Origin: Ginglymostoma cirratum | Lineage: Eukaryota | Direction of reading: 5' to 3' | Length of the DNA: 64,000 bases | Assembly: GCA_024137785.1 (NCBI GenBank) | Contig: JAHRHZ010000018.1 | Span: forward strand, 38,550,112 to 38,614,111 | In this document: in pieces, positions 1 through 64,000 of the stretch | Position numbering within the stretch: the first letter of the stretch is position 1 | Layout: every line of letters starts with the position of its first letter | The notes under the pieces: generated by a model | Databases searched by the model: none | Told to the model about the DNA's origin: nothing | The model's input: only the letters and a program-made list of their open reading frames with translations | Translations under genes and position numbers: made by a program

Positions 1-619
1 AAAAATAGAGACAGGATTTAAGCCTGTTAAACTTCACACAGAAAGTTGGTACGTTTGCCCTCTGACTGATAAATCTACAGATCTCTACTCACAGAAATTG
101 GTATTGTTATTTTTCTGAATGCTTTGAATTGCAGGGCTGTCATCTAGCTGATCTTCAGTGAGGTCTTGATGTATCTCCCACTGACAAATTCTTATGAAAG
201 CAGCTATTGCTTCTTTCCATCATGCTGTCATCATGATCTGTTGTCCATGTTGTGGGCTTTTGCCTTCAGCAAGGTATTTGCGCCTGAATAGGTAATACTT
301 ATGCTGGATCCAGTAACGTAAGAGCTAGATATGAACAAAGTGATACCGAAAGATTTAACGGGCATATATTACAGTTCCTGATATATACATATATTATAGT
401 CACAGACACTTCAGTACTAAGGTATTTGGCTATAAACAGTAGCATGCTTTCATCAGCATGTCATGTTTCAAGTGACCCCAGTTAGTATGGAGTCTGAGAC
501 CTTTATCCCTCAAGTCATATGCCATGACATGCTGATGACATCATGAACGTGTCTTTTAAAGATATACTGCAAAGTAGCCGTGAGACATAAACAACAGAAT
601 GAAACTCTAATAACAATCA

Positions 620-1010
620 AGAAGTGCAACACCATTCAGACCAAAGCAGCTTGTTTGATTGGCATCCTGTCCATGACATTAAAATTTCATTCCCTCTATC
701 ATCAGTGTACAGTGGTACCAGTGTGTACAACATACAAGATACACTGCAGCAACTCAGTGAACTTTCTTTGACAACACCTTCCAAATCTACAACCATTGTC
801 ACCTATAAGGGTAAAAGCAGGAACATCACCAATTCCAAAGTCCCCTTGCAGTCGTCATCCTGAATATTCCACCATTCCATTCATGGTCTGTCGGTCAAAA
901 GCCCAAATTTCCCCCCCGCCACCGACTTCCATGCAGCAGTGGCGAGGTCAGCTCACCATCATCTTGTCAAAGCATTTGGAGGTGAGCAACAATTATTGGT
1001 CAAGTGACAC
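620..1010 (+). mobile_element. Degraded 3' fragment of a CR1-clade LINE
   Basis: Similar to copies at 16.1-17.0, 47.5-48.1 and 52.5-53.1 kb (accattcagaccaaagcagcttgtttgattggca...gcagctcaccatcatc). Confidence 0.6.
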
Positions 1011-3896
1011 ACACAGCCCAGAAAAAGGTTTCAAGCTTTAGCATTCTGATAGCTTTCTAACTGTTCAGTGAAACCAAGGCCTGGTAGCAGCTGTCTAGAT
1101 GACAGCTGTGCACTTGCAATGATTGTACTCATGCCAGACCGATGCAGGTGCTTTCTCAACTGCCACCTCTTCCTTATTCTACCCCTACTCTTTAAAATCC
1201 TTGAATATACTGGGCCCAGGGTTGTTTCAGCAGGTGGCAAAGACACAACCTGCAGCCAATTCAACTGAAAGCTTTGAGAAAAAATAAGTTAAGATTGACA
1301 AGTCTTAGAAAAGGTAACATAGTAGAATTAGAGCAGAAGGACACGTACTTATTACAGAAAAAAATGCTTGCAGTTTCAGTTCAGAAGTAAACCCTTTTAC
1401 AGCTGATTGAGATCTTGGCTTAGAGAATGTCTTGGAGAATTTTACAGAATCGGCTGTTAAAGGGACAGCTGAAGAGGTAACAAAATCTTTTTTTTAAAAG
1501 TTACATTTTTGTGGAGCCAGGAGAAACATAGGCTTCCCTTAAACTTGCCCCACTTCCCACAGGTTGGCTTAGTCAAAATTCATCGAGCCCTAACCAGCAA
1601 GCTTCAGTCCAATGCTCAATTAGTTCCCATCAATTGGCAGATTTATTCAAATGAGTCCTGATCCCAAGTTTGTTTAAGGTCTCAGGATGGCATAGATCAG
1701 CAGATGTAGGAATCGGTTCGCTGACTTGACCCTTATTTTTGGGTACAAGTTCATTTTCTTCACTTTGTGTCATTTTGTCTCATTAACTTTGGCGGCATTC
1801 CACTGAGCCCAAGTTCTCTGACGCCCTCTCCTACTTTACATTCTCATCTCTAACACACTTTGTGAGGGACTGCGGTCATTAAAGTTGCAATAGAAACTCA
1901 AGTTATTTCTTTCTTTCTTGTGTCAGTTATGTATGATCTTATTGTTACAGAAATAACATAATGCCGTGTAATTCAGTGCATCCTCTTTGATTCATCTTCC
2001 TTCCCACTTTTTCAAGAATACAGTATCTTTCATATGATAAAAAGGAAGTGGAAGTACATAATGAACAATAGATAAAGGTACAGTTTGAACCAAAATATGG
2101 AACTTACTTATCGTTAGCAATAAAACTTGCTTAAATCTGGAGAAGTCTAGAAGACACAAAACTCATTTGCTTCTTCTAAACGGTGCTAAAACAGAATTAA
2201 CAATTGCTATAATTCTACCCAGTTTTATTTATTTCCTCTAAATACATAAAGAACATGAGATTTATCAAATTGTAATCACTTACATAGATCTAATAAATGG
2301 TTAATGTGAAAGAATTTTGTACTTTTCAGATGGCATATCTCATGTAAATAGTGATACGTAATGAGATGCACATTGTTACCTAATTAACATGCTCACAGAA
2401 AGACAGACAAGAAGGGAAATATTTATTAATAGTTTTGCTGAGGGCAGAATGAAGCAGAGCTCTGAATATTCAAGACTTGTTATTGAAGGACAGTAAAGTC
2501 TCAAAGCTTTAGCCATCTTTTGAATAAAAATGGCAGTGAGCAGAAGAAAGGAATTCAGAATTTAAGAGGAATTCAAATGGATTTCAGTGGTGAAGTTTCA
2601 GCTTTAAAACCACTGGACCTCAGTAATTCTGAGACTTAGTTCCACTCTCTGGTTTAAGTGTACCATAATGGTTGTTTATGGTGAATAAGATATGACTCAG
2701 CGAGTCATTTTGGTTCATTATTACGTAATCTGATTTTTTTTTTCAACAGTTTGTGTGGTTTGTCCTAGTACAATGGCCTGGATTTGCGTTACCACATTGG
2801 GTGCACAGAATTGAGAGAATTCCTGGCTCCCTGAATATGACTTGCAAAACAGTCTGAACATCAGATTCTCATTCCACAGTGGTGGGATTCCTTAGAAGTC
2901 AGACTGGGGAGACCTGGAACAAAAACAGAGTTGCCAGATGTGTAAAAGAACTGAGCAGAGTACTGCTTCCAAGCACTGGTACTATGTTGTAGTTTTTTAA
3001 AAGCAGCCTTCATCCCTTCACACATTCCCCAAGTCCCATGCATGCCAGCCTATCCCACCTGCCACCTTTTCCCTTTAAACCTACCATGCGATTTTGCCTA
3101 GTATTCACCATCGATGGGCCACAGGACCCATGCAGATATTGATCAAACAAGATTCTAAGTGCCTACTGCAGCATTCATTCTATTGAATTAAAATACTCTC
3201 TGTCATAAATTTAAATTTACTACATTAACTTTCTTTCAACTTATAAAAACAAGCATTTCATTCTAGTGCATAATCCTTTATAACAACAAGCACTGAAATT
3301 CATGGTCCCACTTCGAAGAATCTATAACCATTTGTAACTGTCAATCAAACTGTAATTGCAGACAGTCTGCTATGACAGTGGTGGTTGTGAAATGTGTCAT
3401 GCAGAACCAATTCAGTAATGGAAACGTTCAGACTTATGTCAATGCTAGAGTGAAATAGCAAGTAATGATTCTTTTTAACACACCAGACATCTTTTTTCAA
3501 AGATTTTAAATGCAGGACTATTAAATGTATAACACTTCACGCAGGTCCTTTTAACACTTTTGATAAATCGACTTTGATGGATCTGTTGACATTTCCAGTA
3601 GGTGTGACAGGAGTAATGGCTTTACACAGCTTTTACAAAGATTCATGACTACTTTTAACAATTCCAAAAGGCACCTTACCTCTCCCAAAGGGTGGCTTAT
3701 CTTTCCCAAGCATGTCTCAATTCAAAGTGGTACCTTACTTCTCCAAAAAGGTAATTGGCTATCCAAATGAATCACAACATGCGACCTGTTCTTACCTGGT
3801 CAAATCTGTACGTTGTGTGATTCAGACGCCCAGATCACCAAAATCATAAAGGAATCAAAGCAGCTGCTGATGTTTATGTGCAGCTGCCTCTGCCTG

Positions 3897-4035
3897 CCTG
3901 GGATCAGGTAAAGCCAGGACCAATTTGTGTGGAATATGTCAATTCAAATTATTTAAATTGATCCTTCATTATTTGACTTACCCTCTTCTTGTCTTTTTAT
4001 GAGTGCTCCTATCTATATGTTTTGCTGTATAGGTG
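3897..4035. repeat. Left arm of a perfect 139-bp inverted duplication
   Basis: Exact reverse complement of 6281-6419, checked base by base. Confidence 0.95.
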
Positions 4036-4599
4036 ACCTGATCCTATTCCTTTTCTTTGCAAAAGTGGGAGATGCCATGTTTGGGGAGAAGATAGCTAAT
4101 ATTAGAGTATTCCACCATTGTCACCATGATGGAGCACCCCTCCTTCCTGGCAAATAGCCAGGTAAAAGTGTCAAATCCAACACATAGCACATTCTGTCAT
4201 TTCCCATCTGTAAACACGAGGCAAACTATAGCACTGAACCCTCTCCAGACATATTAATGGAATTGAACAGTGAGTGCTGGTATGATTATTGTTTTTGGGG
4301 TCCCTGTTGGATAGCACTGATGTACTGAATATAGTAATAACTGTGTCCTGTAGTGTGGAGGTCTACCAGGCATCTAGGAGTATAATATTACACTGATCCC
4401 CAGCATTCTAACTGAAATATGTAACTCCATGCGGTTGGTGACAGACAAGCTAGAGACTTCAGCACCCATAAATAGGGAGTAATTTTGAGTTGTTGCGATT
4501 TTGTAAAGCAGACATCACCAAATCAGCTGCCCATTGAACATCTCTCCTAATTTACATTCCATTGAAATTAACATTTTGTGCCCTTGCCAAATTTGAATT

Positions 4600-5705
4600 T
4601 CACCCCTCTTAGGAATCAGAAGGGAATCTGTGTCGGTAGAGTTGAGGAAATGCAAAGAAAAACTGCTGGGAGTTATGTAGAGGTCTCCCAACAGCAGTCA
4701 GGATGTAAGGCAGAAAATAATTCAGGAGATGGAAAAGGCATGTACGAAAGTCAGTATTAAAATAATCATGGGGTCTTCAATACGCAGGTGGATTGTGAAA
4801 ATCAGGTTCGTAGCAGATCCCAAGGAAAATAATTCATTGAATATCCACGCGATGGTATTTTTGGAGCAGCTTCTGATAGAACCCACAAGGAAATTGGCAA
4901 TTCTGGATTTGGTATTGTGTAATGAGGCAGATTTGATTAGGAAGTTTAAGGTGGAGGAAACACAGGGTGGAGGAACCCCTTGGGGGGGCAGTGCCCATAA
5001 TACGACAGAATTCACCCTGCAGCTTGAGAAAGAGAAGCTGGAATCAGCTGTCTAAATGTATTAAAATTGAGTGAAGGTAACTATGAAGACACGAGCGAGC
5101 TGGCTGGAGTTGATTGAAAGGGGAGCCTAGCAGGGAAGATGGTGGAGCATCAGTTTCTGGGGGTAATTCAGGAGGCACAACAGAAATTCATCCCAAGGAA
5201 GAAGCAACATACTAAGGGGAGGACAAGGCAACCAGGTCTGACAAGGGAAGTCAGGGACAGAGTAAAAGCAAAAGAAAAAGCTACAATTTGGTGAAGATTA
5301 GTGGGAAGCCTTTAAAAACCAGCAGAAGATATCTAAAAAAAAAAGCAATAATGGGAAGAAGTTGAAATATGAGTGTTAGCTAGCTAGTAATATAAAAGAA
5401 GATTTCAAGAGATTTTTAGAGATTTAAAAGGTAAGAGAGAGGCGAGAGTAGACATTGCATCACTGGCAAATGATCAGTAAGGGGATCAAAAGTTACGGGG
5501 AGACTGCAAGAGAACATAGAACAGTACAGCATAGTACAGGCCCTTCGGCCCATGGTGTTGTACCGAACTTTTACCCTAATCCTAAGGTCTATCTAACCTC
5601 CACCCCTACCTTAATGGGATTGAGAAACATATCAGACATGATCAAATTGGTGGAGCAGACACAACGGGCCAACTGGCCTAATTCTGCTCTAATGGCCTTG
5701 TGGAC
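4600..5705 (+). mobile_element. Degraded CR1/HER1-type LINE (ORF2 endonuclease-linker region plus 3' end)
   Basis: ORF 4729-5055 contains FLEQLLIEPTRKLAILDLVLCNEADLI, typical of the CR1 APE endonuclease C-terminus; CR1-like 3' UTR near 5640-5705. Confidence 0.75.
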
Positions 5706-6280
5706 TCTTCTGTAACAAAATAGACTTGTAGACAAAATTATTAGGAGAACCTCTTGAAAAGAATGAAAAACCGAGCTCAGGAGGCAAAAACCTGTACTTT
5801 GGTGACAATAGTTTGGGAAAAGATAATTAGACACACGAGGGTCGCATCAATCAACAGGAAATTAGTTTGGTAAGGCAATGTTTCTCAATCTTAAAATTCT
5901 TAATTTTTCAAATATAAACTTACTAAACAAAATCAGAAAGAATTGTAAATAATAATGTACGTCTTATCAGAAATCAGAAAATTCCTCTGACAAGGGCCCT
6001 AACTAATCTCAGGAACAAACTTTGAGTTCTGTCAATTGGAAAATGTGCCTGTCTTCAAAAAATTATACATGGTGCAATCGACGAGGGTTTACCCTTTGGT
6101 TATGGAGTGTTGCAACTTAGATCCACAAGTCAATTATGTGATAAGCTCTTGTTCAAATGGGGCCAAATTGAGCATTTCACCACGGAGAATTAATGCCAGA
6201 AATCCTAGACAAATTCTGAAGTCGGAGCTAATATTGAAGTTATAGCCATAATATCTGTTTACAAAGCACTCCCTGCTTAC

Positions 6281-6419
6281 CACCTATACAGCAAAACATA
6301 TAGATAGGAGCACTCATAAAAAGACAAGAAGAGGGTAAGTCAAATAATGAAGGATCAATTTAAATAATTTGAATTGACATATTCCACACAAATTGGTCCT
6401 GGCTTTACCTGATCCCAGG
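6281..6419. repeat. Right arm of a perfect 139-bp inverted duplication
   Basis: Exact reverse complement of 3897-4035. Confidence 0.95.
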
Positions 6420-6463
6420 AAAAGAACATTTGTTAAAATGCCATACTCGTGCAAAGTGCAAAT

Positions 6464-6678
6464 AGAGGAGGTCCCTGATTTACAAACACTCGTACTTACA
6501 AACATAATCGATATGGGGGTGTATTAATAGTACATTTTAAAGATCTCACATACAAATGTTTGCTCATACTTACAAACAGCTATTTTATATTGTCCTGCAT
6601 TGTGTTCTGACTTGTGTACAAATTGACTTGCAAACAGACTCAAGAAATGGACCCATTTCCAACCCAGAGGCTGCCTAT
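6464..6678. mobile_element. Degenerate Tigger/pogo-like MITE remnant
   Basis: Ends aggaggtccctgatttacaaac and ttccaacccagaggctgcct resemble eroded CAGGCAGTCCCCGGGTTACGAAC-type TIRs, with internal gacttacaaac-like repeats. Confidence 0.4.
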
Positions 6679-9189
6679 GCGAAGGTACTTTCTCAATGTT
6701 AACATTATTAGTGTGGAGAGACTTTAGAGATCAGGGAATGTAATGCTTCCTTGGGATATTTTACTGCCTTAAAGGTGTGACATAAATGAATGTTGTTGAA
6801 GTCAGGGCAGGTGAGCATTGTCAGTTTTGTATCATACTATTCACATAATCAAGAAACAGGTGCCTACGGTTCAATTTGTAGAGTTAACACTCAAGATAGG
6901 TCAGATCAATGTCTTTCTGCTTAGGATAGAAAAATGGTATTTTTTTAAAAATGGTGCAGGTCAGGTCGCTGAACGTTTTAGCATTAACTATGTAGTTGGT
7001 ACCAAGAATCAGCAGCTCAATGAAACCACAGCTACAGCCTGAATGAATAAACTGAATAGTGCAGTTACCATCTTGGAAATGGCTACTTTGCATGTCAGCA
7101 TGACTCACATCATCTTTGTCCTCAGTTTTGCATCTGAGCTGAACAAAGGAAAACAAGCAGCCAATACTTGATAAAGGGATGCATTATTTTTGGCTACCTA
7201 ACATTAACTGTAATATTAATGTCACTCGTGCCTTTTATTACTGTCCAAAAGACTTTTTCTACGTGACTGAATGAGTGATTTAATTTGGACAAATATTAAG
7301 CAGATTGCTGTTTGTCGTTCAAATGGGTTCCATTGCTTTTGCATGAAATATTTCTTTTAAAAGATTTCTCACTCTTCACTGAATTGAGTCTGTAAGCTGC
7401 ATCTGTCTTACCACTGGCAACAAAGTCAAGAGGCATGAGGCTTTTTGTAAGTTCTCCAATCCCAAAAGACTTTTTATTACTTTGCATACTGTGAAATGTC
7501 ACCTTTTGAGCAAGCTGTTGCAATGTTTTCTCTGCGCCAAAATGTGAAACCTCAGAGGACATGAATTAATCCACTGTTCTCAGTGACAGCATTTTAAAGG
7601 CATTAGAAGCCTCAGGCATATCTGACACACACAGTGCAATGCAGAACAGAAACTGCTAGCTACAAAGAACTTTTTCTGAATAGCAAAGTGAACTAAATAA
7701 CATCTTCTTTTAGATGATTGCTGTGAACATTTCAACCTAATGTAGATCACATTTTATGGGCTGCTATTGATGTTGATCTAAAGCGCACAGAACTATAAGA
7801 AGTAATCGACACGGATTTCACATTATCATAGAATGTTGCACAGAAAGATTCAGTCAAACAAATCTGCACCACTGCCCTTCTCCTTGAACCTTTCAGGCTG
7901 ACCCCAGACTCGTTCACAGATATTTAATATCTCCTTTTATCAAGTAACTATTTAATTGTCTTTTAATAGAACCTTATGAATTCTGTTTTAAGAATAACTT
8001 GCACCACTTGCCAGCCTTTCCTTCAACTCTTTTCCTGATTTTATTAAATTTGTGTTTTCCCTACTCAGTGTTTTATAATTATATATTATCACAAGCCTTC
8101 AGAATTTGTAAGAAGTTTATCAAGCCTTCTCAGTTGTAGTGAAAAACCTGCTTACAGTGAATTAGAAACAATGGCAATGTCTCTTTATACTTTGATACAG
8201 AGTACTTGTACATTTTTTGTTACACCTTTCCAGTTGGATAAGCAACAAGGGAACAAATAGATGTTGCATTAAAAGAAATGGTGGGAGTGTGACCTTTGCT
8301 ACAAAGAGGTGGATTTTTATAGGTGGTCATAATGGAAGAAAGCTGGAGTGGCAGAGGTTATTGGGAAGAGAATTCCAGGTGGCACACCAGGTAAACAGCT
8401 AAAATGAGAGTACCAGCAGTGGAACGAACAGAGATGGGATACACAATACAGCAGAGCCCAAAGACCATTGAATTCAAGCAGAAGTTGTGGAACAAACGGA
8501 CATTGTATTGAAAGTGAGGAGTGAAGCCAAAAACAAATTCAAAATCGAAATTATGAGGATATGAGTATTTAAGGATACAAATTTTACATTTGGTACTTGG
8601 GAACTCAGAGCCAATGTAGGTAGTTAGGGCAACAGTGATGAATAAGTAGAAATTCTTGTGGGATAAATTAGGGACAGCAGGGTGAACTGGATTTTAAGGA
8701 GGGTGAAGGATGATCAGAATAGCTTTGGAATAATTGAACCTGGAGCTGATAAAAGCATGTTGAGAGTTTCCGTGGAAGATGAGCTATCTTAGATGGAGTG
8801 AGATTATAGAGGGTAAAATTTGGGACAGAGGATATGAAATCTAAGGTCATCTCTAAATTAAATAGGACAAATCTGGTTTGGCCTGATACAGTGGTGATGA
8901 GGAGGAATGGACTCAGCTGGAAGAAGTTTGTGTTCAGGGCTTTGGTCTTTCCAACGTTTAGCTGGAGAAAACTTTAACTTGCCCAAGATGGAGGACGAAA
9001 GGTGTGCAGCAGGACCAGGGGCCTCATTATACCAGCATCTTCCAATTAAATGGATGATATGCTGTCTTTCTAAGGACTGTAACCCTATGCCCTCAACCAA
9101 TTAAAACTTACACTAATCCTAGAACCAACAGATTAGCAGCCTCAGCAGCGCCTCCATTAACAATGGCTATTGCTGGAACTGTACCTCGA

Positions 9190-10240
9190 GAATGGTAAAA
9201 CTGGGGCCCATGTGGGTATCCATAGCCACAGCTTTCACCTGAAGAAAGTGAGAGGAGTCAAAGTAGAGGTTGTTCAAAGTGAGTATGAACTAGGCCAGGT
9301 GGGGAATGGTGGCGGAGGATTGGGATTATTCAGGACATTTTCCCTGGAAGAAATAGAGAGGACTGAAATCATCCTGATGAGGCACAGACATGTAAAGGGA
9401 TTGCACGTTCTTGGTAAAAAGGAGATGGCTGGAGCCTGCAAACTGAAAATTCTGACATTGATGTAACGTGGCAGAAGAATTGCAGAAAGAATTGGGAAAG
9501 GACTGAACAAGGGGATAAAAAAGGTTGGAAGAGAGTAAGTTCTGTGAGGCAGGAGCAGGCAGAAACAGTGGGTCTGCCTGGGCAGTCCCTTTGTGAATTT
9601 TGGGAAGGAGGTAGAAGCAGGCCGTGCGGGGTTAGGGTCTATGAACTTGGAGGCTTTGGGGGGCACAGGGAAATCACCACATGAGATTAGTGACTCTTGT
9701 GGACACAATGGCTTGATGTTCCATGGTGGGGATCATGTCCGGGAGAGATAGGAGGAGATAGCTGAGAGATGGCACTCAGCTTCCAATGTAGAGGTCAATC
9801 TGCCAGACAACAACAGCACCAACTTTGTTGGCAAGTTTGATTACAAAGTCAGAGTTGGATCTGAGAGCAGTCAGTTCAGAGGGAGATAAGTTTCAATGGG
9901 TGAGGGCAGCAGTGAAATTGAGGCTGCCAATATCATGTTGGCAGTTCTTGATGAACAGGCCAAGTGCAAGTAAAATGCTAAAGGGAGGATTTCAGGCAGA
10001 GGGAGAGTGTTGCAGCTGGGTGAAGGGGCCTGTGGGATGGGGTGGGGACTCCTGTCAAAAGAAATGGAATAAAGATGATGGAAGAAGAGTTCAACATCAT
10101 GTCATGCCTGAAACGTTTTGAGCTGGGCCATGAGAGGGATAAAACTAATGTATATCTTGTAGTCGATAGGCCAGATGGGAAGATGGAGCAGCTAAGATTG
10201 CTGCTTATAAGGAGTTGGTCCTGATGCTGTAAAGAACAAC
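9190..10240 (-). mobile_element. Old Penelope-like element reverse-transcriptase fragment (disrupted)
   Basis: The minus strand near 9200-9300 translates to FILTLNNLYFDSSHFLQVKAVAMDTHMGP, a decayed PLE RT motif (F.F....YLQ..GVAMG..MGP); stops are present. Confidence 0.6.
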
Positions 10241-11124
10241 AAGAGAGATGCTAATCAAACGGCTGTGTATTTATTCAAAGGGAATTCAAGTTGGAGAAGA
10301 GTAGGAAATGCAGAGCAATAGTGTAGGCCTGGGTCATGATGGGGAGGGAAATGGAGGAAATTAAAGTTTGAATGGTTAGGTTGCAAGAAGGGAATAATAG
10401 AACAGATTGTGCAAAAGAACCTAAAAGTAGGGAATTAAAAATAGTGGTTATAGTCCAAGAGAGACAACCAAAATAGTAGAGGCACCTATGGCTGCTCTTA
10501 GAACAAGTTCTAGCCAGCATTTCACTCCCTACTCCATTTCCTGGGGCTGAATGAGGTGCAGTGCCAATGCAGGCCCCATTTGTCCTGGGAACTTTGACAG
10601 AATGTGCTGGATGTTGAAGCGGGCCTGGAGGGCTGCAGGAGTGGGGAGCCCATCCTGTCCTGGTGCCTGTGAAGGTGAACAGTGTGGAGTGTTGATTAAA
10701 CAGAAGCTAGGGTGAGAGCTTGGGACTGTATATGCAAGGGAGTATCAGCCATTGCCAGTTATGTGGCATGAGCCATGTGGCTTTGTGACTACTACAATGT
10801 GAAGGCCAACACTGGATTGCAATCACTTGTCCAGGCACATACGGCCTTTTAAAAATGGCATCAGTGCAGGGAAGGAGGTGTTTTGGAGGATATCTGCTGA
10901 GTGGTGAGTCCTTCTGGGAACAGCAGATATTGGAATGGGGTTTACATTGGACAAGAGGAGCAGCATGGGGTGAGGTAGGTAGTTAATGAGGCAAGTTGGG
11001 TAAGAAGAAATGAGCTCTCCCTTGGCCTCATGGACAGTAATCTTCCAGGAAACATGAAACTGGTACTTGGCCTAAAAAACAAGATCCAATTCCATGTGTC
11101 ATGAAATGACACAGAGTGAAATTG

Positions 11125-11310
11125 AGAACATTAGTGAACCAGATGAGTTTTTCCAACAACTGATAGCGAATTTGTGGTCATCATCAGACTCTTAATTCCA
11201 GACTTTACTTTTTACTAAATTCAAATTCCACCAGCTACCATGGCGAAATTTAAACCCAAGTCCCCAGAACATTATCACCAGAACTGGATAACAGTCCAGT
11301 GAAAATACCA
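11125..11310 (-). mobile_element. tRNA-derived SINE 5' fragment (SlmI/MetaSINE-like)
   Basis: Reverse complement resembles the head of the SINE at 45740-46385 (ctggggacttgggtttaaatttcgccatggtagctggtggaatttgaattt; ctggttcactaatg). Confidence 0.55.
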
Positions 11311-12045
11311 TAGGCCATTGCCTATTTGTTGAGATGGGGCTATCTGTGGATTGGCCAGTCGAAGAAAAGTGTAACAGAACCGTAGCCAAGGGAAGCAGGT
11401 AACAGCAACTTCACAAGTATTTAGCAGCTTACACAGCAGGAAGGGATCACTGTTCATCCAGCGCTGAGCAAACCAGAGAGAGGAATAGGTGAAGTACAGC
11501 CAGGATTAAAGGCTCAATGGAATTGTGGAATAAAAACACCAGAGACCAGTGGAGGAACAAGATTTGTCCCTGAAGAAGGCAGGAATCCTGCACAGGATTC
11601 AGAACAGCAATCCTGGCAGGAGAAACCATTAGAGCACGGGTACAATGAATGCAGGAGGCAACATGTGGTGGGTTGGGCACTGAATGCTGTTAGCAGTTAA
11701 AGCTGACAAGATTGAATAGAACAGCAGAGCCACAGCAGCCGAGCATGCAGTATCCTCCATCTGAGCAGTCTTGACCTGTTGGCAGAGGCAAAAATCAAAT
11801 GGGAGTAGAGTGCCAGCAATAGTAAAGAGCACAGTCAGAAACACGGAATAAACTGGGTTGAGGAGGATGAGTTATGTGTTCTGCATTGAAATTGTGGATT
11901 GAGCTAAAATATACACAAAATGGATCAGGAACACGCAGAGATGCAGTCGAGACATTGGAGAGTAGAAATGTCTAAAACCTTACCTCAAACACTACCTGTC
12001 CTGCACGTGGTACAGGCTGCAATCTGAGCATCTCAATATCCAGTT

Positions 12046-12135
12046 CTGAAGAAGAGTTACTCCAGGCTCAAACTCTAACTCTGTTTCTCCCTCCAGACCT
12101 GCTGAGTTTCTCTAGCATTCTCCGTGTTTGTTTCA
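12046..12135 (+). mobile_element. Short PLE-derived terminal repeat with degenerate hammerhead core
   Basis: CTGAAGA-AGAGTT...GGCTC-AAAC followed by taactctgtttctc...agacctgctgagtttc, as in the 19.8/22.9/48.3 kb copies; the GAAA box is damaged. Confidence 0.55.
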
Positions 12136-12772
12136 AAACCCATCAAATTGGAATGGAAACATACCACCCTCAATCCAGAGGGGCAGCCTCAGGAAGCTGA
12201 CTCATTGTCAGGAATAGGGACCTTAAACATGGAAGCGACTAAAACAAAAAGGAGAAATGGTAATGTATGGATTTACAAGTAGAAGAACTCAGGGACACCA
12301 TCTTGAGTTAGCTGCTTTGTCCTGAGACTATAGAGGTCACTAAAAGTAGTGTTTACTGCTCACACTATCCAAAGATAAATAAAGGATATACTTGACTGCA
12401 ACTTACATGGCCAATGACTGATGTTATGGAAAGTTGTAGTAGGTAAAGGGATTAGGACAACGGCTAAGGAATAGCAACTGACTATTGTAGGATTAAATAT
12501 GGACTAGAAACAGAAACAGTGAAGGGCATTTTTAATAGGAGCAAAATGGGTTTTTCACACTAGCTAGAGAACCAGATGTCTGAAGTTTATTAACAATTAA
12601 CAATGAACATTGATAGGACACTTCAGACTTACATACAGTCAAGGTTATGTGCTTACTTTGATGAGTACTATATTATCTACATTGTTGACTGGCTGTCCAG
12701 AGATTAATATGGAGGTCTTCTATACTAAGACATCACACGTCATGAAGTCATCCAGCTGTCTTATAGGTACAG

Positions 12773-12865
12773 GGATATCAAGGTGTAGAGCTGAATGAAA
12801 CCAGCAGGCCAAGCAGCATCAGAGGAGCAGGAAAGCTGACGTTTCAGGCCTAGGCCCTTCTTCAG
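12773..12865 (-). mobile_element. Solo PLE terminal repeat with hammerhead core (12838-12865)
   Basis: Minus strand CTGAAGA A GGGCCTAGGCCT GAAAC GTC AGC..., homologous to the 3' ends of the GIY-YIG elements at 14.4 and 42.1 kb. Confidence 0.8.
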
Positions 12866-13172
12866 GGCCTTTCTGAGATCTGCACAATAATAGAACAAAT
12901 ACAATGCTCACAAGTCCTATGTTAAGCCATAATGTGAGAAATCTCCTCACTGTGTACACATGTTTGGAATATATACATTTTTAAAATAAAAAATGACAAA
13001 TACAATGGCAAACTGAGTCTTTTAAAGATCAGCTGAAGAAATACGTAACTAGTTATGGGATAAGGGAAAGTTTCAAACAGATGATCAAATACTCTATGGA
13101 GTAATCGAGATAACAAGCATGGGGCTGGATGAACACAGCAGGTCAAGCAGCATCATAGGAGCAGGAAAACTC

Positions 13173-13200
13173 GACGTTTCGGGCCTAAACCCTTCATCAG
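13173..13200 (-). ncRNA. Minimal type I hammerhead ribozyme core (mirror copy)
   Basis: Exact reverse complement of 13230-13257. Confidence 0.7.
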
Positions 13201-13229
13201 AAATGAAACCCTTTCATCAGAAACCCTTT

Positions 13230-13257
13230 CTGATGAAGGGTTTAGGCCCGAAACGTC
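13230..13257 (+). ncRNA. Minimal type I hammerhead ribozyme core
   Basis: CUGAUGA A GGGU-UUAG-GCCC GAAAC GUC: conserved boxes, 4-bp stem II, palindromic ACGU in place of stem III, GUC cleavage triplet. Stem I is weak and activity is untested. Confidence 0.7.
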
Positions 13258-13434
13258 GAGTTTTCCTGCTCCTATGATGCTGCTTGACCTGCTGTGTTCA
13301 TCCAGCCCCATGCTTGTTATCTCGGATTCTCCAGCATCTGCAGTACCTTTTATCTCTTTTAACTCTATGGAGTAAGTTTGTCCTGAGACCAGACCATGAA
13401 AATGCCATTTGTTGGAACGTAGTTTTTTAAAAAT

Positions 13435-13750
13435 TCTTTTGTAAGTGTGCCTGGTAAGACTAGCATTTATCATCTATCAACTTTTCCAGATCAATTAAGA
13501 GCCAGCCATCTTGTGATGGGTCTGGGGGTCACCTGCAGGTCATACCAAGTAAGGACAGGAAGTTTCCTGCCCTCAAGGGCATAAGTAAATCAGCTGAAAT
13601 TTTACAACAATTTCAATTCCAGATTTTATTCATGGAATTTCAATTCCACAAAAAGGGTGTGGTGGGGTCGGAACCCATTTCCCAAAGCATTAGTCGAGGG
13701 CTCTGGATTAGAGAGAGTCCAGTGATATAGCCACTATACAACCAGCCTCA
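13435..13750 (-). mobile_element. tRNA-derived SINE (SlmI/MetaSINE-like)
   Basis: The reverse complement has a tRNA-like head (taatccagagccc...gggttccgaccccacc), core ggaaacttcctgtccttacttggt...gtgacccccagaccc and tail ataaatgctagtctt. Confidence 0.6.
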
Positions 13751-14422
13751 CCATTCTAAATATATGAGACAGAAACTAGCCTTACATGCCCCAATTTTCT
13801 CATTTCTGATCTCTCACTCAACACTTAATAAGCTTGAAATTCTGCCACATGTAATCTATCCAACTCACCAATCACTATTCCATATTGGCCTTCAACCTAT
13901 CCCAAACACCTTAATTTTCAAAGTTTTATCCTTGTCTGTATATCTTTATGTCACTCCACCTCAGCAGGATGGTTGGTGGGGGGGCAAGTATCAGACAGGT
14001 TGACAGCTCCTGGCAGCAGGAAGTCCTCCCTCTGAGGTCCCACTGTTCACTAAACTAGCACAGCTACAGCATGTTATGGCTATGCAGCAGGCACTCTCAG
14101 AGCAGCACGGCGTTCAGCTGACTGTCCTTCAAGGATAGGGGTGCAAGAGCGGTCCACCCCTACTCATAAAACGCAACCTACGATGTACTTCAAACTCCAA
14201 CTTTGCATGCACCTCTCTTGGCCCACAGTCCCAACTCTAGAATACCATTCCAAACCCAACTCTCCCCCTTGCCTCCATTCAGTTCCTCAAAAACTCTTCC
14301 ACCAAGTTCCTGAGCACTCTTCCTATACTTTCCTTTCTTAGCTCAAAAGCTATGATTTGTAATCCTATCCGCAAAGAACCTCGCAGCATTTTCGTATTGA
14401 ACATTCTATACGAATTAAAGTT

Positions 14423-15222
14423 AACACAGTGTAGAGCTGGAGGAACACAGCAGACCAGGCAGCATCATGGGAGCAGGAAAGTTGACGTTTCAGGTCGGGA
14501 CCCTTCTTCAGAAATGGGGAGGGGCAAGGGAGCTCAGAAATAAATAGAGAGAGGAGGGATGGGGCTGGGGAAGGTAGGTGGAATGGTGATAGGTGGGTGC
14601 AGGTAGGCAGTGGTGGGGATTGGTCAATGGGATGCTTGGACCAGACAAGTGGGAGAGAAGATGGACAGGTTGTGTCAGGTCAAGGAGGTGGGGATGAGAG
14701 GGAGGGTTGGGCATGGGTTGAGGCCGGGGTTGGGGAGATTTTAAAACTGATGAGCTCCATGTTTAGGCCATCGGGCTGTCAGCTCCTAAGGCGGAATATG
14801 AGGTGCCGTTCCTCCAGTTTATGTGTGGTGTCATTGTGACACTGGAGGAGGCCCAGGATGGACATGTCACCCAGGGAGTGGAAGGCGGAGTTAAAATGTT
14901 GGCAACTGGAAGATGTTGTCATTTGTCGCAAACAGAGCGCAGATGCTCTACGAAACAGTCTCCATGTCTATGCTTGGTTTCACCGATGTAGAGGAGGCCA
15001 CATCAGGATCAGCGGATACAGGAGACCAAGTTGATGGATGTGCAGGTGAACCCCTGCCTGATACGGAAGGTTTGTTTTGTGCTTTGGATGGAATTGAGGG
15101 GGGAGGTGTAGGGACAGGTGTAGCACTTCCTGCAGTTGCAGGGAAAGGTGCCAGGGTGGTGGGGTTAGCGGGGAGCGTGTTGTCTCTGACTCCAGCATCT
15201 GCAGTTCTTGCTATCTATCACC
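14423..15222 (-). mobile_element. 5'-truncated Penelope-like element: GIY-YIG endonuclease remnant, 3' repeat with hammerhead core (14484-14511) and inverted tail
   Basis: Homologous to 42150-42980; CTGAAGA A GGGTCCCGACCT GAAACGTC on the minus strand; tail in opposite orientation at about 15178-15217; imperfect 15-bp TSD (13/15) at 14408-14422 and 15223-15237. Confidence 0.85.
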
Positions 15223-16129
15223 ATACAAGTTAAAGTTGTTCTTGATGGTAGGGTCAATTGGTCTTATTCCATGGAAGGGACAAGCGTTATTGGTAAAGTG
15301 GCCTTATCTTGTTTCATAAGTTATTTTTTTCTAACTGCAGATCCTAAAGGTGAAGAAAAGAACAGATGGAGTCAAGCCAAGATTTTTATCAGCTCAGTCA
15401 TCTCCACACTGTATTAGTGAATGGAACCTCACCAATGATATAGGACCCCTGGAGGTATATTCTCCGTTAGTTTAGCATCAAAATTCAGTTCAGCATTGTG
15501 TTTGCACTGCTGTCTTATGTCAAGAGACAATTTGACCACAAAACTTGAAAGTTATTTGAAACAGGATATTTCAGGTAAGACAATTTATTTGTGCAATTTT
15601 GAAAAAGGAATGCCTTATCTATTTAAAAAAGAGCTCACTCTTAAAGATATAGCTTCCAAGAAACATCACAAAAAGTACTTTGCTGCCGACAATGGCAAAA
15701 AAAAATACAAGATTTGTATTTTGATAGAGAGAAAATAACTTAAAATAAATGTTTGTTTCCCTTGATAATTTTAAGAGCTGAGTTTACATCTAATAACATT
15801 TGTTGTAAATATGCTTCCATTTCCGCTGCAGAATACAATCACGTTCCCTTGTTGGCTAGGGAAACTTGAATGACACTTAAACTGTGAAAATACCTAGATT
15901 TTGCAATATCTGAAGCAAAGGCGTGGGGAAAAATTTCATTTGCATTTTCATCCATTTGCCTGGTACGTATCCTGCTTTTTGTAAATTGGATATATAGTGA
16001 TGGGAGCATTGTGACATGTATCCAGTTTACCCGTTTCCATCAGTATTTGTGAAATCAATTTTTCTGTCTATTCAGAATGTGGAAAATGTTACTCAAGGTA
16101 GTGTCCATTGGATGTTCTCTTCAGTTGCT

Positions 16130-17045
16130 TCATTAGTGACTTTCCCTCCATCATATGGTCAGAGTGAGGATACTTGTTGATGATTGCGCATTGTTCAGCA
16201 CCATTCCCAACTCCACAGGCAGTCCATGTCTAAATGCTGCAAGACAAGGACAATATTCCAGTGTGGGCTGATAAGTGACAAATAACACTTATGCCACTGA
16301 GGCGCCAGGCAATGACCATCTCCAACAAGACAAAATCTAACCATTGCCCCTTAACATTCATTGACATTACCATCACTAAATTCCACGCTGTCAATATTCC
16401 GGGGTTACCATATATCAGAAACTGAACTGTACTAGCCATATAAGTACTGCAGCTATGAGACAACTCAAAGGCTAGGAATCCTGCAATGTATAACTTACCT
16501 CCTGACTCTCCAAAGCCTGTCCACCACCTACAGGGCATACGTCAGGAGAGTGATAGAATACTCCACACTTATCTGGATGGGTATAGCTCCAACGACACTC
16601 AATAAGCTTGATGCCATCCAATGCAAATCAACCTATTTGATTGGCATCACATCCGCAAATATCCACTTCCTCCTCCACTGGTACGACAGCAGTGAGTACT
16701 GTCTACAATATACACCGCAGAAATTCACCAAAGCTCCTCAGAACACGTCTTCCAGAACCATGACCACTTCCATCTAGAAGGACAAGAGCAGCAAATACAT
16801 GAGAACACCACCATCTACAAGTTCCCCTCCAAGCCATTCAACATCCCGACTTGGAAATACATCAGCATCCCTTCAGTGTCACTGGGCAAAACCCTGGAAT
16901 TCCCTCCCTAAGGGCATTGTGGGTCTACCTACAGCACATGGACTGCTGCAGTTCAAGAAGGCAGCTCACCACTACCTTCTCAAGGGCAACTAGGAATGGA
17001 TGATAAACTGCGGTGAAGTCAATATCCCATGAATGAATAAAAAAA
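16130..17045 (+). mobile_element. CR1-clade LINE 3' fragment (RT C-terminus to A-rich tail)
   Basis: Decayed (F)ADDC motif near 16175 and typical end aaggcagctcaccactaccttctcaagggcaactagg...catgaatgaataaaaaa. Confidence 0.75.
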
Positions 17046-17885
17046 GGGAGCAGTGCTCACAACAAGATGCTTTGGAGTCAAAGAATCATCTACTTCAGTG
17101 TCAGCACAAAAACAATGATTAGTATAAAGTTGACCTAGGATCCAGTTATTATTTTGCTTTTGCTTATCCACTAACCTGAACGCGTGTAGCTAAAATTAAC
17201 TCACATTCATATCCACTTATGTGAAAAATAATCAGCAGCCCATTCTAACAATGACTACACTTAAAAGGTACTTTATTGGATGCAAAATGCTTTGGGACTT
17301 CCTGAGAACGAGACAGGGGCTACATAAATGCAGTTTGCTTTTTTCTTTCCTCCTCTGACCTATTGAATGCTCTTCCAAACCACATTGTTTTCTTCCAAAA
17401 GTTATTGATTGTCTAGCACATTTTAAATCTACCAAAAATAGAAAATATGCCTTGACTACCAATTGCTGAGTGCTAACGCTGGTATCATTACACTTTGCGG
17501 CTATTACATTAAACAGTAGATATATACATTAAATAGGTGTTAATAGATCATGCACAATAAAAATATGTTCTACACAAAATAGACTTTCTCATATTTTCAG
17601 AAGAAGAACCAGAAATGTAGGCAATGTGCAAAAAGTCGCAACTACCAATTTCATCTTGGTAAATCTGTCAATAAAAGGATCAGCCAGCTATGTTCGCATG
17701 GAGCTGAACTTGTCTCTCTCCGACAATTTTAATAGTTAAGTAAATGGCATAAAAAGTGAAGCCTTCAGGTCGAGAGCACTAACAGCCAATTTGTCTCTTT
17801 CCAGGATTACTCAATTACAGAAACATAGTGCAAAGTGAAGAAAGGGCTTTCTTAAATGGTAATCAAGAATAATTTGAAGCAAATT

Positions 17886-18075
17886 AAAAATAAAATTTTG
17901 TAGATTCTGGAAATGACAAGAAAAAACTGAAAGAACTGGAGATGCTCAGTCTGTCAGGCAGAGCATCTGTGAAAAGAAGCAACCAGATGAAGGGTTATGC
18001 CTGAAATGTTAACTGGTCACTTCTCCACAGATGCTCTGCCTGATTCACTGAACGTTTCCAACATTTTTGTTTTGT
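17886..18075. mobile_element. Old fold-back PLE-derived element with degenerate hammerhead on the plus strand
   Basis: Inverted arms tcaggcagagcatctgtg (about 17954-17971) and cacagatgctctgcctga (about 18026-18043) around cagatga-agggttatgcct-gaaatgtt. Confidence 0.65.
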
Positions 18076-18899
18076 ACTAAATTACGTGGGGGAAACATAA
18101 CAGAAGTGGTCAGGTGCAGCATCAATGCTTAACTAAGAGGAAAGATCTTGAAATATCACAATTGCAGAACACTACATTAAAATATGAGACAGAAGACAAT
18201 AAATCTTATCCTAATTACTGAAAACCGTATAAAGGTGCAGTAATACTCGTATTTACGTACAATGTGAATGTGAGTGATTGGGGATGATATTCTTCACATT
18301 TTCACTTGTTAATCATTTTATTAATAATTTGACTTCTTCCTATTCTCTTTGTTAAGTACAAAGGCAATGTTTTAAAATACGCCAACAGTGATTTTTTTTT
18401 AGAAGATGTCAGCTTTGGTATATTAAAGTAGAAAACCTACATCAGGTTTAATGTTATAATGATGGGCAACAAAGAATTCTCATTTCTTTTTATGGGAAAC
18501 CAATATTAAATGCACTTGCAACATTAACAAGCTACAGTTTTCATTTTGACATATTTAAACCTTCTGATTTAAAATAAATGAAACTTTTAATTAAAAAAGT
18601 GATTTTGATGCTTGATATGCATCACTTAGCTGCTCTACACTGTAATGTATTCCTATTGCACCCAAGATGAGAAAGAACCTTTTCTTGAATGGGATTGTTG
18701 AGTTTTACAGCGCTGCCTTCACAATTTCTCATCCTACTCTGACATCTCCCCAATGCTTGGATAATCTCCCTTCTTCCCCCATTGTGTTACACATTTACCT
18801 ACTGGAACATCATCTTCATCACCTTGTTCTGCATGCTACATTGAGAAAAAGCTAAGTCACATATTTACTATACCCATAAATGCATAGGAAGTGATCAAA

Positions 18900-19135
18900 A
18901 TCATGAAATCATAGACCCCCCTACAGTGTGGACACAGGCCATTTGGCCCATCAAGTCCACACCAACCCTCTGAAGAGTATTCCAGCTGGACCTCTCCCCC
19001 CCTCCCCCACCACCCACCCACCCTAACCCTGTAATCCTGCATATCCTATGGCTAATCCACTTAACCTACACATCCCTGGACACTGTGGGAAATTTAGCAT
19101 GGCCAATCCATCTAGCCTGCACATCTTTGGACTGG
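18900..19135 (-). mobile_element. HE1/V-SINE 3' fragment
   Basis: Reverse complement of the 3' half of the SINEs at 45762 and 53545 (agtccaaagatgtgcaggctagatggattggccatgctaaatt...). Confidence 0.75.
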
Positions 19136-19752
19136 CTGAAATGTTCTTTGCAATTATGGATATTTGTTGGGAAGTTTCAATAGCTTATTTGTTCTTCTTC
19201 ATCTCCATAACATTGGCAGAAGTAACCTCATTCAAAACTGACAGAGCAAGAGAAAATTCTTGAGAAAAGACCCTGTGATTGGTACCTAAATTGATCCTGA
19301 AAATGACAAATACTATCATTGTTTCATTTTCTATTTAATTTGGGGAGTGCTCAAATACCAATGTTTTCAATTTCACTTTCCAGACTAAAGTATGTTCTAA
19401 TTGCTTTAAAGCTAGTGATGGAAGCTATGCATGACAAATAACATCACAAATCAAGCAATTATATTTGCATCTTATATTTATAGAGCACCTTCAATGTAAT
19501 GGAACTTAGGACACTTCATATACACAATAGAAAACTATGTGCAACACCAAACCAAATAAGGAAATATTAGTTTGGATGGAGGAAAGCATAGGTTTTTCTG
19601 GAATATCGTAAAGGAGAAAGGCAAGGGAAAGAGATGAAAGAGATGAAAAAGGGAAGGTATTCCTGAGCCTGAGACCTGAAGGCAAGGCTGCCAATGATGG
19701 AAAAAGTAAACTCCAAGCCTGAATGAGAGTAGTACGGATATTGTGCATGGTT

Positions 19753-19893
19753 AAAAACTGAAAGAACTGTGGATGCTGTAAATCAGGAACAAACACAAAG
19801 TTGCTGGAGAAACTCAGCAGGTCTGGCAGCATCTGTGAAGGAAAAAACAGAGTTAACATTTTGGGTCCGGTGACCCTTCCTTCCATCCACTCT
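19753..19893 (-). mobile_element. Short PLE-derived terminal repeat (second family) with degenerate hammerhead, inserted into an L2-like remnant
   Basis: Minus strand ggaagggtcaccggacccaaaatgttaactc...; TSD ATTGTG(C/G)ATGGTT at 19740-19752 and 19894-19906. Confidence 0.75.
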
Positions 19894-22832
19894 ATTGTGG
19901 ATGGTTGTTGTGTCGGAGGAGATTACAGGGAGAAAAATATAGAGCCATGGAGGGATTTGAAAAATAAGGTTGAGAATTGTAAAACAAGATAACCTGACAT
20001 AAAACTACATAGACTGGAGTACATGTTGCTACAGGACTAAAATTTTCTGAACATTGTCATGAAACAAATGTTCAGCTTGCCACATTGGTAGATAATTTTA
20101 CCTTTATCTTCTGGGTTAAACTGGGCTTTGGTGCTCACTGAAGTGAAACTGATGGCAAATAAAATGTGAACATTTCATTGATTAGAAACGTTAAGTCAGT
20201 GTTAAGCTTAGTGGCAATGGTGCCAAGTGTTTTCTTAATCATCTCAATATTAAACTCGAAACAAAGGGTCATCCTGATGCTGCAGCACAGTTTTTTTCCA
20301 TTATCAACCATGACCATCTGGCACCAAAATTGGCAAACATGTGGTGCAGATTTTGTTATGGATTCCTGTTCACTGAACTGATGCTGAGTCTGGCAGCAAC
20401 CAGTTCTGAGTGTAAACCAGAACAACAAGCAATGAGATGTGCTGGATTAAAACTCTATACATGCACATGGTAATTTCACTCCTTCTGACAGGATAAGCTT
20501 TGAAGTTGATTTTGATTTTCAAACATATTTTTGGTAACATCGCTTCCAGTCACAATTACTGCAATCCATTTATCTGGATGGACAATCCCAAAAACAAGCA
20601 AGGTTGTCCAACAAGAAAATGTTTATACCAACCATCCTTTAAATTAATGCATGAAATTAATGTGAAATTCATCTATTGTCTACACCCAGTTGCCCTGAAT
20701 AGGTGGTGATGCGCAATCTTGAAGTGTTGTAGTTTGTTGGTGAAGTCCTCAATATCCTGCCCCTTTAACCTGTCTCGATTCTAAGTTTGGAGAAGCCTCC
20801 CTCATAACTGTAACAGACCCCCACTGCAGGCATGTGAGACTCCAAGAAAGCAGCCCTGCAAGGTCCTCCATGCTCCAGAATACACCATCATATCAATTTA
20901 TGGTCAAACACATTCCACCCAACCTTTACATTTCCCTCAACATTGGTTTGTGCACAATTCGAGACTAAGGTTCCAGCATGCGTTGGCATGAAGGTTTGAA
21001 TAATGCCACAGAAATTGAGAACTCTTGCTTGTCCATGTGCTGTCTTCAATGTTATAGTAGAGTGCCCCAAAAGAGCAGTGGGAGTGACTCATATGGAGAC
21101 ACAGCACCCAGGCTCTGTGAGTAGGAGAGTCTGGCACTGGAACCTGAATTAGGCTGAGGGATACCCTGTACCCAGCAGGGAGAAGGAACATTCCCCCAGC
21201 CTGTACAGGTCAGGCAATCACAGCTGCAGCGAACACTACAAGGGAATAAGGGAAATCTTAAATTCAAAGCCACAAGCAGTTCCACGACTTGTTGTGGTCA
21301 AGCAAGGTGAATGTTTAACAGAAGTGCCTGGGGGTCTGCTGAGTGACACATTGAAGGGGACACAATTGTTACGTCCCCCTCAACAGCATGATCAAATAAC
21401 CATGACACTGTAACTCCAAGCATTGATGGGGACCCGTCTCAATCCCCAGTCTGGAACTATACTGGATTGACAAGGTTTGTCCCTGGTCATTGGATTCAAA
21501 GCCCTTTGCATTAGTGATTAAAAGACAAACTAGAGGGAGATGGTCCTCACTGGTGGGTTGATGCATGAACCCAACGATACTTCGTCCAGAGGAGGACAGG
21601 ACCCGTGCAGATGGCATCTCTGGCGTCTGAGGCCAGGATTGGAGATGGTGAATATGCCATAGTTGAATTGGTGTGAGGGATGGGTATTCAGCATAGGAGA
21701 GGTGGACCAAACATGGGAATTTGGTGTATCATTGAGTGCAAAGGAAGAGTTATAGGCAAGAGTTTTGCTCACATAGTTGTTGAGAGTGACCTGTAATTGC
21801 CTGTATGTTCACAGTGAGCAAGGATTACATGACTTTGCTGTTCTTCCATCTTACACAGATCCCAGTGCTGCATGCATACCAACCAGAGTTTAAAGTCCCT
21901 CGGGCATCAGGAGGAGGAAGAGATGTCCGATTAAGCACCATCCCATCTTATAAACACATAACCAGACACTGGCACTGCAGAGAGATGTAATGTACATTTA
22001 GAATTGGTTGTAGATTGGAAAGGATACAGAACAGAGACTGACTCAGTCATCTGTGCAGAGACACCCTTAGAGGAGGGACAGATTGACAATGATACTCCAA
22101 TTGCCATTGAGGTTAGGGATCATGAGCAATCTAATGGGGCACAGTTCTTGTAGCATCAGATGTATGGACATCTAGCAGGGTTCTCTGAGGTCATTGAAGC
22201 TCAGATAGTGCAAGTGGAGGGGTCCATTATGGTCCTGAGCTCCAGCTTGTCTCAGGGTCTCTTGAGTTCCAAGCCATAGGAGAGCTGCCAATCACTGGAG
22301 AGACACACACAGCATCACATAGACTGCATGTAAGACCAGAATGGTGTCCTGAATGTGGTCTATGGCTAAAAGACTAGCCCTGAGCAATCCATTCAGGGTA
22401 TAAAATACTTGAGAAGTTACATATCCCATGTCAGACGTTCTCATCAGAAACAGTTATTTTCTGGAATAAATGACTGCTGCTGGGGGCCACAATGTAGGAG
22501 TGTCCATGGGCACAAGGAACCCCAGCAATTTCATCACTAATTAATGTTGTGCAATTTCTCAATTTTTAATAGAAGTCCCAAGGGTCAGTGTTGGGACACT
22601 TGCTTTTCATGATATATATTCATGATCCTGACCTTGATGTACAGGGCACAATTTGAGAAATGGTAGATGATATAAAACCTGGAAGCATTGCAAACTATAA
22701 AGGCAAAGACAAGTCAGCAGAATGGGCAGAAAGGTGGCAAACTATGTCCACTGAGGAAAATTGAGAGGTGATTTTGGTAGGAAGAACATGGAGGAACAAT
22801 ATAAAGGCTATAACTCTGAAGGGTGTGTATGA

Positions 22833-22993
22833 AAAAACTAAAAGAACTCCAGATGCTGTAAATCAGAAACAAAAACAGAAGTTGCTGGAAAAGCTCTTAG
22901 GAAGGGTCACTGGACCCAGAACGTTAACTTTGATTTCTCTTCACAAATGCTGCCAGGCCTGCTGAGCTTATCCAGCAACTTCTGTTTCTGTTT
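22833..22993. mobile_element. Fold-back PLE-derived element (second family) with 9-bp TSD
   Basis: aaacagaagttgctggaaaagctc versus gagcttatccagcaacttctgttt; hammerhead remnant ggaagggtcactggacccagaacgtt; TGTGTATGA at 22824-22832 and 22994-23002. Confidence 0.8.
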
Positions 22994-23015
22994 TGTGTAT
23001 GAGCAGAGGATCTGG

Positions 23016-23017
<2 letters not shown>

Positions 23018-23047
<30 letters not shown>
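23018..23047. repeat. (GT)n microsatellite
   Basis: About 15 GT units seen directly. Confidence 0.9.
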
Positions 23048-23049
<2 letters not shown>

Positions 23050-24409
23050 ATATATATGTATATCATTAAAGATGGCAGGACATGTGAAGAAAGCTGTCAA
23101 TAAAACATTCAATATCCAAATTGTATTAATTGTGGCATACAGAACAAAACTTGAATCACTAGTTAAGACATTACCTTGCTGATTGCATACAGTTCTGGAC
23201 ATCTTCGAGAAGAATGTAAAGGCATTGGACAGTGTGCAAAAGGGGTTTATGAGAATGGTTTGAGGGATGAGAATTTTCAGTTGTGCACATAAATTGGAGA
23301 TATTGGCGAGGAGAAGGCTAAGATGAGGCTTGATAGAGAGTTTTAAAACCGTGAGAAGACTAGATCAAATAAATAGGGAGAAAATGTTCCTACTTGTGAA
23401 AGGAGTGAGAATTTGATGGTTATTTGAGAAGGAACAAAGTTCAAGGTTATAGGGAAAAGGCAGAAGAATGGCTTTAGGTGAGATGTTGATTTGGAGAGCC
23501 AGCACACACAGAATAATCTTTCTACACAGCAACAGTTCTATGATTCTGTGATGATGATAATTTTTCTGCAAGAACTAAGATAATTGCCCACAAGTTTTGG
23601 CAGTCTTCAAATGATGGATTGTTGAACATGCCTGCAACTTATACAATGGCAAACTTTGACTCAATGCATGTTCTGTGTAGTTTTTATGTCTTAGAACCTA
23701 AAATCAGCAGAGTTTCTCAGTTATCAACTTCTTGGGCACTGTGTCCATTTAATTGAAATTATTGTTGACTTTTGCCTAGTTAATAGGTATAACATATACT
23801 CTTCAAGGGGAATTTAACTTCAGGGGAGAAGCATCAGGGATGAAAGGTATATACTTCCAAACAATTCATCAGCTACCAATTTGAGTTAAAACAACAATCC
23901 AATATACCAGACCTGCTTGACATATAATCCAGGCTGTTACTCCGGTACACTACAAAAGGATTGCTAAATTGTTAAGGGATGCCAGCACTTGTACTGCCTA
24001 CAATTCTCAACTCTTCTGCTCCGGTGGCAGCTGTAAACACGCTTGCTTACACAGCGTCAGAAAACTCCTCCTGCAGTAGTTGAATATTAAATGTTTGAAC
24101 AGTGCTGAAGGGAGCATCTGCACTGTCTAAACATTTACATTAATTGCAGGCAGTTTTTAAACCAGGTTTGAGATTACACTGGATTTAGATTCGATGCTCT
24201 GTCAATTCAAAGCAATGTCAGAATATGTCTAGAAAATCTCAGACACTCTGAGGTGTCGGGTTGGGACTGAATTTTCAACTTGAACAGTCAGATGGATTTT
24301 GGTTTGTGCCTCTTTTCAGTTCAGATCACCTGCTTCCCAGGGCAGAGGGCTGCAGGGCAAGTACTAAGAAGGGACTTTGGAGCAACCTGACACCTTTGCA
24401 GAAACATTT

Positions 24410-24506
24410 CTGAAGAAGGGTCCTGACCCAATAATGTCAGCTTTCCTGTTCCTCTAATACTGCCTGGCCTGCTATGTTCCTCCAGCTCCACACTGTGTTA
24501 ACTCTA
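24410..24506 (+). mobile_element. Solo PLE terminal repeat starting exactly at the hammerhead CUGAAGA box, 11-bp TSD
   Basis: CTGAAGA A GGGTCCTGACCC aataatgtc (GAAA damaged); CAGAAACATTT at 24399-24409 and 24507-24517. Confidence 0.8.
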
Positions 24507-25739
24507 CAGAAACATTTTGTTTTAAAACACCTACCTCTTGTTGGTGGCCACAGCAGCTGTTGAACAGTCCAGGGTGCATTTACGACAACCCCTGCCCAGC
24601 AAAACTTTGCTTCTGGAATACTAATTTACACATTTTAGGTATCAAACGCTCAATTTCAGACCAAAGAACTTGTTTCTTTCTGCAAAGCAGAAACTGGTCT
24701 ATCCATTTCAGTAGTTTAGAGTACAGTACAAGTTCTGTGGCACTATTGAAGAGATTTCCTAGTGTTCTGATCAACATAATAAAACCAGAAAATGCTAGAA
24801 ATACTAGCAGTAAATACTCAGAACTAATTTAAGAGCTCAAAATGATATCCCAGTTGCTTTCTACACAGTGCAATGTTCACGTTCTTTGAATTCCATCATT
24901 TGCAGTATTTTTCTTTTAGATTTTTGTGCTGATTAACAATCTTCTCTCAATCAATGTCACCTATAGGCAGTTGCATTATTCATGGCGGTTCGTGGACAAT
25001 CATGAATTTGTGAAATGTCACTCATTTAGAATGGTGATCTTTGACAATAAAGCAGAAGTCCTCCGTGTAAGACATCTTGCAATGTTTCAGCACAATACGT
25101 ACTGTATTAAATCATGTTTTTTATTGCATGAAAATTAATCAAATTAATTGCGAACAAAATAATTTTCTTTTACAATTTCTGCAGCCTTATTAGTTCTTGT
25201 CTTCAATGTGTCAGATGTTTTTGGAAGAATTAATTATTTTTGCCCCGACTCCCTCCAATGCTAAAATTGTGTGTTCCTAATTAAAGTAAAGTGCTTGCTA
25301 ATGCTGCAGCAAAGTGTGCCCTCAACTTTGCCCTGACACCTCGCTTTAATGTCAAACACAGAAGAGTACTTTCCATTGTTTGTGATTCCCCTCATCCCGT
25401 CCATTTCTGATCCTTGTAACACTGAGATTCACTCACCATTACTAAAAAGTAAATCGAACATCAAATTTCTGGGACTGCATATAGTCATATGGAAATGCTT
25501 CCCACCTTGTCCTGCTCCTCCAAAACCTGTACTGTAGCAGCATCCTCATTGAGGGATCTAGCACTGGAACCCATGAAAGGGGTATGAAGTTGCCAAACTG
25601 ACAAGGAGAATTCAGGGATAGTACATTTGAAAATGAATATTTCTAAAAATGTGTAAAGTGTTAATTACTGCCCAACAACTTCTAGCTTTGGAATTTTACT
25701 TTTCTAAGCAATCTCATTCCTTCAAATATTGTTTTTAAA

Positions 25740-27120
25740 AACTTTCCTTCACAGCTAGTAGGCATTGAAAGCTGGGTCGGGGATTTTTTTGTCATTCCAT
25801 AACTGCCTTTGACGTAGCAATGAGATGTCTTCTTGAACTGCTGCAGTCCATCTGATGTAGGTACACCCAAACTGCTTGCCAGAAAGGGAGCTCAAGAATA
25901 TTGGTGGAGTGACAACGAAGTAACAACAAAGTTATGGTAATATATGTCTTGAAGTGCAACTTGCAGGTTCTGGTGTTTCTCTGCATCCGATATGAACGTC
26001 CTTTGAGATGATAGCCGTGTGGATTTGTAAGGTGCTGGCTAAAGAGCTTTGGCAAATTCCTGCAGTTACCACTATGCGTTGGTGGTGGAGGGAGTGAATG
26101 TTTAAGGTTGTAGATATGGTGCCAATTAGGAAAGTTACTTTGTATTGGATGGTGTTAAGCATTTTGAATGTTGTTGGAGCTACATTCATCCAGGCAAAGT
26201 GGGAGTATTCCATCACACTCCTGACTTGTGCCTTATCAAAGGAGGACAGGCTCTGGGGACACAGGAGGCAAGTCACTTGCCATAGACTTACTAGCTTCCG
26301 ACTTGCTCTTGTAGCTACCGTATTTATGTGGCTATTCAAATTCAGTAGCTCGTTAATGGAAACCACGAGGATGTTGATAGTTGTGGATTTGATGACAGTA
26401 ACGTCACTGAGTATTGAACAGATAGATAGTTAGATTCACTCTTGTTGGAAATGGTTACTGCCTGACACTTTGCTGGTAACGTTTACCCATTATCAGCCCA
26501 ACTCTGAATATTGGACACATCTTGCTGCATGTGGGCAATGACTGCTTCAGTATCTCAGGAGCTGCAAATAGTGGAATTAACATTGTGGAATTAACATTGT
26601 GGAATCAGTGAATGTCTCCAATTCTGACCTTATGATAGAGGGAAAGCTATTGATGGAACCACTGAAGATGGTTGGATGAAGACAATAAACTGAGGTCCTT
26701 GAACTGAGATGACTGACTGGCTTCAACCACAATGATCTTCTTCCACCTCACCCCAACATTTCCCATTCGCTTCAGTTATGTTAGAGCTGCATGATGCAAC
26801 TTCCCCACCGAGAATATAATTTCTACCCTCTACCATCGGGTTTCTTCCAATTGGTGTTCAACATGGAGGAGTATTAATTCATCAACTGAAGATAGGAAGG
26901 GTGAATGATAGAAACAGGTGTCAACCAGTAGGCGGATTTCTTACACACACACACTGAACCTGATGCTATCAGAGTCCATGGGATACAGAGTCAATGTTGA
27001 TGCCTGCCAAAGCAACACTCTCCCATCTAGGCACCAACTATATGCTGGACTATCCTGCTGCTGAGAAAGGACATGCTCAAGGATGGTGATGGTGGTGTTC
27101 GGGGCATTATTTGTAAGATA
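25740..27120 (-). mobile_element. CR1-clade LINE fragment
   Basis: ORF 25932-26366 contains KAQVRSVMEYSHFAWMNVAPTT, the same family as 16.1-17.0 kb. Confidence 0.75.
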
Positions 27121-27180
27121 TGATTACTGGGTAATATGATTAATGTTTGGTGCTTTTTAAGCAACACTAAAATGTTCAAG

Positions 27181-27853
27181 AGATAACAGGGTGTAGAGCT
27201 GGATGAACACAGCAGGCCAAGCAGCATCAGAGGAGCAGGAAGGCTGACGTTTCGGGCCTAGACCCTCCTTCAGAAATTCTNNNNNNNNNNNNNNNNNNNN
27301 NNNNNNNNNNNNNNNNNNNNNNNNNNNNNNNNNNNNNNNNNNNNNNNNNNNNNNNNNNNNNNNNNNNNNNNNNNNNNNNNNNNNNNNNNNNNNNNNNNNN
27401 NNNNNNNNNNNNNNNNNNNNNNNNNNNNNNNNNNNNNNNNNNNNNNNNNNNNNNNNNNNNNNNNNNNNNNNNNNNNNNNNNNNNNNNNNNNNNNNNNNNN
27501 NNNNNNNNNNNNNNNNNNNNNNNNNNNNNNNNNNNNNNNNNNNNNNNNNNNNNNNNNNNNNNNNNNNNNNNNNNNNNNNNNNNNNNNNNNNNNNNNNNNN
27601 NNNNNNNNNNNNNNNNNNNNNNNNNNNNNNNNNNNNNNNNNNNNNNNNNNNNNNNNNNNNNNNNNNNNNNNNNNNNNNNNCTGGATGAACACAGCAGGCC
27701 AAGCAGCATCAGAGGAGCATCAGAAAATTCTGAAGGAGGGTCTAGGCCCGAAACGTCAGCCTTCCTGCTCCTCTGATGCTGCTTGGCCTGCTGTGTTCAT
27801 CCAGCTCTACACCTTGTTATTTCAGATTCTCCAGCATCTGCAGTTCCTGCTAT
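27181..27853. mobile_element. Fold-back PLE-derived element with hammerhead-like core on each strand, 16-bp TSD, spanning an assembly gap
   Basis: 27181-27276 is inverted relative to about 27727-27822; cores at 27246-27273 (-) and 27730-27757 (+); CACTAAAATGTTCAAG at 27165-27180 and 27854-27869. Confidence 0.85.
27281..27680. other. Assembly gap (400 N)
   Basis: Run of N. Confidence 1.
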
Positions 27854-30743
27854 CACTAAAATGTTCAAGTTTGTTTTGTCACCTTTTTCCCTCATATTTC
27901 TCTCTCTCACTTTCTGGATTTGATTAGAAATTATATTAATTAGTCTAATTGACATGTCCTACTTCAGACTCTGCGCTGCTCATTAATCACCCTTCAATCT
28001 AACTGGTTAACTTCCTTGCTGTGTTCATACTTTTCCTAAAGCATCTGTAAAAGATGCCAAGCCAAATTGGTTTCTAGGTCCCACTGTAAAAGCCCTTAGG
28101 GATCTTGTGAGCAAGTGTAAGTGTAACAAATAATGTTTGCTGCTGACCATAAAGTTTGCCCTTTTGTCTTGGAATTCAATTATTCATTGCGGAGCAACTC
28201 CTTGCTCTGCACTAAGGGGAGGATTGGTACTGCCAACCTAATAGACGCAGCTCCCAGACTAAAAGAAAGGAAACCTTTACCCATCATTCTGCCCTGGATT
28301 AAAACTTAGACCCTTAAAATGCATTAATCTACTGTATTATCTCAATATCTTCCACAGCTGGTTTGCTGAGGTACAGGAAATGGACAGCCCGTGAAATCTT
28401 GGTACTTCCCTCATTATCAGTGTTTTTCAAACATTTTATATGGGGATCTTACTGTGGTGACTCCTGGCAAATAGTAACTCACTCTCAAGAACCACCTGGT
28501 CTAGACAGTTTCAGTTTGCAAAAATTTAAATACTTATTATTGTAAATTCTCTATGGGTGTAATAAAACAAAATGCTATTTAGTGGAAAAGAAAGAAGAAC
28601 AACTAACAGAAGACAAACAATGGTTGGACCTCCATGAATTCCTTTTGCAAACCCCTGTCAGAGTACCTCAGCTCAATACTGAAGTTCTGCCCAGCTTCCA
28701 TAGTTTCCAAATAAAACTGTGAACATCATGAATAATCACTGATAACTAGACTCGTTATAATTACTGAAACTTGGAAAAGTTAAGTTGGCTTGTAATTTAG
28801 ATGTATATTTTCATTTGCCAGATAATTTCATTGGCAGAAGTGCCTTTATACAATTATACATTGTCTAATTTTAAAGTGGTATCTGGCCAATTAACATGTT
28901 CACCCAATCTGAGACTGTCATCTATGTTCATTAACAGGGTAATTACTGACGTTGGCTCGGAAACATAAAATGTGAGGCTACCTAAGGTCACAGAGGGTAA
29001 TGAAATTGGAGAAAGCAGCATATTTCAGTTTACTGAAATTAACAACATGGAAATGAAGGAGGAAGTAATCTGCCAATGACAAAATCTGAAGTTAAAGGTG
29101 GTGAATTGAACTAAGGATTATGTGTGGAATTTGAACTTTTTGTGGAGATTTGGCTCTTTTGGTAGTCAAAAACATTGATCAAATTGCAAGAGCACTGCTA
29201 GTGAGGCATTTAAAATATTGGAATAGCAAATTATTTAACTGCATTTCCCTTTCCAAATAATTGATCTGTTAAATCTTTCAGTTAAAGGAAATTTGGTTAT
29301 CTGGAATGTACAAGTGCTAAAGTAATGATGCTTCATCTGCTCCAACATTTGTCTTTTTTGAGTGCAGTTAAAAATGTATGAATATTTTTATATGTTAAGG
29401 AAACAAAGGGTTAATCACATATATGATGTATTCTTGCACATGCCTTTACATCGAAGCCTTAACTACAGAATTCCTAAGGGAAGCAATACATGTTGCTTCT
29501 GTGCAAATAAATGACTACTCAAGATAATTTAGAAATGGCCCATTATTCTCTGGTGATGTACACGGGAGAATGCAAGTGAATGGCAATGTCAAGGAGTGGA
29601 ACATTTGAAATGGAAGTGTGATGGTCAGTCTGTGATAGAAGATTGTTTTCTTGGAATGTTGTTAGTTTAACTTCCATTTTGGAAGTTATCAAATTGGAAC
29701 ATTAATTTCTGTTGTCTCTTTTCTAGCTCATGCTACAAATCTTAAAAAAAAAAGTTTGATCCATAAAGCACCATGGTTAGTTGGAGCTCTGCCAACTGCA
29801 GCTGTGGAAATGATGATTCCAGTAAAGGACTCCAACCATCCAAACCGGGAGCTGGAACCAAGACTAATACTCCCTTTTACGCTGGTAATTGCTCCCATTT
29901 GTACTATGACAGTACGATTTCAATTAACATTGGGATTTTCAATTTTTGGTACACAACTTTGCTCTAATTTTGCGTGAGACTTGTAATTATTAAAACACCA
30001 CATCATCACCAGTAAATACTATTTTTCAAAAGGCACTTTGATAGTTCTGGGACGTTTTGGAGGAAGTTAGACAGGTTTTTTAAAATTAGATTCAGATCTA
30101 AGACTGATGGGTCTGTCTCTCCTTTACACTATGAAGGTGCTGAAAACATACAATTCATAATGATAGCACCAATCAGTACTCTTACTCAGACATGATAGAG
30201 AATCCAGAAAAATGCTACTGATGTTTCATTTTGGGAGGTAGTGTCAAAATACATTTTTAGAACACAGCATAATGAGTTTTACATCTCCCACAAAATTTAG
30301 AAAAAAAAAAGTCTCATTTTTAGACACTATAAAGTTGTACACTGATATAAAATGATACAGGCTTGATAGTAAATAAAATTCAGTGTTGAACAGAGACCTG
30401 AATAAACCAACATTCCACATTTCATTCTACAACTTTGTAGATTTCATTGAAGTAGGATTTCTGAAAAGTGCTGTTAATACATTACAATGAATTCCTCCTT
30501 CACAGGTAGTTATGGATTTAGGCCTGAGAGCTTCACACTAACTGCTTTAACTCCATGAATAATGATATCTTCTCAACATGGTTGCTAATCTCTATGTGAA
30601 AACTACATTTGTCTTGTCATGGTGAGGTATGGATAATTTCTAAAACATATTTTGATCAAGAATTCAAATTATATTATTACAAAAAAGTACATTAAATTGT
30701 CTAGAAAGAAGCAAACTTACATTGCAGGTAATTTGTAAACCAT

Positions 30744-30968
30744 TTTATTTAGTTGGTTCCAATCCATAGCCTGCAATTAATTGGTTCATGTAATAAGAAC
30801 AGTAATTAGTAACAATAGTCAACAGAAATTACCCTCATTAGTGACAGGCTAAATCCAATATGTTACTGCACCACAAACTATGTTCTATCATAAATAGGAA
30901 TTATGTACATAAATAATGCAATGTTTTGTCTAGTCCTATTGGACTTTCCTATCTCATATACATTTATT
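30744..30968 (-). terminator. Candidate polyadenylation signals for RPS6KC1 (AATAAA at 30963-30968 and 30744-30749)
   Basis: TTTATT on the plus strand about 250 and 470 nt past the stop codon; the context is AT-rich, so which one is used is unknown. Confidence 0.35.
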
Positions 30969-31214
30969 CACAGAATGGAGTAACTCCAGATTTTGCAACA
31001 TGATCCAGAATGCAGTACTTCAAGTGCCTGTAATGCAGACATAAACACAATAAAATAATGCATCAAACTTCAAGTTGCTCGCTTGCAGTTGTACAGTTCA
31101 CTAACGGAATTGTGGAAAGGCAGTCTCATTCGCTGGGATTTGGCTTTGAGCGTGCACCCTGAAGTACAATCCTGATTAGTGCTGTAATGGAGGCGTTTCT
31201 TTCGCATGAGTTCT

Positions 31215-31325
31215 TTACCTCTTTACTCTGGACCAATCCAATGTAGAGAAGAATGGATGTGATTTGATATCTTCAAAACCTGATACACCAGCACCAAGCC
31301 TCTCACTGGGATTGTACTGCAAAAG
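31215..31325 (-). CDS. RPS6KC1: RPS6KC1 last coding exon LLQYNPSERLGAGVSGFEDIKSHPFFSTLDWSRVKR*
   Basis: Hand-translated; CAG acceptor at 31326-31328, TAA stop at 31215-31217; matches the C-terminus ERLGAG...EDIKSHPFF..DW. Confidence 0.95.
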   Translation of the reverse strand, partial: LLQYNPSERLGAGVSGFEDIKSHPFFSTLDWSRVKR

Positions 31326-33539
31326 CTGAAGATGAGGAAAACAAAAGTATCACACAGATCCTCTAGTGGAACTGATTCTGTTACAAATGCTGCTGAATAT
31401 ATACATTCTATATTTATACTGAACCCAATCACCCTTTTCATGAGATAACCATTAAATAATACCCTTTTCTTTCTTTTGCTGAATAGTTCCAATAACTTCA
31501 AAATTAATCTGATTTACAACTCACTATCATCCTTACCTCTATCACTGATGAAACAGTGGGCAGTACAAGTTTAATGCTTTATAATAGCAACTTAGTCTGC
31601 TTGGACTTATTCTATAAGGATCTGTCTATGCATACTGTCCTTTACATCTGAGTGAAAATGTTTCCACAATTGGTCAATTCAATGACCCCAATATTTTTCA
31701 ATGAACTTCAATTCATCACATTGTCTACTGTATATAATAGTTACCACGTAGATGAATTAATTCACATTTTAAATTTTATGTGACCTCTCCTGTTGATTTC
31801 TTTCTGAACAGCATCCATCTGTTTGGAATTATCTTCTTCACACAACTAGATAGTCAGCTGTAATACTGCTGTTGAGGTCCTATTCAATGATCATAAGTGG
31901 TTGGCGAAGGTTTGAAAACCAATTCTTCAGGCCCCTTGCTTGTCACAATTCCAAATGAAATTGCTGCAACTGATATCTAGGACACTTTTTATGTACTGAC
32001 TGCTAATTCAATTGATATCTATTGTTTTGGATCTCAGGGGCTTTCACTCATCAGGAAGATTCCTATGACAGATTCTATATTTTCTACTAATAAGAAACAC
32101 AATAATCACCAGCTTACCGTCGTCACCTATTCTGTTCAGTCATTAGATAGATCTAATAGATTTTTTACAGCATAACTTGCCTTTCATAAATGGGTATTGA
32201 TTTGGATTAATTGCACTCACTCTTGCTAAGTGCTGCTCTTGATCACTTTTCTCTGTACAGGCTTTCAGTACAAACATCAGAATAAGAGGTGGAGATGCAC
32301 AAGATTATGCTTCTGATTCATTTAGAAAGTCCAGTCACTTGATTCAAACTTTGCATCCAGCACTTTTACAAAAGATTCTACAATGTTGCACTTCCTATTT
32401 CTATATTATTTTGTTCTGTACTCTCATCAGCAATTCTTTCCTCAGGCAGCACGTTCCAGTGCAGATAAATCCAGTCATCACTGTATCTGAAGTTATACCA
32501 TCTCTTTTCATTAATATAATTATCAACACTTCAAATCCAGCCACATGAAATCAACCTTCAATACTCAATTATGTGCATTATAAACTAAAAGATTTACAGC
32601 TTTTCCACGCACTGTGCATCATATTATAACCAATTCCACATTAGACCAAGGAGGAATTTACACCAGCACAAAGGCTGCTCTTAACACTAGCAGTGGGATT
32701 AGACATTTCACTCTTGCTGTTATGCTGATCTGTGTAGACAGCAGCAAATGATTCTTAATTAATTTACTTTTCTTACCAGTTGCTCATAAAACAGAAAACA
32801 TCACTAATCAGCTGATACACACTCAAGCATTCAAAAGCCACAGCAATGCTTTTCACCTAAGAGCTATCAGGAGAACATATTATTCTGAATAGGAATGAAA
32901 GTCAGAAATTAGTGGTGCTAAATCCATACATTAAACAAGATAATTTTAAGTGGAGTAGCCTGTAAAGAGAAACATAAGCACCAGAACTAAATAGGTGGCA
33001 TATCCAACTTTTTTCCGTATCTTTATAAGTGTTCTTTAGCAGCTAGGTTAAGTGCAACTTGCTTTTCTTGCTGGAAAATCAATGCCGTCAATTTTATTTT
33101 ATTAGTCTTCAATCACCAGGATACGGTAGCTCAGGCAGCCCCATTTGTAAATTACCTGAAACTACTATCAAATAAATGCATTTGTACAATTTTTTTTTAT
33201 TCTAAGGAAGTATATAGAAGGGTTAGCGCATTTCTGGTTAAACTAATTTTGCTGCGTTTAGTTTAAATGCATGGCACTGTTGGGCAGGAATTACAAATTT
33301 TAATTTTCTTGTGATCATATAATTTGCCAATGAAGAAACATTCAGGATTTACCATAATCATTTTAACAAAAATGTTCATCTTCAATTGAAAGTCGAATAA
33401 TAAAACTAGAAAATTAGAGCTAAATAGTTAGAAATATTGCATGCTGAGGAAAATGAAATTTATTTAGAACAGCCATGCCTAAGATTTTCAAGTTGATAAA
33501 TTAAATGTTTCATTGTAGCATCGGCCACAGTACAGCATT

Positions 33540-33910
33540 CTGGTCTTTGACTTAATCCATTGCTGAGACTTCAGCACGTAAACCAAGCTCACAATCCAGT
33601 CTAGTTCTGAAGCACTGCACTGCCAGAGTTGCCATTTTTTGGTCGAGGTGTCAATTCCATCTGCCCTTTTAGGTGGGTGCAAAACATCCCAAGGCACAAT
33701 TTTGAAGCAAATAAAGGAATTCTCTCCTAGCCAAACAAAATCACTAAAACACTTGATCTGGTTGCTTTCAGATTGCTGTTCGAAGGAGCTTGCAGTGCAT
33801 CAACAGACTGACTCTTTCCTTAACACTGCGACAATGATAACATTGCAAATTAATTAATGAGCCGTAAAGCACTTCAGGATCCTGAAGCTGTGAGAGGTGT
33901 TTTCATCTTT
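33540..33910 (+). mobile_element. Old SINE with Deu-domain-like core
   Basis: ctgccctttt-aggtgggtgcaaaacatcccaaggcacaattttgaag resembles the Deu domain (gatcccatggcactattcgaag); L2-like tail gtaaagcacttcaggatcctga. Confidence 0.5.
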
Positions 33911-34797
33911 CTTTTGATACAAAAATGTCTCAGTCAAGGTTTAACCCCATTTTAAACAGGTTATTCCACACCGAAAGGAAACTTCATCCACTTTTTGTTA
34001 TTGTTAAAAGTTATCCAACAATATTCTTCCATCTCAGGTGCAAAATTAAAGACACCAATATTTAAACTTCTCACAGCTAATGTTTGTCCTGGGGTAACTA
34101 AGACCAATTATAAAACCCTCCTCATTCCCTCAGCTGAAATCAGTTAATATTGATAGCTGGAAACTGATTAGAGGCGACTGAATTTATGAAGGCGGCTGCT
34201 TTCACTACTGTCAACATTGAGGAGCTTAGCCAATGTCTTCCATCTACATTCGCACATGTGCATCATAAAAAAAAAGACCGCTTTACAAAATGGAGAATCC
34301 CCATGATGGAGCACTGTGGAAGTTAGCCATTCCTATTCAATCCCTGGCCTGCTGTACCTGGTCTCAATTTGGTCAATTATTCCGGGTTTGGAATGGAAGG
34401 AAATAAAGGTCATGGCAGATTGTTATCCAGTAACAGCTCCAAGAAACTTTGCAATTGCTGCCTTGGCTGTGATCTCCTCACCATCAGATAATCAGCTCCT
34501 ATTCCACATGTAGACTGGCACATGAGGAATGACCCCTTGTGTGAAGTACAGGAAGGTTACTGATGCCAGTGTATTATAACCCACCATCAGTCTCTGCCTT
34601 CAGGACAGAGAAGATAGGAGAAAATTCCTGACACAGAATAAATGCAATGAAAAAAAAATTTGCAATAAAAAGAAAGGAACATTCTCACTCCCCCACTCAG
34701 TTCCTCCATTTATGCAGAACAAAAAAGGAACTGCTGCTTTGAAGTATAAATCCTTAATAATTCTATTCTGCAGAATTTAATTATAATAGCAGATTAC

Positions 34798-34893
34798 CTG
34801 CTGCACTACTGATCTGGCTTCCTCCGACATGTGATCTGGCATGTTTAGAGCTGTGTGCGTATTTATTCCAGCTGGATGGCACTGAAACAGAGG
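34798..34893 (-). CDS. RPS6KC1: RPS6KC1 coding exon PLFQCHPAGINTHTALNMPDHMSEEARSVVQQ
   Basis: Hand-translated, 96 bp, CAG acceptor and GTAATC donor; matches RPS6KC1 CHPAGINTHT..NMP...SEEARS..QQ. Confidence 0.95.
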
Positions 34894-34990
34894 CTGCAAC
34901 AAAGAAAAATCAGCCGCCATCGTTGAATATTATTTAGATATAATTGAAAATTCAAATATGCAATGCAGTTCCCAACCCAGCTCGACTCAC

Positions 34991-35073
34991 TTTTCCAGTG
35001 AAGAGTTCAAATAAAATTGCACCAAGACTCCACCAGTCACAAGCTTCAGTTTCTTCTGCGATCCCACCAATCT
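34991..35073 (-). CDS. RPS6KC1: RPS6KC1 coding exon (E)[27 protein letters not shown]
   Basis: Hand-translated, 83 bp, kinase subdomain IX DWWSLG motif, CTAG acceptor and GTGAGT donor, phase compatible. Confidence 0.95.
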
Positions 35074-35319
35074 CTAGGTGTGGAAAAGAGGTTACAGATT
35101 AACACAGCTTTAATTCAGTTCCTGTCTAGATCTTATTAGGTATAGTTACAGTACTCTTATACCCAAATAAAATTATTTTTGAACCATAATGGTGGCTGAT
35201 GCCTGGTCTAGTTTTCTGCAGACATTGACTTTGCTACCCTTCTCCCTTATCCCAGTCCTTTCACAGTCAACAACAAAAGACCTTCTGGACATTATTAAGA
35301 TTGGCTTAATCAGTTTGAT

Positions 35320-36210
35320 CAGCTACCTATACACTCACAGCTGTGTGGCCAAATTCCGCCTCAACTCCATTCACAAGTTTGCTGATGAAACCATCGTTGG
35401 AGGTCAGATCTCAAGCAATGAAAAACAGAAAGCCACAAAGAGACTGAGTGCTTAGCAGCATGATGTAAAGACGACACTTTCCTCATCAATGCCAGCAAAA
35501 TGAAAGAGCTGGTCATAGAATTCAGGAAGCGGCGTGGAGGGCACGCCCCTGTCTGCATCAATGGTGCTGAGGTGGAGATGGTCAAGACCATCAAGTCCCT
35601 GGGAGCAATGATCACCAACAATCTGTCCTGGTCAGCCCACATCAAAGCAATGATCAAGAAAGATCAATAATGCTTCTAGTTCCTCAGGAGGCTAAGGAAA
35701 TTCAGCATGTCCACAATGACTCTTAACAATTTTTTTTTTAATAGATGCACCATAGAAAGCATCCTATCTGGATGCATCACAACATGGTATGACAACTGCT
35801 CTTCCCAAAACTGTAAGAAACTACAACGTCATGAACACATGCAAGTCCATCACACAAACCAGCCTTCCATCCATTTACTCCAGCTATACATTCCACTGCC
35901 TCAGGAAAGCAACCAACATAATCACCCCATTTATACTCTCTTCCACCCTCTTCCATCCAGCAAAAGATATAAAAGTTTGAAACAAACAGATTCAAGAACA
36001 GCTTTTTCCCCTGTTATCAGACTTTGGAGCAGACCTCTCAAACTTTAATGTTGACCTCTCTCTCTGCCCCTATTCTGCAGCTGCAATACTGAATTCTGCA
36101 CTCTGCTCTTCTATCCTGACGCACTTTGTATGGTATGATCTTCATGTAGAGCATGCAAAACAACACTTTTCATTGTATCTCAGTACATGAAACAACAATA
36201 ATTCAAATCA
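35320..36210 (+). mobile_element. Rex1/Babar-clade LINE 3' fragment in an RPS6KC1 intron (antisense to the gene)
   Basis: LYTHSCVAKFRLNSIHKFADETIVGGQIS (KFADDT RT motif) and IESILSGCITTWY are typical of Rex1-like RT; frameshifts and stops are present. Confidence 0.75.
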
Positions 36211-37669
36211 AAAACCCAGAACCTTCATCAAAAGTGCCTCCCACCTCATTTATCACAAAGCTGTACTTTTTCTCTTTCCCAATCGCCAAGCACATCTACT
36301 TCATGCAATCTACCTTCTGCTTTCTTGTCCACACTGACCTGCTGAACAACATTTCCACACGGCCTTCACACCAGCTGGTACTGTAAATGGCTCCCATACA
36401 AAATTATCATAACGGTCCCCTCCAAAAAATAAATCTTTGATTCTTCTGCTCTTGCAAATTATCACTCTATCTTAAATGCACCTTCCTTCTCCAAGTCCTT
36501 AAAAGTAGCGTTGACTCTGAAAGTGTCCACCTTTCCCGCAACTCCATATTTGAATCTATGTAATGGGTATCAGACCCTGCTAATAACATTAATATGTCCC
36601 TAAATCAAAATCACAAATGATGTTTGTATTATGGTGCACTATCATGAAAATCTTGCTCATTTTCCTGAATGTCTCTGCAGCATTTGACAGTCAACCACAA
36701 TGTCTTCCAATGCCTCTCCCCTGTCGCCTAGTTTAAAGGGGCAGCCTTTGTTCGATACCACTCTTTCACAAGTGAATTTATCAAAGCATATCCTGCAATG
36801 GTTTCACTTCTTACCAGCACACCATTATCTCACAACAGTGTTTGGTAAGTATATAGTTTCAAGTGATAAGGGGATAACATGGACAAATGTTGCTAAGATT
36901 GATGAATTGCCATGAACTGGAATGGAGCAGCAGATTTGAAGGACTGAGTGGCCTACTGCTGTTCTAAAATGCAGGTTATTCTTCTGGATTCTAGCCAAGG
37001 AAAAGTAATATCTAAGCACCCATGCAGGCATAAAACTATTCCGCACCACCACAAATCAAATCGTTTAACTGCCCTATTAGGTGAGATACTGACTCTTATT
37101 TACATAAGGCTCAAACATGTCTGAGCGAATTAGTTTGGTTTAGTTAGCAGAACTGTTTCTTTGAAGTGAAAGGATAATTTTGCTCTATTACATCAAGGAA
37201 AAGAATAAGGTATGCAATGTGGTCATAGAATAAACACTAATGTATTTTTAATCCGTTTTCCTTTGTTAATTTCATACAGAAGGAATTTACTGCCCTAAGA
37301 CTCTCCAAGAACTTCCCGGAAATATTAGTCTTAAATGATGAGGTTTGCAAAACCTGACTTCCAAATATTGCTGACACTCGCACTAGCAGACACCAAAGGT
37401 CCTCAGAATGACAGCAGGGCACTGCTCGCCACATCCAGGACAGACTGCACAATACAAGTGGACTTCACATCAGAAACATTCAAGAGGTCAAATAGCCTCT
37501 GGAGCTGGTTGGATGCACCTTCTGCAAACTTGGCCCATCCAAGTCTAGTGTTCTGCACCCCAACCAGTGCCAGTTAGACATGTTCAGCTGCATGGATGAT
37601 CACATCCAGTGTTACTTAAAGAGTCAGTGATCCAACTTTTCTATTTGCTTATTTGATATTGAGAAGACA

Positions 37670-38010
37670 GTTGCTGGCTAGGCCAGCATTTATTGCCCGT
37701 TCCTAATTGACTTTGGGAAGGTGATCAAGAGCCTCCTTTTTGAACCACTGCAGTCCAATGCTGTTAGGGTGGAAATTCCAGATTTTGATATAGCGATGGT
37801 GAAGGAACACCAATATATTTTGAAGTAGGGATGATGAGAGACTTTGAGGGAAAGCTGCAGATGATTATGCTGGCATATATCTGCTGCCTTTGTCCTTTCT
37901 ACATAAGAAGTTGAAAGTTTGGATGGTGTATAAAAGCAGCCTTGTTGAGTTGTTGCTGTACGTCTCATAGATGATACATGATAGACACCAGTACCAAAGT
38001 GTGTCAGTAA
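37670..38010 (-). mobile_element. CR1-clade LINE 3' end
   Basis: ggccagcatttattgcccgttcctaattg is the reverse complement of the shared LINE/SINE tail. Confidence 0.6.
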
Positions 38011-39929
38011 GCAAATGTTTAAAATAGCTGTTTGGGCTACTTGAGGAGCTTTTATTTACTTTCGGTCTTGCAAAGCTTGAGGAAGGGTGTGCGGCTGAAT
38101 CCTGATAAGGACGACAGAGGAGTGTCGTGACTGTTCGTGGAAAGGCTGTTTGTTATGGAGCTGTGGCTGCAGTTCCTGTTGATCAGTAAAACAGTGGGTG
38201 GTAGGGTTGAGGCTACATACACAATAAGCTCTACACAAAGGAAGAAAAACAAAGTCTTCATAGAAAACCCTAGTCCCCAAGGATTTGCAGGGACCATGTC
38301 TCCAATCTTTATCTCAATCAGGAACAAGCCTCCATTTCACAAAGGAACGGTTCATAGAACTGTATCACCTCCTACAACAGCTGCTAAACAGCACGAGGAG
38401 CACAGTCCATGACTTAATTCTTGCGCCTATATTCTTGCTGACCTGCAATGGCTCCCAACCAAGCAATGCCTTGATCTTAAACTTGTATCTTTGTTTTCAA
38501 ATCCCTCCGTGGCTTTTCCTCTCTCCCTACCTCAATTCTCCTCAAGCTCTATATTACTTTGAGATATCTGCCCAATTCTAGCCTCCTTGGCACCCCTGGT
38601 TTCAATCTCTTGACCACTGGAAGCCATATCTTTAGTTGCTTAAGCCCAATGCTCTGGCATTCCCTTCTTACCCAAACCTATTTTCATTTCCTCCTTTAGG
38701 ACAATACTTCAAACATTGGCCAAATTTTAGTCTTCAGACCTAATATCTCCTCATTCAATTTGGTGTTGTGTTTTGTTTCATAATGCTTCTTATGCATCTG
38801 GGCATGTCACAGATACTTCCGCTACAGAAGGAGACCATTTAGCCCTACACTATGCTGGCTCTTCATGCAGCAATCCAAAATCAACGGGAACAGATTTTCC
38901 TTGTCTAACTTTTCCAAACTTGTCCTAATCTTGTATGTCTCTATCAAATGGCCCCTCAAAATCCTTTGTTCCAGGAAAAACCCAGTGGCCCCATTATCAA
39001 CTCTTTGAAAACGCCACTGTCTTCCAGTCTGGGAAGTGACCAGTCACAACTATTCTTTGGTTCCTGTCATTCAGCCAACTTCATATCGATGTTGTCATAG
39101 TGCCTTTTATTCTATGGGCAATGGCTCAATATCAAGCTTTGTTTAATAATGCTCCTGTGAAACAATATTTTACCATGTTAAGAACTCTATAAATATACGC
39201 TCTTGTTGATCGAAGAGATGGACGACCACACCGAGGCAGTATATTTGAAAATAATCTATTTGAAACGAGGAATATTATAACTTGGCAATCATTTCTCTTC
39301 ATGCTAGTTTAATTCCATCATAGTTTTAGGATTAGTAAGTCTTTACAGCTAACTGTTCGGATGACGTAGGCACCCAGAAACGCCTAATGGGACAGTCTTG
39401 GGGGCTGGCTGGTGATTTTCAACCTAGTAAAATTAACAGACTGAAGTTAAGCGATTACTCACCATTGACTGATGGAATATTCTGATTGAATGATTTTCTG
39501 AACATGTCTTGCCAAGAATAATAGATTTCAGAAACATCTCTCAAAGTTTAATTATTTCTATAATCCAGTAATAGCTGCTTTTTTTGCCCTTATGATTGAA
39601 CCTTTTGGTTAGCATACCTGATTTACGGTTTTTAACTCATTTAATGGTCAGGGCAAGAGAACCAAGGAATAGGAACAGTAGGTCACTCAGTCCCTTAAAC
39701 CTGCTCTGTCACTGAATAAGATTCTAAGTAAACTGACGCTGAGAGAGGTGGGTATCAGATAGTTAGGTGAACTCTGCTGACCTTTATGGGAGGATTCAAC
39801 TCAAATAAAACCTCCAGGCCTACCACCAGACACCCTGGTAGATTCACTGCCTGGAGTTTGCCTGTTTAAAGAGGCTGTAGCAACACTGCACAGCAGTGGC
39901 CTGGAAAGTCTCTCAACATTGGGTTTCTA

Positions 39930-41790
39930 TAAGATGGAGGAGAAGAAGTGGGCTATTTGGCCCATCAAGGCTGCTCAATGATTTAATGAGATCATGGCTG
40001 ATCTGTTAAACTTCACCTCCCTTCCTACCCTTTCCCCATACTCAATTTCCTCACCAATTAAAAATCTATTTCAGCTTCAACTATTCTTAACGACCAACCT
40101 TGACAGCTCTGCAGTAAAGCATTCCACCGATTCACCACCCTCATAAGAAATTCCTAATCTTAGTCCGAAATAGGCAAGCACTAAGATTATGCCATCTGGT
40201 CCTAGACTCTCCCACAAGGGGACCCAACCTTTCCAAATTTATTTGGTGTGTTTCGGTAAGGTCTTCTCTCATTCTTCTAAACTCCAATGGATACAGGCCG
40301 AACCTACACAAACTCTCTTCATAAGAAAATCCATCCATTCCCAAAATCAACCCAGTGAACCTTCTCTGGACTGCCTCCAATGCCAGCGTATCTTTCTGTA
40401 AATAACAGGACCAAAACTGTTAACAGTATTCTGTAACAAATATGAATAGGGGTTATACAATTAATGTAGAACAGAGACCTAGGGGTTCAGGTACACAATT
40501 CTTTGAAGTTTGCATCACAGGTAGATAGGGTGGTTAAAAAGGCATTTAGCACACATGTTAATTGCTCAGTTCTTTGAGTACAGAAGTTGGGAAGTCATGT
40601 TGAGGTTGTACAGGACATCGAGGCAAAACCTCTTCCGGAATACTGTGTCTAGTTCTGGTTGCCCATTTATAGGAAGGATACTATTAAATTGGAGAGGGTT
40701 CAGAAGAGATTCACCAAGATGTTGCAGGGTATGGAAGGTATGAGTTATGAAGGAAGGCTGGACAGGCTGGGACCTTTTTTCACTGGCGCATAGGAGGTTG
40801 AAAGGTGACTTTATAGAAGTTTATAAAATAATGAGAGGTATAGAGAGAGTTAATGATAATTTTCTTTTCCATAGGATGGGGGATTTCACGACTGGGGAAG
40901 CCCAGTTTTAAGGCCAGCAGAGATTTAAAAAAAAAAAGACAATGAGGGGCAAATTATTTTTACACAAAGTGTGATTCACATGTGGAATGAACTTCCTGAT
41001 GAAATGAGTGTGGGTACAATTATGTTTAAAAGACATTTGGAAAAGTACATGAATAGGAAAGGTTTGGAGGGATATAGAACAGGAGCAGGCAGGTGGGTCT
41101 AGTTTAGTTTGGGACTGTATTTGGCATGGACTGGTTGGATTGAAGGGTCTGTTTCCATGCTGTATGACTCTATAACTAGGGCCTTGTATCGTTTTAGCAA
41201 GATTTCCTTCTGTTTATACTCATTCCCTCTTAAATAAAGGCCAATATTCTGTTTGCCTTCCTTGTTACTCATTGAACTTAGATGCTAGCATTTTGTAATT
41301 CATGCATGTGCATTACAAATCCCTCTATGCTGTAACTTGCTGCAGTCTGGCTATAATACATACATTCCCTCATCCATGGTACTAATGCATACTGTAAATA
41401 ATTGTGGCCCTAGCACTGAGCCCTGTGGCACTTCACTTGCTGCAGACTGCAATCCTGAAAAAGCCCCCGCTTATCCTAACTCTGTATTTTAGGAGTTAAT
41501 CAATCCTCCGTCTATGCTAATATATCAAACCTTCCTCCCTCATCAACCGGGTACCATGGGTACTCATTTGGCATTATGTATTGTACCTTACTGCATGCTT
41601 TTTGGAAATCCAAATATCTTACATCTACTGCTTCCCCTTTATTGATCCTATTTGTTACCTCCTCAGAGAATTCTAATAAATTTGTCAGGCACAATTTCCC
41701 CCTCATGAAGCTGTGCTGACTCTGCTTGACTTTATTTTGGGCTTCTAAACCCTATGGTATTACAACGGTCATATTAGATTCGAACATTTC
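39930..41790 (-). mobile_element. CR1/HER1-type LINE (minus) with a nested plus-strand CR1 3' fragment at about 40440-41175
   Basis: Minus-strand LEAVQRRFT...SYEE.L..GLY.LEFRRMR.DL and CLTNLLEF.EEVT..I..GEAVDV.YLDFQKA motifs; the insert ends in a tgtatgactctat tail. Confidence 0.8.
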
Positions 41791-42215
41791 CAAATGATAT
41801 ATCACTCATCTCTGCAGTCCAATCTGAGATCAGCAAGTACTGGGGATTCTTTCTTTGCAGTGCTCAATTAAGGAATGACAAGACTGAGGAATCCCAGTTG
41901 AAAACTGGGAGAGCCCAAGGGCGTTCAGGAGCCTGGTAGAAACATACTTGTTTCTCCTGGCACCCTAGAGATTCAAACAGAGGTAAAGATTTTAAACTTA
42001 CATTGGTAATTTTGGTTGGTCAGCTTCTCCTCTCATACTTCTGCTCCCAAATAGCACAGAGCATGAACATTCACTTCCTGAATATTTAACATCAAGCTGT
42101 GGTGTCAATTGCATCAGAGATAAAAGGTACTGCAGATGCTGGAGAATCCGAGATAACAAGCATGGGGCTGGATGAACACAGCAGGTCAAGCAGCATCATA
42201 GGAGCAGGAAAACTT

Positions 42216-42243
42216 GACGTTTCGGGCCGAGACCCTTCATCAG
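42216..42243 (-). ncRNA. Minimal hammerhead ribozyme core, sense to the RPS6KC1 pre-mRNA
   Basis: AUUU CUGAUGA A GGGU-CUCG-GCCC GAAAC GUC AAGU: all core nucleotides present, and a 4-bp stem I is possible. Confidence 0.72.
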
Positions 42244-42483
42244 AAATGGGGGAGGGGAAGAGGGTTCTGAAATAAATAGGGAGAGAGGGGGAGGCGGATA
42301 GAGGAGAGGATAGGTGGAGAGGAGGCAGACAAGTCGAAGAGGCGGGGATGGAGCCAGTAAAGGTGAGTGTAGGCAGGGGGGTAGGGAGGAGATAGGTCAG
42401 TCCAGGGAGGACGGACAGGTCAAGGGGGCGGAATGATGTTAGTAGATAGGAGATGGGGGTGGGGCTTGAGGTGGGAAAACAGG

Positions 42484-43068
42484 TTAGGGAGGTGGAGATG
42501 AGCTGGGCTGGTTTTGGGATGCGGTTGGGGGAGGGAAGATTTTGAAGCTTGTGAAATCCACATTGATACCATTGGGCTGCAGGGTTCCCAGGCTGAATGT
42601 GATTTGCTGTTCCTGCAGCCTTCGGTTGGCATCACTGTGGCATTGCAGGAAGCCCAGGATGGACATGTCGTCTGAGGAATGGAAGGGGGAGTTGAAATGG
42701 TCCGCGACTGGGAGGTGCAGTTGTTTGTTGCGAACTGAGCGCAGGTGTTCTGCGAAGCAGTCCCCAAGCCTCCGCTTGGTTTCCCCGATGTAGAGGAAGC
42801 CACAACGGGTACAGCGGATGCAGTATACCACATTGGCAGATGTGCAGGTGAACATCTGCCTGATGTGGCAAGTCTTCTTGGGGCCTGGGATTGGGGTGAG
42901 GGAGGAGGTATGGGGGCAGGCGTAGCACTTCCTGCGGTTGCAGGGAAAAGTGCCGGGTTTGGTGGGGCTGGAGGGGAGTGTGGAGCAGACAAGGGAGTCG
43001 CGGAGGGAGTGGTCCCTCCGGAAGGCAGATAAGGGTGGGGAGGAAAAAATGTCTTTGGTGGCAACCAA
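42484..43068 (-). pseudogene. Truncated PLE ORF: GIY-YIG endonuclease domain, reading frame still open
   Basis: PCNRRKCYACPH...NVVYCIRCTRCGFLYIGETKRRLGDCFAEH...VADHFN...QPNGIN has the VVY/YIG, R..EH, HF and GIN motifs of PLE GIY-YIG endonucleases; the RT domain is missing. Confidence 0.88.
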
Positions 43069-45739
43069 AAAGGATTCCCCTCGTCCTCACGTACCACCCC
43101 ACCAACCTCCGGATCCAACGCATCATCCTCCGACACTTCCGCCATCTGCAATCAGACCCCACCACCAAAGACATTTTTCCCTTGCGGGGAACCGCTTCGC
43201 AGAACACCTGCACTCAGTTCGCAACAAACAACTGCACCTCCCAGTCGCGAACCATTTCAACTCCCCCTCCCATTCCCCAGACGACATGTCCATCCTGGGC
43301 CTGCTGCAGTGCCACAATGATGCCACCCGAAGGCTGCAGGAACAGCAAATCATATTCAGCCTGGGAACCCTGCAGCCCAATGGCATCAATGTGGATTTCA
43401 CAAGCTTCAAAATCTCCCCTCCCCCAACCGCATCCCAAAACCAGCCCAGCTCATCTCCACCTCCCTAACCTGTTTTTCCTCTCACCCATCCCCTCCTCCC
43501 ACCTCAAGCTCCACCCCCATCTCCTATCTACTAACATCATCCCGCCCCCTTGACCTGTCCGTCCTCCCTGGACTGACCTATCTCCTTCTTACCTCCCCAC
43601 CAATACTCACCTTTATTGGCTCCATCCCCGCCTCTTTGACCTGTCTGCCTCCTCTCCACCTATACTCTCCTCTATCCACCTCCCCCCCCCTCTCCCTATT
43701 TATTTCAGAACCCTCTTCCCCTCCCCGATTTCTGATGACGGGTCTAGGCCCAAAACGTCAAGTTTTCCTGCTCCTATGATGCTGCTTGACCTGCTGTGTT
43801 CATCCAGCCCCACACCTTGTTATCGTCGTGTCTACTGCACTCTTGTTGTTCTGCAACTTTTGAATCTTAAGTAGACCTTGCATGCTTTTAACAAGGATTC
43901 CAGAAACGGAACTACTGCTGGAATTACGGTGGCTGAGAGCAGGCAGATCGGATGTGACACGTTAAAGTCAAGGCCAAACTGATTGTGTGTTATTGACAAT
44001 AAATTGGACAGACACCATGAAACACCTTGCTTCAGTTGCTGAGCTTATGAGCAGCAAAAGGGGTTTTCAGAATGTGGCATTACCAAATGCTTTGGGCACA
44101 AGTTAATACCTACACTCTGTAGGGTACAAGGCTTTTTGCCTCATGTAACAGATTAATTTAGGATATATTAGTTAATGTGGAATTTCAGCTGTACTTTAAT
44201 TCAGTTCCTTCATACCGCCTTGCTCATAAGTGCCAAATCAGGTGCCTTTTGTGTAGCATCATCAGAATTCACTATTGATTTTTAACAAAGCAGCATTAAT
44301 TACAATGCTTCTCATTTATTTCTGGAAATGTGCTGGTGAGAAGACACCACAAAAAAAAAATCAACTCAGGATTTTGACTGAATTCGCAACAAAAATATTA
44401 ACTAAATCAGCATTGTGCTTGCTGACAGCAGTTCATTTTGATATTTTGCACTGAAGTCTCTTGAAACATAATAAGATACCCCAATAATCAAAGTCAGACA
44501 GAGGCTTCAGAAAACTCCAGAAATTCTTAGGCGTGAATGAGTTAAGTAACACAGACTCAGTACTAAAGCAAATTTGCCAGTGGGTGTATTATATAAATGT
44601 AAGTTTGAGTATGAGCCAAAAAAAAATTCAATGTCAACTCTGAAAGAGGAAGACTGTTGTTGAAGTAAAACATTTCATGATTATCAGTATGGTGAGGCAG
44701 GTTCCGTTTTCAAATGAAGGAGTTCCACCTGTCCTTTAAGAAAAATATTTTCACGCAACGGAAGAAACTGCACACTTCCCACTAAGATATCAATACTTCC
44801 CCAAAAGTACTGAAAGCAAATGAGTTAAGAGACTAAGAGAGATTTTTATTACTTACTGTGTATCACCTATATCTTCAATGTTTGACTTTGTCTAATTCAA
44901 ATAAGAGGAAGAACAGCTACCCACTTTAGAGAAACAACAAATCTATTGTTCTTAGAATGCCCAAGAATATCCTCTGCTTCACAGCAACTTCCTATAACCT
45001 TAAATAAATTGTCAAATCCCACTTCTAAATGAAAAGAATCAATTATTGTAGAGCTATTACTACAATTCTCTTATTTATAAATATGTTTTATTTAAATAGT
45101 GATTGTTGATAACATCAGAAAGAATGGTTTTCTGTCAAAATTTGATCCTCCCTGATCATAGGGAAATGAACTGAAACAGGAGATACAACTGTTATTAATG
45201 CCACTTCTCAGCAATTGTTAATTTCAGCTGTGAATATTAAAGATAAGGCCTTATTGTGTAATGAAGGGCATTTTAATATGAAGAAAACAAACTGGAACAA
45301 TAATATCAATTGATTTAAGAGAATTTTCTACTTTTCTCCTCTGATGTACAGCCTACTGAGTCACATATACAGATGATGGCCATTTGGCACATCTCAATTC
45401 ACTAATAATGACACCCAGAAGCCTGACATTCCATAATGCTTTTCTTCAAATGATTTGAGGAATAACAGCTAGCCCACTTGGTCAGACAGCTATCCCAGGT
45501 ATTGATCACTCTATGAGGAAAACCTTCTGATAAACAATCCCAAAGTTACTTTTCACTTGTGTTGTTTGGTGTTCCTTGTCCTACATCTAGTTTAAATTAA
45601 CTCTTTATACCATTTACTATCATTTATACTTGTACCTTCTTAATTACCTCCTTTTGAACAATAAAGCAAATTGCATTCATAAAGTGCCTTGAAGATAATA
45701 AAATATTCAAAAGTGCTTCACTGTTGGCATGTCATTGGG

Positions 45740-46385
45740 CGAGTGATCCAGAGGACCAGAATGGCACGGTGGCTCAGGGGTTAGCACTGTTACCTCAGTG
45801 ACCTGAGTTCAATTCCAGCCTCAGGTGACTGTCTGAGTGTAGTTTGCACGTTCTCTCCGTGAGCTTCCTCTGGGTGCTCCAGTTTCCTCCGACAGTCCAA
45901 AGATGTGCAGGTTAAATGGACTGACCATGCTAAATTGCCCCATATTGTCCAGGAATGTGCAGGTTAGCTAGGTTAGCCATGGGAAATGCAGGGTCACAGG
46001 GATAGGGCCGGGGATGTGGATGGGTTGGGTGGGAAGCTCTTTGGAGCATCAGTGCGGACTCAATGGGCTGAATGACCTGCTTCCACACTACAGGGATTCT
46101 ATGATCTCTTGCTCTGGGGACATGGGTTCAAATCCCACTAGGGAAGCTGGTGGAATCAAATTCAGTTAAAATCTGAAATTAAAAGGTAGTCACAGTAACA
46201 ATGACCACGACCTAAAAAAATTCATTTGTTTCAGCAAATTTGCTGTTTGTACCCAGTCTGGTCTACATGTGACTCTAGACCATAGTAATGTGGTAAACTC
46301 TTCAATGACCTAACAAGCCACTCTATGAATGGACAATAAAGGCTGTCCTTGCCAGTGATGCCTAAATCTCATGAAAGAATAAAAG
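45740..46385 (+). mobile_element. tRNA-derived SINE (SlmI/MetaSINE-like) split by a nested HE1/V-SINE
   Basis: Head gtgatccagagg...gctctggggacatgggttcaaatcccac; core gtctggtctacatgtgactctagaccc; tail caataaaggctgtccttgccagtgatgcc. Confidence 0.65.
45762..46105 (+). mobile_element. HE1/V-SINE, near full length
   Basis: tRNA-like A/B boxes (ggcacggtggctcag..gttagc; gagttcaattcc), V-domain gtttgcacgttctctccgtg...gtgctccagtttcctcc, tail gggattctatgat. Confidence 0.8.
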
Positions 46386-47259
46386 GAAAATAAGAATTGA
46401 CACTGAGCTGCATAAACAACATTAGGTGACCAAAAGAGAAGCTCCTTTAAGAAGCATCTTAAAAGGAGTAAAGAAAGCCTAAAAAGGTTTTGGGAGGAAA
46501 TTCCAGAGCTTTGGGACCAGACACTTAAGGTCACCAATGGTGATGCAATTAAAAAAGGGCAAACTCTAGAGGCCTACATTGAAGGTATACAAATGCCTCA
46601 GAAGATTGTAGGACCACGGTAGATTACAGTTAGAGAGAGATGAGACCACAAAGTGATCTGAAAACCAGGATGAAAATTTTAAATCAAGGCATTGCCTAAC
46701 CCAGTTTTTGTCAGTGAAGCCAACATTGGTCAGTGGTCAGGAAATGAGACTAGTGTGAATTAGGATATGGGCAGCAGGTTTGGATGACCTGAATTCTATG
46801 AATGGTAAAATGTGAAAGGCTGGCCAGGAGTGCATTGGAATAGTCAAGAAGCACCAATAATATGAAGGCTTCAAAAGGCATGTGAGCAGAGATGGGGTGA
46901 TGTCAAGTAATGCTTATGGGAGTTGAAATCGGCAGTTTTAGTACTGACGTCAGGATATGTGGTCAGAAGCTCAACTTGGGGCCAAATAAGGCACTTGGAA
47001 GACGCACAAGGGCAGCAACGTGCAACTGAATCATTTCACTCCAGGTGAAGGATATCAATGGCCATTACATGAGTAGCTCCTTAGCACCATAATTAGCTCC
47101 TGCAAGACTAAACCTACAGCTATTGGCGAGAGAAGCAATGCAATGAATTGCATCCTCACCAGTCTATCTGTTGACGAGATATCTATGACAATAAATCAGT
47201 AAGAGTGACCACCGTAAAGACCTGGTCAAGAGAAAATTCCCCAAGGGAACCCTGCGTTG

Positions 47260-48090
47260 GGTTGTGTGGACATTACTGCCGTCTGAAATACAACCTTTCA
47301 GAACAGATCTTGCATCTCAAATCCGGTCATCCCCATGTATAGTGGGCTGTCAGAGACAGGTAGACTCGAACCCAGATGTTTCCTTTTGCCGATGTAGGGA
47401 CACCACCACTGTGCCACGAGGCCCAGCAGAGCTATTTTCAACCCCACGGCCTGGCATACCACCTCACCCCACCATTACCATCAATGGAAGTGTGCGCCAA
47501 AATTCAGCCAGAAGCACCAAAAAGATTCAGTGGCCTTCCGAGGTCCTCAACATCCCAGGTGCCAGTAGCAGGTCAGAGGCTACAAATCCTGCAGAATGTT
47601 AATAACCTCCTGACCCCCTAAATCCTGTCCACCATCTACAAGGGGCGAATCAGGAGCATGATGGAATACACCCCGCTTGCCTGGATGAGTGCAGCCCCAA
47701 CGACCCTCAAGAAGCTTGACACCATCCAGGATAAAGCAGCCCACTTGACTGGCACTACATCCACTCGCTCCACCACTGACACGCAGTAGCGGCAAAGTGT
47801 ACCGTCTACGAGATGCACTGCAGAAATTCACCAAGGGTCCTTTGGCAGCGTCATTCACACACAGGATCTCTTACATCTAGAAGGACAAGGACAGCAGACA
47901 GACGGAAACACCGCCACCACCAGCTGTAAATTCCCCTCCCAGTTACTCACTGTCTTGACTTGAAAATGTAACCCCGTTTATTGAGTGCTATTGGGCCAAA
48001 TTCCGCTAACTCCCTCCCTATGACTGTAGTGGTTGAAGGCAGTTCATCACCATCTTCTCAAGGTTAACTAGGTATGGATAATAAATTTTA
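47260..48090 (+). mobile_element. CR1-clade LINE fragments
   Basis: ccaccatctacaagg...atggaatacaccccgcttgcctggatg (TIYK..IRSMMEY.PLAWM) and the family 3' tail. Confidence 0.7.
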
Positions 48091-48264
48091 GTAAAAGCTG
48101 GTCCCATGTACAAATAAAACATAGTTTTCTAATTCATTCATGGTGCATACTAGGCACAGCAAGAGCTATAGGTCCTGAAAAAAATCATGCTGTTGTGGTG
48201 AAGACTTGTGCTCCAGAACTAGCTATGCCAAGCTTATTCAATACAACTACCCCACAGCCTTGAA

Positions 48265-48384
48265 ACTTCACAGGTCTGGCAGCATCTACGAAAAAAAATC
48301 AGAACATTTCGGGTCCTGTGGCCCTTCCTCAGAACAGATTTTTGTTCCTGATTTACAGCATCCACAGTTCTTTCAGTTTTTATT
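48265..48384. mobile_element. Short PLE-derived element (second family): hammerhead-like core on the minus strand (48303-48332), inverted tail, 10-bp TSD
   Basis: CUGAGGA A GGGCC-ACAG-GACCC GAAAUGUU; CAGCCTTGAA at 48255-48264 and 48385-48394. Confidence 0.8.
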
Positions 48385-48989
48385 CAGCCTTGAATCTCAC
48401 TCAACAAAGTGGGAAACTGCCCAGGTACATCTTTCAGGAATCAAGGATTATGGTGAGAGGACAGCTCAGTGCAGTCAAAGCAGAAAATCAAGTGTTCGAG
48501 ATTGAGTGGTTGTATAGTCAACTCCTTCCATTTCTTAGGCTCTTATATAATGTTCTGTCCACAAAAAGCAGGGCAAATGCAATCCAGACAATTACTGTCA
48601 TATTATCTACTTTCAATTATCAACATATTACGAGAGGCCAGCAGCAGAAAACAGACCCTGTCTGTTTCTAAACAAAGAAACTAATCCTGAGGTTTGGAAA
48701 TCAAAAATTCTAGGCACACTGAAGTTGGTTGCTATAATGTTCATTTTCCTTGTTTTGTTTAATGTGTTCTACACACAATAATTTTTTTTTAATTAAAACT
48801 AAAGTTAAATCTTGTGCCACAGGTTTATTGGTTAAAACAAACAAGGTATTTGGATTTCTCTGTTCCATAACAGGATCATAACACTGGATAGGAGGGCTGA
48901 ATCCCAGAGGGGATATGAAAGTGCCTATCCTCAACATCAAAGCAATAGAGGACTGAATGTAGCATTAGCAACCTTTGCAAAATGGAGTT

Positions 48990-49920
48990 CAATCAGAATC
49001 AGGGGAAAACTGTCCAATGCCTGAAGTCACAAGGAAGGTGGTTATTATTGTTGTAAACCAGCCCTAGGACTTCACTGCAGGACTTTCTCAGGGCATTGCC
49101 CTAGATCAAAGCATCTTTAAATACTTTATGAATAACCTTCCTGCTGTCAAGTTATAAATGGGAGATGTTCACCAATGGTTGCAGAGAACTCTCACCCTTT
49201 AGGAATGTAGTTGTTTATGGTCATGTGCACTAAGCCCTGGTCAACGTTCCACCTTGAGCCGAGAAGTTGTTAGTAAACACGTTAAGTGCCAGACAATGAA
49301 AAATGCCAAGGTGATAGGATCTATCTACGACCTGCATCATCCTACTTAACATTTAATATTATCATTACAGAATCCAGGAGTCATCACTGATCAGAAGCAT
49401 ACACCCTGCATTTACAAGAGCAAGTCAAAGACTGGGTATCCTGTAATGAGGAACTCACCTCCTAACTCCCAAAGCCTGTCAACATCTTCAAAGCACAATT
49501 CAGAAATTCAACATCATCTAGCACAAAGCAGCCTGAGGTACTAGCACCCTATCCACCACTTTCACTCTTTCCAGTACCAGCACCCAATGGTTTCATTGTG
49601 TACCATCTACAAGATCAAAGCAACCTGCCAAGGCTATCTGACATCATCCAAAACCACAATCTCTACCATCTAGAAACTCAGGCAGCAGACGCATGGGAAT
49701 ATAATCACCTGAAGCTCCCCTCAAAGTTCTGGAAATATATTGCTGTACCTTGATCATCATCCAAGTCAAAATCCTGGATCTCTTTATCCAACAATATTGT
49801 GGAAGCACCTTCACCAGATGGAATGCAGTGATTCAAGAAAGCAGGTCATCAACCACTTTCTTGCGGGCAATTAGGAATGGGTTGCTGGCCCAAGTACAAT
49901 GAATGGATGAAAAATAAACT
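48990..49920 (+). mobile_element. Degraded CR1-clade LINE 3' fragment
   Basis: Same family tail (ttcaagaaagcaggtcatcaaccactttcttgcgggcaattaggaatggg). Confidence 0.65.
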
Positions 49921-52469
49921 TTTCTGAAGCATGTTAGAGAATATTCCATTGAAAGACTAAATATACTACATTCATAGTTCCTCTTTACAACCTCAAAAAA
50001 AAAGCTAACATTCGTTAAACACAATTTCCCTTTTACAAATCCATGTTGACTCTGTCCAATCATGATAGGATTTTCTCCCAGCTCTGGATGTGAACGCAGA
50101 ATAGTTTCCAGTGACTAAAAATTCACTGCTGATGAGAAAACAGACTGCAGATCAGCAGCTTCCTTCCAGCTTTGAAGCCCAACACACAAAGTCTCCAGCA
50201 TCCTGCTGGCATTGGACAAAGAATGAAGATTTCTCTTAATTCAAAGGCTACTACATATTCAAATTGGTTGCTACCTCTTCAATCTCTCGCCTTGCCCCCA
50301 AATCCTACCACCAAATAGTAATGCTTTTCAATTTACCTCCTTTCCACTACCTTTTAGAATCCCAAACATAAAACTGCTATTTGCAACAATTTGATTTTCT
50401 AACATATTGCCTCTTTCAGATCTCATGGGTACACTGGATTCTCAACAACCCTGCACCTAAAGGATGAAAAATGGTCTACATCCACATTGGAGCAGTGCTC
50501 TCATTGACACTTGCCAATGTACCTTGCTCCCTCCTTCACTGGAGCCCTCTCAGCCTGCAAAATCTGTCCATCAGAAATCTGCCTTATAAACCGGAGAGAT
50601 GAGGTGGCACCAAATCCTACTGTATTCTTCCCAACTACAGACACAAACATGGCAATTACAAGCCCAATACAGGCTCTGCATTTTTTTCAAATGCACTGTA
50701 AGTGGGAGAATTACGTAAACAAAACCAATTTGATCGAAATTACGTGACGCTATATTAGCTGTATAAATCGGACCAGTCTTTATTTGAAGAGAGGAAAGGA
50801 GCCATTTATTCTTTTCGCTAGAACTGTAAGCTAAAGAATGGAGACCTCCTTGTGAGGAGAGGACATTTTCCCAACACAGATATCAGAAAGGGAACAATAT
50901 GGCAATCAGGGTTTCACCTTTGATCATTATTGAATGGTTTGAATCTCAATTGCTGTGTGAAATCATCCCAGAACACCAGCTTTTCAATGTGTGGGAAGCC
51001 ACAATTGCTGTTGCTTGTGGTGGAATCACTAATACTGCAATTTTTCATTGTTTTTAAAAAGGATATTTTCATTAATCTAAGTGAGATGATTCTCCTGTTA
51101 TTTGCCACCGTAAGTGCTGGTAGAGTGGTCTACTTACTTTCTACCCAATCTCTTTTTCCAGGCCGTTCACCTATTGTGACATGTCACTGCATCTGATCTA
51201 AAAGTAAACTAGATAACTGGGGGGCGAACTTCTGGTAAACCATATTAAAATCAATGGAATCCCATCTTCTAGATGGTGTATTACTTCCTTTTCTAATTGT
51301 GGAACAACATAGCTGAATGTTGCCTGTTCAAAGAAATAAATCCACAAAACAAATGGATTGAGAAATAAAGCACATTCAGCAGCTAAACAGCACCTTGCCA
51401 TAAGATGCTAGCTATGAGGACAGATGCCTCTGAATTAAGCGGCACATCCAAGTTTTCTCATCTTTTACAATAACACACATCTGGTGATTTTTGCTGCGTG
51501 AATATGGGTCATTGTCAAATTATTAATAGTACAGACTGCAGGACTAAAGGGTACAAGGTCACATTAAACACAGGGAACGTGCTGTCATCTGAATAGTAGT
51601 CATTTAATGGGGGAGGTGCAGATAACACATTTAGAAACTTCATACAAGATAGTATTAGATTCTTTAGGTACAGCAAACATGGCCTTACATATATTCAGCT
51701 TTCATGCTCTGCCTTATTTTCACTCTCCAGATATTTGTATCGCAGTATATAAAATCTCTGAAAAGAATTTCACGACATAAATCTGCTAGATGTTTATGAA
51801 CACCATTCCTTAGAACTGCTATGGATCGGGATTTCAGCACATGCTAGGATTTTTAAAAAATAAACCTGAATTAATACTGCAGTGATGTTTCAACGTTCCC
51901 ATTCGGACAAGTAATGGGCCTTCTGCACTTAAGTATTTAACCCTAAATCAATCTGTAACTTTTTTAGTTCAGTCAATCATTTACTTGAAGGCTTTTGTGC
52001 CCACTGCTCTTTTCAGAGGACACCATTTGTATGCATTGCTGCTAAGGATTTCATCAGCAGTGCATGACATCTCCTGCAGGTCATTTGCTTATATTACAGT
52101 TCTTTCCATAGAAGAATGCTGATTCTGATTCATGTTAACACACTGTCACGTTTAGCAGCAAGACCCAATTTAGCTGTCCTCACCAATTATCAGAAAATAT
52201 TCCTCAAAATCAGTTTCAATCCACCTCCAAGTGCACATGAAAATGATGCAACTCCCAAAAATCAATACTGCTAACAAATTTCAGACCATTTAGTTTAAAT
52301 GAAGTTGTAGCTGATACCACTGTCACATTCGACTGTTAAATGGAATGAAAAAAAGTAGAACATGCAAATTGAACAAAATACGAAATAAATCTCAATAACA
52401 GGCCGATTAGCCACGCAAGTTAATACAAACCAAATTAACTAGTCAAATGTCACTATTCCAGAATTATGA

Positions 52470-53110
52470 TATAATGGCTGGCCAATGGCAACATCCTGGC
52501 GATCAGCACCGATCAAAAACTGACCTGGACGAGCCGCATAAACGCAGTGGCTACAAGAGCAGGTCACAGGCTAGGAATCCCGCAGCAGGTAATTCAAAAT
52601 CTGACTCCCCCATACCTGTCCACCACCTACAAGGCTCAAGTAAAGAATATGATGGAATACTTCACATTTGCCTGGATGGATGGATGGATGGATGGAGTGC
52701 CAACAAAATTCAAGAAACTCGACACCATCCAAGACAAACGGGTGCATTAGATTGGCACCGCATGTGCCACTGATGCTGAGTGGCAGCAACTGTGGCCCTC
52801 CGAAAGCACCTTCAAAAACCTGTGATCCCTACCATCTAGAGGGACAACAGCAATAGGTACACGGGAAAAGCACCACCTGCAGGTTCCCCTCCAAGCCACT
52901 CACTATCCCAACGGGGAAATATATTGCCATTCCCTCAGCGTCACTGGGTTAAACTTTACTGGAATTCCACCCCCCCACCCAAACAGCAAACTGTACATCC
53001 TTATGCACTGGAGGACTAAGGTGGTTCATGAAGGCAGCTCAACATCCCCTTCCTCAAGGCAATTAGGAATCGCTAACCATCAACACCAGCATCCCATGAA
53101 CGAACACAAA
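52470..53110 (+). mobile_element. CR1-clade LINE 3' fragment with internal (GGAT)n expansion
   Basis: LSTTYKAQVKNMMEYFTFAWM; GGAT repeats at about 52673-52695. Confidence 0.7.
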
Positions 53111-53544
53111 AACAAAAACTGCTTCTGATCATATGACTTTTATTCGGCCCTCCAACACCTGGAACAAAGGAAATTCTTGTTACCTTACAGCATAAAAGTA
53201 GTGAAGTGAGGATAGTATTCTAAAGAATCAGAATTAACTGATAATCAATTAGAACAGAATGAATGGAAATAAAAATCAACAAAGTAACGTAACTGATTAC
53301 ACATCCAGAAACTAAAATGTTGCAACAAATACCAAAACATCAGAGACAGAATTTTCCCATGGGCTCCGAGACACTGACACATGGGGGAGCAGACACAGTG
53401 GTGAATTTCCCCGAACAGATTCATTTGTGGTCTGTAGGCAGCTCACAGTGCAGGTGAGGATGACAAGAGAGCTCTCAAAGCTGGGAGTGACAAGATGTCT
53501 CATGATACTCACTCCAACTTTGTAAACCGTTGAATAAGGCGGCG

Positions 53545-53890
53545 TCCCAGTGACTCAGTGGTCAGCTCTGCTGTCTCACAGCGCCAGAGACCCAGGTTCG
53601 ATTCCACCCCTCGGGCAGCTGTTTGTGTGGAGTTTGCACATTCTCCCAGTGTCTGCACAGGTTTTCTCCGCGTGCTCCGGTTTCCTCCCACAGTCCGAAG
53701 AGTGCAGGTTAGGTGGATTGGCCATGCTAAATTGCTCACAGTGTCCAGGGCTGTGTAAGTTAGGTGGATTAGCCATGGGAAATACAAGGTTACAGGGAAA
53801 GGGTAGAGGGATGGGTGGGATGCTCTTAGGAGGATTAGTGTGCACTTGTTGGGCTAAATGTTTTGTTTCCACACTGTAGGGATTCTATGA
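53545..53890 (+). mobile_element. HE1/V-SINE, near full length
   Basis: gtgactcagtggtcagc...ggttcgattcc; V-domain gtgtggagtttgcacattctcccagtgtctgc...gtgctccggtttcctcccacagtcc; tail gggattctatga. Confidence 0.8.
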
Positions 53891-56800
53891 AGAACAGAAT
53901 CTGCAGCCAGGCCCTCATTGTGGATGGAAAGGCTACAGCTTGTGACTGTTCCTGGAACTGCTGCCTCAAAAACAATGAGCTGTCTCTCAACAATATGCCT
54001 TAGGTAGCACAGTGAGCCACCTATGACTTGGAGGTAGTAGCATACTTTTATTTGGCTCAATGTGGAGAAGCAATAAAACAAAAGGGCACAATTCTAAAAG
54101 GGGGTTCCGCAGCAGAAAGAGAATCCTGGGGTTTGTGTGCACAAATCATTCACAGGGTAGCTACAGAATGAGGTTAAAATGACATCTGGAAGGGGAGCAA
54201 AGTTGGGGGGCAGGAGGGAGGCACAGACAGCAAGCAGGAGGATGGACATGGTGAGATAGGTGCTGGGTGGGATTGAGAATGGGGGAGCAGGCAGGGAGAG
54301 GTGGCAGTGCGGGGTGGGGCAGGGCAAGCGAGACAGCAGGCAAAGAGGAGAAAAATGGCAATCAAGGGAAGGGGGGCAGTGGGGGGGGGGGGGGGGCGGG
54401 AAGAGGGGCAGCAGGCGGTGGAATAGAAACAGCAAGTTAGGGAGATGGTGAGCTGACGGCCAGAATAAGTGAGACAGAAGTCAGTAATTGATTTAAGAGT
54501 TTGTAAGGAGGTGGTTTAGGCCGGACAATATCTGAGCGAATGATTCTGCGCAGCTGCTTTTACATAATTAAAAGGAAGGTCTGTCCCAAAGACATTCAAC
54601 ACATTAAAAACACAAGTGTGTTTTTAGGGTTTGGGAAGAGTTTTGGTTTCCTAGCCCAGACCTCCAAATCACAGAGTTGAGTTTCTCCAGCAATCTCCAC
54701 TTTCAGGTTTCCAGCAAATGGAGTCTTTGGCTTTTATTCCTCCAAATAATAATGCAAGTTTATCTCATGGCACATTTTAACCCATGCATGCTTTTAAACA
54801 CTATCTCTCCCTTTCACTTCTGTACGCATCGAGATGGTTTACTTCTAAAATAGTTAATCCGTTTATTACTGATCATACCTCTGCTGTACTGGATTGCTAG
54901 TTATTTGCCATTCCTGCCACCATTCTCATCACCTCCACAGGAGGGCAAGGCCTGCTCTGTCTCTCTCTCTCTGGCTTTCACCCACGAACCGCCAACCTCT
55001 TTCCAACCTTAGACGTATTTTACTTCTGCTTGATTAATGTTTGTTGATGTGAAGACATGTTTGGGCTATTTTCCTTACTATTTATGGCCGTTTTAAGCAG
55101 TTTCAAGAGTCTCAAGGTTCATGAAGGGTATACAATAGGGTAGAGTTGAGATGACCACCAGATTAGCCGTGATGTTATTGACTGGCAAAGCAGGCTCAAC
55201 AGGCCAAATGGCTTCTTCTTGCTCTGCAGTCTTATGTTTCAATGGTCTTAAGTGAAGACAACACGCGATAAGCTGAAAAAAATAAATAAGTTGTCTATTC
55301 TTCATTTTCTATTTAATTCAAAAGCACACCTCCTTAAGTCTATTTAGTTGAAGCAGAAGATCCTTGTCTTGAACCACAACTGACAAGTCAACCCTTCTGT
55401 CAAATGCAAATTTGACAAAAATAGAAGTCATACTAAAATAATTAATAGATGTCTAGTTCATGTACAGTAGGGGAGCAGTACTGGTACTCAGTGTAAAACT
55501 TCGAGGTTCAGAATTCAAATGCCACCATGGTAAATATAGAAATGAATTCGGTAAATCAGATCATTTGCAGACCTACATGTTATTGCATCAATGGCAATGG
55601 GTGACAGTCTTTCATTCTCCTCCATACTTATAGCAGGCACACTCTTACAAATATGTCTGATTCATTCTGCACATGGGTAGAAAGAATGAGGGAATATTGC
55701 TATGAATATTAAACTGTTCCTTTTTTGAAACTGGGTATTACCTTGGTCTATGGGACGAGTGCTGGAAAATGGGATTAGAACAGTTAGGTGACTGTTTTTG
55801 ACTGGTGCCTACCCAATGGGCAGAAGGGCCTTTTTTCTGTGTTGTAGTCTTCTATGACTCTATGGTCATTCTCCTGTGATCCAGCATACACCACACTAAG
55901 TACATAACTTCTAAGTTTTCTATTTGTTCTCCATTTGCTGCAGTATCTTTGAGAGTTATCAGATTCTGGCATTCTTCCCTCTCAACACAACAACTTCTCT
56001 ATTTTCTTTTGATTACAATCTCTCACATTCAAACAACTTAAAATTTACCTCCTCCTCAATGTCGCCCATTGTAATCCCTGCTACAAAGTACTTGTTAAGT
56101 GTTCACATCAATTTTGTTTTCCTCTCCTCTTAAGCATTAACTCTCATTTCATATTTGTTTTTACAAGGTTACTTGTATGGTCTGAGGCTCTCTCTTCCTT
56201 AACCCATTTCTTGTGTTCTCTTATTATCTCCAAGGTTCCACACGTCTGAAATATTAAACAAACTAAAATAAAGATATCCTGAAATCTGTGAATTAGATTC
56301 CATCTTACTAACTCACGCCTCAATTACAAATTGAAAACAATTGAGGCATTGAAGCCATTTTGCTTTTGGATGACAGCGAATATAGAGACTGAGATGATAC
56401 TAAAATCAGCCACACACTATATCTCAAGTCAACAGAAAATGAGAAATGAAGAATAACGGTTGACTTATTCAACATGACCCATTTTACACAATGGCTCAAA
56501 GTCAAAATTACTTCATTTGTTAGACTCAAAATGTTTAAGTGACTGAGAGCAAAATATTGTGACCAATTGACTGATCATTGAGCCCAAAATGAAGTGTCAT
56601 ATCCAAACTAAACATGAAATCACAATCACTAACCTCTCAGGTAATCCTCCCCATGATCCCTGCTGGGAAAGATTCCGTCACACTCCCCTCTTGGACCTCG
56701 GCCCCACAAAGCAAACTGCTCCCCAATCATTCAATGTGCAACTTCTTGACTAAATGTTCCCAATAAATAATCTCATTTCTTATTCATATCCATACACTCG

Positions 56801-56924
56801 CTTCCAACCCATTCCTGTTAACCTGTGAGCCACAGATTTGGAGGTTATCTTGACCCACTTAGTTTCCCACGCAGAGCAATTCCCAAAATCATCCCCTCCT
56901 CACCCAAACCCAACAGATTTTTTT

Positions 56925-57625
56925 TATTTAATCAGTCCTGGGACATGAGTGCCATTGGCTGGTCAGCATTTATTGCCTGTCCCCCGTTGCCCTTAATGAG
57001 GTGGTGGTTAGCTGCTTCTCGAACCGCTGCAGTCCACATGGCGTAGGTTGAGCCAAAATGACTTGTGGAGGGAACGCCAGGATTTTGACCCAGTGACAGT
57101 GAGGGAACAGTGATATATTTCCAAGTCAGGATGGTGAGTGGCTTGAAGGGAACTTGCCGGTGGTGGTGTTTCCATGTATCTGCTGCCCTTGTCCTTCTAG
57201 ATGGAAGTGGTCATGGGTTTGGAAGGTGCTGTCTAAGGATGTTTGATGAATTTCTGCAGTGTATCTTGTAAATAGTACACATTGCTGCTACTGGGTGTCG
57301 GTAGAGGAAGGGGTGGATGTTTGTGGATGTGGTGCCAATCAAAGTGGGCTTTTTCCTGGATTGTGTCAAACTTCTTGAGTGTTGTTGGAGCTGCACCCAT
57401 CCAGGCAAGTGGGAGAATTCCATCACACTCCTGACTCATGCCTTGTAGATGATGGACAGGTTTTGGAGAGTCAGGAGGTGACTTACTCGTCGCAGTAGTC
57501 CTAGCCTCCAACCTGCTCTTGTAGCCCCTGTGTTTACACGGCAGGTCCAGTTGAGCTTCTGGTCAATGGTAACCTCCAGGATGTTGATAGTGAGGGTTTC
57601 AGTGATCATAACACCATTGAATGTC
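56925..57625 (-). mobile_element. CR1-clade LINE 3' fragment
   Basis: Reverse complement of the 16.3-17.0 kb family; the tail cagcatttattgcc is at about 56964. Confidence 0.75.
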
Positions 57626-58066
57626 AGGATTGGCCCTCTGCTTTTATGATGAAACTTGCATTGTTTGGAAGAATTGATCAAGCATCTTATCAGTAACAGG
57701 GATGCCCATTAGCACCTCAAAGTGATTAATGGAAAACAATTGTTCTGATCTTTTTTCCTCGACTTGACTGCAACTTAATTTTAAGTACAAAACAGTTTTT
57801 ATTCCTCCAATTGCAACATCCCCTTCAGAGAATCCGAGTGTACCCAAAGTTTTCTTCAAAATTATAAAATCACATTTCAATATAAATTTACATAAGAAGC
57901 AAATGGTTTCAGGAAAATAATACATTCTAACCATGTCACAGCTTTTAATTGCAAAGAAATGTTTTGCATACCAATGAACTACACACATAAAGAAAGGTAT
58001 GTGGGCTGCATAATAGACAGTAGAGAAGGCTTACAGAGTACTTTATATGTAACTAAGTGTTCTAAC

Positions 58067-58156
58067 CTGGGGCGCAGTACATTTTCTCTATGGCACTACT
58101 GTCACAGGAATCGTCAACCTCACTCCATCTGCTAAAATACGTCAGTTGAATGTGTC
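58067..58156 (-). CDS. RPS6KC1: RPS6KC1 coding exon (G)HIQLTYFSRWSEVDDSCDSSAIEKMYCAP
   Basis: Hand-translated, 90 bp, AG/GT boundaries, in frame with the large exon; matches the RPS6KC1 GHIQLTYFSRWSEV...MYCAPE motif. Confidence 0.95.
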
Positions 58157-58442
58157 CTAAAAACAAAATGACATGAGAAATCAAAACAATTTTTTCCTAC
58201 ATTTTCTGTAGAAGTGAACTGTAATTATTCTTTTGTAGCTAAAAAACAGTATCATTAAGAATAATGGCATCATTAAGCACTAGAGGCTATTACTGTGGGT
58301 GAATTCACTGCACTGGAAATGCAGCTTTAGACAGGAAATGAAGATATTAATTATAGGATAAAACGCCTACACACTTAATTGGAAGCAAGTAAGCAACAGC
58401 AAAAGATATCAGGAAAAAAATGCATTTGCTAAAGTTCCTGAC

Positions 58443-60185
58443 CTTTGTCATTCAGCAAGATGTTGTTTGGGTTCAAATCATGGCATATGATTCCTTCTCG
58501 ATGAAGTGCATCAAGGGCTACTGCTATCTCTGCTGCCCAATGTTGAATGGAGCTTTCTGGAATATGAGTATTGGAAGCTTGCACAAAACTTTCTTCCAGC
58601 TCTTTAAACAAATGTGATACTAACTTATCTCCATCCATTTTTGTGGCAGTGTAGCTTTCTCTCACTGCCTTTCCACTTGTATCTTCAGCATGTGGAGCAC
58701 TATCTTGGTCGCTGCCTCTGTATATTTGCTCTTCTTGTAAAATGTCTTTTTCACTTGGATGTTTTTCTTGCATAGTTAGGGAAACCTCCTTGTCACCAGA
58801 ATAAATTGAACTCTCTTCACCCGAATCTATAACGCAAGGGCTGACATAGCCATGTAGTTGAGGAATACGGCTCATATTCCGACGAATGTTTGCCAAGTCT
58901 GAGGTATCACCAGATGCAACAGTCATACACGATGGCACCTTTTCAGCATGGGTAATGGCAAACAAGAAATTAAGTTCTTTTTCCTCAACATGCAGGCTGG
59001 CATTGATTTGCTTGCATGGGACTTCTTCCTTTCTATTCTGAGGAGGTTGTAATTGCTGCATTGAGGTATTATCTACATTTGCATCGTGAGAGCCAGCTTC
59101 CTTTGGTAAAATTTGTCCCTGTGTTCCTTGTGAATTCACACAATTATCGATATTGTAATTAATTTGTAAAACGTCAGGTTTTTCATAGAGTCTGTTCTCT
59201 GTATTATCAATGTTGGTCACACTGCATTTATCAGATGGAAGAAACGCAACTTCCTCACCATCCTCGAAAGAACCTGGTAAGTTCACTAATAGATCAGGCC
59301 TTCCCTCCTCACAGCTGCTGGTCTCTCCACCTGCTGCATCGTGAAAGGAGATAATTGGTACGGAATCACTTGAGGATCCTCGGCTGCAAGTATCTGGGGC
59401 CGAAAGGCTAACTGACTCCAGGTGAGATTCATTTGTATCAAAACTGCTCTTGTTATCAACAACTTCAGGCACCAGATGGAAAATCGGCACAGATTCTGTT
59501 TTTATATTTTGGAAATTTTCTGCTAGGTCAAGGCTTAGAAGTTCATTTGCACTATCCTTGCTATCGATTCTGAAAAATTCCATTGGGCTATTTTTGGACA
59601 GATTTAGAGATTCAGAGGTTTTCGTTGGGCTAAAATCCTCAGTGTTGACGCCCTCGGTGAAGAACCTAAGCTCTTGGCTTGTAGTAGGAGAACAAAGGCT
59701 ATCATCACTAAGAAGGGAATGTGACCTTGGGGTCATATCTATGTTCATGGAACTTCCAGGTACATTTTCACTAACTGTTGAAAAGGTTTCAGAAGTTAGA
59801 CTGTTAGGTTCTTCTTTCTCCTGTTCATACTCATGACATAAAGTAAGGTAGCTACTGGTACACTCTTCAACTACTTCAGAGTCTGATGATGGTGATCCCA
59901 ATAGATCAGGAGAATTGTCTTTTGCATCTTCATCAGGGGCACTGCTATCATCCTGTGAACTTGAAGTCAGGTTACTCTTCCAAGGGAGGCTCTGCAGCTT
60001 ACTTCCAAAGTCACTCTCCAATGAGCCCACACTGCTGCTCATGCCTTCAGTGCTTGACTGGTCTCCAGTAAAACCACTATGTACAGTGACTGATTTGGGG
60101 CCATGTTTGTCCATGTTATGAGATTCAAAACTTTCCTCGGATTTTTTCTGGAGGAATTTACTTAGATACGACCACAGCTTACCCC
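58443..60185 (-). CDS. RPS6KC1: RPS6KC1 (RPK118) large internal coding exon: kinase-domain insert plus start of the C-terminal pseudokinase lobe
   Basis: Translation GGKLWSYLSKFL...SSQDDS...EECTSSYLTLC...SKNSPMEFFRIDSKDSA...EGRPDLLVNLPG...WAAEIAVALDALHREGIICHDLNPNNILLNDK matches recalled vertebrate RPS6KC1. AG acceptor at 60186-60187 and GT donor at 58441-58442 (minus strand); 1743 bp, phase 1 at both ends. Confidence 0.95.
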
Positions 60186-63100
60186 CTAAGTTCAAACACA
60201 TAAAAAAACCCAGTAAAAATGTTTGAAGAAATACTCCAGACAATTTATTTTACAGGTTTCTTTTTGCTTCGCTAAGCTTCAATGAGTGAGCTACTTACTT
60301 ACTCATATCACTGAACAAAATATTAAATTAATTTCACATTAATGATCTTAAACACATCGTGAAGAAATGTAGGCTGTAAATGGTTGTAATGTTTACCATA
60401 GGAGGGAAGGCCAATTCATAGGCCTTCTGGGTCAAATCACTTATGAAAAGCAAGCTGGGAAATCCTACGGCTGCACACGCAATTGTATATTTTACAGGGC
60501 CAAGGTGGTAAGCTCTTCTATTGCTCCACCTTTATCAACTTTCTCAACAAATGGATAACATGACAAGTAACATTTAACATCTACATTTGGAGAAAGTTAA
60601 TTCTGTTAAGATACAATCTGAATACTTCAATAAATACCATTGAAATGCTTTCGTAACAATGCATACAAATCTTTGAATGGATACATCACAGACATGAGGC
60701 CATTTGGCCTCTCAGTTTTGGTGCTGGCCCCCTTAAGAAGCAAGTCACTGAGTGACACAATCCTCACCCACATCCCCTTTCCACAGTAGCCCAGCAAATT
60801 TAATTCTTTGAGAGAGATTCTGTGTCTTGTGTCCATTACAATCTGTTGGAGATTCTCAGTAACATTTCAAAGAATTGTGATGCACCTTTATGCAAATCAA
60901 TATCATTTATATATGAAATACAAGTGCAAGCAATATGCTTACTTTAATCCTGTTAATGTATCTAAAATATTTTGTTCTACAAAGCCTATTATTATCTGCT
61001 TCACTAAGGTACTAAAATCATACTGAACATCTGCACAAATAATGGAAGCCCACATGAACATCTAGGGCTATTATCATGTTCAATTGATTGTGTTTACTGT
61101 GCCAGATTGGAATGCAGGTACAAACTGGCAGCCTTTACTTAATACTCCTCTAAGTGTTTGAATTGTAATGATTTAATTACTACTTTAAACCCAAGTGCAC
61201 ATCACAGCTTCCAGCATATCAAACAGTGCCTTTGTAACAAGGTTTTGCGGAAACTAAAAGATGCTATTCCAAATGTCCAGGTCCTCATGAGCAGAGTGCT
61301 TATGATGTTTCGTAGTTTTATCACAGGAAACATTGGTTTCCATTTTTTTTTAAAACTTTCATTCATTCCTTCAAAGCCTGTCTCTACATTCCTCCTGAAG
61401 AGCAGCAAGTATGAGACAAGAGAAACATTTTACTGGAAATCATTCCAGATAATAACTAAAGACAATAGACTGGATTTTGCTGGAAAAATAACAGCTTATT
61501 AATACGCAAATCAACTCATGGGTTCAGGGGATTAAGGGGTACAGCTAATTAATTACATCATACCATCGTTTGCTCGACCCAAACAGCATCTTGCACTTGA
61601 TATCCCTATTTTTTTTGAAAACTTTCCACATTTGCAAATTAATTACCAATAGAATTTTCTACAGAAAGTGAAATCTAACCATTAAGAGTAAGCATCTGTT
61701 CAACAATGTGATAGTTATTAATGTAAGACCAATCAACCTCTGGCTCAAAATCTGAACAATTTAAACATTCACGTATCAGTTCTTCAGGCAGCAAATTGTT
61801 CATTATTTTAGAATGGCTTTTTCTTATATTTCCTTACTTTCTCCTTACCCTAATTAAATCTGTTTCCCACCTCTATTTCTCTTCCTGTACCCAAATTGAT
61901 TCTAATTTGTTGCCCTTTCCAATGTTTCCTTTTCAGTCTTTCAATCAAAATTGGATTGGATTAGATCCATTGTTGGTTCTACCATTCAATGAGGTCCTAG
62001 CTGACTCTGTTACCTTTGTCACTCCATTATAAACTCGCATTTGCAACAAGTTACTTTGCAAAACAATTTTAAACTGCAAGATTCTGTCAAAAACTATGAA
62101 CAGGGCCACCGTTGTTGGCCTACTCCAGCAAATTGCAGGCCAAATGCTCTGCAGTACAAGCTAACACTAACATTAGTCTTCCTCCACTATGGAAAGGATT
62201 GTTACCAGGAGTTGCAGTGTCTAACACAATTGAACACACAGATAAAAAAGAAACATTCAGCTCTAGAGTAACTTAGTAGCCAAACGTTAAATGAGAATAA
62301 AATTTAAATCTGCATTTCGTAAACAGTGTTTCATTAATCTGCCAACAGAGTTAGCAAATTGTTGAACTCAGAAACAATTTTACTGACTAGTGGCCAAATC
62401 ATAAGGAATGGTACTGCAGAATATAGTTAAGTAACATGTAAACACTTCTGTCAAGTGGATATTGATCAATATACTTCTGTATTTGGGGACATCTGCACAA
62501 TCTAAAAACTGGCTTATTAACTGTAAAGCAACAGAGTCTCTTCTTTACCTTTTGTGTTGGATGTAACAGAATTTCAGGAAAAATTCTTTTGGAGTTACTT
62601 AAAGTTTACCAAAAGGTGATAAAATCATGCTACATATTTAAAAAAAGATTAGAAAAGACCTTTCTGGGTCATCTGCAAAACTGCTCCAAGGGACAGAGTT
62701 TAGATCAACCAATTTCTATTTAGCATTTTAGTCGTACAGAGTGTATTCATCATTTATAATGACAAAAGATTTAATGAGCCTTCTGTGTTAAAAGTTCATT
62801 AGAACAATTAATATATGTGCATCTATGCATTTGGAGATGGTATGCTTATGTTAACACAATAACATTTAAGCAGATTATGTGAACTTGCCAAACAAATTCA
62901 GGACACTGGAAAATCCCCCAAGGTGGCTCATTAATCTTCAGGACTTCCTCAACTCCCTCAGCTGTTCCCTCTTCCTACATCTTCAGCCTTTCAAAATTGA
63001 AGCATGACTTCACCTAATCACAATTAACTGGTCACTCTGTCTTTTCTTGGACTATGCAAAATTGGGCTTTCTACTACATAACATAGGTAAGATGGCAATA

Positions 63101-64000
63101 AATAGATTGCATCTTGCTGTTGTAGACATGTAGTGCGGCACCTCCAATTTGAAAGATAAATCTTTTTTCATGAGTTTGCATTCTTCTTGCCAAAAAAAGG
63201 CATAACCGCAAGAATTAGGCAACTTGAAACTCAGTCGTGCACTTAAGGCGGCTATTCTTGGTATCCAAACTTCACTGCTAGAACTGCATGCATGGACACA
63301 GGCAAAGGTAGGGATAACAGTCTTTGCCCTTGCCTCCAACACCCTCCACCCCATCCCCCATGACCTCTCTCTCACTCTCATTTGACCTCAGATCCCTGGC
63401 TGGTTCTGGGGCGCTAGCACGTGCCTTGTCACCATCTGCCACTGCTCCTGGAGATAATGCCCATACTGAAGAGCTGCAGCTTCTGACTGGCCAGCAGTTC
63501 CGGGAGTTCGGTTCCAGGGTCCTTAAACCCAGGGAAGGCCTTCACGGGGACATTTAAGTGGGTAGACCTATCTCAAAAGAGGTGGCATGAGGCTCCAGCC
63601 AGCAGGCCAGACCCCATCACATGGATTAAATTCTATCCAATGCCTCTGGGAGGCAACAGAATACAAAAGACTGATAAAAATAAACAGAATTTTAACCCCA
63701 AAATTTTAAAGGCTTTCCTGTTCTGAAAACAGCCTAGATGTACTATACAGTTATAATTACAATGTACATGCATTTTGATTCCCCCTTAAAACAGGATTGG
63801 GAAGGAATTGGAGTAATAGAAAAAGTCAGATCTTATAAGTACCCTATTGAATATGTGTGAGGTGACAAATGACTTGTATTTAGGTTGTGAAGGCTAAAAT
63901 AAAAGTTACTATCACAAAAATAATTTTCATAGTTTGAAGGCAAACTATCCCTATCAATTTATGCTGGTTGTGAGTGATATTAATCTACAAGATTCCCAGT

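Follow-up and report, generated by a model that had tools for sequence, protein, structure and literature searches.

At 13105–13361 of the window, as we call the whole stretch of 64 kb that was analysed, lies a fold-back unit of 257 bp built from two copies of the end of a Penelope-like element (PLE). Two segments of 98 nt (13106–13203 and 13227–13324) are exactly complementary and enclose a spacer of 23 nt (13204–13226). The left arm is an antisense PLE-end copy (minus strand) that reaches from the 5′ edge of a hammerhead core to the first, tail-less 3′ end; its PLE match runs 2 nt past the complementarity and occupies 13106–13205, and a single extra base at 13105 lies outside it. The right arm (13227–13324, plus strand) is a sense copy that begins 3 nt ahead of C3 and is followed on the same strand by a one-sided PLE tail (13325–13361), of which 33 nt (13325–13357) match the parent element and the last 4 nt are extra. 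The unit is flanked by 14-bp target-site duplications (TSDs) at 13091–13104 and 13362–13375 that agree in 14 of 14 positions; this 14-mer occurs nowhere else in the window, and its TSD score of 14 lies above that of all 300 random flank pairs used as a null (maximum 10). These coordinates confirm the arms, spacer, one-sided tail, TSD and total length claimed in an earlier note on this DNA, with the tail resolved into 33 + 4 nt. The description ‘non-coding’ applies loosely, as the longest ATG-started open frame of the unit measures 52 codons on each strand.

Arms and TSD show 0 differences in 112 positions, which corresponds to a pairwise divergence below ∼2.6%. Because of this identity the insertion is probably young, although hairpin arms can be homogenised; the perfect TSD around both arms agrees with the single recent insertion that had been proposed. 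The folded hairpin reached −220 kcal/mol (z −29 against 200 shuffles). Arms that are 100% identical could also stem from an assembly artefact or from a fold-back duplication by DNA repair after insertion, and a 400-N gap inside a similar hairpin at 27.2 kb as well as an unexplained perfect inverted repeat of 139 nt in the window speak for such an origin. However, both arms are bracketed by the perfect 14-bp TSD, the inverted arm shares its stop at the first 3′ end with solo and inverted relatives, and the length copied by a fold-back should be arbitrary, with tail or flank included. We find this explanation scarcely credible.

The junction insert (13206–13226) consists of an 18-nt re-copy of 13187–13203 (with one extra T) that overlaps an 11-nt repeat of 13205–13215. 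The spacer is made up of these two re-copied arm-end pieces in this order and contains no foreign sequence. We take such a templated insert to be of the end-joining kind and presumably the work of polymerase theta. A second copy of the spacer with up to 3 mismatches was absent from the 64-kb window, so that the search for spacers shared between loci, which the earlier note had recommended, returned in this range nothing beyond the spacer itself. A GTDB scan yielded 0 loci, GTDB being uninformative on shark repeats. The left TSD end (13091–13115) resembles the PLE just past its first 3′ end (42133–42158; ∼8 of 10 positions with one gap); priming may have been aided by this microhomology with the PLE sequence, a likeness that is absent at 27.2 kb.

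The right arm together with its tail shares 97.0% identity over 134 nt with 42116–42249, the 3′ end of a GIY-YIG PLE, in line with the near-identity noticed before. This long copy (42L, 42116–43062, minus strand) is the left, tail-bearing arm of an inverted long insertion and comprises the end of a Neptune-like GIY-YIG ORF, a CX4CxxC linker, the 3′ UTR and a hammerhead. The right arm of the same insertion (42R, 43064–43824, plus strand) is tail-less and carries an internal deletion. The GIY-YIG match in the 42-kb ORF (E 0.0019) is below the Pfam cutoff; the ORF shares 89% identity with a protein from the whale shark, the more remote matches of that protein carry an RT domain, and the RT core is absent from the 42-kb copy itself. 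A CX2-5CxxC linker (here CX4CxxC) was found at residue 49 of the frame. Such a linker between RT and EN is diagnostic of the Neptune and Nematis clades (PMC8557442; here and below, published work is cited from the available part of each text), and the sequence of the parent PLE suggests a Neptune-like element. Pfam searches with 12 other long frames of the window gave nothing above cutoff. At 9170–9409 (minus strand) lies a decayed fragment that aligns with the RT region of the shark PLE protein at 49% over 80 aa.

Between the arms of the 42-kb insertion there are 35 substitutions in 638 columns. A small indel marker of 42L is common to the 13-kb arms, while 42R matches other subfamilies at this position, a hint that two RNA templates may have contributed to one insertion. 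A synonymous-bias test for two templates was negative, with 2 synonymous and 11 non-synonymous changes at 42 kb as under neutral decay. A direct origin of the 13-kb RNA from 42L was discarded: 42L departs from the 13-kb arms at 3 of 93 positions, whereas these arms are mutually identical. As host gene we identified RPS6KC1 (minus strand; 90% identity to the zebra shark protein), and the host is carpet-shark-like. The 3′ exons of this gene span 31218–60249 (minus strand), and the PLE inserts at 42.1 and 48.3 kb lie in the intron 35074–58068. The last coding exon is located at 31218–31328, and the 13-kb unit lies ∼18 kb past the stop codon.

Using profile and BLAST searches we found 11 PLE-end insertions in the window, at 12.0, 12.8, 13.1, 14.4, 17.9, 19.8, 22.9, 24.4, 27.2, 42.1 and 48.3 kb; the reversed-sequence control yielded 0 hits, and a 39-nt duplicate at a gap edge (27681–27719) and a 20-nt match at 57.7 kb were left out of the census. 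TSDs scored above the null in 7 of the 11 insertions and marginally at 42.1 kb, while none above the null was detected at 17.9, 12.0 and 12.8 kb; their length varied from 9 to 16 bp. Inverted pairs make up 7 of the 11 insertions, and all seven junctions differ. Six of these pairs join an arm that extends to the first 3′ site with a tailed arm, the exception being the pair at 48.3 kb, where the tail-less arm stops ∼20 nt early. A second short fold-back of another subfamily (27165–27869) bears a 16-bp TSD, a tail on the right arm and its own junction; its arm differs from the 13-kb arm at 14–15 of 94 columns. It contains the 400-N gap, past which part of the left arm recurs, probably reflecting an assembly problem at a near-perfect palindrome. 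An older inverted insertion (14408–15237) combines a long tail-less left arm, which has the same TATA-like spacing as described below, with a tail-only right arm and a TSD matching in 13 of 15 positions. The solo short arm at 24399–24517 (plus strand) reaches from the 5′ edge of the core to the first 3′ end and has an 11-bp TSD. As the seven junctions differ and the 13-kb spacer is templated and single-copy in the window, these sequences favour independent formation at each insertion over the copying of a hairpin unit, within a sample of 64 kb.

Further PLE ends were noted nearby. A short minus-strand arm at 12771–12890, for which no TSD was found, lies 225 bp to the left of the 13-kb unit, and the few bases that come next resemble a deleted right arm in its start and tail; the core of the short arm, which lacks helix I, has the same sense as the left core of the 13-kb unit at a distance of 335 nt. 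Short ends of more distant PLE families are located at 17920–18074, 19753–19892, 22833–22993, 48262–48382 and 12044–12135. They show variant cores with longer helix II loops, and three of the five are inverted pairs.

The 11 insertions comprise 18 arms, four of which are too short to contain the core; 14 pass the cleavage site. Among these 14 arms, 11 end at −5 to +4 of C3 (offsets were read by hand from the alignment), none stops between the C3 edge and a point >650 nt upstream, and the other three run >650 nt further. Under a geometric truncation null the probability that 11 of 14 ends fall into any 11-nt window is 0.013 for a mean of 20 nt and 5e-6 for a mean of 50 nt; for the nine arms of the lineage with known upstream sequence the corresponding values are 0.24 and 0.012, the cluster alone being weak evidence there under the shorter mean. 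No single truncation mean produced the cluster and the long arms together in 200,000 draws. The remaining five arms belong to more distant families whose parental upstream sequence lies outside the window; in four of them a junction or TSD defines the 5′ end, which is uncertain at 12.0 kb. Because the 5′ ends pile up at one point, arm truncation was probably not random. The earlier note had offered as one option a recurrent product of extreme 5′ truncation plus inversion; the recurrent product finds support here, whereas truncation in the sense of a random event probably does not apply. Two other sources of the ends were rejected: the short arms start 23–32 nt upstream of the cleavage site, which is incompatible with ribozyme cleavage, and no AG precedes the respective point in the long copies, which argues against a 3′ splice site at helix I like that of D. 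virilis. In the literature searched, including passages of PMC8969392 and PMC12602865, we found no account of short copies with a fixed 5′ end at the hammerhead, older key reviews and repeat databases not being covered.

The pile-up suggests that the arms are run-off cDNAs ending at the 5′ end of the transcript. TATA boxes and initiators have known consensus sequences and a known spacing. In the C/T-rich 3′ UTR of 189–263 nt the sole TATWWAW match lies at −31 in all three long copies, which represent two subfamilies; the reference for this spacing is the A four bases ahead of C3, and its context is initiator-like in two of the three copies (42R lacks it). The TATA-like box starts at 42278 in 42L (minus strand, putative +1 at 42247) and at 43697 in 42R. 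Together with the initiator-like site it is among the longest exact blocks common to the two diverged subfamilies, and no indel separates the two. From this arrangement we consider it rather probable that the PLE RNA starts at the initiator-like A below the TATA-like box. Points against this position are the missing match in 42R and another initiator-like match, present at −26 in each long copy. A bacterial promoter scan gave nothing, its model not being relevant to a eukaryote. On the opposite strand (42270–42278, plus) the TATA-like box corresponds to an AATAAA-containing stretch and could double as an antisense polyadenylation signal.

The fixed 5′ end might instead mark a point within the same type of PLE insertion at which RT pauses or breaks off, either at a C-rich tract or at the folded hammerhead. 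The long copies have a C-rich tract whose start lies exactly 5 nt upstream of C3, three of the 14 arms do extend >650 nt past this point, and the window contains no excess of the TATA-plus-initiator pattern (3 matches versus 1.05 expected; 9 of 100 shuffles reach 3), which also counts against the start site. However, the boundary is hard on its upstream side, because at most one C of the tract is present in any arm, and the two longest exact blocks of the two diverged subfamilies are precisely the TATA-like box and the initiator-like site. We regard pausing as possible though unlikely.

A related element likewise speaks against the TATA-like reading: D. virilis Penelope uses an internal, TATA-less pLTR promoter and carries an intron between the start site and the hammerhead (PMC2377424). 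Such an internal promoter would suit an explanation in which the short single arms constitute a SINE-like non-autonomous family and the fold-backs arise from two RNAs at one site; the solo arms with TSDs at 24.4 and 19.8 kb start at the same point, and the disagreement of the 42-kb arms at the marker common to 42L and 13 kb hints at two templates. On the other hand, the short arms fall into several subfamilies with no sign of a separate short lineage in the window, and the 13-kb arm is nearest to the long coding copy (3 differences in 93 positions) compared with 14–24 differences from any other short copy. We give this family little credence.

The presence of a hammerhead core with a palindromic helix III on both strands, as had been claimed, was borne out by pattern matches at 13174–13200 (minus strand) and 13230–13256 (plus strand). 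The window contains eight such matches versus 0.13 expected, six of them outside the 13-kb unit. The left core, of minimal type I (13173–13200, minus strand; C3 at 13200), is predicted to be cleaved after 13173, and the minimal right core (13230–13257, plus strand) after 13257. In the left core, helix II has 4 bp, an extra A stands between 9 and 10.1, helix III is palindromic without a loop, and helix I has 4 bp, two being G-U; helix I of the right core has just three pairs, again with two G-U. The cores contain the core boxes, the extra nucleotide 9/10.1, G10.1-C11.1, the palindromic 15.2-16.2, the short helix I and the NUH site described for the minimal type I hammerheads of metazoan PLEs (PMC4209133). 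They deviate from the Schistosoma families of the same account in helix II, which has 4 bp here and 7–8 bp there. Hammerhead pairs on opposite strands were reported from Schistosoma in 2014 at distances of 100–700 bp (PMC4209133); the C3 positions of the 13-kb cores, also in opposite orientations, are 30 bp apart.

Rfam models, a check proposed in the earlier note, returned no hammerhead family in three of three scans (E up to 1, 10 and 10); the matches obtained were below threshold and mostly miRNA-type hairpins. Across 13 core copies pairing was retained at 94% in helix II, 92% in helix III and 71% in helix I, and covariation in these helices did not rise above shuffles (51–128 of 500 shuffles reached the observed values). 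Single arms folded no better than shuffles (z −1.5 to +0.8, six sequences). In unconstrained two-arm co-folding all seven arms tested adopted a helix-II-swapped duplex instead of the active double hammerhead, which lends no support to activity. Minimal hammerheads have been described as not cleaving as monomers and as cleaving at a low level as dimers (PMC4209133).

A co-transcriptional folding switch, as suggested earlier, is unlikely according to our folding model: since the unit is arranged head to head, the antisense arm is transcribed ahead of the ribozyme strand on either strand, and helix II never forms. For each of the 14 prefixes that contain both nucleotides of the G10.1-C11.1 pair, its probability was 0.0000, and in growing transcripts, folded at equilibrium and not by kinetic simulation, the core was already paired 12 nt past C3. 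Each strand of the unit holds one sense core, whose loop-less helix III requires a partner. Because the TATA-like box is absent, each strand has one sense core and this core is buried in a 98-bp duplex, the 13-kb hairpin should by these calculations neither self-cleave nor serve as a switch. The two hammerheads are likely to be passengers of the PLE insertion. The hairpin is a possible source of dsRNA, provided that the locus is transcribed, and by analogy it could then be edited like the palindromic repeats of frogs (PMC5625713).

A near-symmetrical short unit with a perfect TSD, a second short fold-back at 27.2 kb and the existence of PLE-derived non-autonomous retrozymes (10.64898/2026.07.22.740005) would all fit a self-propagating palindromic ribozyme-MITE or retrozyme whose entire hairpin is transcribed and re-inserted as a unit, the other option raised previously. 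However, the spacer is made of re-copied arm ends and is unique in the window, the 27.2-kb unit represents another subfamily with another junction, and the seven inverted insertions have seven different junctions. Furthermore, the ribozyme is sequestered, the upstream TATA-like box is missing from the unit, and the TSD lengths of relatives range from 9 to 16 bp. This option is highly improbable, although a rare family of identical fold-backs might exist outside the window. Animal non-LTR retrozymes resemble the 13-kb unit in being short, non-coding, hammerhead-bearing and derived from PLE pLTRs with longer TSDs, and they are present in the one cartilaginous fish sampled (PMC7229834; bioRxiv 10.64898/2026.07.22.740005). 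They consist, however, of head-to-tail tandems with same-sense ribozymes that release circular RNA, whereas the two arms at 13 kb face each other head to head and each strand contains a single, buried core; we did not assign it to the retrozymes, as its cores lie on opposite strands and head-to-tail same-sense units are lacking. MITEs and the palindromic Harbinger repeats of Xenopus (PMC5625713) share with it a short palindrome able to form tight dsRNA. In contrast to these, the unit shows no transposase-type ends, a TSD of variable length and an asymmetric tail, and a classification as MITE was rejected on account of the 37-nt unpaired tail at its right end and of the 9–16-bp TSDs of its relatives without a fixed length.

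The unit is an inverted PLE insertion, an architecture that has already been published. The typical Penelope structure has been described as a TSD-flanked insertion with an inverted pLTR and a tail of 31 bp at one of its ends (PMC3846280), and an inverted pLTR with a one-sided tail of 30–40 nt and a TSD is general to PLEs (PMC8557442). The same combination of an inverted pLTR-derived copy, a tail on one end and a TSD, found in EN+ PLE insertions such as Pen2a_Av, the scheme in Figure 2 of PMC8557442 and form C of D. virilis Penelope, is present at 13 kb. Unlike in those elements, the 13-kb copies are cut to ∼100 and ∼135 nt, contain no ORF, form one hairpin over the whole insert and have both 5′ ends at the same point. 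Inversions of L1 by twin priming are likewise inverted, truncated and TSD-flanked retro-insertions. Twin-primed L1 insertions combine two different stretches of a single RNA, whereas at 13 kb the same stretch was copied twice.

The closest functional comparison is PAc, a PLE of the lizard Anolis that belongs to Poseidon, whereas the 13-kb parent is Neptune-like. In vitro, both target strands are cleaved and extended by PAc, RT is initiated internally at two positions on either side of the tail, and the hammerhead, which requires protein, is dispensable for insertion (PMC11167929). The shark arms resemble this system in their two 3′ ends ∼35 nt apart downstream of the hammerhead and in insertion into two strands. 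They differ in that the ATG frame of the core closes after 15 codons at 13 kb, while the PAc ORF starts at stem II, and the available part of the PAc account describes no fixed 5′ end of short copies (PMC11167929).

We think it likely that a Neptune-like Penelope-like retrotransposon produced the 13-kb unit as a dead-end insertion, a type of product that recurs. Its mechanism, including the use of uncleaved RNA, is modelled on the related PLE PAc (Poseidon, not Neptune). The GIY-YIG endonuclease would nick both target strands 14 bp apart; here the TSD is observed and two-strand nicking is adopted from PAc. RT inside the element RNA would then be primed by each nick, once from the first start site and once from a position ∼35 nt closer to the RNA 3′ end, so that only one of the arms receives the tail; this difference between the arms is observed, and its link to two RT sites again follows PAc. 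Both cDNAs would end just 5′ of the core, most likely by run-off at the RNA 5′ end; the pile-up is observed, and motif position places the putative start site at the initiator-like A 31 nt below the TATA-like box of the terminal repeat. Finally, the cDNA ends would be joined head to head, and end joining would re-copy arm-end pieces into the spacer; the templated junction is seen in the sequence and the joining enzyme is presumed.

There is about an even chance that strong-stop-like cDNAs of ∼100 and ∼135 nt, alone or as head-to-head pairs, are the dominant insertion product of shark PLEs. An internally initiating RT would start at tail sites near the RNA 5′ end and run off 4 nt before the core, and a dimeric RT would account for the head-to-head pairs; 11 of the 14 arms in the window would be of this kind. 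If true, this would explain the thousands of solitary and opposite-strand minimal hammerheads, make uncleaved RNA the in vivo template, let the genome itself map PLE start sites and imply that many perfect hairpins have been seeded. As a single locus the 13-kb unit matters little, being a promoter-less, probably silent PLE by-product ∼18 kb beyond RPS6KC1. Its value lies in being a clean, young and minimal example that records both RT start sites, the spacing of the nicks and the joining step of an integration mechanism that is still poorly known. Should the pile-up at the hammerhead edge occur genome-wide, it would offer a simple, testable explanation for why PLE-rich genomes contain many isolated minimal hammerheads, and it would speak against the ribozyme as the origin of the ends of inserted copies.

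Two further types of repeat were observed in the window. The perfect 139-nt inverted repeat occupies 3897–4035 and 6281–6419, with its halves 2.2 kb apart and no further copy in the window; it may be an artefact of the assembly or the result of a recent inverted duplication. A dispersed repeat that is LINE-like by appearance is located at 718–842, 16459–16997, 26138–26410, 47567–48075, 52489–53070 and 57015–57620.
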